The notes under the pieces are model-generated. The model ran no database searches and was not told where the DNA came from. It worked only from the letters and a program-made list of their open reading frames with translations. The position numbers were made by a program, and so were the translations under genes. DNA of 64,000 nucleotides from Eledone cirrhosa (taxonomy: Eukaryota): positions 260,462,001 through 260,526,000 of the forward strand of contig OZ024741.1 of NCBI GenBank assembly GCA_964016885.1. The letters are read 5' to 3'. Below are positions 1 through 64,000 of the stretch, one piece after another (the first letter of the stretch is position 1; every line of letters begins with the position of its first letter).

Positions 1-620
1 CTTACGAGTGCTTCGGCTTACGAGTGTTTCGACTTACGAGTATTTCGGCTTACGAGTGTTTCGACGTACGAATGTTTTGGCTTACGAGTGTTTCGGCTTA
101 TGAGTGTTTCGGCTTACGAGTGTTTCGACTTACGAGTGTTTCGGCTTACGAGTGTTTCAGTGTTTCGGCTTACGTGTGTTTCGACTTACGAGTGTTTCGA
201 CTTACGACTGTTTCGGCTTACGAGTGTATCGGCTTACGAGTGTTTCGGCTTACAAGTGTTTTGACTTACGAGTGTTTTGACTTACGATTGTTTGGCTTAC
301 GAGTGTTCTGACTTACGGGTGTTCTGACTTACGAGTGTTCCGACTTACGAGTGTTTCGGCTTACGAGTGTTTCGGCTTACGAGTGTTTCGACTTACGAGT
401 GTTTCGACTTACGGGTGTTTCGACTTACGAGTGGTTTGGCTTACGGTGTTTCGGCTTACGAGTCTTTCGAGTTACGAGTGTTTTGACTTACGCGTGTTTT
501 GACATACGAGTGTTTCGATACGAGTGTTCTGACTTACGAGTGTTCTGACTTACGAGTGTTCCGACTTTACGAGTGTTTCGGCTCACGAGTGTTTCGGCTT
601 ACGAGTGTTTCGACTTACGA

Positions 621-690
621 AAATAACAAATAGACGCGGTTTCAAATCTCTATGATTTTCAAATTCATTACATTAATCTTTATTTATACG
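621..690. other. ~70-bp AT-rich non-satellite spacer, copy 1
   Basis: AAATAACAAATAGACGCGGTTTCAAATCTCTATGATTTTCAAATTCATTACATTAATCTTTATTTATACG interrupts the array. Confidence 0.93.
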
Positions 691-3463
691 TTTCGCTTTA
701 CGAGTGTTTCGACTTACGAGTGTTTCGACATACGAGTGTTTCGACTCCCGAATGTTTTTGCTTACGGGTGTTTCGACTTACGAATGTTTCGGCTTACGAG
801 TGTTTCGGCTTACGAGTGTTCCGACTTAGGAGTGTTTCGGCTTACGAGTGTTTCCGGCTTACGAGTGTTTCGACTTACGAGTGTTTCGACTTACGAGTGT
901 TTCGGTTTACGAGTGTTTCGGTTTACGAGTGTTTCGACATACGAGTGTTTTGACTTACGGGTGTTTCGACTTACGGGTGTTTCGACTTACGAGTGTTTCG
1001 GCTTACGAGAGTTTCGACTTACTAATGTTTTTACTTACGAGTGTTTCGGTGTACGAATGTTTTGACTTAAGGATGTTTCGACTTACGAGTGTTTTGACTT
1101 ACGGTGTTTCGGCTTACGAGTGATTCGACTTACGAGTGTTTTGACTTAGGGGTGTTTTGACTTACGGGTGTTGTGAATTACCAGTGTTCCGATTTACGAG
1201 TGTTTTGACTTACGGTGTTTCGGCTTGCGAGTGTTTCGACTTACGAGTGTTTCGGCTTATGAATGTTTCGACTTACTAATGTTTTTATTTACGAGTGTTT
1301 CGGCGTTCGAGTGTTTTGACTTACGAGTGTTTCGACTTACGAGTGTTTTGACTTACGAATGTTTTGACTTACGGGTGTTTCGGCTTACGGGTGTTTCGAC
1401 TTACGAGTGTTTCGACTTACGAGTGTTCTGACTTACGAGTGTTCTGACTTACGAGTGTTCTGACTTACGAGTGTTCCGACTTACGAGTGTTTCGGTTTAC
1501 GAGTGTTTCGACATACGAGTGTTTTGACTTACGGGTGTTTCGACTTACGGGTGTTTCGACTTACGAGTGTTTCGGCTTACGAGAGTTTCGACTTACTAAT
1601 GTTTTTACTTACGAGTGTTTCGGTGTACGAATGTTTTGACTTAAGGATGTTTCGACTTACGAGTGTTTCGACTTACGAGTGTTTCGGCTTACGTGAGTTT
1701 CGACTTAAGAGTGTTCTGATTTACGAGTGTTCTGACTTGCGGGTGTTCTGATTTACGAGTGTTCCGACTTACGAGTGTTTCGGCTTATGAGTGTTTCGAC
1801 TTACGAGTGTTTCGGCTTACGAGTGTTTTGACTTATGGGTGTTTCGACTTACGAGTGTTTTTACTTACAGTGTTTCGGCTTAAGAGTGTTTCGACATACG
1901 AGTGTTTTGACTTACGGGTGTTTCGGCTTACGAGTGTTTCGACTTACGAGTGTTTCGGCTTGCGAGTGTTTCGATTACTAATGTTTTTACTTACGAGTGT
2001 TTCGGCGTACGAGAGTTTTGACTTACGAGTGTTTCGACTTACGAGTGTTTTGACTTACGAATGTTTTGACTTACGGGTGTTTCGGCTTATGAGTGTTTCG
2101 ACTTACGAGTCTTTCGGCTTACGAGTGTTTCGACTTACTAATGTTTTTACTTACGAGTGTTTCGGCGTACGAGTGTTTCGACTTACGAGTGTTTCGACTT
2201 ACGGGTGTTTTGACTTACGGGTGTTTCGGCTTACGAGTGTTTCGACTTACGAGTGTTTTGACTTAAGGGTGTTTCGACTTACGAGTATTTTTGGCTTACG
2301 AGTGTTTCGACTTACGAGTGTTTCGACTTACGAGTGTTTCGGCTTACGATTGTTTCGACTTACGAGTGTTTCGGTTTACGAGTGTTTCGACTTATGAGTG
2401 TTTCGACTTACGAGTGTTTCGGCTTACGAGTGTTTCGACTTATGGGTGTTTCGACTTACGAGTGTTTTTACTTACGGTGTTTCGGCTTACGAGTGTTCCG
2501 ACATACGAGTGTTTTGACTTACGGGTGTTTCGGCTTACGATTGTTTCGACTTACGAGTGTTTCGGTTTACGAGTGTTTCGACATACGAGTGTTTTTACTT
2601 ACGGTGTTTCGGCTTACGAGTGTTTCGACATACGAGTGTTCTGACTTACGGGTGTTTCGGCTTACGAGTGTTTCGACTTACGAGTGTTTCGGCTTACGAG
2701 TGTTTCGACTTACTAATGTTTTTACTTACGAGTGTTTCGGCGTACGAGAGTTTTGACTTACGAGTGTTTCGACTTACGAGTGTTTTGACTTACGAATGTT
2801 TTGACTTACGGGTGTTTCGGCTTATGAGTGTTTCGACTTACGAGTGTTTCGGCTTACGAGGGTTTCGACTTACTAATGTTTTTACTTAAGAGTGTTTCGG
2901 CGTACGAGTGTTTCGACTTACGAGTGTTTCGACTTACGGGTGTTTTGACTTACGGGTGTTTCGGCTTACGAGTGTTTCGACTTACGAGTGTTTCGACTTA
3001 TGAGTGTTTCGACTTACGAGTGTTTCGGCTTACGAGTGTTTCGACTTACGAGTGTTTTGACTTACGGGTGTTTTGACATACGAGTGTTTCGATACGAGTG
3101 TTCTGACTTACGAGTGTTCTGACTTACGAGTGTTTTGACTTACGAGTGTTCTGACTTACGAGTGTTCCGACTTACGAGTGTTCCGACTTACGAGTGTTTC
3201 GGCTTACGAGTGTTTCGGCTTACGAGTGTTTCGACTTACGAGTGTTTCGACTTACGGGTGTTTCGACTTACGAGTGGTTTGGCTTACGGTGTTTCGGCTT
3301 ACGAGTGTTTCGAGTTACGAGTGTTTTGACTTACGCGTGTTTTGACATACGAGTGTTTCGATACGAGTGTTCTGACTTACGAGTGTTCTGACTTACGAGT
3401 GTTCCGACTTTACGAGTGTTTCGGCTCACGAGTGTTTCGGCTTACGAGTGTTTCGACTTACGA

Positions 3464-3533
3464 AAATAACAAATAGACGCGGTTTCAAATCTCTATGGTT
3501 TTCAAATTCATTACATTAATCTTTATTTATACG
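3464..3533. other. ~70-bp AT-rich spacer, copy 2
   Basis: Same sequence, variant CTATGGTTTT. Confidence 0.93.
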
Positions 3534-5899
3534 TTTCGCTTTACGAGTGTTTCGACTTACGAGTGTTTCGACATACGAGTGTTTCGACTCCCGAATGTTT
3601 TTGCTTACGGGTGTTTCGACTTACGAATGTTTCGGCTTACGAGTGTTTCGGCTTACGAGTGTTCCGACTTAGGAGTGTTTCGGCTTACGAGTGTTTCCGG
3701 CTTACGAGTGTTTCGACTTACGAGTGTTTCGACTTACGAGTGTTTCGGTTTACGAGTGTTTCGGTTTACGAGTGTTTCGACATACGAGTGTTTTGACTTA
3801 CGGGTGTTTCGACTTACGGGTGTTTCGACTTACGAGTGTTTCGGCTTACGAGAGTTTCGACTTACTAATGTTTTTACTTACGAGTGTTTCGGTGTACGAA
3901 TGTTTTGACTTAAGGATGTTTCGACTTACGAGTGTTTTGACTTACGGTGTTTCGGCTTACGAGTGATTCGACTTACGAGTGTTTTGACTTAGGGGTGTTT
4001 TGACTTACGGGTGTTGTGAATTACCAGTGTTCCGATTTACGAGTGTTTTGACTTACGGTGTTTCGGCTTGCGAGTGTTTCGACTTACGAGTGTTTCGGCT
4101 TATGAATGTTTCGACTTACTAATGTTTTTATTTACGAGTGTTTCGGCGTTCGAGTGTTTTGACTTACGAGTGTTTCGACTTACGAGTGTTTTGACTTACG
4201 AATGTTTTGACTTACGGGTGTTTCGGCTTACGGGTGTTTCGACTTACGAGTGTTTCGACTTACGAGTGTTCTGACTTACGAGTGTTCTGACTTACGAGTG
4301 TTCTGACTTACGAGTGTTCCGACTTACGAGTGTTTCGGTTTACGAGTGTTTCGACATACGAGTGTTTTGACTTACGGGTGTTTCGACTTACGGGTGTTTC
4401 GACTTACGAGTGTTTCGGCTTACGAGAGTTTCGACTTACTAATGTTTTTACTTACGAGTGTTTCGGTGTACGAATGTTTTGACTTAAGGATGTTTCGACT
4501 TACGAGTGTTTCGACTTACGAGTGTTTCGGCTTACGTGAGTTTCGACTTAAGAGTGTTCTGATTTACGAGTGTTCTGACTTGCGGGTGTTCTGATTTACG
4601 AGTGTTCCGACTTACGAGTGTTTCGGCTTATGAGTGTTTCGACTTACGAGTGTTTCGGCTTACGAGTGTTTTGACTTATGGGTGTTTCGACTTACGAGTG
4701 TTTTTACTTACAGTGTTTCGGCTTAAGAGTGTTTCGACATACGAGTGTTTTGACTTACGGGTGTTTCGGCTTACGAGTGTTTCGACTTACGAGTGTTTCG
4801 GCTTGCGAGTGTTTCGATTACTAATGTTTTGACTTACGAGTGTTTCGACTTACGAGTGTTTTGACTTACGAATGTTTTGACTTACGGGTGTTTCGGCTTA
4901 TGAGTGTTTCGACTTACGAGTCTTTCGGCTTACGAGTGTTTCGACTTACTAATGTTTTTACTTACGAGTGTTTCGGCGTACGAGTGTTTCGACTTACGAG
5001 TGTTTCGACTTACGGGTGTTTTGACTTACGGGTGTTTCGGCTTACGAGTGTTTCGACTTACGAGTGTTTTGACTTAAGGGTGTTTCGACTTACGAGTATT
5101 TTTGGCTTACGAGTGTTTCGACTTACGAGTGTTTCGACTTACGAGTGTTTCGGCTTACGATTGTTTCGACTTACGAGTGTTTCGGTTTACGAGTGTTTCG
5201 ACTTATGAGTGTTTCGACTTACGAGTGTTTCGGCTTACGAGTGTTTCGACTTATGGGTGTTTCGACTTACGAGTGTTTTTACTTACGGTGTTTCGGCTTA
5301 CGAGTGTTTCGACATACGAGTGTTTTGACTTACGGGTGTTTCGGCTTACGATTGTTTCGACTTACGAGTGTTTCGGTTTACGAGTGTTTCGACATACGAG
5401 TGTTTTTACTTACGGTGTTTCGGCTTACGAGTGTTTCGACATACGAGTGTTCTGACTTACGGGTGTTTCGGCTTACGAGTGTTTCGACTTACGAGTGTTT
5501 CGGCTTACGAGTGTTTCGACTTACTAATGTTTTTACTTACGAGTGTTTCGGCGTACGAGAGTTTTGACTTACGAGTGTTTCGACTTACGAGTGTTTTGAC
5601 TTACGAATGTTTTGACTTACGGGTGTTTCGGCTTATGAGTGTTTCGACTTACGAGTGTTTCGGCTTACGAGGGTTTCGACTTACTAATGTTTTTACTTAC
5701 GAGTGTTTCGGCGTACGAGTGTTTCGACTTACGAGTGTTTCGGCTTGCGAGTGTTTCGATTACTAATGTTTTTACTTACGAGTGTTTCGGCGTACGAGAG
5801 TTTTGACTTACGAGTGTTTCGACTTACGAGTGTTCCGACTTACGAGTGTTCCGACTTACGAGTGTTTCGGCTTACGAGTGTTTCCGGCTTACGAGTGTT

Positions 5900-8800
5900 T
5901 CGACTTACGAGTGTTTTGACTTACCGTGTTTCGGCTTACGAGTGATTCGACTTACGAGTGTTTTGACTTACGGGTGATTTGACTTACGGGTGTTGTGAAT
6001 TACGAGTGTTCCGATTTACGAGTGTTTTGACTTACGGTGTTTCGGCTTACGAGTGATTAGACTTACGAATGTTTTGACTTACGGGTGTTTCGGCTTGCGA
6101 GTGTTTCGACTTACGAGTGTTTCGGCTTATGGGTGTTTCGACTTACTAATGTTTTTACTTACGACTGTTTCGGCGTACGAGTGTTTTGACTTACGAGTGT
6201 TTCGACTTACGAGTGTTTCGACTTACGAGTGTTTCGGCTTACGTGAGTTTCGACTTAAGAGTGTTCTGATTTACGAGTGTTCTGACTTGCGGGTGTTCTG
6301 ATTTACGAGTGTTCCGACTTACGAGTGTTTCGGCTTATTAGTGTTTCGACTTACGAGTGTTTCGGCTTACGAGTGTTTCGACTTATGGGTGTTTCGACTT
6401 ACGAGTGTTTTTACTTACGGTGTTTCGGCTTACGAGTGTTTCGACATACGAGTGTTTTGACTTACGGGTGTTTCGACTTACGAGTGTTTTGACTTACGAA
6501 TGTTTTGACTTACGGGTGTTTCGGCTTACGAGTGTTTCGACTTACGAGTGTTTCGGCTTACGAGTGTTTCGACATACTAATGTTCTTACGAGTGTTTCGG
6601 TGTACGAGAGTTTTGACTTACGAGTGTTTCGACTTACGAGTGTTTCGACTTACGAGTATTTTGACTTACGAATGTTTTGACTTACGGGTGTTTCGGCTTA
6701 CGAGTGTTTCGACTTACGAGTCTTTCGGCTTACGAGTGTTTCGACTTACTAATGTTTTTACTTACGAGTGTTTCGGCGTACGAGTGTTTCGACTTACGAG
6801 TGTTTCGACTAACGGGTGTTTTGACTTACGGGTGTTTCGGCTTACGAGTGTTTTGACTTACGAGTGTTTTGACTTAAGGGTGTTTCGACTTACGAGTATT
6901 TTTGGCTTACGAGTGTTTCGACTTACGAGTGTTTTGACTTACGAGTGTTCTGATTTACGGATGTTTCGACATACGAGTGTTTCGACTTACGAGTATTTCG
7001 GCTTATGAGTGTTTCGACTTACGACTGTTTCGACTTACGAGTGTTTCGGCTTACGAGTGTTTCGACTTACGAGTGTTTTGACTTACGGGTGTTTTGACAT
7101 ACGAGTGTTTCGATACGAGTGTTCTGACTTACGAGTGTTCTGACTTACGAGTGTTTTGACTCACGAGTGTTCCGACTTACGAGTGTTCCGACTTACGAGT
7201 GTTTCGGCTTACGAGTGTTTCCGGCTTACGAGTGTTTCGACTTACGAGTGTTTTGACTTACGGTGTTTCGGCTTACGAGTGATTCGACTTACGAGTGTTT
7301 CGACTTACGAATGTTTCCGCTTACGAGTGTTTCGGCTTACGAGTGTTCCGACTTAGGAGTGTTTCGGCTTACGAGTGTTTCCGGCTTACGAGTGTTTCGA
7401 CTTACGAGTGTTTCGACTTTCGAGTGTTTTGACTTACGGTGTTTCGGCTTACGAGTGATTCGACTTACGAGTGTTTTGACTTACGGGTGTTTTGACTTAC
7501 GGGTGTTGTGAATTACCAGTGTTCCGATTTACGAGTGTTTTGACTTACGGTGTTTCGGCTTGCGAGTGTTTCGACTTACGAGTGTTTCGGCTTATGAGTG
7601 TTTCGACTTACTAATGTTTTTACTTACGAGTGTTTCGGCGTTCGAGTGTTTTGACTTACGAGTGTTTCGACTTACGAGTGTTTTGACTTACGAATGTTTT
7701 GACTTACGGGTGTTTCGGCTTACGGGTGTTTCGACTTACGAGTGTTTCGACTTACGAGTGTTCTGACTTACGAGTGTTCTGACTTACGAGTGTTCTGAAT
7801 TAAGAGTGTTCCGACTTACGAGTGTTTCGGTTTACGAGTGTTTCGACATACGAGTGTTTTGACTTACGGGTGTTTCGACTTACGGGTGTTTCGACTTACG
7901 AGTGTTTCGGCTTACGAGAGTTTCGACTTACTAATGTTTTTACTTACGAGTGTTTCGGTGTACGAATGTTTTGACTTAAGGATGTTTCGACTTACGAGTG
8001 TTTCGACTTACGAGTGTTTCGGCTTACGTGAGTTTCGACTTAAGAGTGTTCTGATTTACGAGTGTTCTGACTTGCGGGTGTTCTGATTTACGAGTGTTCC
8101 GACTTACGAGTGTTTCGGCTTACGAGTGTTTCGACTTATGGGTGTTTCGACTTACGAGTGTTTTTACTTACGGTGTTTCGGCTTACGAGTGTTTCGACAT
8201 ACGAGTGTTTTGACTTACGGGTGTTTCGGCTTACGAGTGTTTCGACTTAAGAGTGTTTCGGCTTACGAGTGTTTCGACTTACTAATGTTTTTACTTACGA
8301 GTGTTTCGGCGTACGAGAGTTTTGACTTACGAGTGTTTCGACTTACGAGTGTTTTGACTTACGAATGTTTTGACTTACGGGTGTTTCGGCTTATGAGTGT
8401 TTCGACTTACGAGTCTTTCGGCTTACGAGTGTTTCGACTTACTAATGTTTTTACTTACGAGTGTTTCGGCGTACGAGTGTTTCGACTTACGAGTGATTCG
8501 ACTTACGGGTGTTTTGACTTACGGGTGTTTCGGCTTACGAGTGTTTCGAATTACGAGTGTTTTGACTTAAGGGTGTTTCGACTTACGAGTATTTTTGACT
8601 TACGAGTGTTTCGACTTACGAGTGTTTCGACTTACGAGTGTTTCGGCTTACGATTGTTTCGACTTACGAGTGTTTCGGTTTACAAGTGTTTCGACTTACG
8701 GGTGTTTTGACATACGATTGTTTGGGCTTACGAATATTTCGACTTACGAGTGTTTCGGCTTACGAGAGTTTCGACTTACTAATGTTTTTACTTACGAGTG

Positions 8801-11800
8801 TTTCGGTGTACGAATGTTTTGACTTAAGGATGTTTCGACTTACGAGTGTTTCGACTTACGAGTGTTTCGGCTTACGTGAGTTTCGACTTAAGAGTGTTCT
8901 GGTTTACGAGTGTTCTGACTTGCGGGTGTTCTGATTTACGAGTGTTCCGACTTACGAGTGTTTCGGCTTATGAGTGTTTCGACTTACGAGTGTTTCGGCT
9001 TACGAGTGTTTCGACTTATGGGTGTTTCGACTTACGAGTGTTTTCACTTACAGTGTTTCGGCTTACGAGTGTTTCGACATACGAGTGTTTTGACTTACGG
9101 GTGTTTCGGCTTACGAGTGTTTCGACTTACGAGTGTTTCGGCTTACGAGTGTTTCGATTACTTATGTTTTTACTTACGAGTGTTTCGGCGTACGAGAGTT
9201 TTGACTTACGAGTGTTTCGACTTACGAGTGTTTTGACTTACGAATGTTTTGACTTACGGGTGTTTCGGCTTATGAGTGTTTCGACTTACGAGTCTTTCGG
9301 CTTACTAGTGTTTTACTTACGAGTGTTTCGGCGTACGAGTGTTTCGACTTACGAGTGTTTCGACTTACGGGTGTTTTGACTTACGGGTGTTTCGGCTTAC
9401 GAGTGTTTCGACTTACGAGTGTTTTGACTTAAGGGTGTTTCGACTTACGAGTATTTTTGGCTTACGAGTGTTTCGACTTACGAGTGTTTCGACTTACGAG
9501 TGTTTCGGCTTACGATTGTTTGGACTTACGAGTGTTTCGGTTTACGAGTGTTTCGACTTATGAGTGTTTCGACTTACGAGTGTTTCGGCTTACGAGTGTT
9601 TCGACTTATGGGTGTTTCGACTTACGAGTGTTTTTACTTACGGTGTTTCGGCTTACGATTGTTTCGACATACGAGTGTTTTGACTTACGGGTGTTTCGGC
9701 TTACGATTGTTTCGACTTACGAGTGTTTCGGTTTACGAGTGTTTCGGCTTATGAGTGTTTCGACTTACGAGTGTTTCGGCTTACGAGTGTTTCGACTTAT
9801 GGGTGTTTCGACTTACGAGTGTTTTTACTTACGGTGTTTCGGCTTACGAGTGTTTTGACTTACGAATGTTTTGACTTACGGGTGTTTCGGCTTATGAGTG
9901 TTTGGACCTACGAGTGTTTCGGCTTACGAGTGTTTCGACTTACTAATGTTTTTACTTACGAGTGTTTCGGCGTACGAGTGTTTCGACTTATGAGTGTTTC
10001 GACTTACGGGTGTTTTGACTTACGGGTGTTTCGGCTTACGAGTGATTTGACTTACGAGTGTTCTGATTTACGGATGTTTTGACATACGAGTGTTTCGACT
10101 TACGAGTGTTTCGGCTTACGAGTGTTTCGGCTTACGAGTGTTTCGACTTACGAGTGTTTTGACTTACGGTGTTTCGGCTTACGAGTGTTTCGACTTACGA
10201 GTGTTTTGACTTACGGGTGTTTTGACATACGAGTGTTTCGATACGAGTGTTCTGACTTACGAGTGTTCTGACTTACGAGTGTTTTGACTTACGAGTGTTC
10301 TGACTTACGAGTGTTCCGACTTACGAGTGTTCCGACTTACGAGTGTTTCGGCTTACGAGTGTTTCCGGCTTACGAGTGTTTCGACTTCCGAGTGTTTTGA
10401 CTTACGGTGTTTCGGCTTACGAGTGATTCGACTTACGAGTGTTTTGACTTACGGGTGATTTGACTTACGGGTGTTGTGAATTACGAGTGTTCCGATTTAC
10501 GAGTGTTTTGACTTACGGTGTTTCGGCTTACGAGTGATTCGACTTACGAATGTTTTGACTTACGGGTGTTTCGGCTTGCGAGTGTTTCGACTTACGAGTG
10601 TTTCGGCTTATGGGTGTTTCGACTTACTAATGTTTTTACTTACGACTGTTTCGGCGTACGAGTGTTTTGACTTACGAGTGTTTCGACTTACGAGTGTTTC
10701 GACTTACGAGTGTTTCGGCTTACGTGAGTTTCGACTTAAGAGTGTTCTGATTTACGAGTGTTCTGACTTGCGGGTGTTCTGATTTACGAGTGTTCCGACT
10801 TACGAGTGTTTCGGCTTATTAGTGTTTCGACTTACGAGTGTTTCGGCTTACGAGTGTTTCGACTTATGGGTGTTTCGACTTACGAGTGTTTTTACTTACG
10901 GTGTTTCGGCTTACGAGTGTTTCGACATACGAGTGTTTTGACTTACGGGTGTTTCGACTTACGAGTGTTTTGACTTACAAATGTTTTGACTTACGGGTGT
11001 TTCGGCTTACGAGTGTTTCGACTTACGAGTGTTTCGGCTTACGAGTGTTTCGACTTACTAATGTTCTTACGAGTGTTTCGGCGTACGAGAGTTTTGACTT
11101 ACGAGTGTTTCGACTTACGAGTGTTTCGACTTACGAGTATTTTGACTTACGAATGTTTTGACTTACGGGTGTTTCGGCTTACGAGTGTTTCGACTTACTA
11201 ATGTTTTTACTTACGAGTGTTTCGGCGTACGAGTGTTTCGACATACGAGTGTTTCGACTAACGGGTGTTTTGACTTACGGGTGTTTCGGCTTACGAGTGT
11301 TTTGACTTACGAGTGTTTTGACTTAAGGGTGTTTCGACTTACGAGTATTTTTGGCTTACGAGTGTTTCGACTTACGAGTGTTTTGACTTACGAGTGTTCT
11401 GATTTACGGATGTTTCGACATACGAGTGTTTCGACTTACGAGTATTTCGGCTTATGAGTGTTTCGACTTACGACTGTTTCGACTTACGAGTGTTTCGGCT
11501 TACGAGTGTTTCGACTTACGAGTGTTTTGACTTACGGGTGTTTTGACATACGAGTGTTTCGATACGAGTGTTCTGACTTACGAGTGTTCTGACTTACGAG
11601 TGTTTTGACTCACGAGTGTTCCGACTTACGAGTGTTCCGACTTACGAGTGTTTCGGCTTACGAGTGTTTCCGGCTTACGAGTGTTTCGACTTACGAGTGT
11701 TTTGACTTACGGTGTTTCGGCTTACGAGTGATTCGACTTACGAGTGTTTCGACTTACGAATGTTTCGGCTTACGAGTGTTTCGGCTTACGAGTGTTCCGA

Positions 11801-14800
11801 CTTAGGAGTGTTTCGGCTTACGAGTGTTTCCGGCTTACGAGTGTTTCGACTTACGAGTGTTTCGACTTTCGAGTGTTTTGACTTACGGTGTTTCGGCTTA
11901 CGAGTGATTCGACTTACGAGTGTTTTGACTTACGGGTGTTTTGACTTACGGGTGTTGTGAATTACCAGTGTTCCGATTTACGAGTGTTTTGACTTACGGT
12001 GTTTCGGCTTGCGAGTGTTTCGACTTACGAGTGTTTAGGCTTATGAGTGTTTCGACTTACTAATGTTTTTACTTACGAGTGTTTCGGCGTTCGAGTGTTT
12101 TGACTTACGAGTGTTTCGACTTACGAGTGTTTTGACTTACGAATGTTTTGACTTACGGGTGTTTCGGCTTACGGGTGTTTCGACTTACGAGTGTTTCGAC
12201 TTACGAGTGTTCTGACTTACGAGTGTTCTGACTTACGAGTGTTCTGACTTAAGAGTGTTCCGACTTACGAGTGTTTCGGTTTACGAGTGTTTCGACATAC
12301 GAGTGTTTTGACTTATGGGTGTTTCGACTTACGGGTGTTTCGACTTACGAGTGTTTCGGCTTACGTGAGTTTCGACTTAAGAGTGTTCTGATTTACGAGT
12401 GTTCTGACTTGCGGGTGTTCTGATTTACGAGTGTTCCGACTTACGAGTGTTTCGGCTTATGAGTGTTTCGACTTACGAGTGTTTCGGCTTACGAGTGTTT
12501 CGACTTATGGGTGTTTCGACTTACGAGTGTTTTTACTTACGGTGTTTCGGCTTACGAGTGTTTCGACATACGAGTGTTTTGACTTACGGGTGTTTCGGCT
12601 TACGAGTGTTTCGACTTAAGAGTGTTTCGGATTACGAGTGTTTCGACTTACTAATGTTTTTACTTACGAGTGTTTCGGCGTACGAGAGTTTTGACTTACG
12701 AGTGTTTCGACTTACGAGTGTTTTGACTTACGAATGTTTTGACTTACGGGTGTTTCGGCTTATGAGTGTTTCGACTTACGAGTCTTTCGGCTTACGAGTG
12801 TTTCGACTTACTAATGTTTTTACTTACGAGTGTTTCGGCGTACGAGTGTTTCGACTTACGAGTGTTTTGACTTACGGGTGTTTTGACATACGAGTGTTTC
12901 GATACGAGTGTTCTGACTTACGAGTGTTCTGACTTACGAGTGTTTTGACTTACGAGTGTTCTGACTTACGAGTGTTCCGACTTACGAGTGTTCCGACTTA
13001 CGAGTGTTTCGGCTTACGAGTGTTTCCGGCTTACGAGTGTTTCGACTTCCGAGTGTTTTGACTTACGGTGTTTCGGCTTACGAGTGATTCGACTTACGAG
13101 TGTTTTGACTTACGGGTGATTTGACTTACGGGTGTTGTGAATTACGAGTGTTCCGATTTACGAGTGTTTTGACTTACGGTGTTTCGGCTTACGAGTGATT
13201 CGACTTACGAATGTTTTGACTTACGGGTGTTTCGGCTTGCGAGTGTTTCGACTTACGAGTGTTTCGGCTTATGGGTGTTTCGACTTACTAATGTTTTTAC
13301 TTACGACTGTTTCGGCGTACGAGTGTTTTGACTTACGAGTGTTTCGACTTACGAGTGTTTCGACTTACGAGTGTTTCGGCTTACGTGAGTTTCGACTTAA
13401 GAGTGTTCTGATTTACGAGTGTTCTGACTTGCGGGTGTTCTGATTTACGAGTGTTCCGACTTACGAGTGTTTCGGCTTATTAGTGTTTCGACTTACGAGT
13501 GTTTCGGCTTACGAGTGTTTCGACTTATGGGTGTTTCGACTTACGAGTGTTTTTACTTACGGTGTTTCGGCTTACGAGTGTTTCGACATACGAGTGTTTT
13601 GACTTACGGGTGTTTCGACTTACGAGTGTTTTGACTTACAAATGTTTTGACTTACGGGTGTTTCGGCTTACGAGTGTTTCGACTTACGAGTGTTTCGGCT
13701 TACGAGTGTTTCGACTTACTAATGTTCTTACGAGTGTTTCGGCGTACGAGAGTTTTGACTTACGAGTGTTTCGACTTACGAGTGTTTCGACTTACGAGTA
13801 TTTTGACTTACGAATGTTTTGACTTACGGGTGTTTCGGCTTACGAGTGTTTCGACTTACTAATGTTTTTACTTACGACTGTTTCGACTTACGAGTGTTTC
13901 GGCTTACGAGTGTTTCGACTTACGAGTGTTTTGACTTACGGGTGTTTTGACATACGAGTGTTTCGATACGAGTGTTCTGACTTACGAGTGTTCTGACTTA
14001 CGAGTGTTTTGACTCACGAGTGTTCCGACTTACGAGTGTTCCGACTTACGAGTGTTTCGGCTTACGAGTGTTTCCGGCTTACGAGTGTTTCGACTTACGA
14101 GTGTTTTGACTTACGGTGTTTCGGCTTACGAGTGATTCGACTTACGAGTGTTTCGACTTACGAATGTTTCGGCTTACGAGTGTTTCGGCTTACGAGTGTT
14201 CCGACTTAGGAGTGTTTCGGCTTACGAGTGTTTCCGGCTTACGAGTGTTTCGACTTACGAGTGTTTCGACTTTCGAGTGTTTTGACTTACGGTGTTTCGG
14301 CTTACGAGTGATTCGACTTACGAGTGTTTTGACTTACGGGTGTTTTGACTTACGGGTGTTGTGAATTACCAGTGTTCCGATTTACGAGTGTTTTGACTTA
14401 CGGTGTTTCGGCTTGCGAGTGTTTCGACTTACGAGTGTTTAGGCTTATGAGTGTTTCGACTTACTAATGTTTTTACTTACGAGTGTTTCGGCGTTCGAGT
14501 GTTTTGACTTACGAGTGTTTCGACTTACGAGTGTTTTGACTTACGAATGTTTTGACTTACGGGTGTTTCGGCTTACGGGTGTTTCGACTTACGAGTGTTT
14601 CGACTTACGAGTGTTCTGACTTACGAGTGTTCTGACTTACGAGTGTTCTGACTTAAGAGTGTTCCGACTTACGAGTGTTTCGGTTTACGAGTGTTTCGAC
14701 ATACGAGTGTTTTGACTTATGGGTGTTTCGACTTACGGGTGTTTCGACTTACGAGTGTTTCGGCTTACGTGAGTTTCGACTTAAGAGTGTTCTGATTTAC

Positions 14801-17800
14801 GAGTGTTCTGACTTGCGGGTGTTCTGATTTACGAGTGTTCCGACTTACGAGTGTTTCGGCTTATGAGTGTTTCGACTTACGAGTGTTTCGGCTTACGAGT
14901 GTTTCGACTTATGGGTGTTTCGACTTACGAGTGTTTTTACTTACGGTGTTTCGGCTTACGAGTGTTTCGACATACGAGTGTTTTGACTTACGGGTGTTTC
15001 GGCTTACGAGTGTTTCGACTTAAGAGTGTTTCGGATTACGAGTGTTTCGACTTACTAATGTTTTTACTTACGAGTGTTTCGGCGTACGAGAGTTTTGACT
15101 TACGAGTGTTTCGACTTACGAGTGTTTTGACTTACGAATGTTTTGACTTACGGGTGTTTCGGCTTATGAGTGTTTCGACTTACGAGTCTTTCGGCTTACG
15201 AGTGTTTCGACTTACTAATGTTTTTACTTACGAGTGTTTCGGCGTACGAGTGTTTCGACTTACGAGTGTTTTGACTTACGGGTGTTTTGACATACGAGTG
15301 TTTCGATACGAGTGTTCTGACTTACGAGTGTTCTGACTTACGAGTGTTTTGACTTACGAGTGTTCTGACTTACGAGTGTTCCGACTTACGAGTGTTCCGA
15401 CTTACGAGTGTTTCGGCTTACGAGTGTTTCCGGCTTACGAGTGTTTCGACTTCCGAGTGTTTTGACTTACGGTGTTTCGGCTTACGAGTGATTCGACTTA
15501 CGAGTGTTTTGACTTACGGGTGATTTGACTTACGGGTGTTGTGAATTACGAGTGTTCCGATTTACGAGTGTTTTGACTTACGGTGTTTCGGCTTACGAGT
15601 GATTCGACTTACGAATGTTTTGACTTACGGGTGTTTCGGCTTGCGAGTGTTTCGACTTACGAGTGTTTCGGCTTATGGGTGTTTCGACTTACTAATGTTT
15701 TTACTTACGACTGTTTCGGCGTACGAGTGTTTTGACTTACGAGTGTTTCGACTTACGAGTGTTTCGACTTACGAGTGTTTCGGCTTACGTGAGTTTCGAC
15801 TTAAGAGTGTTCTGATTTACGAGTGTTCTGACTTGCGGGTGTTCTGATTTACGAGTGTTCCGACTTACGAGTGTTTCGGCTTATTAGTGTTTCGACTTAC
15901 GAGTGTTTCGGCTTACGAGTGTTTCGACTTATGGGTGTTTCGACTTACGAGTGTTTTTACTTACGGTGTTTCGGCTTACGAGTGTTTCGACATACGAGTG
16001 TTTTGACTTACGGGTGTTTCGACTTACGAGTGTTTTGACTTACAAATGTTTTGACTTACGGGTGTTTCGGCTTACGAGTGTTTCGACTTACGAGTGTTTC
16101 GGCTTACGAGTGTTTCGACTTACTAATGTTCTTACGAGTGTTTCGGCGTACGAGAGTTTTGACTTACGAGTGTTTCGACTTACGAGTGTTTCGACTTACG
16201 AGTATTTTGACTTACGAATGTTTTGACTTACGGGTGTTTCGGCTTACGAGTGTTTCGACTTACTAATGTTTTTACTTACGAGTGTTTCGGCGTACGAGTG
16301 TTTCGACTTACGAGTGTTTCGACTAACGGGTGTTTTGACTTACGGGTGTTTCGGCTTACGAGTGTTTTGACTTACGAGTGTTTTGACTTAAGGGTGTTTC
16401 GACTTACGAGTATTTTTGGCTTACGAGTGTTTCGACTTATGAGTGTTTTGACTTACGAGTGTTCTGATTTACGGATGTTTCGACATACGAGTGTTTCGAC
16501 TTACGAGTATTTCGGCTTATGAGTGTTTCGACTTACGACTGTTTCGACTTACGAGTGTTTCGGCTTACGAGTGTTTCGACTTACGAGTGTTTAGGCTTAT
16601 GAGTGTTTCGACTTACTAATGTTTTTACTTACGAGTGTTTCGGCGTTCGAGTGTTTTGACTTACGAGTGTTTCGACTTACGAGTGTTTTGACTTACGAAT
16701 GTTTTGACTTACGGGTGTTTCGGCTTACGGGTGTTTCGACTTACGAGTGTTTCGACTTACGAGTGTTCTGACTTACGAGTGTTCTGACTTACGAGTGTTC
16801 TGACTTAAGAGTGTTCCGACTTACGAGTGTTTCGGTTTACGAGTGTTTCGACATACGAGTGTTTTGACTTATGGGTGTTTCGACTTACGGGTGTTTCGAC
16901 TTACGAGTGTTTCGGCTTACGAGAGTTTCGACTTACTAATGTTTTTACTTACGAGTGTTTCGGTGTACGAATGTTTTGACTTAAGGATGTTTCGACTTAC
17001 GAGTGTTTCGACTTACGAGTGTTTCGGCTTACGTGAGTTTCGACTTAAGAGTGTTCTGATTTACGAGTGTTCTGACTTGCGGGTGTTCTGATTTACGAGT
17101 GTTCCGACTTACGAGTGTTTCGGCTTATGAGTGTTTCGACTTACGAGTGTTTCGGCTTACGAGTGTTTCGACTTATGGGTGTTTCGACTTACGAGTGTTT
17201 TTACTTACGGTGTTTCGGCTTACGAGTGTTTCGACATACGAGTGTTTTGACTTACGGGTGTTTCGGCTTACGAGTGTTTCGACTTAAGAGTGTTTCGGAT
17301 TACGAGTGTTTCGACTTACTAATGTTTTTACTTAGGAGTGTTTCGGCGTACGAGAGTTTTGACTTACGAGTGTTTCGACTTACGAGTGTTTTGACTTACG
17401 AATGTTTTGACTTACGGGTGTTTCGGCTTATGAGTGTTTCGACTTACGAGTCTTTCGGCTTACGAGTGTTTCGACTTACTAATGTTTTTACTTACGAGTG
17501 TTTCGGCGTACGAGTGTTTCGACTTACGAGTGTTTTGACTTACGGGTGTTTTGACATACGAGTGTTTCGATACGAGTGTTCTGACTTACGAGTGTTCTGA
17601 CTTACGAGTGTTTTGACTTACGAGTGTTCTGACTTACGAGTGTTCCGACTTACGAGTGTTCCGACTTACGAGTGTTTCGGCTTACGAGTGTTTCCGGCTT
17701 ACGAGTGTTTCGACTTCCGAGTGTTTTGACTTACGGTGTTTCGGCTTACGAGTGATTCGACTTACGAGTGTTTTGACTTACGGGTGATTTGACTTACGGG

Positions 17801-18800
17801 TGTTGTGAATTACGAGTGTTCCGATTTATGAGTGTTTTGACTTACGGTGTTTCGGCTTACGAGTGATTCGACTTACGAATGTTTTGACTTACGGGTGTTT
17901 CGGCTTGCGAGTGTTTCGACTTACGAGTGTTTCGGCTTATGGGTGTTTCGACTTACTAATGTTTTTACTTACGACTGTTTCGGCGTACGAGTGTTTTGAC
18001 TTACGAGTGTTTCGACTTACGAGTGTTTCGACTTACGAGTGTTTCGGCTTACGTGAGTTTAGACTTAAGAGTGTTCTGATTTACGAGTGTTCTGACTTGC
18101 GGGTGTTCTGATTTACGAGTGTTCCGACTTACGAGTGTTTCGGCTTATTAGTGTTTCGACTTACGAGTGTTTCGGCTTACGAGTGTTTCGACTTATGGGT
18201 GTTTCGACTTACGAGTGTTTTTACTTACGGTGTTTCGGCTTACGAGTGTTTCGACATACGAGTGTTTTGACTTACGGGTGTTTCGACTTACGAGTGTTTT
18301 GACTTACAAATGTTTTGACTTACGGGTGTTTCGGCTTACGAGTGTTTCGACTTACGAGTGTTTCGGCTTACGAGTGTTTCGACTTACTAATGTTCTTACG
18401 AGTGTTTCGGCGTACGAGAGTTTTGACTTACGAGTGTTTCGACTTACGAGTGTTTTGACTTACGAATGTTTTGACTTACGGGTGTTTCGGCTTATGAGTG
18501 TTTCGACTTACGAGTCTTTCGGCTTACGAGTGTTTCGACTTACTAATGTTTTTACTTACGAGTGTTTCGGCGTACGAGTGTTTCGACTTACGAGTGATTC
18601 GACTTACGGGTGTTTTGACTTACGGGTGTTTCGGCTTACGAGTGTTTCGAATTACGAGTGTTTTGACTTAAGGGTGTTTCGACTTACGAGTATTTTTGGC
18701 TTACGAGTGTTTCGACTTACGAGTGTTTCGACTCACGAGTGTTTCGGCTTACGATTGTTTCGACTTACGAGTGTTTCGGTTTACGAGTGTTTCGACTTAC
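5900..18800 (+). repeat. Mosaic of overlapping satellite HOR duplications (offsets ~4449-4481, 2661, 2404, 2264 bp), no spacers
   Basis: ORF landmarks recur at 6053/10534/13195/15599/17863, 7156/11605/14009 and 12431/14835/17099. Boundaries approximate. Confidence 0.85.
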
Positions 18801-21760
18801 GGGTGTTTTGACATACGATTGTTTGGGCTTACGAATATTTCGACTTACGAGTGTTTCGACTTACGAGTGTTTTGACTTATGGTGTTTCGGCTTACGAGTG
18901 TTTTGACTTACGAGTGTTTTGACTTACGGGTGTTTTGACATACGATTGTTTCGATACGAGTGTTCTGACTTACGAGTGTTCTGACTTACGAGTGGTCTGA
19001 CTTACGGGTGTTCTGACTTACGAGTGTTCCGACTTACGAGTGTTTCGACTTACGAATGTTTTGGCTTACGAGTGTTTCGGCTTACGAGTGTTTCGGCTTA
19101 TGAGTGTTTCGACTTACGAGTGTTTTGACTTATGGTGTTTCGGCTTACGAGTGTTTCTACATACGAGTGTTTTGACTTACGGGTGTTTCGACTTACGGGT
19201 GTTTCGACGTAAGATTGCTCTGACTTACGAGTGTTCTGACTTACGAGTCTTCTGACTTACGAGTGTTCTGACTTACGGGTGTTCTGACTTACGTGTGTTC
19301 CGATTTACGAGTGTTTCGGTTATGTGTGTTTCGACTTACGAGTGTTTCGACTTACGAATGTTTTGGCTTACGAGTGTTTCGGCTTACGAATGTTTCGACT
19401 TACGAATGTTTTGGCTTACGAGTGTTTCGGCTTACGGGTGTTTCGACTTACGAGTGTTTTGACTTACGAGTGTTTTGACTTACGGTGTTTCGGCTTACGA
19501 TTTATTCGACATACGAGTGTTTCGACTTACGGGTGTTTCGACTTACGGGTGTTTCGACTTACGAGTGTTTCGACTTATGAGTGTTTCGACTTACGAGTGT
19601 TCTGACTTACGAGTGTTCTGACTTACGAGTGTTCCGACTTACGAGTGTTTCGGTTTACGAGTGATTCGACATACGAGTGTTTTGACTTACGGGTGTTTCG
19701 ACTTACGGGTGTTTCGACTTACGAATGTTTCGGCTTACGAGTGTTTCGACTTACTAATGTTTTTACTTACGAGTGTTTCGGTGTACGAGTGTTTCGACTT
19801 AAGGATGTTTCGACTTACGAGTGTTTCGACTTACGTGTGTTTCGGCTTACGTGAGTTTCGACTTAAGAGTGTTCTGATTTACGAGTGTTCCGACTTACGA
19901 GTGTTTCGGCTTATGAGTGTTTCGACTTACGAGTGTTTCGGCTTACGAGTGTTTCGACTTATGGGTGTTTCGACTTACGAGTGTTTTTACTTATGGTGTT
20001 TCGGCTTACGAGTGTTTCGACATACGAGTGTTCAGACTTACGAGTGTTCCGACTTACGAGCGTTCCGACTTACGAGTGTTTCGACTTACGAGTGTTAAGA
20101 CTTACGGGTGTTTTGACATACGAGTGTTTCGATACGAGTGTTTCGACTTACGAGTGTTACGAGTGTTCTGACTTATGAGTGTTCTGACTTACGAGTGTTC
20201 TGACTTACGAGTGTTCTGACTTACGAGTGTTCTGACTTACGAGTGTTCTGACTTACGAGTGTTTCGGCTTACGAGTGTTCCGACTTACGAGTGTTTCGGC
20301 TTACGAGTGTTTCGACTTACGAGTGTTCTGACTTACGAGTGTTCCGACTTACGAGCGTTCCGACTTACGAGTGTTTCGGCTTACAAGTCTTCCGACTTAC
20401 GAGTGTTTCGACTTACGAGTGTTTTGACTTACGGTGTTTCTGCTTACGAGTGTTTCGACTTACGAGTGTTAAGACTTACGGGTGTTTTGACATACGAGTG
20501 TTTCGATACGAGTGTTTCGACTTACGAGTGTTACGAGTGTTCTGCCTTACGAGTGTTTCGACTTACGATTGTTTTTTTCCCTTACGGGTGTTTCGACTTA
20601 CGCGTGTTTCGATTTACGAGTGTTTAGACTTACGAGTGTTTCGACTACGAATGTTCCGACTTACGAGTGTTTCGACTTACGAGTGTTTCGACTTACGGGT
20701 GTTCCGACTTACGAGTGTTTCGGCTTACGATTGTTTCAACTTACGAGTGTTTCGGTTTACGAGTGTTTCGACTTACGGGTGTTTTGGCTTACGATTGTTT
20801 GGGCTTACGAATGTTTCGACTTACGAGTGTTTTGACTTATGGTGTTTCGGCTTACGAGTGTTTTGACTTACGAGTGTTTTGACTTACGGGTGTTTTGACA
20901 TACGAGTGTTTCGATACGAGTGTTCTGACTTACGAGTGGTCTGACTTATGGGTGTTCTGACTTACGAGTGTTCCGACTTACGAGTGTTTCAGCTTATGAA
21001 TGTTTCGACTTACGAGTGCTTCGGATTACGAGTGTTTCGACTTACGAGTGTTTCGGCTTACGAGTGTTTCGACTTACGAATGTTTTGGCTTACGAGTGTT
21101 TCGGCTTACGAGTGTTTCGGCTTATGAGTGTTTCGACTTACGAGTGTTTTGACTTATGGTGTTTCGGCTTACGAGTATTTCGACATACGAGTGTTTTGAC
21201 TTACGGGTGTTTCGACTTACGGGTGTTTCGACGTAAGAGTGTTTCGACTTACGAGCGCTTCGACTTACGAGTGTTTCGACTTACGAGTGTTTCGGCGTAC
21301 GAGTGTTTTGACTTATGAGTGTTTCGACTTACGAGTGCTTTGACTTACGAATGTTTTGAATTACTTCGACTTACGAGTGATCTGACTTACGAGTGTTCCT
21401 ACTTACGAGTGTTTCGACTTACGAGTGTTTCGACTTGCGAGTGTTTCGACTTAAGAGTGTTTCGACTTACGAGTGTTCTGACTTACGAGTGTTCTGACTT
21501 ACGAGTGTTCTGACTTACGAGTGTTCCGACTTACGAGTGTTTCGACTTACGAGTGTTTTGACTTACGAATGTTCTGACTTACGGGTGTTTCGTCTTACGA
21601 GTGTTTCGACTTACGAGTGTTTTAACTTACGGGTGTTTCGACTTACGCGTGTTTCGACTTACGAGTGTTTCGACTTACGAGTGTTTCGACTTACGAATGT
21701 TCCGACTTACGAGTGTTTCTACTTACGAGTGTTTCGGCTTACGAGTGTTTCGACTTACGA

Positions 21761-21830
21761 AAATAACAAATAGACGCGGTTTCAAATATCTATGCTTTTC
21801 AAATTCATTACATTAATCTTTATTTATACG
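21761..21830. other. ~70-bp AT-rich spacer, copy 3
   Basis: Variant AAATATCTATGCTTTT, shared with copy 4. Confidence 0.93.
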
Positions 21831-22477
21831 TTTCGCTTTACGAGTGTTTCGACGTACGAGTGTTTCGACTTACGAGTGTTTTAACTTACGGTTGTTTCGA
21901 CTTACGCGTTTTTAGACTACGAATGTTCCGACTTACGAGTGTTTCGACTTACGAGTGTTTCGACTTACGAGTGCTTTGACTTACGAATGTTTTGACTTAC
22001 TTCGACTTACGAGTGATCTGACTTACGAGTGTTCCTACTTACGAGTGTTTCGACTTACGAGTGTTTCGACTTGCGAGTGTTTCGACTTACGAGTGTTTCG
22101 GCTTACGAGTGTTTCGGTGTTTCGGCTTACCTGTGTTTCGACTTACGAGTGTTTCGACTTACGAGTGTTTCGGCTTATGAGTGTTTCGACTTACGAGTGC
22201 TTCGGCTTACAAGTGTTTCGACTTACGAGTATTTCGGCTTACGAGTGTTTCGACGTACGAATGTTTTGGCTTACGAGTGTTTCGGCTTATAAGTTTTTCG
22301 ACTTACGAGTGTTTCGACTTACGAGTGTTTCGGCTTACGAGTGTTTCGACTTACGAGTGTTTCGGCTTACGAGTGTTTCAGTGTTTCGGCTTACGTGTGT
22401 TTCGACTTACGAGTGTTTCGACTTACGACTGTTTCGGCTTACGAGTGTTTCGGCTTACGAGTGTTTCGGCTTATATA

Positions 22478-22556
22478 TAAACGTTTCTATTTCCATCGTT
22501 TTATCGTAAACGTTTATATATTTCCATCGTTATATCATAACGTTTATATTTCCGTC
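22478..22556 (+). repeat. ~30-bp imperfect tandem repeat (about 2.6 copies) at the cassette left end
   Basis: TAAACGTTTCTATTTCCATCGTTTTATCG / TAAACGTTTATATATTTCCATCGTTATATCA / TAACGTTTATATTTCCGTC, present in all 10 cassettes. Confidence 0.85.
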
Positions 22557-22733
22557 ACTAATCTCTTTTTCTCCTTTTCCGTTTTAATATATATTTATTT
22601 CAAATATTTCACCGTATAGATAACATATATATTTATACATGCATAAAAGACACATCGAGAGACGGTGAAAATGTGGTGCCAAAAACATTTCTCATCCAAA
22701 TCTCAACAATATCAGTATATACACTAGATTTGC

Positions 22734-22768
22734 TAGCAGAAAACCGCCCACCGGGTGGTTTTCTGCTA
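22734..22768. other. Inverted repeat / hairpin, 16-bp stem (one G-T pair) with 3-nt loop; Helitron 3'-end-like
   Basis: TAGCAGAAAACCGCCC-ACC-GGGTGGTTTTCTGCTA. CTAG at 22733-22736 and CTAT at 22766-22769. Conserved in all 10 cassettes. Confidence 0.9.
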
Positions 22769-22784
22769 TTCTATATATATAAAA

Positions 22785-23256
22785 CTGAGGATGTCTGTCT
22801 GTGTGTGAGTTTGAATCCCTAAAACTCGAGAACCACCCAACCGACTGTTTTCAAACTTTACACATGTAATAATTATGTTTCAGGGAGTGTTCTGAGCAAA
22901 GAATATTTCAAATTTTCAATGCCGTAGGGACCACATTAGGCGATTTAGCGATCTCTCTCTATAATTCTTAGTCTTTCTCTTTTTAGATAGAATTTTCAAT
23001 GTCGTAGGGACCACATTAGGCGATTTAGCGATCTCTCTCTATAATTCTTAGTCTTTCTCTTTTTAGATAGATACATACATATGACGTCGTGCCCTTATAA
23101 TATCTGTCTGTATGTCTGGCTGTCTGCATTACGTCACTTCCCTGAGGATGTCTGTGTGTGTGTGTGTCTGTGAGTTTGAATCCTTAAAATGCGAGAAGTA
23201 CCCAACCGATTTTTTTCAAACTTTACATGTGTATTACTTATGTTTCAGGGAGTGTT
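22785..23256 (+). repeat. Diverged ~110-bp direct repeat pair inside the cassette (22785-22891 and 23142-23256)
   Basis: Both copies read CTGAGGATGTCTGT...TGTGAGTTTGAATCC..AAAA..CGAGAA..ACCCAACCGA...TTCAAACTTTACA...TTATGTTTCAGGGAGTGTT, with many substitutions. Confidence 0.9.
22911..23070 (+). repeat. 80-bp tandem duplication inside the cassette (one mismatch)
   Basis: 22911-22990 and 22991-23070: AATTTTCAATG(C/T)CGTAGGGACCACATTAGGCG...TTTTAGATAG. Confidence 0.95.
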
Positions 23257-24506
23257 TGTTATGCACATAAAATTCAACCTTTTGATCTGGTGTTTTGACT
23301 TACGAGTGTTTCGATACGAGTGTTTCGACTTACGAGTGTTCTGACTTACGAGTGTTTTGACTTACGAGTGTTCTGATTTACGGAAGTTTCGACATACGAG
23401 TGTTTCGATTACGAGTGTTTCGACTTATGAGTGTTTCGACTTACGAGTGTTTCGGCTTATGAGTGTTTCGACTTACGAGTGCTTCGGCTTACGAGTGTTT
23501 CGACTTACGAGTATTTCGGCTTACGAGTGTTTCGACGTACGAATGTTTTGGCTTACGAGTGTTTCGGCTTATGAGTGTTTCGGCTTACGAGTGTTTCGAC
23601 TTACGAGTGTTTCGGCTTACGAGTGTTTCAGTGTTTCGGCTTACGTGTGTTTCGACTTACGAGTGTTTCGACTTACGACTGTTTCGGCTTACTAGTGTAT
23701 CGGCTTACGAGTGTTTCGGCTTACGAGTGTTTTGACTTACGAGTGTTTTGACTTACGATTGTTTGGCTTACGAGTGTTCTGACTTACGGGTGTTCTGACT
23801 TACGAGTGTTCCGACTTACGAGTGTTTCGGCTTATGAGGGTTTCGACTTACGAGTGCTTCGGCTTACGAGTGTTTCGACTTACGAGTGTTTCGACTTACG
23901 AGTGTTTTGACTAACGGAATTTCCGCTTACGAGTGTTTCGAATTACGAGTGTTTTGACGTACGGGTGTTTCGACTTACGGGTCTTTCGACTTGCGAGTGT
24001 TTCGGCTTGCGAGTGTTTCGGCTTATGAGGGTTTCGACTTACGAGTGCTTCGGCTTACGAGTGTTCTGACTTACGGGTGTTCTGACTTACGAGTGTTCCG
24101 ACTTACGAGTGTTTCGGCTTATGAGGGTTTCGACTTACGAGTGCTTCTGCTTACGAGTGTTTCGACTTACGAGTGTTATGACTTACGGGTGTTTTGACAT
24201 ACGAGTGTTTCGACTTACGAGTGTTTTGACTTACGGGTGTTTTGACATACGAGTGTTTCGATACGAGTGTTCTGACTTACGAGTGTTCTGACTTACGAGT
24301 GTTCTGACTTACGAGTGTTTCGACATACGAGTGTTTTGACTTACGGGTGTTTCGACTTACGAGTGTTTTGACTTACGAATGTTTTGACTTACGCGTGTTT
24401 CGACTTACGAGTGTTTCGACTTACGAGTGTTTCGACTTACGAATGTTCCGACTTACGAGTGTTTCTACTTACGAGTGTTTCGGCTTACGAGTGTTTCGAC
24501 TTACGA

Positions 24507-24576
24507 AAATAACAAATAGACGCGGTTTCAAATATCTATGCTTTTCAAATTCATTACATTAATCTTTATTTATACG
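24507..24576. other. ~70-bp AT-rich spacer, copy 4
   Basis: Same as copy 3, offset 2746. Confidence 0.93.
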
Positions 24577-25219
24577 TTTCGCTTTACGAGTGTTTCGACG
24601 TACGAGTGTTTCGACTTACGAGTGTTTTAACTTACGGTTGTTTCGACTTACGCGTTTTTAGACTACGAATGTTCCGACTTACGAGTGTTTCGACTTACGA
24701 GTGTTTCGACTTACGAGTGCTTTGACTTACGAATGTTTTGACTTACTTCGACTTACGAGTGATCTGACTTACGAGTGTTCCTACTTACGAGTGTTTCGAC
24801 TTACGAGTGTTTCGACTTGCGAGTGTTTCGACTTACGAGTGTTTCGGCTTACGAGTGTTTCGGTGTTTCGGCTTACCTGTGTTTCGACTTACGAGTGTTT
24901 CGACTTACGAGTGTTTCGGCTTATGAGTGTTTCGACTTACGAGTGCTTCGGCTTACGAGTGTTTCGACTTACGAGTATTTCGGCTTACGAGTGTTTCGAC
25001 GTACGAATGTTTTGGCTTACGAGTGTTTCGGCTTATAAGTTTTTCGACTTACGAGTGTTTCGACTTACGAGTGTTTCGGCTTACGAGTGTTTCGACTTAC
25101 GAGTGTTTCGGCTTACGAGTGTTTCAGTGTTTCGGCTTACGTGTGTTTCGACTTACGAGTGTTTCGACTTACGACTGTTTCGGCTTACGAGTGTTTCGGC
25201 TTACGAGTGTTTCGGCTTA

Positions 25220-26034
25220 TATATAAACGTTTCTATTTCCATCGTTTTATCGTAAACGTTTATATATTTCCATCGTTATATCATAACGTTTATATTTCCG
25301 TCACTAATCTCTTTTTCTCCTTTTCCGTTTTAATATATATTTATTTCAAATATTTCACCGTATAGATAACATATATATTTATACATGCATAAAAGACACA
25401 CCGAGAGACGGTGAAAATGTGGTGCCAAAAACATTTCTCATCCAAATCTCAACAATATCAGTATATACACTAGATTTGCTAGCAGAAAACCGCCCACCGG
25501 GTGGTTTTCTGCTATTCTATATATATAAAACTGAGGATGTCTGTCTGTGTGTGAGTTTGAATCCCTAAAACTCGAGAACCACCCAACCGACTGTTTTCAA
25601 ACTTTACACATGTAATAATTATGTTTCAGGGAGTGTTCTGAGCAAAGAATATTTCAAATTTTCAATGCCGTAGGGACCACATTAGGCGATTTAGCGATCT
25701 CTCTCTATAATTCTTAGTCTTTCTCTTTTTAGATAGAATTTTCAATGTCGTAGGGACCACATTAGGCGATTTAGCGATCTCTCTCTATAATTCTTAGTCT
25801 TTCTCTTTTTAGATAGATACATACATATGACGTCGTGCCCTTATAATATCTGTCTGTATGTCTGGCTGTCTGCATTACGTCACTTCCCTGAGGATGTCTG
25901 TGTGTGTGTGTGTCTGTGAGTTTGAATCCTTAAAATGCGAGAAGTACCCAACCGATTTTTTTCAAACTTTACATGTGTATTACTTATGTTTCAGGGAGTG
26001 TTTGTTATGCACATAAAATTCAACCTTTTGATCT
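25220..26034 (+). mobile_element. 815-bp Helitron-like cassette, copy 2
   Basis: Near-identical to 22474-23288 (CACACCGAG versus CACATCGAG). Confidence 0.6.
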
Positions 26035-29000
26035 GGTGTTTTGACTTACGAGTGTTTCGATACGAGTGTTTCGACTTACGAGTGTTCTGACTTACGAGTG
26101 TTTTGACTTACGAGTGTTCTGATTTACGGAAGTTTCGACATACGAGTGTTTCGATTACGAGTGTTTCGACTTATGAGTGTTTCGACTTACGAGTGTTTCG
26201 GCTTATGAGTGTTTCGACTTACGAGTGCTTCGGCTTACGAGTGTTTCGACTTACGAGTATTTCGGCTTACGAGTGTTTCGACGTACGAATGTTTTGGCTT
26301 ACGAGTGTTTCGGCTTATGAGTGTTTCGGCTTACGAGTGTTTCGACTTACGAGTGTTTCGGCTTACGAGTGTTTCAGTGTTTCGGCTTACGTGTGTTTCG
26401 ACTTACGAGTGTTTCGACTTACGACTGTTTCGGCTTACTAGTGTATCGGCTTACGAGTGTTTCGGCTTACGAGTGTTTTGACTTACGAGTGTTTTGACTT
26501 ACGATTGTTTGGCTTACGAGTGTTCTGACTTACGGGTGTTCTGACTTACGAGTGTTCCGACTTACGAGTGTTTCGGCTTATGAGGGTTTCGACTTACGAG
26601 TGCTTCGGCTTACGAGTGTTTCGACTTACGAGTGTTTCGACTTACGAGTGTTTTGACTTACGGAATTTCGGCTTACGAGTGTTTCGACTTACGAGTGTTT
26701 TGACGTACGGATGTTTCGACTTACGGGTCTTTCGACTTGCGAGTGTTTCGGCTTGCGAGTGTTTCGGCTTATGAGGGTTTCGACTTACGAGTGCTTCGGC
26801 TTACGAGTGTTCTGACTTACGGGTGTTCTGACTTACGAGTGTTCCGACTTACGAGTGTTTCGGCTTATGAGGGTTTCGACTTACGAGTGCTTCGGCTTAC
26901 GAGTGTTTCGACTTACGAGTGTTATGACTTACGGGTGTTTTGACATACGAGTGTTTCGACTTACGAGTGTTTTGACTTACGGGTGTTTTGACATACGAGT
27001 GTTTCGATACGAGTGTTCTGACTTACGAGTGTTCTGACTTACGAGTGTTTCGACATACGAGTGTTTTGGCTTACGGGTGTTTCGACTTACGAGTGTTTTG
27101 ACTTACGAGTGTTTCGGCTTACGAGTGTTTCGACTTACTAATGTTTTTACTTACGAGTGTTTCGGCGTACGAGAGTTTTGACTTACGAGTGTTTCGACTT
27201 ACGAGTGTTTCGACTTACGAGTGTTTCGACTTACGAGTATTTTGACTTACGAATGTTTTGACTTACGGGTGTTTCGGCTTACGAGTGTTTCGACTTACGA
27301 GTGTTTCGGCTTACGAGTGATTCGACTTACTAATGTTTTTACTTACGAGTGTTTCGGCGTACGAGAGTTTTGACTTACGAGTGTTTCGACTTACGAGTGT
27401 TTCGACTTACGAGTATTTTGACTTACGAATGTTTTGACTTACGGGTGTTTCGGCTTACGAGTGTTTCGACTTACGAGTCTTTCGGCTTACGAGTGTTTTG
27501 ACTTACGAGTGTTTTGACTTAAGGGTGTTTCGACTTACGAGTATTTTTGGCTTACGAGTGTTTCGACTTACGAGTGTTTTGACTTACGAGTGTTCTGATT
27601 TACGGATGTTTCGACATACGAGTGTTTCGACTTACGAGTGTTTCGACTTATGAGTGTTTCGACTTACGATTGTTTCGACTTACGAGTGTTTCGGCTTATG
27701 ATTGTTTCGACTTACGAGTGTTTTGACTTACGGTGTTTCAGCTTACGAGTGTTTCGACTTACGAGTGTTTTGACTTACGGGTGTTTTGACATACGAGTGT
27801 TTCGATACGAGTGTTCTGACTTACGAGTGTTCTGACTTACGAGTGTTTTGACTTACGAGTGTTCTGACTTACGAGTGTTCCGACTTACGAGTGTTCCGAC
27901 TTACGAGTGTTTCGGCTTACGAGTGTTTCCGGCTTACGAGTGTTTCGACTTACGAGTGTTTTGACTTACGGTGTTTCGGCTTACGAGTGATTCGACTTAC
28001 GAGTGTTTTGACTTACGGGTGTTTTGACTTACGGGTGTTGTGAATTACGAGTGTTCCGATTTACGAGTGTTTTGACTTACGGTGTTTCGGCTTACGATTG
28101 ATTCGACTTACGAATGTTTTGACTTACGGGTGTTTCGGCTTGCGAGTGTTTCGACTTACGAGTGTTTCGGCTTATGAGTGTTTCGACTTACTAATGTTTT
28201 TACTTACGAGTGTTCTGACTTACGAGTGTTCCGAATTACGAGTGTTCCGACTTACGAGTGTTTCGGCTTACGAGTGTTTCCGGCTTACGAGTGTTTCGAC
28301 TTACGAGTGTTTCGACTTACGAGTGTTTTGACTTACGGTGTTTCGACTTACGAGTGATTCGACTTACGAGTGTTTTGACTTACGGGTGTTTTGACTTACG
28401 GGTGTTGTGAATTACCAGTGTTCCGATTTACGAGTGTTTTGACTTACGGTGTTTCGGCTTACGAGTGATTCGACTTACGAATGTTTTGACTTACGGGTGT
28501 TTCGGCTTGCTAGTGTTTCGACTTACAAGTGTTTCGGCTTATGAGTGTTTTGACTTACTACTGTTTTTACTTACGAGTGTTTCGGCGTACGAGTGTTTTG
28601 ACTTACGAGTGTTTCGACTTACGAGTGTTTCGACTTACGAGTGTTTCGGCTTACGTGAGTTTCGACTTAAGAGTGTTCTGATTTACGAGTGTTCTGACTT
28701 GCGGGTGTTCTGATTTACGAGTGCTCAGACTTACGAGTGTTTCGTCTTATGAGTGTTTCGACTTACGAGTGTTTCGGCTTACGAGTGTTTAGACTTACGA
28801 GTGTTTCGACTTACGAGTGTTTTGAATTACGGGTGTTTTGACATACGAGTGTTCTGATTTACGGATGTTTCGACATACGAGTGTTTCGACTTACGAGTAT
28901 TTCGGCTTATGAGTGTTTCGACTTACGACTGTTTCGACTTACGAGTGTTTCGGCTTACGAGTGTTTCGACTTACGAGTGTTTTGACTTACGGGTGTTTTG

Positions 29001-30690
29001 ACATACGAGTGTTTCGATACGAGTGTTCTGACTTACGAGTGTTCTGACTTACGAGTGTTTTGACTCACGAGTGTTCCGACTTACGAGTGTTCCGACTTAC
29101 GAGTGTTTCGGCTTACGAGTGTTTCCGGCTTACGATTGTTTCGACTTACGAGTGTTTTGACTTACGGTGTTTCGGCTTACGAGTGATTCGACTTACGAGT
29201 GTTTCGACTTACGAATGTTTCGGCTTACGAGTGTTTCGGCTTACGAGTGTTCCGACTTAGGAGTGTTTCGGCTTACGAGTGTTTCCGGCTTACGAGTGTT
29301 TCGACTTACGAGTGTTTCGACTTTCGAGTGTTTTGACTTACGGTGTTTCGGCTTACGAGTGATTCGACTTACGAGTGTTTTGACTTACGGGTGTTTTGAC
29401 TTACGGGTGTTGTGAATTACCAGTGTTCCGATTTACGAGTGTTTTGACTTACGGTGTTTCGCCTTGCGAGTGTTTCGACTTACGAGTGTTTCGGCTTATG
29501 AGTGTTTCGACTTACTAATGTTTTTACTTACGAGTGTTTCGGCGTTCGAGTGTTTTGACTTACGAGTGTTTCGACTTACGAGTGTTTTGACTTACGAATG
29601 TTTTGACTTACGGGTGTTTCGGCTTACGGGTGTTTCGACTTACGAGTGTTTCGACTTACGAGTGTTCTGACTTACGAGTGTTCTGACTTACGAGTGTTCT
29701 GACTTAAGAGTGTTCCGACTTACGAGTGTTTCGGTTTACGAGTGTTTCGACATACGAGTGTTTTGACTTACGGGTGTTTCGACTTACGGGTGTTTCGACT
29801 TACGAGTGTTTCGGCTTACGAGAGTTTCGACTTACTAATGTTTTTACTTACGAGTGTTTCGGTGTACGAATGTTTTGACTTAAGGATGTTTCGACTTACG
29901 AGTGTTTCGACTTACGAGTGTTTCGGCTTACGTGAGTTTCGACTTAAGAGTGTTCTGATTTACGAGTGTTCTGACTTGCGGGTGTTCTGATTTACGAGTG
30001 TTCCGACTTACGAGTGTTTCGGCTTATGAGTGTTTCGACTTACGAGTGTTTCGGCTTACGAGTGTTTCGACTTATGGGTGTTTCGACTTACGAGTGTTTT
30101 TACTTACGGTGTTTCGGCTTACGAGTGTTTCGACATACGAGTGTTTCGACTTACGGGTGTTTCGGCTTACGAGTGTTTCGACTTACTAATGTTTTTACTT
30201 ACGAGTGTTTCGGCGTACGAGAGTTTTGACTTACGAGTGTTTCGACTTACGAGTGTTTTGACTTACGAATGTTTTGACTTACGGGTGTTTCGGCTTATGA
30301 GTGTTTCGATTTACGAGTCTTTCGGTTTACGAGTGTTTCGACTTACTAATGTTTTTACTTACGAGTGTTTCGGCGTACGAGTGTTTCGACTTACGAGTGT
30401 TTCGACTTACGGGTGTTTTGACTTACGGGTGTTTCGGCTTACGAGTGTTTCGAATTACGAGTGTTTTGACATAAGGGTGTTTCGACTTACGAGTATTTTT
30501 GGCTTACGAGTGTTTCGACTTACGAGTGTTTCGACTTACGAGTGTTTCGGCTTACGATTGTTTCGACTTACGAGTGTTTCGGCTTACGAGTGTTTCAGTG
30601 TTTCGGCTTACGTGTGTTTCGACTTACGAGTGTTTCGACTTACGACTGTTTCGGCTTACGAGTGTTTCGGCTTACGAGTGTTTCGGCTTA

Positions 30691-31505
30691 TATATAAACG
30701 TTTCTATTTCCATCGTTTTATCGTAAACGTTTATATATTTCCATCGTTATATCATAACGTTTATATTTCCGTCACTAATCTCTTTTTCTCCTTTTCCGTT
30801 TTAATATATATTTATTTCAAATATTTCACCGTATAGATAACATATATATTTATACATGCATAAAAGACACACCGAGAGACGGTGAAAACGTGGTGCCAAA
30901 AACATTTCTCATCCAAATCTCAACAATATCAGTATATACACTAGATTTGCTAGCAGAAAACCGCCCACCGGGTGGTTTTCTGCTATTCTATATATATAAA
31001 ACTGAGGATGTCTGTCTGTGTGTGAGTTTGAATCCCTAAAACTCGAGAACCACCCAACCGACTGTTTTCAAACTTTACACATGTAATAATTATGTTTCAG
31101 GGAGTGTTCTGAGCAAAGAATATTTCAAATTTTCAATGCCGTAGGGACCACATTAGGCGATTTAGCGATCTCTCTCTATAATTCTTAGTCTTTCTCTTTT
31201 TAGATAGAATTTTCAATGTCGTAGGGACCACATTAGGCGATTTAGCGATCTCTCTCTATAATTCTTAGTCTTTCTCTTTTTAGATAGATACATACATATG
31301 ACGTCGTGCCCTTATAATATCTGTCTGTATGTCTGGCTGTCTGCATTACGTCACTTCCCTGAGGATGTCTGTGTGTGTGTGTGTCTGTGAGTTTGAATCC
31401 TTAAAATGCGAGAAGTACCCAACCGATTTTTTTCAAACTTTACATGTGTATTACTTATGTTTCAGGGAGTGTTTGTTATGCACATAAAATTCAACCTTTT
31501 GATCT
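30691..31505 (+). mobile_element. 815-bp Helitron-like cassette, copy 3
   Basis: Near-identical copy, private variant GAAAACGTGG. Confidence 0.6.
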
Positions 31506-33520
31506 GGTGTTTTGACTTACGAGTGTTTCGATACGAGTGTTTCGACTTACGAGTGTTCTGACTTACGAGTGTTTTGACTTACGAGTGTTCTGATTTACGG
31601 AAGTTTCGACATACGAGTGTTTCGATTACGAGTGTTTCGACTTATGAGTGTTTCGACTTACGAGTGTTTCGGCTTATGAGTGTTTCGACTTACGAGTGCT
31701 TCGGCTTACGAGTGTTTCGACTTACGAGTATTTCGGCTTACGAGTGTTTCGACGTACGAATGTTTTGGCTTACGAGTGTTTCGGCTTATGAGTGTTTCGG
31801 CTTACGAGTGTTTCGACTTACGAGTGTTTCGGCTTACGAGTGTTTCAGTGTTTCGGCTTACGTGTGTTTCGACTTACGAGTGTTTCGACTTACGACTGTT
31901 TCGGCTTACGAGTGTATCGGCTTACGAGTGTTTCGGCTTACGAGTGTTTTGACTTACGAGTGTTTTGACTTACGATTGTTTGGCTTACGAGTGTTCTGAC
32001 TTACGGGTGTTCTGACTTACGAGTGTTCCGACTTACGAGTGTTTCGGCTTATGAGGGTTTCGACTTACGAGTGCTTCGGCTTACGAGTGTTTCGACTTAC
32101 GAGTGTTTCGACTTACGAGTGTTTTGACTTACGGAATTTCGGCTTACGAGTGTTTCGACTTACGAGTGTTTTGACGTACGGATGTTTCGACTTACGGGTC
32201 TTTCGACTTGCGAGTGTTTCGGCTTGCGAGTGTTTCGGCTTATGAGGGTTTCGACTTACGAGTGCTTCGGCTTACGAGTGTTTCGACTTACGAGTGTTAT
32301 GACTTACGGGTGTTTTGACATACGAGTGTTTCGACTTACGAGTGTTTTGACTTACGGGTGTTTTGACATACGAGTGTTTCGATACGAGTGTTCTGACTTA
32401 CGAGTGTTCTGACTTACGAGTGTTTCGACATACGAGTGTTTTGGCTTACGGGTGTTTCGACTTACGAGTGTTTTGACTTACGAATGTTTTGACTTACGGG
32501 TGTTTCGGCTTACGAGTGTTTCGACTTACGAGTGTTTCGGCTTACGAGTGTTTCGACTTACTAATGTTTTTACTTACGAGTGTTTCGGCGTACGAGAGTT
32601 TTGACTTACGAGTGTTTCGACTTACGAGTGTTTCGACTTACGAGTATTTTGACTTACGAATGTTTTGACTTACGGGTGTTTCGGCTTACGAGTGTTTCGA
32701 CTTACGAGTGTTTCGGCTTACGAGTGATTCGACTTACTAATGTTTTTACTTACGAGTGTTTCGGCGTACGAGAGTTTTGACTTACGAGTGTTTCGACTTA
32801 CGAGTGTTTCGACTTACGAGTATTTTGACTTACGAATGTTTTGACTTACGGGTGTTTCGGCTTACGAGTGTTTCGACTTACGAGTCTTTCGGCTTACGAG
32901 TGTTTTGACTTACGAGTGTTTTGACTTAAGGGTGTTTCGACTTACGAGTATTTTTGGCTTACGAGTGTTTCGACTTACGAGTGTTTTGACTTACGAGTGT
33001 TCTGATTTACGGATGTTTCGACATACGAGTGTTTCGACTTATGAGTGTTTCGACTTACGATTGTTTCGACTTACGAGTGTTTTGACTTACGGTGTTTCAG
33101 CTTACGAGTGTTTCGACTTACGAGTGTTTTGACTTACGGGTGTTTTGACATACGAGTGTTTCGGTGTTTCGGCTTACCTGTGTTTCGACTTACGAGTGTT
33201 TAGACTTACGAGTGTTTCGGCTTATGAGTGTTTCGACTTACGAGTGCTTCGGCTTACGAGTGTTTCGACTTACGAGTATTTCGGCTTACGAGTGTTTCGA
33301 CGTACGAATGTTTTGGCTTACGAGTGTTTCGGCTTATAAGTTTTTCGACTTACGAGTGTTTCGACTTACGAGTGTTTCGGCTTACGAGTGTTTCGACTTA
33401 CGAGTGTTTCGGCTTACGAGTGTTTCAGTGTTTCGGCTTACGTGTGTTTCGACTTACGAGTGTTTCGACTTACGACTGTTTCGGCTTACGAGTGTTTCGG
33501 CTTACGAGTGTTTCGGCTTA

Positions 33521-34335
33521 TATATAAACGTTTCTATTTCCATCGTTTTATCGTAAACGTTTATATATTTCCATCGTTATATCATAACGTTTATATTTCC
33601 GTCACTAATCTCTTTTTCTCCTTTTCCGTTTTAATATATATTTATTTCAAATATTTCACCGTATAGATAACATATATATTTATACATGCATAAAAGACAC
33701 ACCGAGAGACGGTGAAAATGTGGTGCCAAAAACATTTCTCATCCAAATCTCAACAATATCAGTATATACACTAGATTTGCTAGCAGAAAACCGCCCACCG
33801 GGTGGTTTTCTGCTATTCTATATATATAAAACTGAGGATGTCTGTCTGTGTGTGAGTTTGAATCCCTAAAACTCGAGAACCACCCAACCGACTGTTTTCA
33901 AACTTTACACATGTAATAATTATGTTTCAGGGAGTGTTCTGAGCAAAGAATATTTCAAATTTTCAATGCCGTAGGGACCACATTAGGCGATTTAGCGATC
34001 TCTCTCTATAATTCTTAGTCTTTCTCTTTTTAGATAGAATTTTCAATGTCGTAGGGACCACATTAGGCGATTTAGCGATCTCTCTCTATAATTCTTAGTC
34101 TTTCTCTTTTTAGATAGATACATACATATGACGTCGTGCCCTTATAATATCTGTCTGTATGTCTGGCTGTCTGCATTACGTCACTTCCCTGAGGATGTCT
34201 GTGTGTGTGTGTGTCTGTGAGTTTGAATCCTTAAAATGCGAGAAGTACCCAACCGATTTTTTTCAAACTTTACATGTGTATTACTTATGTTTCAGGGAGT
34301 GTTTGTTATGCACATAAAATTCAACCTTTTGATCT
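33521..34335 (+). mobile_element. 815-bp Helitron-like cassette, copy 4
   Basis: Near-identical copy. Confidence 0.6.
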
Positions 34336-36526
34336 GGTGTTTTGACTTACGAGTGTTTCGATACGAGTGTTTCGACTTACGAGTGTTCTGACTTACGAGT
34401 GTTTTGACTTACGAGTGTTCTGATCTACGGAAGTTTCGACATACGAGTGTTTCGATTACGAGTGTTTCGACTTATGAGTGTTTCGACTTACGAGTGTTTC
34501 GGCTTATGAGTGTTTCGACTTACGAGTGCTTCGGCTTACGAGTGTTTCGACTTACGAGTATTTCGGCTTACGAGTGTTTCGACGTACGAATGTTTTGGCT
34601 TACGAGTGTTTCGGCTTATGAGTGTTTCGGCTTACGAGTGTTTCGACTTACGAGTGTTTCGGCTTACGAGTGTTTCAGTGTTTCGGCTTACGTGTGTTTC
34701 GACTTACGAGTGTTTCGACTTACGACTGTTTCGGCTTACGAGTGTATCGGCTTACGAGTGTTTCGGCTTACGAGTGTTTTGACTTACGAGTGTTTTGACT
34801 TACGATTGTTTGGCTTACGAGTGTTCTGACTTACGGGTGTTCTGACTTACGAGTGTTCCGACTTACGAGTGTTTCGGCTTATGAGGGTTTCGACTTACGA
34901 GTGCTTCGGCTTACGAGTGTTTCGACTTACGAGTGTTTCGACTTACGAGTGTTTTGACTTACGGAATTTCGGCTTACGAGTGTTTCGACTTACGAGTGTT
35001 TTGACGTACGGATGTTTCGACTTACGGGTCTTTCGACTTGCGAGTGTTTCGGCTTGCGAGTGTTTCGGCTTATGAGGGTTTCGACTTACGAGTGCTTCGG
35101 CTTACGAGTGTTTCGACTTACGAGTGTTATGACTTACGGGTGTTTTGACATACGAGTGTTTCGACTTACGAGTGTTTTGACTTACGGGTGTTTTGACATA
35201 CGAGTGTTTCGATACGAGTGTTCTGACTTACGAGTGTTCTGACTTACGAGTGTTTCGACATACGAGTGTTTTGGCTTACGGGTGTTTCGACTTACGAGTG
35301 TTTTGACTTACGAATGTTTTGACTTACGGGTGTTTCGGCTTACGAGTGTTTCGACTTACGAGTGTTTCGGCTTACGAGTGTTTCGACTTACTAATGTTTT
35401 TACTTACGAGTGTTTCGGCGTACGAGAGTTTTGACTTACGAGTGTTTCGACTTACGAGTGTTTCGACTTACGAGTATTTTGACTTACGAATGTTTTGACT
35501 TACGGGTGTTTCGGCTTACGAGTGTTTCGACTTACGAGTGTTTCGGCTTACGAGTGATTCGACTTACTAATGTTTTTACTTACGAGTGTTTCGGCGTACG
35601 AGAGTTTTGACTTACGAGTGTTTCGACTTACGAGTGTTTCGACTTACGAGTATTTTGACTTACGAATGTTTTGACTTACGGGTGTTTCGGCTTACGAGTG
35701 TTTCGACTTACGAGTGTTTCGGCTTACGAGTGATTCGACTTACTAATGTTTTTACTTACGAGTGTTTCGGCGTACGAGAGTTTTGACTTACGAGTGTTTC
35801 GACTTACGAGTGTTTCGACTTACGAGTATTTTGACTTACGAATGTTTTGACTTACGGGTGTTTCGGCTTACGAGTGTTTCGACTTACGAGTCTTTCGGCT
35901 TACGAGTGTTTTGACTTACGAGTGTTTTGACTTAAGGGTGTTTCGACTTACGAGTATTTTTGGCTTACGAGTGTTTCGACTTACGAGTGTTTTGACTTAC
36001 GAGTGTTCTGATTTACGGATGTTTCGACATACGAGTGTTTCGACTTATGAGTGTTTCGACTTACGATTGTTTCGACTTACGAGTGTTTTGACTTACGGTG
36101 TTTCAGCTTACGAGTGTTTCGACTTACGAGTGTTTTGACTTACGGGTGTTTTGACATACGAGTGTTTCGGTGTTTCGGCTTACCTGTGTTTCGACTTACG
36201 AGTGTTTAGACTTACGAGTGTTTCGGCTTATGAGTGTTTCGACTTACGAGTGCTTCGGCTTACGAGTGTTTCGACTTACGAGTATTTCGGCTTACGAGTG
36301 TTTCGACGTACGAATGTTTTGGCTTACGAGTGTTTCGGCTTATAAGTTTTTCGACTTACGAGTGTTTCGACTTACGAGTGTTTCGGCTTACGAGTGTTTC
36401 GACTTACGAGTGTTTCGGCTTACGAGTGTTTCAGTGTTTCGGCTTACGTGTGTTTCGACTTACGAGTGTTTCGACTTACGACTGTTTCGGCTTACGAGTG
36501 TTTCGGCTTACGAGTGTTTCGGCTTA

Positions 36527-37341
36527 TATATAAACGTTTCTATTTCCATCGTTTTATCGTAAACGTTTATATATTTCCATCGTTATATCATAACGTTTAT
36601 ATTTCCGTCACTAATCTCTTTTTCTCCTTTTCCGTTTTAATATATATTTATTTCAAATATTTCACCGTATAGATAACATATATATTTATACATGCATAAA
36701 AGACACACCGAGAGACGGTGAAAATGTGGTGCCAAAAACATTTCTCATCCAAATCTCAACAATATCAGTATATACACTAGATTTGCTAGCAGAAAACCGC
36801 CCACCGGGTGGTTTTCTGCTATTCTATATATATAAAACTGAGGATGTCTGTCTGTGTGTGAGTTTGAATCCCTAAAACTCGAGAACCACCCAACCGACTG
36901 TTTTCAAACTTTACACATGTAATAATTATGTTTCAGGGAGTGTTCTGAGCAAAGAATATTTCAAATTTTCAATGCCGTAGGGACCACATTAGGCGATTTA
37001 GCGATCTCTCTCTATAATTCTTAGTCTTTCTCTTTTTAGATAGAATTTTCAATGTCGTAGGGACCACATTAGGCGATTTAGCGATCTCTCTCTATAATTC
37101 TTAGTCTTTCTCTTTTTAGATAGATACATACATATGACGTCGTGCCCTTATAATATCTGTCTGTATGTCTGGCTGTCTGCATTACGTCACTTCCCTGAGG
37201 ATGTCTGTGTGTGTGTGTGTCTGTGAGTTTGAATCCTTAAAATGCGAGAAGTACCCAACCGATTTTTTTCAAACTTTACATGTGTATTACTTATGTTTCA
37301 GGGAGTGTTTGTTATGCACATAAAATTCAACCTTTTGATCT
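36527..37341 (+). mobile_element. 815-bp Helitron-like cassette, copy 5
   Basis: Near-identical copy. Confidence 0.6.
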
Positions 37342-39356
37342 GGTGTTTTGACTTACGAGTGTTTCGATACGAGTGTTTCGACTTACGAGTGTTCTGACTT
37401 ACGAGTGTTTTGACTTACGAGTGTTCTGATTTACGGAAGTTTCGACATACGAGTGTTTCGATTACGAGTGTTTCGACTTATGAGTGTTTCGACTTACGAG
37501 TGTTTCGGCTTATGAGTGTTTCGACTTACGAGTGCTTCGGCTTACGAGTGTTTCGACTTACGAGTATTTCGGCTTACGAGTGTTTCGACGTACGAATGTT
37601 TTGGCTTACGAGTGTTTCGGCTTATGAGTGTTTCGGCTTACGAGTGTTTCGACTTACGAGTGTTTCGGCTTACGAGTGTTTCAGTGTTTCGGCTTACGTG
37701 TGTTTCGACTTACGAGTGTTTCGACTTACGACTGTTTCGGCTTACGAGTGTATCGGCTTACGAGTGTTTCGGCTTACGAGTGTTTTGACTTACGAGTGTT
37801 TTGACTTACGATTGTTTGGCTTACGAGTGTTCTGACTTACGGGTGTTCTGACTTACGAGTGTTCCGACTTACGAGTGTTTCGGCTTATGAGGGTTTCGAC
37901 TTACGAGTGCTTCGGCTTACGAGTGTTTCGACTTACGAGTGTTTCGACTTACGAGTGTTTTGACTTACGGAATTTCGGCTTACGAGTGTTTCGACTTACG
38001 AGTGTTTTGACGTACGGATGTTTCGACTTACGGGTCTTTCGACTTGCGAGTGTTTCGGCTTGCGAGTGTTTCGGCTTATGAGGGTTTCGACTTACGAGTG
38101 CTTCGGCTTACGAGTGTTTCGACTTACGAGTGTTATGACTTACGGGTGTTTTGACATACGAGTGTTTCGACTTACGAGTGTTTTGACTTACGGGTGTTTT
38201 GACATACGAGTGTTTCGATACGAGTGTTCTGACTTACGAGTGTTCTGACTTACGAGTGTTTCGACATACGAGTGTTTTGGCTTACGGGTGTTTCGACTTA
38301 CGAGTGTTTTGACTTACGAATGTTTTGACTTACGGGTGTTTCGGCTTACGAGTGTTTCGACTTACGAGTGTTTCGGCTTACGAGTGTTTCGACTTACTAA
38401 TGTTTTTACTTACGAGTGTTTCGGCGTACGAGAGTTTTGACTTACGAGTGTTTCGACTTACGAGTGTTTCGACTTACGAGTATTTTGACTTACGAATGTT
38501 TTGACTTACGGGTGTTTCGGCTTACGAGTGTTTCGACTTACGAGTGTTTCGGCTTACGAGTGATTCGACTTACTAATGTTTTTACTTACGAGTGTTTCGG
38601 CGTACGAGAGTTTTGACTTACGAGTGTTTCGACTTACGAGTGTTTCGACTTACGAGTATTTTGACTTACGAATGTTTTGACTTACGGGTGTTTCGGCTTA
38701 CGAGTGTTTCGACTTACGAGTCTTTCGGCTTACGAGTGTTTTGACTTACGAGTGTTTTGACTTAAGGGTGTTTCGACTTACGAGTATTTTTGGCTTACGA
38801 GTGTTTCGACTTACGAGTGTTTTGACTTACGAGTGTTCTGATTTACGGATGTTTCGACATACGAGTGTTTCGACTTATGAGTGTTTCGACTTACGATTGT
38901 TTCGACTTACGAGTGTTTTGACTTACGGTGTTTCAGCTTACGAGTGTTTCGACTTACGAGTGTTTTGACTTACGGGTGTTTTGACATACGAGTGTTTCGG
39001 TGTTTCGGCTTACCTGTGTTTCGACTTACGAGTGTTTCGACTTACGAGTGTTTCGGCTTATGAGTGTTTCGACTTACGAGTGCTTCGGCTTACGAGTGTT
39101 TCGACTTACGAGTATTTCGGCTTACGAGTGTTTCGACGTACGAATGTTTTGGCTTACGAGTGTTTCGGCTTATAAGTTTTTCGACTTACGAGTGTTTCGA
39201 CTTACGAGTGTTTCGGCTTACGAGTGTTTCGACTTACGAGTGTTTCGGCTTACGAGTGTTTCAGTGTTTCGGCTTACGTGTGTTTCGACTTACGAGTGTT
39301 TCGACTTACGACTGTTTCGGCTTACGAGTGTTTCGGCTTACGAGTGTTTCGGCTTA

Positions 39357-40171
39357 TATATAAACGTTTCTATTTCCATCGTTTTATCGTAAACGTTTAT
39401 ATATTTCCATCGTTATATCATAACGTTTATATTTCCGTCACTAATCTCTTTTTCTCCTTTTCCGTTTTAATATATATTTATTTCAAATATTTCACCGTAT
39501 AGATAACATATATATTTATACATGCATAAAAGACACACCGAGAGACGGTGAAAATGTGGTGCCAAAAACATTTCTCATCCAAATCTCAACAATATCAGTA
39601 TATACACTAGATTTGCTAGCAGAAAACCGCCCACCGGGTGGTTTTCTGCTATTCTATATATATAAAACTGAGGATGTCTGTCTGTGTGTGAGTTTGAATC
39701 CCTAAAACTCGAGAACCACCCAACCGACTGTTTTCAAACTTTACACATGTAATAATTATGTTTCAGGGAGTGTTCTGAGCAAAGAATATTTCAAATTTTC
39801 AATGCCGTAGGGACCACATTAGGCGATTTAGCGATCTCTCTCTATAATTCTTAGTCTTTCTCTTTTTAGATAGAATTTTCAATGTCGTAGGGACCACATT
39901 AGGCGATTTAGCGATCTCTCTCTATAATTCTTAGTCTTTCTCTTTTTAGATAGATACATACATATGACGTCGTGCCCTTATAATATCTGTCTGTATGTCT
40001 GGCTGTCTGCATTACGTCACTTCCCTGAGGATGTCTGTGTGTGTGTGTGTCTGTGAGTTTGAATCCTTAAAATGCGAGAAGTACCCAACCGATTTTTTTC
40101 AAACTTTACATGTGTATTACTTATGTTTCAGGGAGTGTTTGTTATGCACATAAAATTCAACCTTTTGATCT
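39357..40171 (+). mobile_element. 815-bp Helitron-like cassette, copy 6
   Basis: Near-identical copy. Confidence 0.6.
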
Positions 40172-42186
40172 GGTGTTTTGACTTACGAGTGTTTCGATAC
40201 GAGTGTTTCGACTTACGAGTGTTCTGACTTACGAGTGTTTTGACTTACGAGTGTTCTGATTTACGGAAGTTTCGACATACGAGTGTTTCGATTACGAGTG
40301 TTTCGACTTATGAGTGTTTCGACTTACGAGTGTTTCGGCTTATGAGTGTTTCGACTTACGAGTGCTTCGGCTTACGAGTGTTTCGACTTACGAGTATTTC
40401 GGCTTACGAGTGTTTCGACGTACGAATGTTTTGGCTTACGAGTGTTTCGGCTTATGAGTGTTTCGGCTTACGAGTGTTTCGACTTACGAGTGTTTCGGCT
40501 TACGAGTGTTTCAGTGTTTCGGCTTACGTGTGTTTCGACTTACGAGTGTTTCGACTTACGACTGTTTCGGCTTACGAGTGTATCGGCTTACGAGTGTTTC
40601 GGCTTACGAGTGTTTTGACTTACGAGTGTTTTGACTTACGATTGTTTGGCTTACGAGTGTTCTGACTTACGGGTGTTCTGACTTACGAGTGTTCCGACTT
40701 ACGAGTGTTTCGGCTTATGAGGGTTTCGACTTACGAGTGCTTCGGCTTACGAGTGTTTCGACTTACGAGTGTTTCGACTTACGAGTGTTTTGACTTACGG
40801 AATTTCGGCTTACGAGTGTTTCGACTTACGAGTGTTTTGACGTACGGATGTTTCGACTTACGGGTCTTTCGACTTGCGAGTGTTTCGGCTTGCGAGTGTT
40901 TCGGCTTATGAGGGTTTCGACTTACGAGTGCTTCGGCTTACGAGTGTTTCGACTTACGAGTGTTATGACTTACGGGTGTTTTGACATACGAGTGTTTCGA
41001 CTTACGAGTGTTTTGACTTACGGGTGTTTTGACATACGAGTGTTTCGATACGAGTGTTCTGACTTACGAGTGTTCTGACTTACGAGTGTTTCGACATACG
41101 AGTGTTTTGGCTTACGGGTGTTTCGACTTACGAGTGTTTTGACTTACGAATGTTTTGACTTACGGGTGTTTCGGCTTACGAGTGTTTCGACTTACGAGTG
41201 TTTCGGCTTACGAGTGTTTCGACTTACTAATGTTTTTACTTACGAGTGTTTCGGCGTACGAGAGTTTTGACTTACGAGTGTTTCGACTTACGAGTGTTTC
41301 GACTTACGAGTATTTTGACTTACGAATGTTTTGACTTACGGGTGTTTCGGCTTACGAGTGTTTCGACTTACGAGTGTTTCGGCTTACGAGTGATTCGACT
41401 TACTAATGTTTTTACTTACGAGTGTTTCGGCGTACGAGAGTTTTGACTTACGAGTGTTTCGACTTACGAGTGTTTCGACTTACGAGTATTTTGACTTACG
41501 AATGTTTTGACTTACGGGTGTTTCGGCTTACGAGTGTTTCGACTTACGAGTCTTTCGGCTTACGAGTGTTTTGACTTACGAGTGTTTTGACTTAAGGGTG
41601 TTTCGACTTACGAGTATTTTTGGCTTACGAGTGTTTCGACTTACGAGTGTTTTGACTTACGAGTGTTCTGATTTACGGATGTTTCGACATACGAGTGTTT
41701 CGACTTATGAGTGTTTCGACTTACGATTGTTTCGACTTACGAGTGTTTTGACTTACGGTGTTTCAGCTTACGAGTGTTTCGACTTACGAGTGTTTTGACT
41801 TACGGGTGTTTTGACATACGAGTGTTTCGGTGTTTCGGCTTACCTGTGTTTCGACTTACGAGTGTTTCGACTTACGAGTGTTTCGGCTTATGAGTGTTTC
41901 GACTTACGAGTGCTTCGGCTTACGAGTGTTTCGACTTACGAGTATTTCGGCTTACGAGTGTTTCGACGTACGAATGTTTTGGCTTACGAGTGTTTCGGCT
42001 TATAAGTTTTTCGACTTACGAGTGTTTCGACTTACGAGTGTTTCGGCTTACGAGTGTTTCGACTTACGAGTGTTTCGGCTTACGAGTGTTTCAGTGTTTC
42101 GGCTTACGTGTGTTTCGACTTACGAGTGTTTCGACTTACGACTGTTTCGGCTTACGAGTGTTTCGGCTTACGAGTGTTTCGGCTTA

Positions 42187-43001
42187 TATATAAACGTTTC
42201 TATTTCCATCGTTTTATCGTAAACGTTTATATATTTCCATCGTTATATCATAACGTTTATATTTCCGTCACTAATCTCTTTTTCTCCTTTTCCGTTTTAA
42301 TATATATTTATTTCAAATATTTCACCGTATAGATAACATATATATTTATACATGCATAAAAGACACACCGAGAGACGGTGAAAATGTGGTGCCAAAAACA
42401 TTTCTCATCCAAATCTCAACAATATCAGTATATACACTAGATTTGCTAGCAGAAAACCGCCCACCGGGTGGTTTTCTGCTATTCTATATATATAAAACTG
42501 AGGATGTCTGTCTGTGTGTGAGTTTGAATCCCTAAAACTCGAGAACCACCCAACCGACTGTTTTCAAACTTTACACATGTAATAATTATGTTTCAGGGAG
42601 TGTTCTGAGCAAAGAATATTTCAAATTTTCAATGCCGTAGGGACCACATTAGGCGATTTAGCGATCTCTCTCTATAATTCTTAGTCTTTCTCTTTTTAGA
42701 TAGAATTTTCAATGTCGTAGGGACCACATTAGGCGATTTAGCGATCTCTCTCTATAATTCTTAGTCTTTCTCTTTTTAGATAGATACATACATATGACGT
42801 CGTGCCCTTATAATATCTGTCTGTATGTCTGGCTGTCTGCATTACGTCACTTCCCTGAGGATGTCTGTGTGTGTGTGTGTCTGTGAGTTTGAATCCTTAA
42901 AATGCGAGAAGTACCCAACCGATTTTTTTCAAACTTTACATGTGTATTACTTATGTTTCAGGGAGTGTTTGTTATGCACATAAAATTCAACCTTTTGATC
43001 T
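42187..43001 (+). mobile_element. 815-bp Helitron-like cassette, copy 7
   Basis: Near-identical copy. Confidence 0.6.
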
Positions 43002-45016
43002 GGTGTTTTGACTTACGAGTGTTTCGATACGAGTGTTTCGACTTACGAGTGTTCTGACTTACGAGTGTTTTGACTTACGAGTGTTCTGATTTACGGAAGT
43101 TTCGACATACGAGTGTTTCGATTACGAGTGTTTCGACTTATGAGTGTTTCGACTTACGAGTGTTTCGGCTTATGAGTGTTTCGACTTACGAGTGCTTCGG
43201 CTTACGAGTGTTTCGACTTACGAGTATTTCGGCTTACGAGTGTTTCGACGTACGAATGTTTTGGCTTACGAGTGTTTCGGCTTATGAGTGTTTCGGCTTA
43301 CGAGTGTTTCGACTTACGAGTGTTTCGGCTTACGAGTGTTTCAGTGTTTCGGCTTACGTGTGTTTCGACTTACGAGTGTTTCGACTTACGACTGTTTCGG
43401 CTTACGAGTGTATCGGCTTACGAGTGTTTCGGCTTACGAGTGTTTTGACTTACGAGTGTTTTGACTTACGATTGTTTGGCTTACGAGTGTTCTGACTTAC
43501 GGGTGTTCTGACTTACGAGTGTTCCGACTTACGAGTGTTTCGGCTTATGAGGGTTTCGACTTACGAGTGCTTCGGCTTACGAGTGTTTCGACTTACGAGT
43601 GTTTCGACTTACGAGTGTTTTGACTTACGGAATTTCGGCTTACGAGTGTTTCGACTTACGAGTGTTTTGACGTACGGATGTTTCGACTTACGGGTCTTTC
43701 GACTTGCGAGTGTTTCGGCTTGCGAGTGTTTCGGCTTATGAGGGTTTCGACTTACGAGTGCTTCGGCTTACGAGTGTTTCGACTTACGAGTGTTATGACT
43801 TACGGGTGTTTTGACATACGAGTGTTTCGACTTACGAGTGTTTTGACTTACGGGTGTTTTGACATACGAGTGTTTCGATACGAGTGTTCTGACTTACGAG
43901 TGTTCTGACTTACGAGTGTTTCGACATACGAGTGTTTTGGCTTACGGGTGTTTCGACTTACGAGTGTTTTGACTTACGAATGTTTTGACTTACGGGTGTT
44001 TCGGCTTACGAGTGTTTCGACTTACGAGTGTTTCGGCTTACGAGTGTTTCGACTTACTAATGTTTTTACTTACGAGTGTTTCGGCGTACGAGAGTTTTGA
44101 CTTACGAGTGTTTCGACTTACGAGTGTTTCGACTTACGAGTATTTTGACTTACGAATGTTTTGACTTACGGGTGTTTCGGCTTACGAGTGTTTCGACTTA
44201 CGAGTGTTTCGGCTTACGAGTGATTCGACTTACTAATGTTTTTACTTACGAGTGTTTCGGCGTACGAGAGTTTTGACTTACGAGTGTTTCGACTTACGAG
44301 TGTTTCGACTTACGAGTATTTTGACTTACGAATGTTTTGGCTTACGGGTGTTTCGGCTTACGAGTGTTTCGACTTACGAGTCTTTCGGCTTACGAGTGTT
44401 TTGACATACGAGTGTTTTGACTTAAGGGTGTTTCGACTTACGAGTATTTTTGGCTTACGAGTGTTTCGACTTACGAGTGTTTTGACTTACGAGTGTTCTG
44501 ATTTACGGATGTTTCGACATACGAGTGTTTCGACTTATGAGTGTTTCGACTTACGATTGTTTCGACTTACGAGTGTTTTGACTTACGGTGTTTCAGCTTA
44601 CGAGTGTTTCGACTTACGAGTGTTTTGACTTACGGGTGTTTTGACATACGAGTGTTTCGGTGTTTCGGCTTACCTGTGTTTCGACTTACGAGTGTTTCGA
44701 CTTACGAGTGTTTCGGCTTATGAGTGTTTCGACTTACGAGTGCTTCGGCTTACGAGTGTTTCGACTTACGAGTATTTCGGCTTACGAGTGTTTCGACGTA
44801 CGAATGTTTTGGCTTACGAGTGTTTCGGCTTATAAGTTTTTCGACTTACGAGTGTTTCGACTTACGAGTGTTTCGGCTTACGAGTGTTTCGACTTACGAG
44901 TGTTTCGGCTTACGAGTGTTTCAGTGTTTCGGCTTACGTGTGTTTCGACTTACGAGTGTTTCGACTTACGACTGTTTCGGCTTACGAGTGTTTCGGCTTA
45001 CGAGTGTTTCGGCTTA

Positions 45017-45831
45017 TATATAAACGTTTCTATTTCCATCGTTTTATCGTAAACGTTTATATATTTCCATCGTTATATCATAACGTTTATATTTCCGTCA
45101 CTAATCTCTTTTTCTCCTTTTCCGTTTTAATATATATTTATTTCAAATATTTCACCGTATAGATAACATATATATTTATACATGCATAAAAGACACACCG
45201 AGAGACGGTGAAAATGTGGTGCCAAAAACATTTCTCATCCAAATCTCAACAATATCAGTATATACACTAGATTTGCTAGCAGAAAACCGCCCACCGGGTG
45301 GTTTTCTGCTATTCTATATATATAAAACTGAGGATGTCTGTCTGTGTGTGAGTTTGAATCCCTAAAACTCGAGAACCACCCAACCGACTGTTTTCAAACT
45401 TTACACATGTAATAATTATGTTTCAGGGAGTGTTCTGAGCAAAGAATATTTCAAATTTTCAATGCCGTAGGGACCACATTAGGCGATTTAGCGATCTCTC
45501 TCTATAATTCTTAGTCTTTCTCTTTTTAGATAGAATTTTCAATGTCGTAGGGACCACATTAGGCGATTTAGCGATCTCTCTCTATAATTCTTAGTCTTTC
45601 TCTTTTTAGATAGATACATACATATGACGTCGTGCCCTTATAATATCTGTCTGTATGTCTGGCTGTCTGCATTACGTCACTTCCCTGAGGATGTCTGTGT
45701 GTGTGTGTGTCTGTGAGTTTGAATCCTTAAAATGCGAGAAGTACCCAACCGATTTTTTTCAAACTTTACATGTGTATTACTTATGTTTCAGGGAGTGTTT
45801 GTTATGCACATAAAATTCAACCTTTTGATCT
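45017..45831 (+). mobile_element. 815-bp Helitron-like cassette, copy 8
   Basis: Near-identical copy. Confidence 0.6.
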
Positions 45832-47846
45832 GGTGTTTTGACTTACGAGTGTTTCGATACGAGTGTTTCGACTTACGAGTGTTCTGACTTACGAGTGTTT
45901 TGACTTACGAGTGTTCTGATTTACGGAAGTTTCGACATACGAGTGTTTCGATTACGAGTGTTTCGACTTATGAGTGTTTCGACTTACGAGTGTTTCGGCT
46001 TATGAGTGTTTCGACTTACGAGTGCTTCGGCTTACGAGTGTTTCGACTTACGAGTATTTCGGCTTACGAGTGTTTCGACGTACGAATGTTTTGGCTTACG
46101 AGTGTTTCGGCTTATGAGTGTTTCGGCTTACGAGTGTTTCGACTTACGAGTGTTTCGGCTTACGAGTGTTTCAGTGTTTCGGCTTACGTGTGTTTCGACT
46201 TACGAGTGTTTCGACTTACGACTGTTTCGGCTTACGAGTGTATCGGCTTACGAGTGTTTCGGCTTACGAGTGTTTTGACTTACGAGTGTTTTGACTTACG
46301 ATTGTTTGGCTTACGAGTGTTCTGACTTACGGGTGTTCTGACTTACGAGTGTTCCGACTTACGAGTGTTTCGGCTTATGAGGGTTTCGACTTACGAGTGC
46401 TTCGGCTTACGAGTGTTTCGACTTACGAGTGTTTCGACTTACGAGTGTTTTGACTTACGGAATTTCGGCTTACGAGTGTTTCGACTTACGAGTGTTTTGA
46501 CGTACGGATGTTTCGACTTACGGGTCTTTCGACTTGCGAGTGTTTCGGCTTGCGAGTGTTTCGGCTTATGAGGGTTTCGACTTACGAGTGCTTCGGCTTA
46601 CGAGTGTTTCGACTTACGAGTGTTATGACTTACGGGTGTTTTGACATACGAGTGTTTCGACTTACGAGTGTTTTGACTTACGGGTGTTTTGACATACGAG
46701 TGTTTCGATACGAGTGTTCTGACTTACGAGTGTTCTGACTTACGAGTGTTTCGACATACGAGTGTTTTGGCTTACGGGTGTTTCGACTTACGAGTGTTTT
46801 GACTTACGAATGTTTTGACTTACGGGTGTTTCGGCTTACGAGTGTTTCGACTTACGAGTGTTTCGGCTTACGAGTGTTTCGACTTACTAATGTTTTTACT
46901 TACGAGTGTTTCGGCGTACGAGAGTTTTGACTTACGAGTGTTTCGACTTACGAGTGTTTCGACTTACGAGTATTTTGACTTACGAATGTTTTGACTTACG
47001 GGTGTTTCGGCTTACGAGTGTTTCGACTTACGAGTGTTTCGGCTTACGAGTGATTCGACTTACTAATGTTTTTACTTACGAGTGTTTCGGCGTACGAGAG
47101 TTTTGACTTACGAGTGTTTCGACTTACAAGTGTTTCGACTTACGAGTATTTTGACTTACGAATGTTTTGACTTACGGGTGTTTCGGCTTACGAGTGTTTC
47201 GACTTACGAGTCTTTCGGCTTACGAGTGTTTTGACTTACGAGTGTTTTGACTTAAGGGTGTTTCGACTTACGAGTATTTTTGGCTTACGAGTGTTTCGAC
47301 TTACGAGTGTTTTGACTTACGAGTGTTCTGATTTACGGATGTTTCGACATACGAGTGTTTCGACTTATGAGTGTTTCGACTTACGATTGTTTCGACTTAC
47401 GAGTGTTTTGACTTACGGTGTTTCAGCTTACGAGTGTTTCGACTTACGAGTGTTTTGACTTACGGGTGTTTTGACATACGAGTGTTTCGGTGTTTCGGCT
47501 TACCTGTGTTTCGACTTACGAGTGTTTCGACTTACGAGTGTTTCGGCTTATGAGTGTTTCGACTTACGAGTGCTTCGGCTTACGAGTGTTTCGACTTACG
47601 AGTATTTCGGCTTACGAGTGTTTCGACGTACGAATGTTTTGGCTTACGAGTGTTTCGGCTTATAAGTTTTTCGACTTACGAGTGTTTCGACTTACGAGTG
47701 TTTCGGCTTACGAGTGTTTCGACTTACGAGTGTTTCGGCTTACGAGTGTTTCAGTGTTTCGGCTTACGTGTGTTTCGACTTACGAGTGTTTCGACTTACG
47801 ACTGTTTCGGCTTACGAGTGTTTCGGCTTACGAGTGTTTCGGCTTA

Positions 47847-48661
47847 TATATAAACGTTTCTATTTCCATCGTTTTATCGTAAACGTTTATATATTTCCAT
47901 CGTTATATCATAACGTTTATATTTCCGTCACTAATCTCTTTTTCTCCTTTTCCGTTTTAATATATATTTATTTCAAATATTTCACCGTATAGATAACATA
48001 TATATTTATACATGCATAAAAGACACACCGAGAGACGGTGAAAATGTGGTGCCAAAAACATTTCTCATCCAAATCTCAACAATATCAGTATATACACTAG
48101 ATTTGCTAGCAGAAAACCGCCCACCGGGTGGTTTTCTGCTATTCTATATATATAAAACTGAGGATGTCTGTCTGTGTGTGAGTTTGAATCCCTAAAACTC
48201 GAGAACCACCCAACCGACTGTTTTCAAACTTTACACATGTAATAATTATGTTTCAGGGAGTGTTCTGAGCAAAGAATATTTCAAATTTTCAATGCCGTAG
48301 GGACCACATTAGGCGATTTAGCGATCTCTCTCTATAATTCTTAGTCTTTCTCTTTTTAGATAGAATTTTCAATGTCGTAGGGACCACATTAGGCGATTTA
48401 GCGATCTCTCTCTATAATTCTTAGTCTTTCTCTTTTTAGATAGATACATACATATGACGTCGTGCCCTTATAATATCTGTCTGTATGTCTGGCTGTCTGC
48501 ATTACGTCACTTCCCTGAGGATGTCTGTGTGTGTGTGTGTCTGTGAGTTTGAATCCTTAAAATGCGAGAAGTACCCAACCGATTTTTTTCAAACTTTACA
48601 TGTGTATTACTTATGTTTCAGGGAGTGTTTGTTATGCACATAAAATTCAACCTTTTGATCT
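47847..48661 (+). mobile_element. 815-bp Helitron-like cassette, copy 9
   Basis: Near-identical copy. Confidence 0.6.
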
Positions 48662-50676
48662 GGTGTTTTGACTTACGAGTGTTTCGATACGAGTGTTTCG
48701 ACTTACGAGTGTTCTGACTTACGAGTGTTTTGACTTACGAGTGTTCTGATTTACGGAAGTTTCGACATACGAGTGTTTCGATTACGAGTGTTTCGACTTA
48801 TGAGTGTTTCGACTTACGAGTGTTTCGGCTTATGAGTGTTTCGACTTACGAGTGCTTCGGCTTACGAGTGTTTCGACTTACGAGTATTTCGGCTTACGAG
48901 TGTTTCGACGTACGAATGTTTTGGCTTACGAGTGTTTCGGCTTATGAGTGTTTCGGCTTACGAGTGTTTCGACTTACGAGTGTTTCGGCTTACGAGTGTT
49001 TCAGTGTTTCGGCTTACGTGTGTTTCGACTTACGAGTGTTTCGACTTACGACTGTTTCGGCTTACGAGTGTATCGGCTTACGAGTGTTTCGGCTTACGAG
49101 TGTTTTGACTTACGAGTGTTTTGACTTACGATTGTTTGGCTTACGAGTGTTCTGACTTACGGGTGTTCTGACTTACGAGTGTTCCGACTTACGAGTGTTT
49201 CGGCTTATGAGGGTTTCGACTTACGAGTGCTTCGGCTTACGAGTGTTTCGACTTACGAGTGTTTCGACTTACAAGTGTTTTGACTTACGGAATTTCGGCT
49301 TACGAGTGTTTCGACTTACGAGTGTTTTGACGTACGGATGTTTCGACTTACGGGTCTTTCGACTTGCGAGTGTTTCGGCTTGCGAGTGTTTCGGCTTATG
49401 AGGGTTTCGACTTACGAGTGCTTCGGCTTACGAGTGTTTCGACTTACGAGTGTTATGACTTACGGGTGTTTTGACATACGAGTGTTTCGACTTACGAGTG
49501 TTTTGACTTACGGGTGTTTTGACATACGAGTGTTTCGATACGAGTGTTCTGACTTACGAGTGTTCTGACTTACGAGTGTTTCGACATACGAGTGTTTTGG
49601 CTTACGGGTGTTTCGACTTACGAGTGTTTTGACTTACGAATGTTTTGACTTACGGGTGTTTCGGCTTACGAGTGTTTCGACTTACGAGTGTTTCGGCTTA
49701 CGAGTGTTTCGACTTACTAATGTTTTTACTTACGAGTGTTTCGGCGTACGAGAGTTTTGACTTACGAGTGTTTCGACTTACGAGTGTTTCGACTTACGAG
49801 TATTTTGACTTACGAATGTTTTGACTTACGGGTGTTTCGGCTTACGAGTGTTTCGACTTACGAGTGTTTCGGCTTACGAGTGATTCGACTTACTAATGTT
49901 TTTACTTACGAGTGTTTCGGCGTACGAGAGTTTTGACTTACGAGTGTTTCGACTTACGAGTGTTTCGACTTACGAGTATTTTGACTTACGAATGTTTTGA
50001 CTTACGGGTGTTTCGGCTTACGAGTGTTTCGACTTACGAGTCTTTCGGCTTACGAGTGTTTTGACTTACGAGTGTTTTGACTTAAGGGTGTTTCGACTTA
50101 CGAGTATTTTTGGCTTACGAGTGTTTCGACTTACGAGTGTTTTGACTTACGAGTGTTCTGATTTACGGATGTTTCGACATACGAGTGTTTCGACTTATGA
50201 GTGTTTCGACTTACGATTGTTTCGACTTACGAGTGTTTTGACTTACGGTGTTTCAGCTTACGAGTGTTTCGACTTACGAGTGTTTTGACTTACGGGTGTT
50301 TTGACATACGAGTGTTTCGGTGTTTCGGCTTACCTGTGTTTCGACTTACGAGTGTTTCGACTTACGAGTGTTTCGGCTTATGAGTGTTTCGACTTACGAG
50401 TGCTTCGGCTTACGAGTGTTTCGACTTACGAGTATTTCGGCTTACGAGTGTTTCGACGTACGAATGTTTTGGCTTACGAGTGTTTCGGCTTATAAGTTTT
50501 TCGACTTACGAGTGTTTCGACTTACGAGTGTTTCGGCTTACGAGTGTTTCGACTTACGAGTGTTTCGGCTTACGAGTGTTTCAGTGTTTCGGCTTACGTG
50601 TGTTTCGACTTACGAGTGTTTCGACTTACGACTGTTTCGGCTTACGAGTGTTTCGGCTTACGAGTGTTTCGGCTTA

Positions 50677-51491
50677 TATATAAACGTTTCTATTTCCATC
50701 GTTTTATCGTAAACGTTTATATATTTCCATCGTTATATCATAACGTTTATATTTCCGTCACTAATCTCTTTTTCTCCTTTTCCGTTTTAATATATATTTA
50801 TTTCAAATATTTCACCGTATAGATAACATATATATTTATACATGCATAAAAGACACACCGAGAGACGGTGAAAATGTGGTGCCAAAAACATTTCTCATCC
50901 AAATCTCAACAATATCAGTATATACACTAGATTTGCTAGCAGAAAACCGCCCACCGGGTGGTTTTCTGCTATTCTATATATATAAAACTGAGGATGTCTG
51001 TCTGTGTGTGAGTTTGAATCCCTAAAACTCGAGAACCACCCAACCGACTGTTTTCAAACTTTACACATGTAATAATTATGTTTCAGGGAGTGTTCTGAGC
51101 AAAGAATATTTCAAATTTTCAATGCCGTAGGGACCACATTAGGCGATTTAGCGATCTCTCTCTATAATTCTTAGTCTTTCTCTTTTTAGATAGAATTTTC
51201 AATGTCGTAGGGACCACATTAGGCGATTTAGCGATCTCTCTCTATAATTCTTAGTCTTTCTCTTTTTAGATAGATACATACATATGACGTCGTGCCCTTA
51301 TAATATCTGTCTGTATGTCTGGCTGTCTGCATTACGTCACTTCCCTGAGGATGTCTGTGTGTGTGTGTGTCTGTGAGTTTGAATCCTTAAAATGCGAGAA
51401 GTACCCAACCGATTTTTTTCAAACTTTACATGTGTATTACTTATGTTTCAGGGAGTGTTTGTTATGCACATAAAATTCAACCTTTTGATCT
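50677..51491 (+). mobile_element. 815-bp Helitron-like cassette, copy 10
   Basis: Near-identical copy. Confidence 0.6.
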
Positions 51492-54400
51492 GGTGTTTTG
51501 ACTTACGAGTGTTTCGATACGAGTGTTTCGACTTACGAGTGTTCTGACTTACGAGTGTTTTGACTTACGAGTGTTCTGATTTACGGAAGTTTCGACATAC
51601 GAGTGTTTCGATTACGAGTGTTTCGACTTATGAGTGTTTCGACTTACGAGTGTTTCGGCTTATGAGTGTTTCGACTTACGAGTGCTTCGGCTTACGAGTG
51701 TTTCGACTTACGAGTATTTCGGCTTACGAGTGTTTCGACGTACGAATGTTTTGGCTTACGAGTGTTTCGGCTTATGAGTGTTTCGGCTTACGAGTGTTTC
51801 GACTTACGAGTGTTTCGGCTTACGAGTGTTTCAGTGTTTCGGCTTACGTGTGTTTCGACTTACGAGTGTTTCGACTTACGACTGTTTCGGCTTACGAGTG
51901 TATCGGCTTACGAGTGTTTCGGCTTACGAGTGTTTTGACTTACGAGTGTTTTGACTTACGATTGTTTGGCTTACGAGTGTTCTGACTTACGGGTGTTCTG
52001 ACTTACGAGTGTTCCGACTTACGAGTGTTTCGGCTTATGAGGGTTTCGACTTACGAGTGCTTCGGCTTACGAGTGTTTCGACTTACGAGTGTTTCGACTT
52101 ACGAGTGTTTTGACTTACGGAATTTCGGCTTACGAGTGTTTCGACTTACGAGTGTTTTGACGTACGGATGTTTCGACTTACGGGTCTTTCGACTTGCGAG
52201 TGTTTCGGCTTGCGAGTGTTTCGGCTTATGAGGGTTTCGACTTACGAGTGCTTCGGCTTACGAGTGTTTCGACTTACGAGTGTTATGACTTACGGGTGTT
52301 TTGACATACGAGTGTTTCGACTTACGAGTGTTTTGACTTACGGGTGTTTTGACATACGAGTGTTTCGATACGAGTGTTCTGACTTACGAGTGTTCTGACT
52401 TACGAGTGTTTCGACATACGAGTGTTTTGGCTTACGGGTGTTTCGACTTACGAGTGTTTTGACTTACGAATGTTTTGACTTACGGGTGTTTCGGCTTACG
52501 AGTGTTTCGACTTACGAGTGTTTCGGCTTACGAGTGTTTCGACTTACTAATGTTTTTACTTACGAGTGTTTCGGCGTACGAGAGTTTTGACTTACGAGTG
52601 TTTCGACTTACGAGTGTTTCGACTTACGAGTATTTTGACTTACGAATGTTTTGACTTACGGGTGTTTCGGCTTACGAGTGTTTCGACTTACGAGTGTTTC
52701 GGCTTACGAGTGATTCGACTTACTAATGTTTTTACTTACGAGTGTTTCGGCGTACGAGAGTTTTGACTTACGAGTGTTTCGACTTACGAGTGTTTCGACT
52801 TACGAGTATTTTGACTTACGAATGTTTTGGCTTACGGGTGTTTCGGCTTACGAGTGTTTCGACTTACGAGTCTTTCGGCTTACGAGTGTTTTGACATACG
52901 AGTGTTTTGACTTAAGGGTGTTTCGACTTACGAGTATTTTTGGCTTACGAGTGTTTCGACTTACGAGTGTTTTGACTTACGAGTGTTCTGATTTACGGAT
53001 GTTTCGACATACGAGTGTTTCGACTTATGAGTGTTTCGACTTACGATTGTTTCGACTTACGAGTGTTTTGACTTACGGTGTTTCAGCTTACGAGTGTTTC
53101 GACTTACGAGTGTTTTGACTTACGGGTGTTTTGACATACGAGTGTTTCGATACGAGTGTTCTGACTTACGAGTGTTCTGACTTACGAGTGTTTTGACTTA
53201 CGAGTGTTCCGACTTACGAGTGTTCCGACTTACGAGTGTTCCGACTTACGAGTGTTTCAGCTTACGAGTGTTTCCGGCTTACGAGTGTTTCGACTTACGA
53301 GTGTTTTGACTTACGGTGTTTCGGGTTACGAGTGATTCGACTTACGAGTGTTTTGACTTACGGGTGTTTTGACTTACGGGTGTTGTGAATTACGAGTGTT
53401 CCGATTTACGAGTGTTTTGACATACGGTGTTTCGGCTTACGAGTGATTCGACTTACGAATGTTTTGACTTAAGGGTGTTTCGGCTTGCGAGTGTTTCGAC
53501 TTACGAGTGTTTCGGCTTATGAGTGTTTCGACTTACTAATGTTTTTACTTACGAGTGTTCTGACTTACGTGTTTTCCGAATTACGAGTGTTCCGACTTAC
53601 GAGTGTTTCGGCTTACGAGTGTTTCCGGCTTACGAGTGTTTCGACTTACGAGTGTTTCGACTTACGAGTGTTTTGACTTACGGTGTTTCGACTTACGAGT
53701 GATTCGACTTACGAGTGTTTTGACTTACGGGTGTTTTGACTTACGGGTGTTGTGAATTACCAGTGTTCCGATTTACGAGTGTTTTGACTTACGGTGTTTC
53801 GGCTTACGAGTGATTCGACTTACGAATGTTTTGACTTACGGGTGTTTCGGCTTGCTAGGGTTTCGACTTACGAGTGTTTCGGCTTATGAGTGTTTTGACT
53901 TACTACTGTTTTTACTTACGATTGTTTCGGCGTACGAGTGTTTTGACTTACGAGTGTTTCGACTTACGAGTGTTTCGACTTACGAGTGTTTCGGCTTACG
54001 TGAGTTTCGACTTAAGAGTGTTCTGATTTACGAGTGTTCTGACTTGCGGGTGTTCTGATTTACGAGTGTTCCGACTTACGAGTGTTTCGTCTTATGAGTG
54101 TTTCGAATTACGAGTGTTTCGGCTTACGAGTGTTTCGACTTACGAGTGTTTTGACTTACGAATGTTTTGACTTACGGGTGTTTCGGCTTACGAGTGTTTC
54201 GACTTACGAGTCTTTCGGCTCACGAGTGTTTCGGCGTACGAGTGTTTCGACTTACGAGTGTTTCGACTTACGGGTGTTTTGACTTACGGGTGTTTCGGCT
54301 TACGAGTGTTTTGACTTACGGGTGTTTTGACTTAAGGGTGTTTCGACTTACGAGTATTTTTGGCTTACGAGTGTTTCGACTTACGAGTGTTTTGAATTAC

Positions 54401-55722
54401 GAGTGTTCTGATTTACGGATGTTTCGACATACGAGTGTTTCGACTTACGAGTGTTTCGACTTATGAGTGTTTCGACTTACGAGTGTTTCGACTTACGAGT
54501 GTTTCGGCTTATGAGTGTTTCGACTTACGAGTGTTTTGACTTACGGTGTTTCGGCTTACGAGTGTTTCGACTTACGAGTGTTTTGACTTACTGGTGTTTT
54601 GACATACGAGTGTTTCGATACGAGTGTTCTGACTTACGAGTGTTCTGACTTACGAGTGTTTTGCCTTACGAGTGTTCTGACTTACGAGTGTTCCGACATA
54701 CGAGTGTTCCGACTTACGAGTGTTTCGGCTTACGAGTGTTTCCGGCTTACGAGTGTTTCGACTTACGAGTGTTTTGACTTACGGTGTTTCGGCTTACGAG
54801 TGATTCGACTTACGAGTGTTTTGACTTACGGGTGTTTTGACTTACGGGTGTTGTGAATTACGAGTGTTCCGATTTACGAGTGTTTCGGCTTATGAGTGTT
54901 TCGACTTACGAGTGTTTCGGCTTACGAGTGTTTCGACTTATGGGTGTTTCGACTTACGAGTGTTTTTACTTACGGTGTTTCGGCTTACGAGTGTTTCGAC
55001 ATACGAGTGTTCAGACTTACGAGTGTTCCGACTTACGAGCGTTCCGACTTACGAGTATTTTGACTTATGGGTGTTTTGACATACGAGTGTTTCGATACGA
55101 GTGCTCTGACTTACGAGTGTTCTGACTTACGAGTGTTCTGACCTACGAGTGTTCTGACTTACGGGTGTTCTGACTTACGTGTGTTCCGACTTACGAGTGT
55201 TTCAGCTATGGGTGTTTCGACTTGCGAGTGTTTCGACTTACGAATGTTTTGGCTTACGAGTGTTTCGGCTTACGAGTGTTTCGACTTACGAATGTTTTGG
55301 CTTACGAGTGTTTCGGCTTACGGGTCTTTCGACTTACGAGTGTTTCGACTTACGAGTGTTTTGACATACGGTGTTTCGGCTTACGAGTTATTCGACATAC
55401 GAGTGTTTCGACTTACGGGTGTTTCGACTTACGGGTGTTTCGACTTACGAGTGTTTCGACTTATGAGTGTTTCGACTTACGAGTGTTCTGACTTACGATT
55501 GTTCCGACTTACGAGTGTTTCGGTTCACGAGTGTTTCGACACACGAGTGTTTTGACTTACGGGGGTTTCGACTTACGGGTGTTTCGACTTACGAGTGTTT
55601 CGGCTTACGAGTGTTTCGACTTACTAATGTTTTTACTTACGAGTGTTTCGGTGTACGAGTGTTTCGACTTAAGGCTGTTTCGACTTACGAGTGTTTCGAC
55701 TTACGAGTGGTTCGACTTACGA

Positions 55723-55792
55723 AAATAACAAATAGACGCGGTTTCAAATCTCTATGATTTTCAGATTCATTACATTAATCTTTATTTATACG
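55723..55792. other. ~70-bp AT-rich spacer, copy 5
   Basis: Variant TTTTCAGATTC. Confidence 0.93.
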
Positions 55793-58700
55793 TTTCGCTT
55801 TACGAGTGTTTCGACTTACGAGTGTTTCGACATACGAGTGTTTCGACTTCCGAATGTTTTTGCTTACGGGTGTTTCGACTTACGAATGGTTCGGCTTACG
55901 AGTGTTTCGGCTTACGAGTGTTCCGACTTAGGAGTGTTTCGGCTTACGAGTGTTTCCGGCTTACGAGTGTTTCGACTTACGAGTGTTTCGACTTTCGAGT
56001 GTTTTGACTTACGGTGTTTCGGCTTGCGAGTGTTTCGACTTACGAGTGTTTCGGCTTATGAGTGTTTCGACTTACTAATGTTTTTACTTACGAGTGTTTC
56101 GGCGTTCGAGTGTTTCGACTTACGAGTGTTTTGACGTACGGGTGTTTCGACTTACGGGTCTTTCGACTTGCGAGTGTTTCGGCTTGCGAGTGTTTCGGCT
56201 TATGAGGGTTTCGACTTACGAGTGCTTCGGCTTACGAGTGTTCTGACTTACGGGTGTTCTGACTTACGAGTGTTCCGACTTACGAGTGTTTCGGCTTATG
56301 AGGGTTTCGACTTACGAGTGCTTCGGCTTACGAGTGTTTCGACTTACGAGTGTTATGACTTACGGGTGTTTTGACATACGAGTGTTTCGACTTACGAGTG
56401 TTTTGACTTACGGGTGTTTTGACATACGAGTGTTTCGATACGAGTGTTCTGACTTACGAGAGTTCTGACTTACGAGTGTTCTGACTTACGAGTGTTTCGA
56501 CATACGAGTGTTTTGACTTACGGGTGTTTCGACTTACGAGTGTTTTGACTTACGAATGTTTTGACTTACGGGTGTTTCGGCTTACGAGTGTTTCGACTTA
56601 CGAGTGTTTCGGCTTACGAGTGTTATGACTTACTAATGTTTTTACTTACGAGTGTTTCGGCGTACGAGAGTTTTGACTTACGAGTGTTTCGACTTACGAG
56701 TGTTTCGACTTACGAGTATTTTGACTTACGAATGTTTTGACTTACGGGTGTTTCGGCTTACGAGTGTTTCGACTTACGAGTGTTTCGGCTTACGAGTGAT
56801 TCGACTTACTAATGTTTTTACTTACGAGTGTTTCGGCGTACGAGAGTTTTGACTTACGAGTGTTTCGACTTACGAGTGTTTCGACTTACGAGTATTTTGA
56901 CTTACGAATGTTTTGACTTACGGGTGTTTCGGCTTACAAGTGTTTCGACTTACGAGTCTTTCGGCTTACGAGTGTTTTGACTTACGAGTGTTTTGACTTA
57001 AGGGTGTTTCGACTTACGAGTATTTTTGGCTTACGAGTGTTTCGACTTACGAGTGTTTTGACTTACGAGTGTTCTGATTTACGGATGTTTCGACATACGA
57101 GTGTTTCGACTTACGAGTGTTTCGACTTATGAGTGTTTCGACTTACGATTGTTTCGACTTACGAGTGTTTCGGCTTATGATTGTTTCGACTTACGAGTGT
57201 TTTGACTTACGGTGTTTCAGCTTACGAGTGTTTCGACTTACGAGTGTTTTGACTTACGGGTGTTTTGACATACGAGTGTTTCGATACGAGTGTTCTGACT
57301 TACGAGTGTTCTGACTTACGAGTGTTTTGACTTACGAGTGTTCTGACTTACGAGTGTTCCGACTTACGAGTGTTCCGACTTACGCGTGTTTCGGCTTACG
57401 AGTGTTTCCGGCTTACGAGTGTTTCCACTTACGAGTGTTTTGACTTACGGTGTTTCGGCTTACGAGTGATTCGACTTACGAGTGTTTTGACTTACGGGTG
57501 TTTTGACTTACGGGTGTTGTGAATTACGAGTGTTCCGATTTACGAGTGCTTTGACTTACGGTGTTTCGGCTTACGAGTGATTCGACTTACGGATGTTTTG
57601 ACTTACAGGTGTTTCGGCTTGCGAGTGTTTCGACTTACGAGTGTTTCGGCTTATGAGTGTTTCGACTTACTAATGTTTTTACTTACGAGTGTTCTGACTT
57701 ACGAGTGTTCCGAATTACGAGTGTTCCGACTTACGAGTGTTTCGGCTTACGAGTGTTTCCGGCTTACGGGTGTTTCGACTTACGAGTGTTTCGACTTACG
57801 AGTGTTTTGACTTACGGTGTTTCGACTTACGAGTGATTCGACTTACGAGTGTTTTGACTAACGGGTGTTTTGACTTACGGGTGTTGTGAATTACCAGTGT
57901 TCCGATTTACGAGTGTTTTGACTTACGGTGTTTCGGCTTACGAGTGATTCGACTTACGAATGTTTTGACTTACGGGTGTTTCGGCTTGCTAGTGTTTCGA
58001 CTTACGAGTGTTTCGGCTTATGAGTGTTTTGACTTACTACTGTTTTTACTTACGAGTGTTTCGGCGTACGAGTGTTTTGACTTACGAGTGTTTCGACTTA
58101 CGAGTGTTTCGACTTACGAGTGTTTCGGCTTACGTGAGTTTCGACTTAAGAGTGTTCTGATTTACGAGTGTTCTGACTTGCGGGTGTTCTGATTTACGAG
58201 TGTTCCGACTTACGAGTGTTTCGGCTTACGAGTGTTTCGACTTACGAGTGTTTTGACTTACGAATGTTTTGACTTACGGGTGTTTCGGCTTACGAGTGTT
58301 TCGACTTACGAGTCTTTCGGCTTACGAGTGTTTCGGCGTACGAGTGTTTCGACTTACGAGTGTTTCGACTTACGGGTGTTTTGACTTACGGGTGTTTCGG
58401 CTTACGAGTGTTTTGACTTACGGGTGTTTTGACTTAAGGGTATTTCGACTTACGAGTATTTTTGGCTTACGAGTGTTTCGACTTACGAGTGTTTTGAATT
58501 ACGAGTGTTCTGATTTACGGATGTTTCGACATACGAGTGTTTCGACTTACGAGTGTTTCGACTTATGAGTGTTTCGACTTACGAGTGTTTCGACTTACGA
58601 GTGTTTCGGCTTATGAGTGTTTCGACTTACGAGTGTTTTGACTTACGGTGTTTCGGCTTACGAGTGTTTCGACTTACGAGTGTTTTGACTTACTGGTGTT

Positions 58701-59823
58701 TTGACATACGAGTGTTTCGATACGAGTGTTCTGACTTACGAGTCTTCTGACTTACGAGTGTTTTGCCTTACGAGTGTTCTGACGTACGAGTGTTCCGACT
58801 TACGTGTGTTCCGACTTACGAGTGTTTCGGCTTACGAGTGTTTCCGGCTTACGAGTGTTTCGACTTACGAGTGTTTTGACTTACGGGTGTTTTGACTTAC
58901 GGGTGTTGTGAATTACGAGTGTTCCGATTTACGAGTGTTTCGGCTTATGAGTGTTTCGACTTACGAGTGTTTCGGCTTACGAGTGTTTCGACTTATGGGT
59001 GTTTCGACTTACGAGTGTTTTTACTTAAGGTGTTTCGGCTTACGAGTGTTTCGACATACGAGTGTTCAGACTTACGAGTGTTCCGACTTACGAGCGTTCC
59101 GACTTACGAGTATTTTGACTTATGGGTGTTTTGACATACGAGTGTTTCGATACGAGTGCTCTGACTTACGAGTGTTCTGACTTACGAGTGTTCTGACCTA
59201 CGAGTGTTCTGACTTACGGGTGTTCTGACTTACGTGTGTTCCGACTTACGAGTGTTTCAGCTATGGGTGTTTCGACTTACGAGTGTTTCGGCTTACGAGT
59301 GTTTCGACTTACGAATGTTTTGGCTTACGAGTGTTTCGGCTTACGAGTGTTTCGACTTACGAATGTTTTGGCTTACGAGTGTTTCGGCTTACGGGTCTTT
59401 CGACTTACGAGTGTTTCGACTTACGAGTGTTTTGACATACGGTGTTTCGGCTTACGAGTTATTCGACATACGAGTGTTTCGACTTACGGGTGTTTCGACT
59501 TACGGGTGTTTCGACTTACGAGTGTTTCGACTTATGAGTGTTTCGGCTTACGAGTGTTTCGGCTTACGAGTGTTTCGACTTACGAGTGTTTCGACTTACG
59601 GGTTTTTCGACTTACGAGTGGTTTGGCTTACGGTGTTTCGGCTTACGAGTGTTTCGAGTTACGAGTGTTTTGACTTACGCGTGTTTTGACATACGAGTGT
59701 TTCGATACGAGTGTTCTGACTTACGAGTGTTCTGACTTACGAGTGTTCTGACTTACGAGTGTTCCGACTTTACGAGTGTTTCGGCTCACGAGTGTTTCGG
59801 CTTACGAGTGTTTCGACTTACGA

Positions 59824-59893
59824 AAATAACAAATAGACGCGGTTTCAAATCTCTATGATTTTCAAATTCATTACATTAATCTTTATTTATACG
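59824..59893. other. ~70-bp AT-rich spacer, copy 6
   Basis: Same as copy 1. Confidence 0.93.
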
Positions 59894-62800
59894 TTTCGCT
59901 TTACGAGTGTTTCGACTTACGAGTGTTTCGACATACGAGTGTTTCGACTTCCGAATGTTTTTGCTTACGGGTGTTTTGACTTACGAATGTTTCGGCTTAC
60001 GTGTGTTCCGACTTAGGAGTGTTTCGGCTTACGAGTGTTTCCGGCTTACGAGTGTTTCGACTTACGAGTGTTTCGACTTTCGAGTGTTTTGACTTACGGT
60101 GTTTCGGCTTACGAGTGATTCGACTTACGAGTGTTTTGACTTACGGGTGTTCCGACTTACGAGTGTTTCGGTTTACGAGTGTTTCGACATACGAGTGTTT
60201 TGACTTACGGGTGTTTCGACTTACGGGTGTTTCGACTTACGAGTGTTTCGGCTTACGAGAGTTTCGACTTACTAATGTTTTTACTTACGAGTGTTTCGGT
60301 GTACGAATGTTTTGACTTAAGGATGTTTCGACTTACGAGTGTTTTGACTTACGGGTCTTTTGACTTACGGGTGTTGTGAATTACCAGTGTTCCGATTTAC
60401 GAGTGTTTTGACTTACGGTGTTTCGGCTTACGAGTGTTTCGACTTACGAGTGTTTCGGCTTATGAGTGTTTCGACTTACTAATGTTTTTATTTACGAGTG
60501 TTTCGGCGTTCGAGTGTTTTGACTTACGAGTGTTTCGACTTACGAGTGTTTTGACTTACGAATGTTTTGACTTACGGGTGTTTCGGCTTACGGGTGTTTC
60601 GACTTACGAGCGTTTCGACTTACGAGTGTTCTGATTTACGAGTGTTCTGACTTACGAGTGTTCTGACTTACGAGTGTTCCGACTTACGAGTGTTTCGGTT
60701 TACGAGTGTTTCGACATACGAGTGTTTTGACTTACGGGTGTTTCGACTTACGGGTGTTTCGACTTACGAGTGTTTCGGCTTACGAGAGTTTCGACTTACT
60801 AATGTTTTTACTTACGAGTGTTTCGGTGTACGAATGTTTTGACTTAAGGATGTTTCGACTTACGAGTGTTTCGACTTACGAGTGTTTCGGCTTACGTGAG
60901 TTTCGACTTAAGAGTGTTCTGGTTTACGAGTGTTCTGACTTGCGGGTGTTCTGATTTACGAGTGTTCCGACTTACGAGTGTTTCGGCTTATGAGTGTTTC
61001 GACTTACGAGTGTTTCGGCTTACGAGTGTTTCGACTTATGGGTGTTTCGACTTACGAGTGTTTTTACTTACAGTGTTTCGGCTTACGAGTGTTTCGACAT
61101 ACGAGTGTTTTGACTTACGGGTGTTTCGGCTTACGAGTGTTTCGACTTACGAGTGTTTCGGCTTACGAGTGTTTCGATTACTAATGTTTTTACTTACGAG
61201 TGTTTCGGCGTACGAGAGTTTTGACTTACGAGTGTTTCGACTTACGAGTGTTTTGACTTACGAATGTTTTGACTTACGGGTGTTTCGGCTTATGAGTGTT
61301 TCGACTTACGAGTCTTTCGGCTTACTAGTGTTTTACTTACGAGTGTTTCGGCGTACGAGTGTTTCGACTTACGAGTGTTTCGACTTACGGGTGTTTTGAC
61401 TTACGGGTGTTTCGGCTTACGAGTGTTTCGACTTACGAGTGTTTTGACTTAAGGGTGTTTCGACTTACGAGTATTTTTGGCTTACGAGTGTTTCGACTTA
61501 CGAGTGTTTCGACTTACGAGTGTTTCGGCTTACGATTGTTTGGACTTACGAGTGTTTCGGTTTACGAGTGTTTCGACTTATGAGTGTTTCGACTTACGAG
61601 TGTTTCGGCTTACGAGTGTTTCGACTTATGGGTGTTTCGACTTACGAGTGTTTTTACTTACGGTGTTTCGGCTTACGATTGTTTCGACATACGAGTGTTT
61701 TGACTTACGGGTGTTTCGGCTTACGATTGTTTCGACTTACGAGTGTTTCGGTTTACGAGTGTTTCGGCTTATGAGTGTTTCGACTTACGAGTGTTTCGGC
61801 TTACGAGTGTTTCGACTTATGGGTGTTTCGACTTACGAGTGTTTTTACTTACGGTGTTTCGGCTTACGAGTGTTTCGACATACGAGTGTTTTGACTTACG
61901 GGTGTTTCGGCTTACGAGTGTTTCGACTTACGAGTTTTTCGGCTTACGAGTGTTTCGACTTACTAATGTTTTTACTTACGAGTGTTTCGGCGTACGAGAG
62001 TTTTGACTTACGAGTGTTTCGACTTACGAGTGTTTTGACTTACGAATGTTTTGACTTACGGGTGTTTCGGCTTATGAGTGTTTCGACTTACGAGTGTTTC
62101 GGCTTACGAGTGTTTCGACTTACTAATGTTTTTACTTACGAGTGTTTCGGCGTACGAGTGTTTCGACTTATGAGTGTTTCGACTTACGGGTGTTTTGACT
62201 TACGGGTGTTTCGGCTTACGAGTGTTTCGACTTACGAGTGTTTTGACTTACGAGTGTTCTGATTTACGGATGTTTCGACATACGAGTGTTTCGACTTACG
62301 AGTGTTTCGGCTTACGAGTGTTTCGGCTTACGAGTGTTTCGACTTACGAGTGTTTTGACTTACGGTGTTTCGGCTTACGAGTGTTTCGACTTACGAGTGT
62401 TTTGACTTACGGGTGTTTTGACATACGAGTGTTTCGATACGAGTGTTCTGACTTACGAGTGTTCTGACTTACGAGTGTTTTGACTTACGAGTGTTCTGAC
62501 TTACGAGTGTTCCGACTTACGAGTGTTCCGACTTACGAGTGTTTCGGCTTACGAGTGTTTCCGGCTTACGAGTGTTTCGACTTCCGAGTGTTTTGACTTA
62601 CGGTGTTTCGGCTTACGAGTGATTCGACTTACGAGTGTTTTGACTTACGGGTGATTTGACTTACGGGTGTTGTGAATTACGAGTGTTCCGATTTACGAGT
62701 GTTTTGACTTACGAGTGTTCTGATATACGGATGTTTCGACATACGAGTGTTTCGACTTACGAGTGTTTCGACTTATGAGTGTTTCGACTTACGAGTGTTT

Positions 62801-63454
62801 CGGCTTATGAGTGTTTCGACATACGAGTGCTTCGGCTTACGAGTGTTTCGAATTACGAGTATTTCGGCTTACGAGTGTTTCGACGTACGAATGTTTTGGC
62901 TTACGAGTGTTTCGGCTTATGAGTGTTTCGGCTTACGAGTGTTTCGACTTACGAGTGTTTCGGCTTACGAGCGTTTCAGTGTTTCCGCTTACGTGTGTTT
63001 CGACTTACGAGTGTTTCGACTTACGACTGTTTCGGCTTACGAGTGTATCGGCTTACGAGTGTTTCGGCTTACGAGTGTTTTGACTTACGAGTGTTTTGAT
63101 TACGATTGTTTGGCTTACGAGTGTTCTGACTTACGGGTGTTCTGACTTACGAGTGTTCCGACTTACGAGTGTTTCGGCTTACGAGTGTTTCGGCTTACGA
63201 GTGTTTCGACTTACGAGTGTTTCGACTTACGGGTTTTTCGACTTACGAGTGGTTTGGCTTACGGTGTTTCGGCTTACGAGTGTTTCGAGTTACGAGTGTT
63301 TTGACTTACGCGTGTTTTGACATACGAGTGTTTCGATACGAGTGTTCTGACTTACGAGTGTTCTGACTTACGAGTGTTCTGACTTACGAGTGTTCCGACT
63401 TTACGAGTGTTTCGGCTCACGAGTGTTTCGGCTTACGAGTGTTTCGACTTACGA

Positions 63455-63524
63455 AAATAACAAATAGACGCGGTTTCAAATCTCTATGATTTTCAAATTC
63501 ATTACATTAATCTTTATTTATACG
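63455..63524. other. ~70-bp AT-rich spacer, copy 7
   Basis: Same as copy 1. Confidence 0.93.
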
Positions 63525-64000
63525 TTTCGCTTTACGAGTGTTTCGACTTACGAGTGTTTCGACATACGAGTGTTTCGACTTCCGAATGTTTTTGCTTACG
63601 GGTGTTTCGACTTACGAATGTTTCGGCTTACGTGTGTTCCGACTTAGGAGTGTTTCGGCTTACGAGTGTTTCCGGCTTACGAGTGTTTCGACTTACGAGT
63701 GTTTCGACTTTCGAGTGTTTTGACTTACGGTGTTTCGGCTTACGAGTGATTCGACTTACGAGTGTTTTGACTTACGGGTGTTCCGACTTACGAGTGTTTC
63801 GGTTTACGAGTGTTTCGACATACGAGTGTTTTGACTTACGGGTGTTTCGACTTACGGGTGTTTCGACTTACGAGTGTTTCGGCTTACGAGAGTTTCGACT
63901 TACTAATGTTTTTACTTACGAGTGTTTCGGTGTACGAATGCTTTGACTTAAGGATGTTTCGACTTACGAGTGTTTTGACTTACGGTGTTTCGGCTTACGA

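Follow-up and report, generated by a model that had tools for sequence, protein, structure and literature searches.

Organization of the array

The window, that is, the whole stretch of 64,000 nucleotides analysed here, contains ten cassettes of 815 bp each that are 99.75-100% identical. The motif CCGCCC-ACC-GGGTGG-TTTTCTG-CTAT|TCTATATATAT, which the original prediction had placed in every cassette, was found in all ten. Eight of them form a homogeneous higher-order array (Table 1), and across 264 kb, comprising the window and its flanks, no other block exceeds 2.5 copies. Spacings between TC starts within the array are 2830 bp in six cases and 3006 bp in one, the extra 176 bp being a satellite sub-repeat duplicated in place without change. 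Among the six full units of 2830 bp there are 0-3 differing positions, and identity extends from 30513 to 53149 with two point differences in the left part, at 30558 and 30889. The unit has the predicted anatomy: a 519-bp body, ~2.0 kb of satellite, ~296 bp of AT-rich DNA and the hairpin with CTAT. The accompanying statement that the period equals the element length is true by construction. An Rfam search of 30500-33900 gave no matches.

The eight-copy number rests on the genome assembly; one neighbouring pair of units is identical and the others lie 1-3 bases apart, as might be seen if the assembly had inflated the count. Such inflation is very improbable, however, given six variable positions in a nested pattern, the 176-bp length variant and unique flanks that are colinear with other copies.

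Table 1. Features of the array, its cassettes and their surroundings (window positions).
Feature	Position	Strand	Remarks
Cassette TC start (junction)	22770, 25516, 30987, 33817, 36823, 39653, 42483, 45313, 48143, 50973	+	
Homogeneous higher-order array	30513..53149	+	8 cassettes; 7 full units (six of 2830 bp, one of 3006 bp), partial eighth
Additional exact 176-bp satellite copy	35382..35557	+	Source of the 3006-bp length in unit 2
Family A 3' piece, ~296 bp, non-autonomous Helitron	30691..30986	+	Also from 33521, 36527, 39357, 42187, 45017, 47847, 50677, 22474, 25220
Family A terminal palindrome, 16-bp stem and 3-nt loop	30951..30986	+	CTAT end here; CTAG and 17-bp stem in dispersed copies
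Family B first 519 bp	30987..31505	+	Cut at GATCT, then satellite; also from 33817, 36823, 39653, 42483, 45313, 48143, 50973, 22770, 25516
81-bp internal duplication inside family B piece	31128-31288	+	
16-bp satellite, ~117 monomers	31506..33520	+	Commonest CTTACGAGTGTTTCGA and ...CGG; nested 176-bp sub-repeat x3
New joint defining the 2830-bp unit	33151..33163	+	13-bp overlap of two satellite monomers; unit positions 2165-2177
Same new joint, further copies	36157, 38987, 41817, 44647, 47477, 50307	+	
Family A remnant in ancestral order	21760..22769	+	Upstream piece, 37 satellite monomers, 3' piece, terminus; recurs 2746 bp later
Family A upstream piece by itself	669, 3512, 55771, 59872, 63503		
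Control: tandem duplication without cassette	11445..16351	+	Period 2404, 99.5% identical

The junction joins two Helitron families

Left of the junction lies the 3' end of family A, which is young, and right of it the 5' part of family B, which is older. This refutes the reading of the 2830-bp unit as one Helitron: its ends come from two families, and no dispersed copy of the unit exists (0 of the 106 B-to-satellite joins lie outside the satellite domain described below). The element boundary had been placed correctly at 30986/30987. Both sides proved to be true Helitron termini, with 1853 dispersed 5' ends and 613 dispersed 3' ends, and sequencing reads of two other samples (reduced-representation) break at 30987 with mixed flanks. 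Instead of the expected short hairpin a few bases before the terminus, a 16-bp stem that takes in the terminal CTA was found (30951-30985, -16 kcal/mol), and an equally good fold arose in 0 of 200 shuffles. The symmetry of the palindrome would also allow a canonical end to be read on the minus strand at the junction, but the orientation seen in dispersed copies is that of the plus strand.

Dispersed family A 3' ends carry CTAG in 99 of the 100 among the matches listed (613 in total). CTAT, not CTRR, ends the family A piece in all ten window cassettes, where it is linked with other derived alleles, and in 64 of 104 cassettes from the 6.9-Mb satellite domain; CTAT is a derived mutation of CTAG. 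A CTAT copy on C22 was rejected as a cassette, being a dispersed composite that underwent the change independently.

Family A shows the TC start, hairpin and CTAG end of a canonical Helitron (HLE1), although the position of CTAG inside a 17-bp stem is atypical for that class. Most of its 162 exact TC-start matches are internal to longer composites; outer starts follow a host A in 35 of 42 cases. All 30 sampled dispersed copies contain 1-6 satellite monomers, bearing out the prediction of a Helitron with an internal satellite monomer, here of 16 bp. All 30 sampled family A ends adjoin a Helitron-like 5' start outside any satellite. Dispersed A copies ordinarily sit in A|B-type joints, so the array junction was inherited, and it predates the truncation of family B. 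In the tree, the six array cassettes group with an A-CTAG|B copy at C2:240.96 Mb that is untruncated (support 93/89, rough). Movement of A|B composites as one clade was not supported (11 changes versus 10.7 shuffled, in a poorly resolved tree).

The 5' TC of family B directly follows a host A in 16 of 30 sampled copies, as in HLE1, an A-type end in 13 (two loci counted twice) and a B-type end in one; the search pattern for these starts excluded a preceding T. Family B has its own 3' end, different from that of family A and located 414-1480 bp from TC in 22 of the 30, with a host T next to the CTRR end in 20 of these 22, again as in HLE1. Exact family B ends plus T number 2052 genome-wide. Abutment on another Helitron, so regular for family A, is rare for family B (35/2052). 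A subterminal 4-bp CCCG/CGGG stem was seen by eye; the single folded copy, at locus L310, gave -0.9 kcal/mol (z 0.85). At L310 the A|TC start and CTAG|T end lie 3.77 kb apart, and the disrupted PIF1 helicase frames between them (Pfam E 6.9e-10 and 8.5e-23) tie family B to RepHel coding sequence. RepHel copies with long open frames are present in the genome, as predicted, and one frame of 1718 codons has Rep and helicase motifs. Among the ten long-frame copies examined (150 scored, 3704 candidates), none was an autonomous RepHel element with family A or B termini as its own ends. Assignment of either family to Helentron/HINE (DINE-1 type), defined in the available text of PMC11417382 by short terminal inverted repeats and a T|T target, is not supported, given the TC/CTAG ends and A|T flanks.

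A satellite domain of several megabases

The satellite domain spans C2:254.7-261.7 Mb, ~6.9 Mb on a 416-Mb contig, and its left edge begins with the family A 5' part. It is not one continuous array: a 39-bp satellite makes up two of nine control segments, and two stretches have the opposite orientation. The 106 B-to-satellite joins all fall within C2:256.6-261.7 Mb. In each of 104 whole cassettes the A end and B start occur together, none being free; a further join belongs to a fragment that another satellite interrupts. Cassettes occur in dense clusters of 11-24. Cassettes are unevenly spaced, the 72 neighbour spacings taking 58 values from 1919 to 30514 bp, with 2830 bp in six. Larger units of two cassettes (6219 bp) and five cassettes (18114 bp, 99.9%) are present, and duplications without a cassette (2.2-10 kb, 99.1-99.9% identity) are common.

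In most stretches, the two commonest array monomers are the two types of the family A element. The same monomer is found in dispersed elements and in long arrays, the mark of a Helitron-derived satellite. The left edge of the domain and the embedded family A flanks, which are in order, argue for growth from element to satellite; against it, monomers are 6-9% off the commonest monomer and embedded element pieces only 1-2%. It is likely that the satellite grew from the short repeat inside family A.

The near-constant abutment of the A end on the 5' TC of other, older Helitrons suggests that insertion was targeted there. We give even chances to a fuller account, in which A would be a piggyback Helitron, with CTAG in a 17-bp palindrome, that inserts nearly exclusively where RepHel nicks resident Helitrons, at their exact 5' boundary, the targets belonging to about ten families. 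One such insertion would have seeded the multi-megabase 16-bp satellite domain, where the A 5' piece persists at the edge, together with more than a thousand upstream-flank copies and about a hundred 3'-junction copies. No report of a Helitron family obligately abutting the 5' ends of other families was found in a search of the main texts of mainly open-access papers.

Growth of the array

Homology-driven recombination among satellite monomers probably multiplied the 2830-bp unit step by step, carrying the A|B joint along as a passenger. Boundaries at element termini, expected of a rolling-circle Helitron concatemer, were not found: the new joint and the right array end are both in satellite. 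The new joint lies 653-666 bp upstream of the junction, the joint and both parents are resolved to the base, and at 53137-53149 the downstream parent continues unjoined. Derived variants are common to units 5 and 8, and to units 1 and 2, so one burst from one monomeric circle cannot explain the array. Across 100 cassettes, linkage is strongest between the two segments on either side of the junction (Spearman 0.62), as fits a passenger joint. Recombination is further favoured by the distinct B 3' end, the A ends already abutting 5' starts, the untruncated A-CTAG|B copy, the one-domain joins, the lack of free ends, the irregular spacing, the multi-cassette units and the cassette-free duplications. 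Four-gamete conflicts across the junction (44/630 pairs) count against it, matching those within B (26/435) and exceeding those within A (1/210), as does the dense clustering of cassettes; no clear signal marked the junction as a recombination hotspot.

The two families, the inherited CTAG|TC adjacency, the derived CTAT, the 13-bp satellite overlap and the confinement to one domain are shown by the data, and we infer the order of steps. The first step would have been insertion of A against the 5' edge of a B copy already in place, followed by expansion of the 2-3 monomers inside A. A non-homologous duplication may then have rejoined B to upstream satellite, creating the cassette, with B cut at ~440 bp and later reaching 519 bp through the 81-bp duplication. 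Duplications of 0.2-18 kb would have spread cassette and satellite through the domain, CTAG changing to CTAT meanwhile. The 2830-bp unit would have arisen when a monomer 666 bp upstream of one junction crossed over in phase with a monomer 2177 bp downstream of it, and may then have grown to eight copies in several steps by unequal exchange, break-induced replication or reinserted recombination-made circles.

Rolling-circle expansion by RepHel in trans, as originally predicted, is disfavoured against stepwise satellite recombination. In its read-through form, RepHel would nick the intact B 5' end and displace a strand through the satellite to or past the A end, the product reinserting by homology. 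The family B 5' end, with its TC start, is indeed intact in all cassettes, and Helraiser requires its 5' end but not its 3' end (PMC4778049). The left crossover is bracketed only to -428..+1019 of the 30987 junction, an interval that takes in TC, and the sole block above 2.5 copies in the ~950 kb scanned carries the cassette (n=1); all three observations count against recombination with a passenger joint. The many RepHel copies, the 1718-codon frame and the PIF1 remnants enclosed by B termini at L310 also speak for the RepHel model, and a similar idea has been put forward for butterfly transposon arrays, as an untested proposal in the accessible part of bioRxiv 10.64898/2026.07.30.741882. We nonetheless consider it unlikely: the new joint sits in satellite, no cassette has free ends, no copy lies beyond the domain, the non-canonical CTAT clade is the majority, the shared derived variants imply multiple steps, and none of the ten long-frame RepHel copies examined has A or B termini as its own ends.

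The single high-copy block also fits amplification promoted by the cassette itself without RepHel, the 16-bp palindrome stalling forks or causing breaks, or the 815-bp unique stretch holding exchanges in register, so that cassette blocks grow or stay homogeneous longer. The hairpin is highly stable and cassettes are clustered, but four other cassette-bearing segments (300 kb) contain only ~2-copy duplications, as in cassette-free DNA, and breakpoints lie away from the palindrome. Such self-promotion can be compatible with stepwise satellite recombination, yet we doubt that it operated.

Comparison with known systems

Satellites from Helitron/Helentron internal repeats include Drosophila DINE-TR1 and oyster Cg170/CgiSat01 in Cg_HINE (available portions of PMC12628747, PMC7492417 and PMC8268682; Dias 2015 via these). 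There, as here, a short array sits in a dispersed non-autonomous element, long arrays lie elsewhere, and intermediates carry element parts on one side. Unlike in DINE-TR1 and Cg170, the termini here are canonical TC...CTAG, the monomer is 16 bp, both element flanks persist inside the array, and the left domain edge starts with the element 5' part. The longest oyster array in those portions is ~40 kb, whereas the blocks here spread over ~6.9 Mb.

McGurk and Barbash 2018 described transposon dimers expanded into arrays and proposed unequal exchange (PMC5932611, in part; Helitrons have 0 occurrences). Their dimers likewise arose as junctions from insertion preference, multiplied afterwards; here, however, two different families are joined, the passenger lies in satellite, and no target duplication was seen when the flanks were read by eye. 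The precise CTAG|TC junction chemistry resembles that of the head-to-tail Helraiser circles (PMC4778049, PMC5876387) and the rolling-circle tandem arrays of Xiong 2016 (as summarised in PMC12628747). In both, the ends are those of a single element, and the arrays have many 5' ends and one 3' end, whereas here the ends come from two families, both occur in every unit and the new joint is elsewhere. Abutting ends of separate insertions also have parallels in the accessible texts: in bat HelibatN a 5' end abuts another copy's 3' end, one of three routes among 39/395 copies (PMC4778049), and maize Helitrons prefer nearby Helitrons (PMC12477314, citing Yang and Bennetzen 2009). Unlike in HelibatN, abutment is near-obligate for family A and rare for family B. 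Composite Helitron transposition is also described (PMC4224331, in part).

Finding a CTAG|TC junction within a homogeneous array does not in itself point to rolling-circle copying, since the junction here was inherited and probably carried as a passenger. With unusual completeness, the locus documents how a satellite is linked to a Helitron internal repeat, through 2-3 monomers, 9-kb, 97-kb and megabase blocks, and its ~100 cassettes are lineage markers for turnover of the satellite domain. If family A targets Helitron 5' ends, it would offer a natural, testable case of RepHel target choice and a route for Helitrons to acquire new ends.

Cassettes and array in the window

The window, at C2:260,462,001-260,526,000 in the 3.0-Gb genome, is filled end to end by a 16-bp satellite. 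It contains ten 815-bp cassettes (mutual identity 99.75-100%), in all ten of which the junction described in the original prediction was seen: a hairpin with a 16-bp stem, terminal CTA included, ends Helitron family A in CTAT and is joined to the TC start of a second family, B. Eight cassettes form the array. Its six full 2830-bp units differ by 0-3 bases, and six positions vary across the eight units. Units 5 and 8 share two derived changes and units 1 and 2 share one, which means that growth or conversion proceeded in several steps.

Coordinates of features in the window and genome (L numbers, individual loci; C numbers, contigs)
Feature	Position	Remarks
Eight-cassette array	window 30513-53149	extent of identity; spacings 2830, 3006, then five more of 2830 bp
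Cassette-free higher-order duplications	window 1-18500 and 53150-64000	periods 2843, 2404, 2264, 3631 and 4102-4134 bp
C2 domain, left start	~C2:254,735,080	family A 5' part leads into monomers
C2 domain, right end	~261,668,600	within satellite
39-bp satellite blocks interrupting C2 domain	L271-L275, L299-L302, L192	75- and 114-bp periods; one cuts a cassette mid-B
Minus-strand 16-bp satellite	258.9-259.0, 259.6 and 260.0 Mb (L161-L170, L286-L290, L303-L306)	large inversion within domain; 24 CTAG cassettes; five-cassette duplication of 18,114 bp at 99.9%
Mini-array, 9 kb	C2:240.957-240.967 Mb, minus (L151-L152)	uncut A-CTAG/B end; inverted, 13.8 Mb from main domain
Second 16-bp satellite array, ~97 kb	C1:279.297-279.393 Mb (L148-L149)	contains A upstream pieces; flanked by two further satellites of short period
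Palindromes between outward-pointing Helitron 5' starts	L038, L046, L048, L076, L078, L153, L155	left start: inverted 5' piece captured within a composite
Related palindromic end with extra T	L051:2581, L100:2321	ordinary host sequence follows
1718-codon frame	L251:7157 to L252:2310	Rep and helicase motifs; hairpin-CTAG end 190 bp downstream
Near-identical Rep domains	L231-L250 (C19, C20, C27, C16)	on small contigs, spaced ~100-150 kb apart; usually with the same 362-codon frame

Two Helitron families at the junction

The predicted Helitron identity was confirmed by dispersed TC starts, dispersed CTAG ends and PIF1 remnants. A pattern search for family B TC starts, restricted to those with no T directly before them, gave 1853 genome matches. 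At the first 30 loci examined, all on C1 and not a random sample, the start was preceded by host A (16), a cassette-type palindrome (13) or another end (1). Family B reached a distinct 3' end within 414-1480 bp in 22 of 30 sampled loci, followed by T in 20 of these, and a 3.77-kb copy encloses broken PIF1 helicase frames, which ties the B termini to a RepHel element. Only the first ~440 bp of B are present in the cassette; the window subtype has 519 bp because of an 81-bp duplication. The hairpin half of family A gave 613 genome matches, with CTAG in 99 among the 100 matches listed. Upstream of the hairpin half, dispersed A copies have a TC start distinct from that of B and 1-6 satellite monomers (30/30 sampled). 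In raw reads from two further samples of this organism, the sequence breaks off at 30987, where the upstream flanks are mixed; base 30986 is G in 842/912 and 833/897 reads.

Family A abuts Helitron 5' starts

Judged by eye, a Helitron-like 5' start directly follows family A ends in 30/30 sampled cases, and in a second, partly overlapping sample of 30 it follows all 29 A ends found; the partner starts are of roughly ten kinds. Genome-wide, only 35 of 613 A ends (the 613 including up to ~40 array copies) are followed by T and then A, G or T, CTAG followed by non-T falling outside this count. B ends followed by TCTA or TCTC number only 35 of 2052, in a test not symmetrical with that of A ends. 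A-type palindromic ends directly precede 5' starts in 59/59 sampled cases (L061-L090, L201-L230 and window 30951-30987; samples overlap).

In 18 dispersed A/B-type pairs, A deviates from column majorities by 1.0% versus 4.9% for the partner (Wilcoxon p = 0.0002, no correlation), a comparison biased by exact-match selection and B subfamilies and including two partners from other families; free B copies (n=13) deviate by 4.3%. The simplest reading of these sequences is that A inserted later at the A/TC edge of resident elements, where its 3' end may have attacked the RepHel-nicked 5' end of a resident Helitron. A landing-pad origin of the adjacency and co-mobilisation of A and its partner are both possible. 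The extra-T palindromic ends are possibly a free-inserting sister subfamily.

The junction is older than the array

The mini-array at C2:240.96 Mb ends in A-CTAG/B, with B extending beyond the cassette cut point. Its B part clusters with six array representatives (support 93/89, rough) in a 31-row tree from which the window's own subtype was omitted because of its duplication. This uncut copy and its grouping show that A and B were joined before B was cut; the array inherited its junction. CTAT/TC occurs 63 times, 62 of them within the 6.9-Mb C2 satellite domain surrounding the window, and CTAT is linked to other derived alleles (103 cassettes).

The original prediction took the 2830-bp unit for a single satellite-carrying element. 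No such element was found: the B cut point has 107 genome matches, the one uncut copy and 106 satellite joins, all 106 within C2:256.6-261.7 Mb. In none of 104 whole cassettes examined from the domain (64 CTAT, 38 CTAG, 2 CTAA) does the A end or the B start stand free; one more of the joins, besides these 104, is a fragment interrupted by 39-bp satellite. Spacings between neighbouring cassettes take 58 values among 72, and larger repeat units of two and five cassettes were seen.

Origin of the 2830-bp unit

Four single cassettes (22770 and 25516, and 81487 and 108018 in flank coordinates) have upstream flanks that match unit positions 2165-2830; the sequence up to 2177 runs on, in the last unit, into sequence colinear with that on the downstream side of cassette 81487. 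This parental overlap of 13 satellite bases (2165-2177) places the new joint within satellite, 653-666 bp upstream of the junction. With that joint in satellite and no free ends in 104 cassettes, a Helitron concatemer is not supported. Sequences on the two sides of the junction are linked as tightly as other parts are, although conflicts within A are fewer.

Cassette-free duplications are common both in the 264 kb of the window and its surroundings (2.2-7.2 kb, 99.1-99.8% identity) and in nine control segments (390 kb; 2.6-10 kb). None of them exceeds 2.5 copies, nor does any block in four other cassette-bearing segments (300 kb). In about 950 kb scanned, the eight-copy block thus has no equal, which is the main remaining point for a special mechanism. 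One such mechanism is RepHel read-through from the intact B start, amplifying the cassette. As described in the relevant parts of PMC4778049 and PMC5876387, Helraiser requires its 5' end, can dispense with its 3' end and forms precise head-to-tail circles, which makes read-through chemically possible; the singular block is cassette-bearing, and the left crossover, bracketed only to -428..+1019, has TC inside its interval. The position of the new joint argues against read-through, as do the 0/10 examined long-frame RepHel copies with A or B termini as their own ends, and we regard it as improbable. The underlying PF14214 search gave 3704 candidates, with frames up to 1718 codons among 150 scored. 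From its sequence, the longest is a candidate for an intact, autonomous element of a further Helitron family, and the Rep domains recurring on small contigs may belong to giant tandem units that contain a Helitron.

The satellite domain and its relation to family A

Sampled domain segments contained the 16-bp satellite in 7/9 and the 39-bp satellite in 2/9. The upstream piece of family A has 1541 genome matches, many of which lie as inserts at regular intervals within the C2 domain and the 97-kb C1 array, and the satellite probably derives from the element. Monomers diverge by 6-9% from the commonest monomer versus 1-2% for embedded element pieces, so capture of pre-existing, older monomers by family A is possible. 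The mini-array may be the original right end of the domain, relocated by inversion.

The satellite link resembles Helitron/Helentron-borne satellites of flies and oysters, as far as these are covered in the pertinent sections of PMC12628747, PMC7492417 and PMC8268682. The array fits dimer-then-expansion, in the portion of PMC5932611 concerned, better than rolling-circle arrays (Xiong 2016, as summarised in PMC12628747). Abutting Helitrons appear as occasional events in passages of PMC4778049, PMC12477314 and PMC4224331; no case of near-obligate abutting of Helitron 5' ends was found in the literature searched. The main interest lies in this behaviour of family A and in the completeness of the satellite record.
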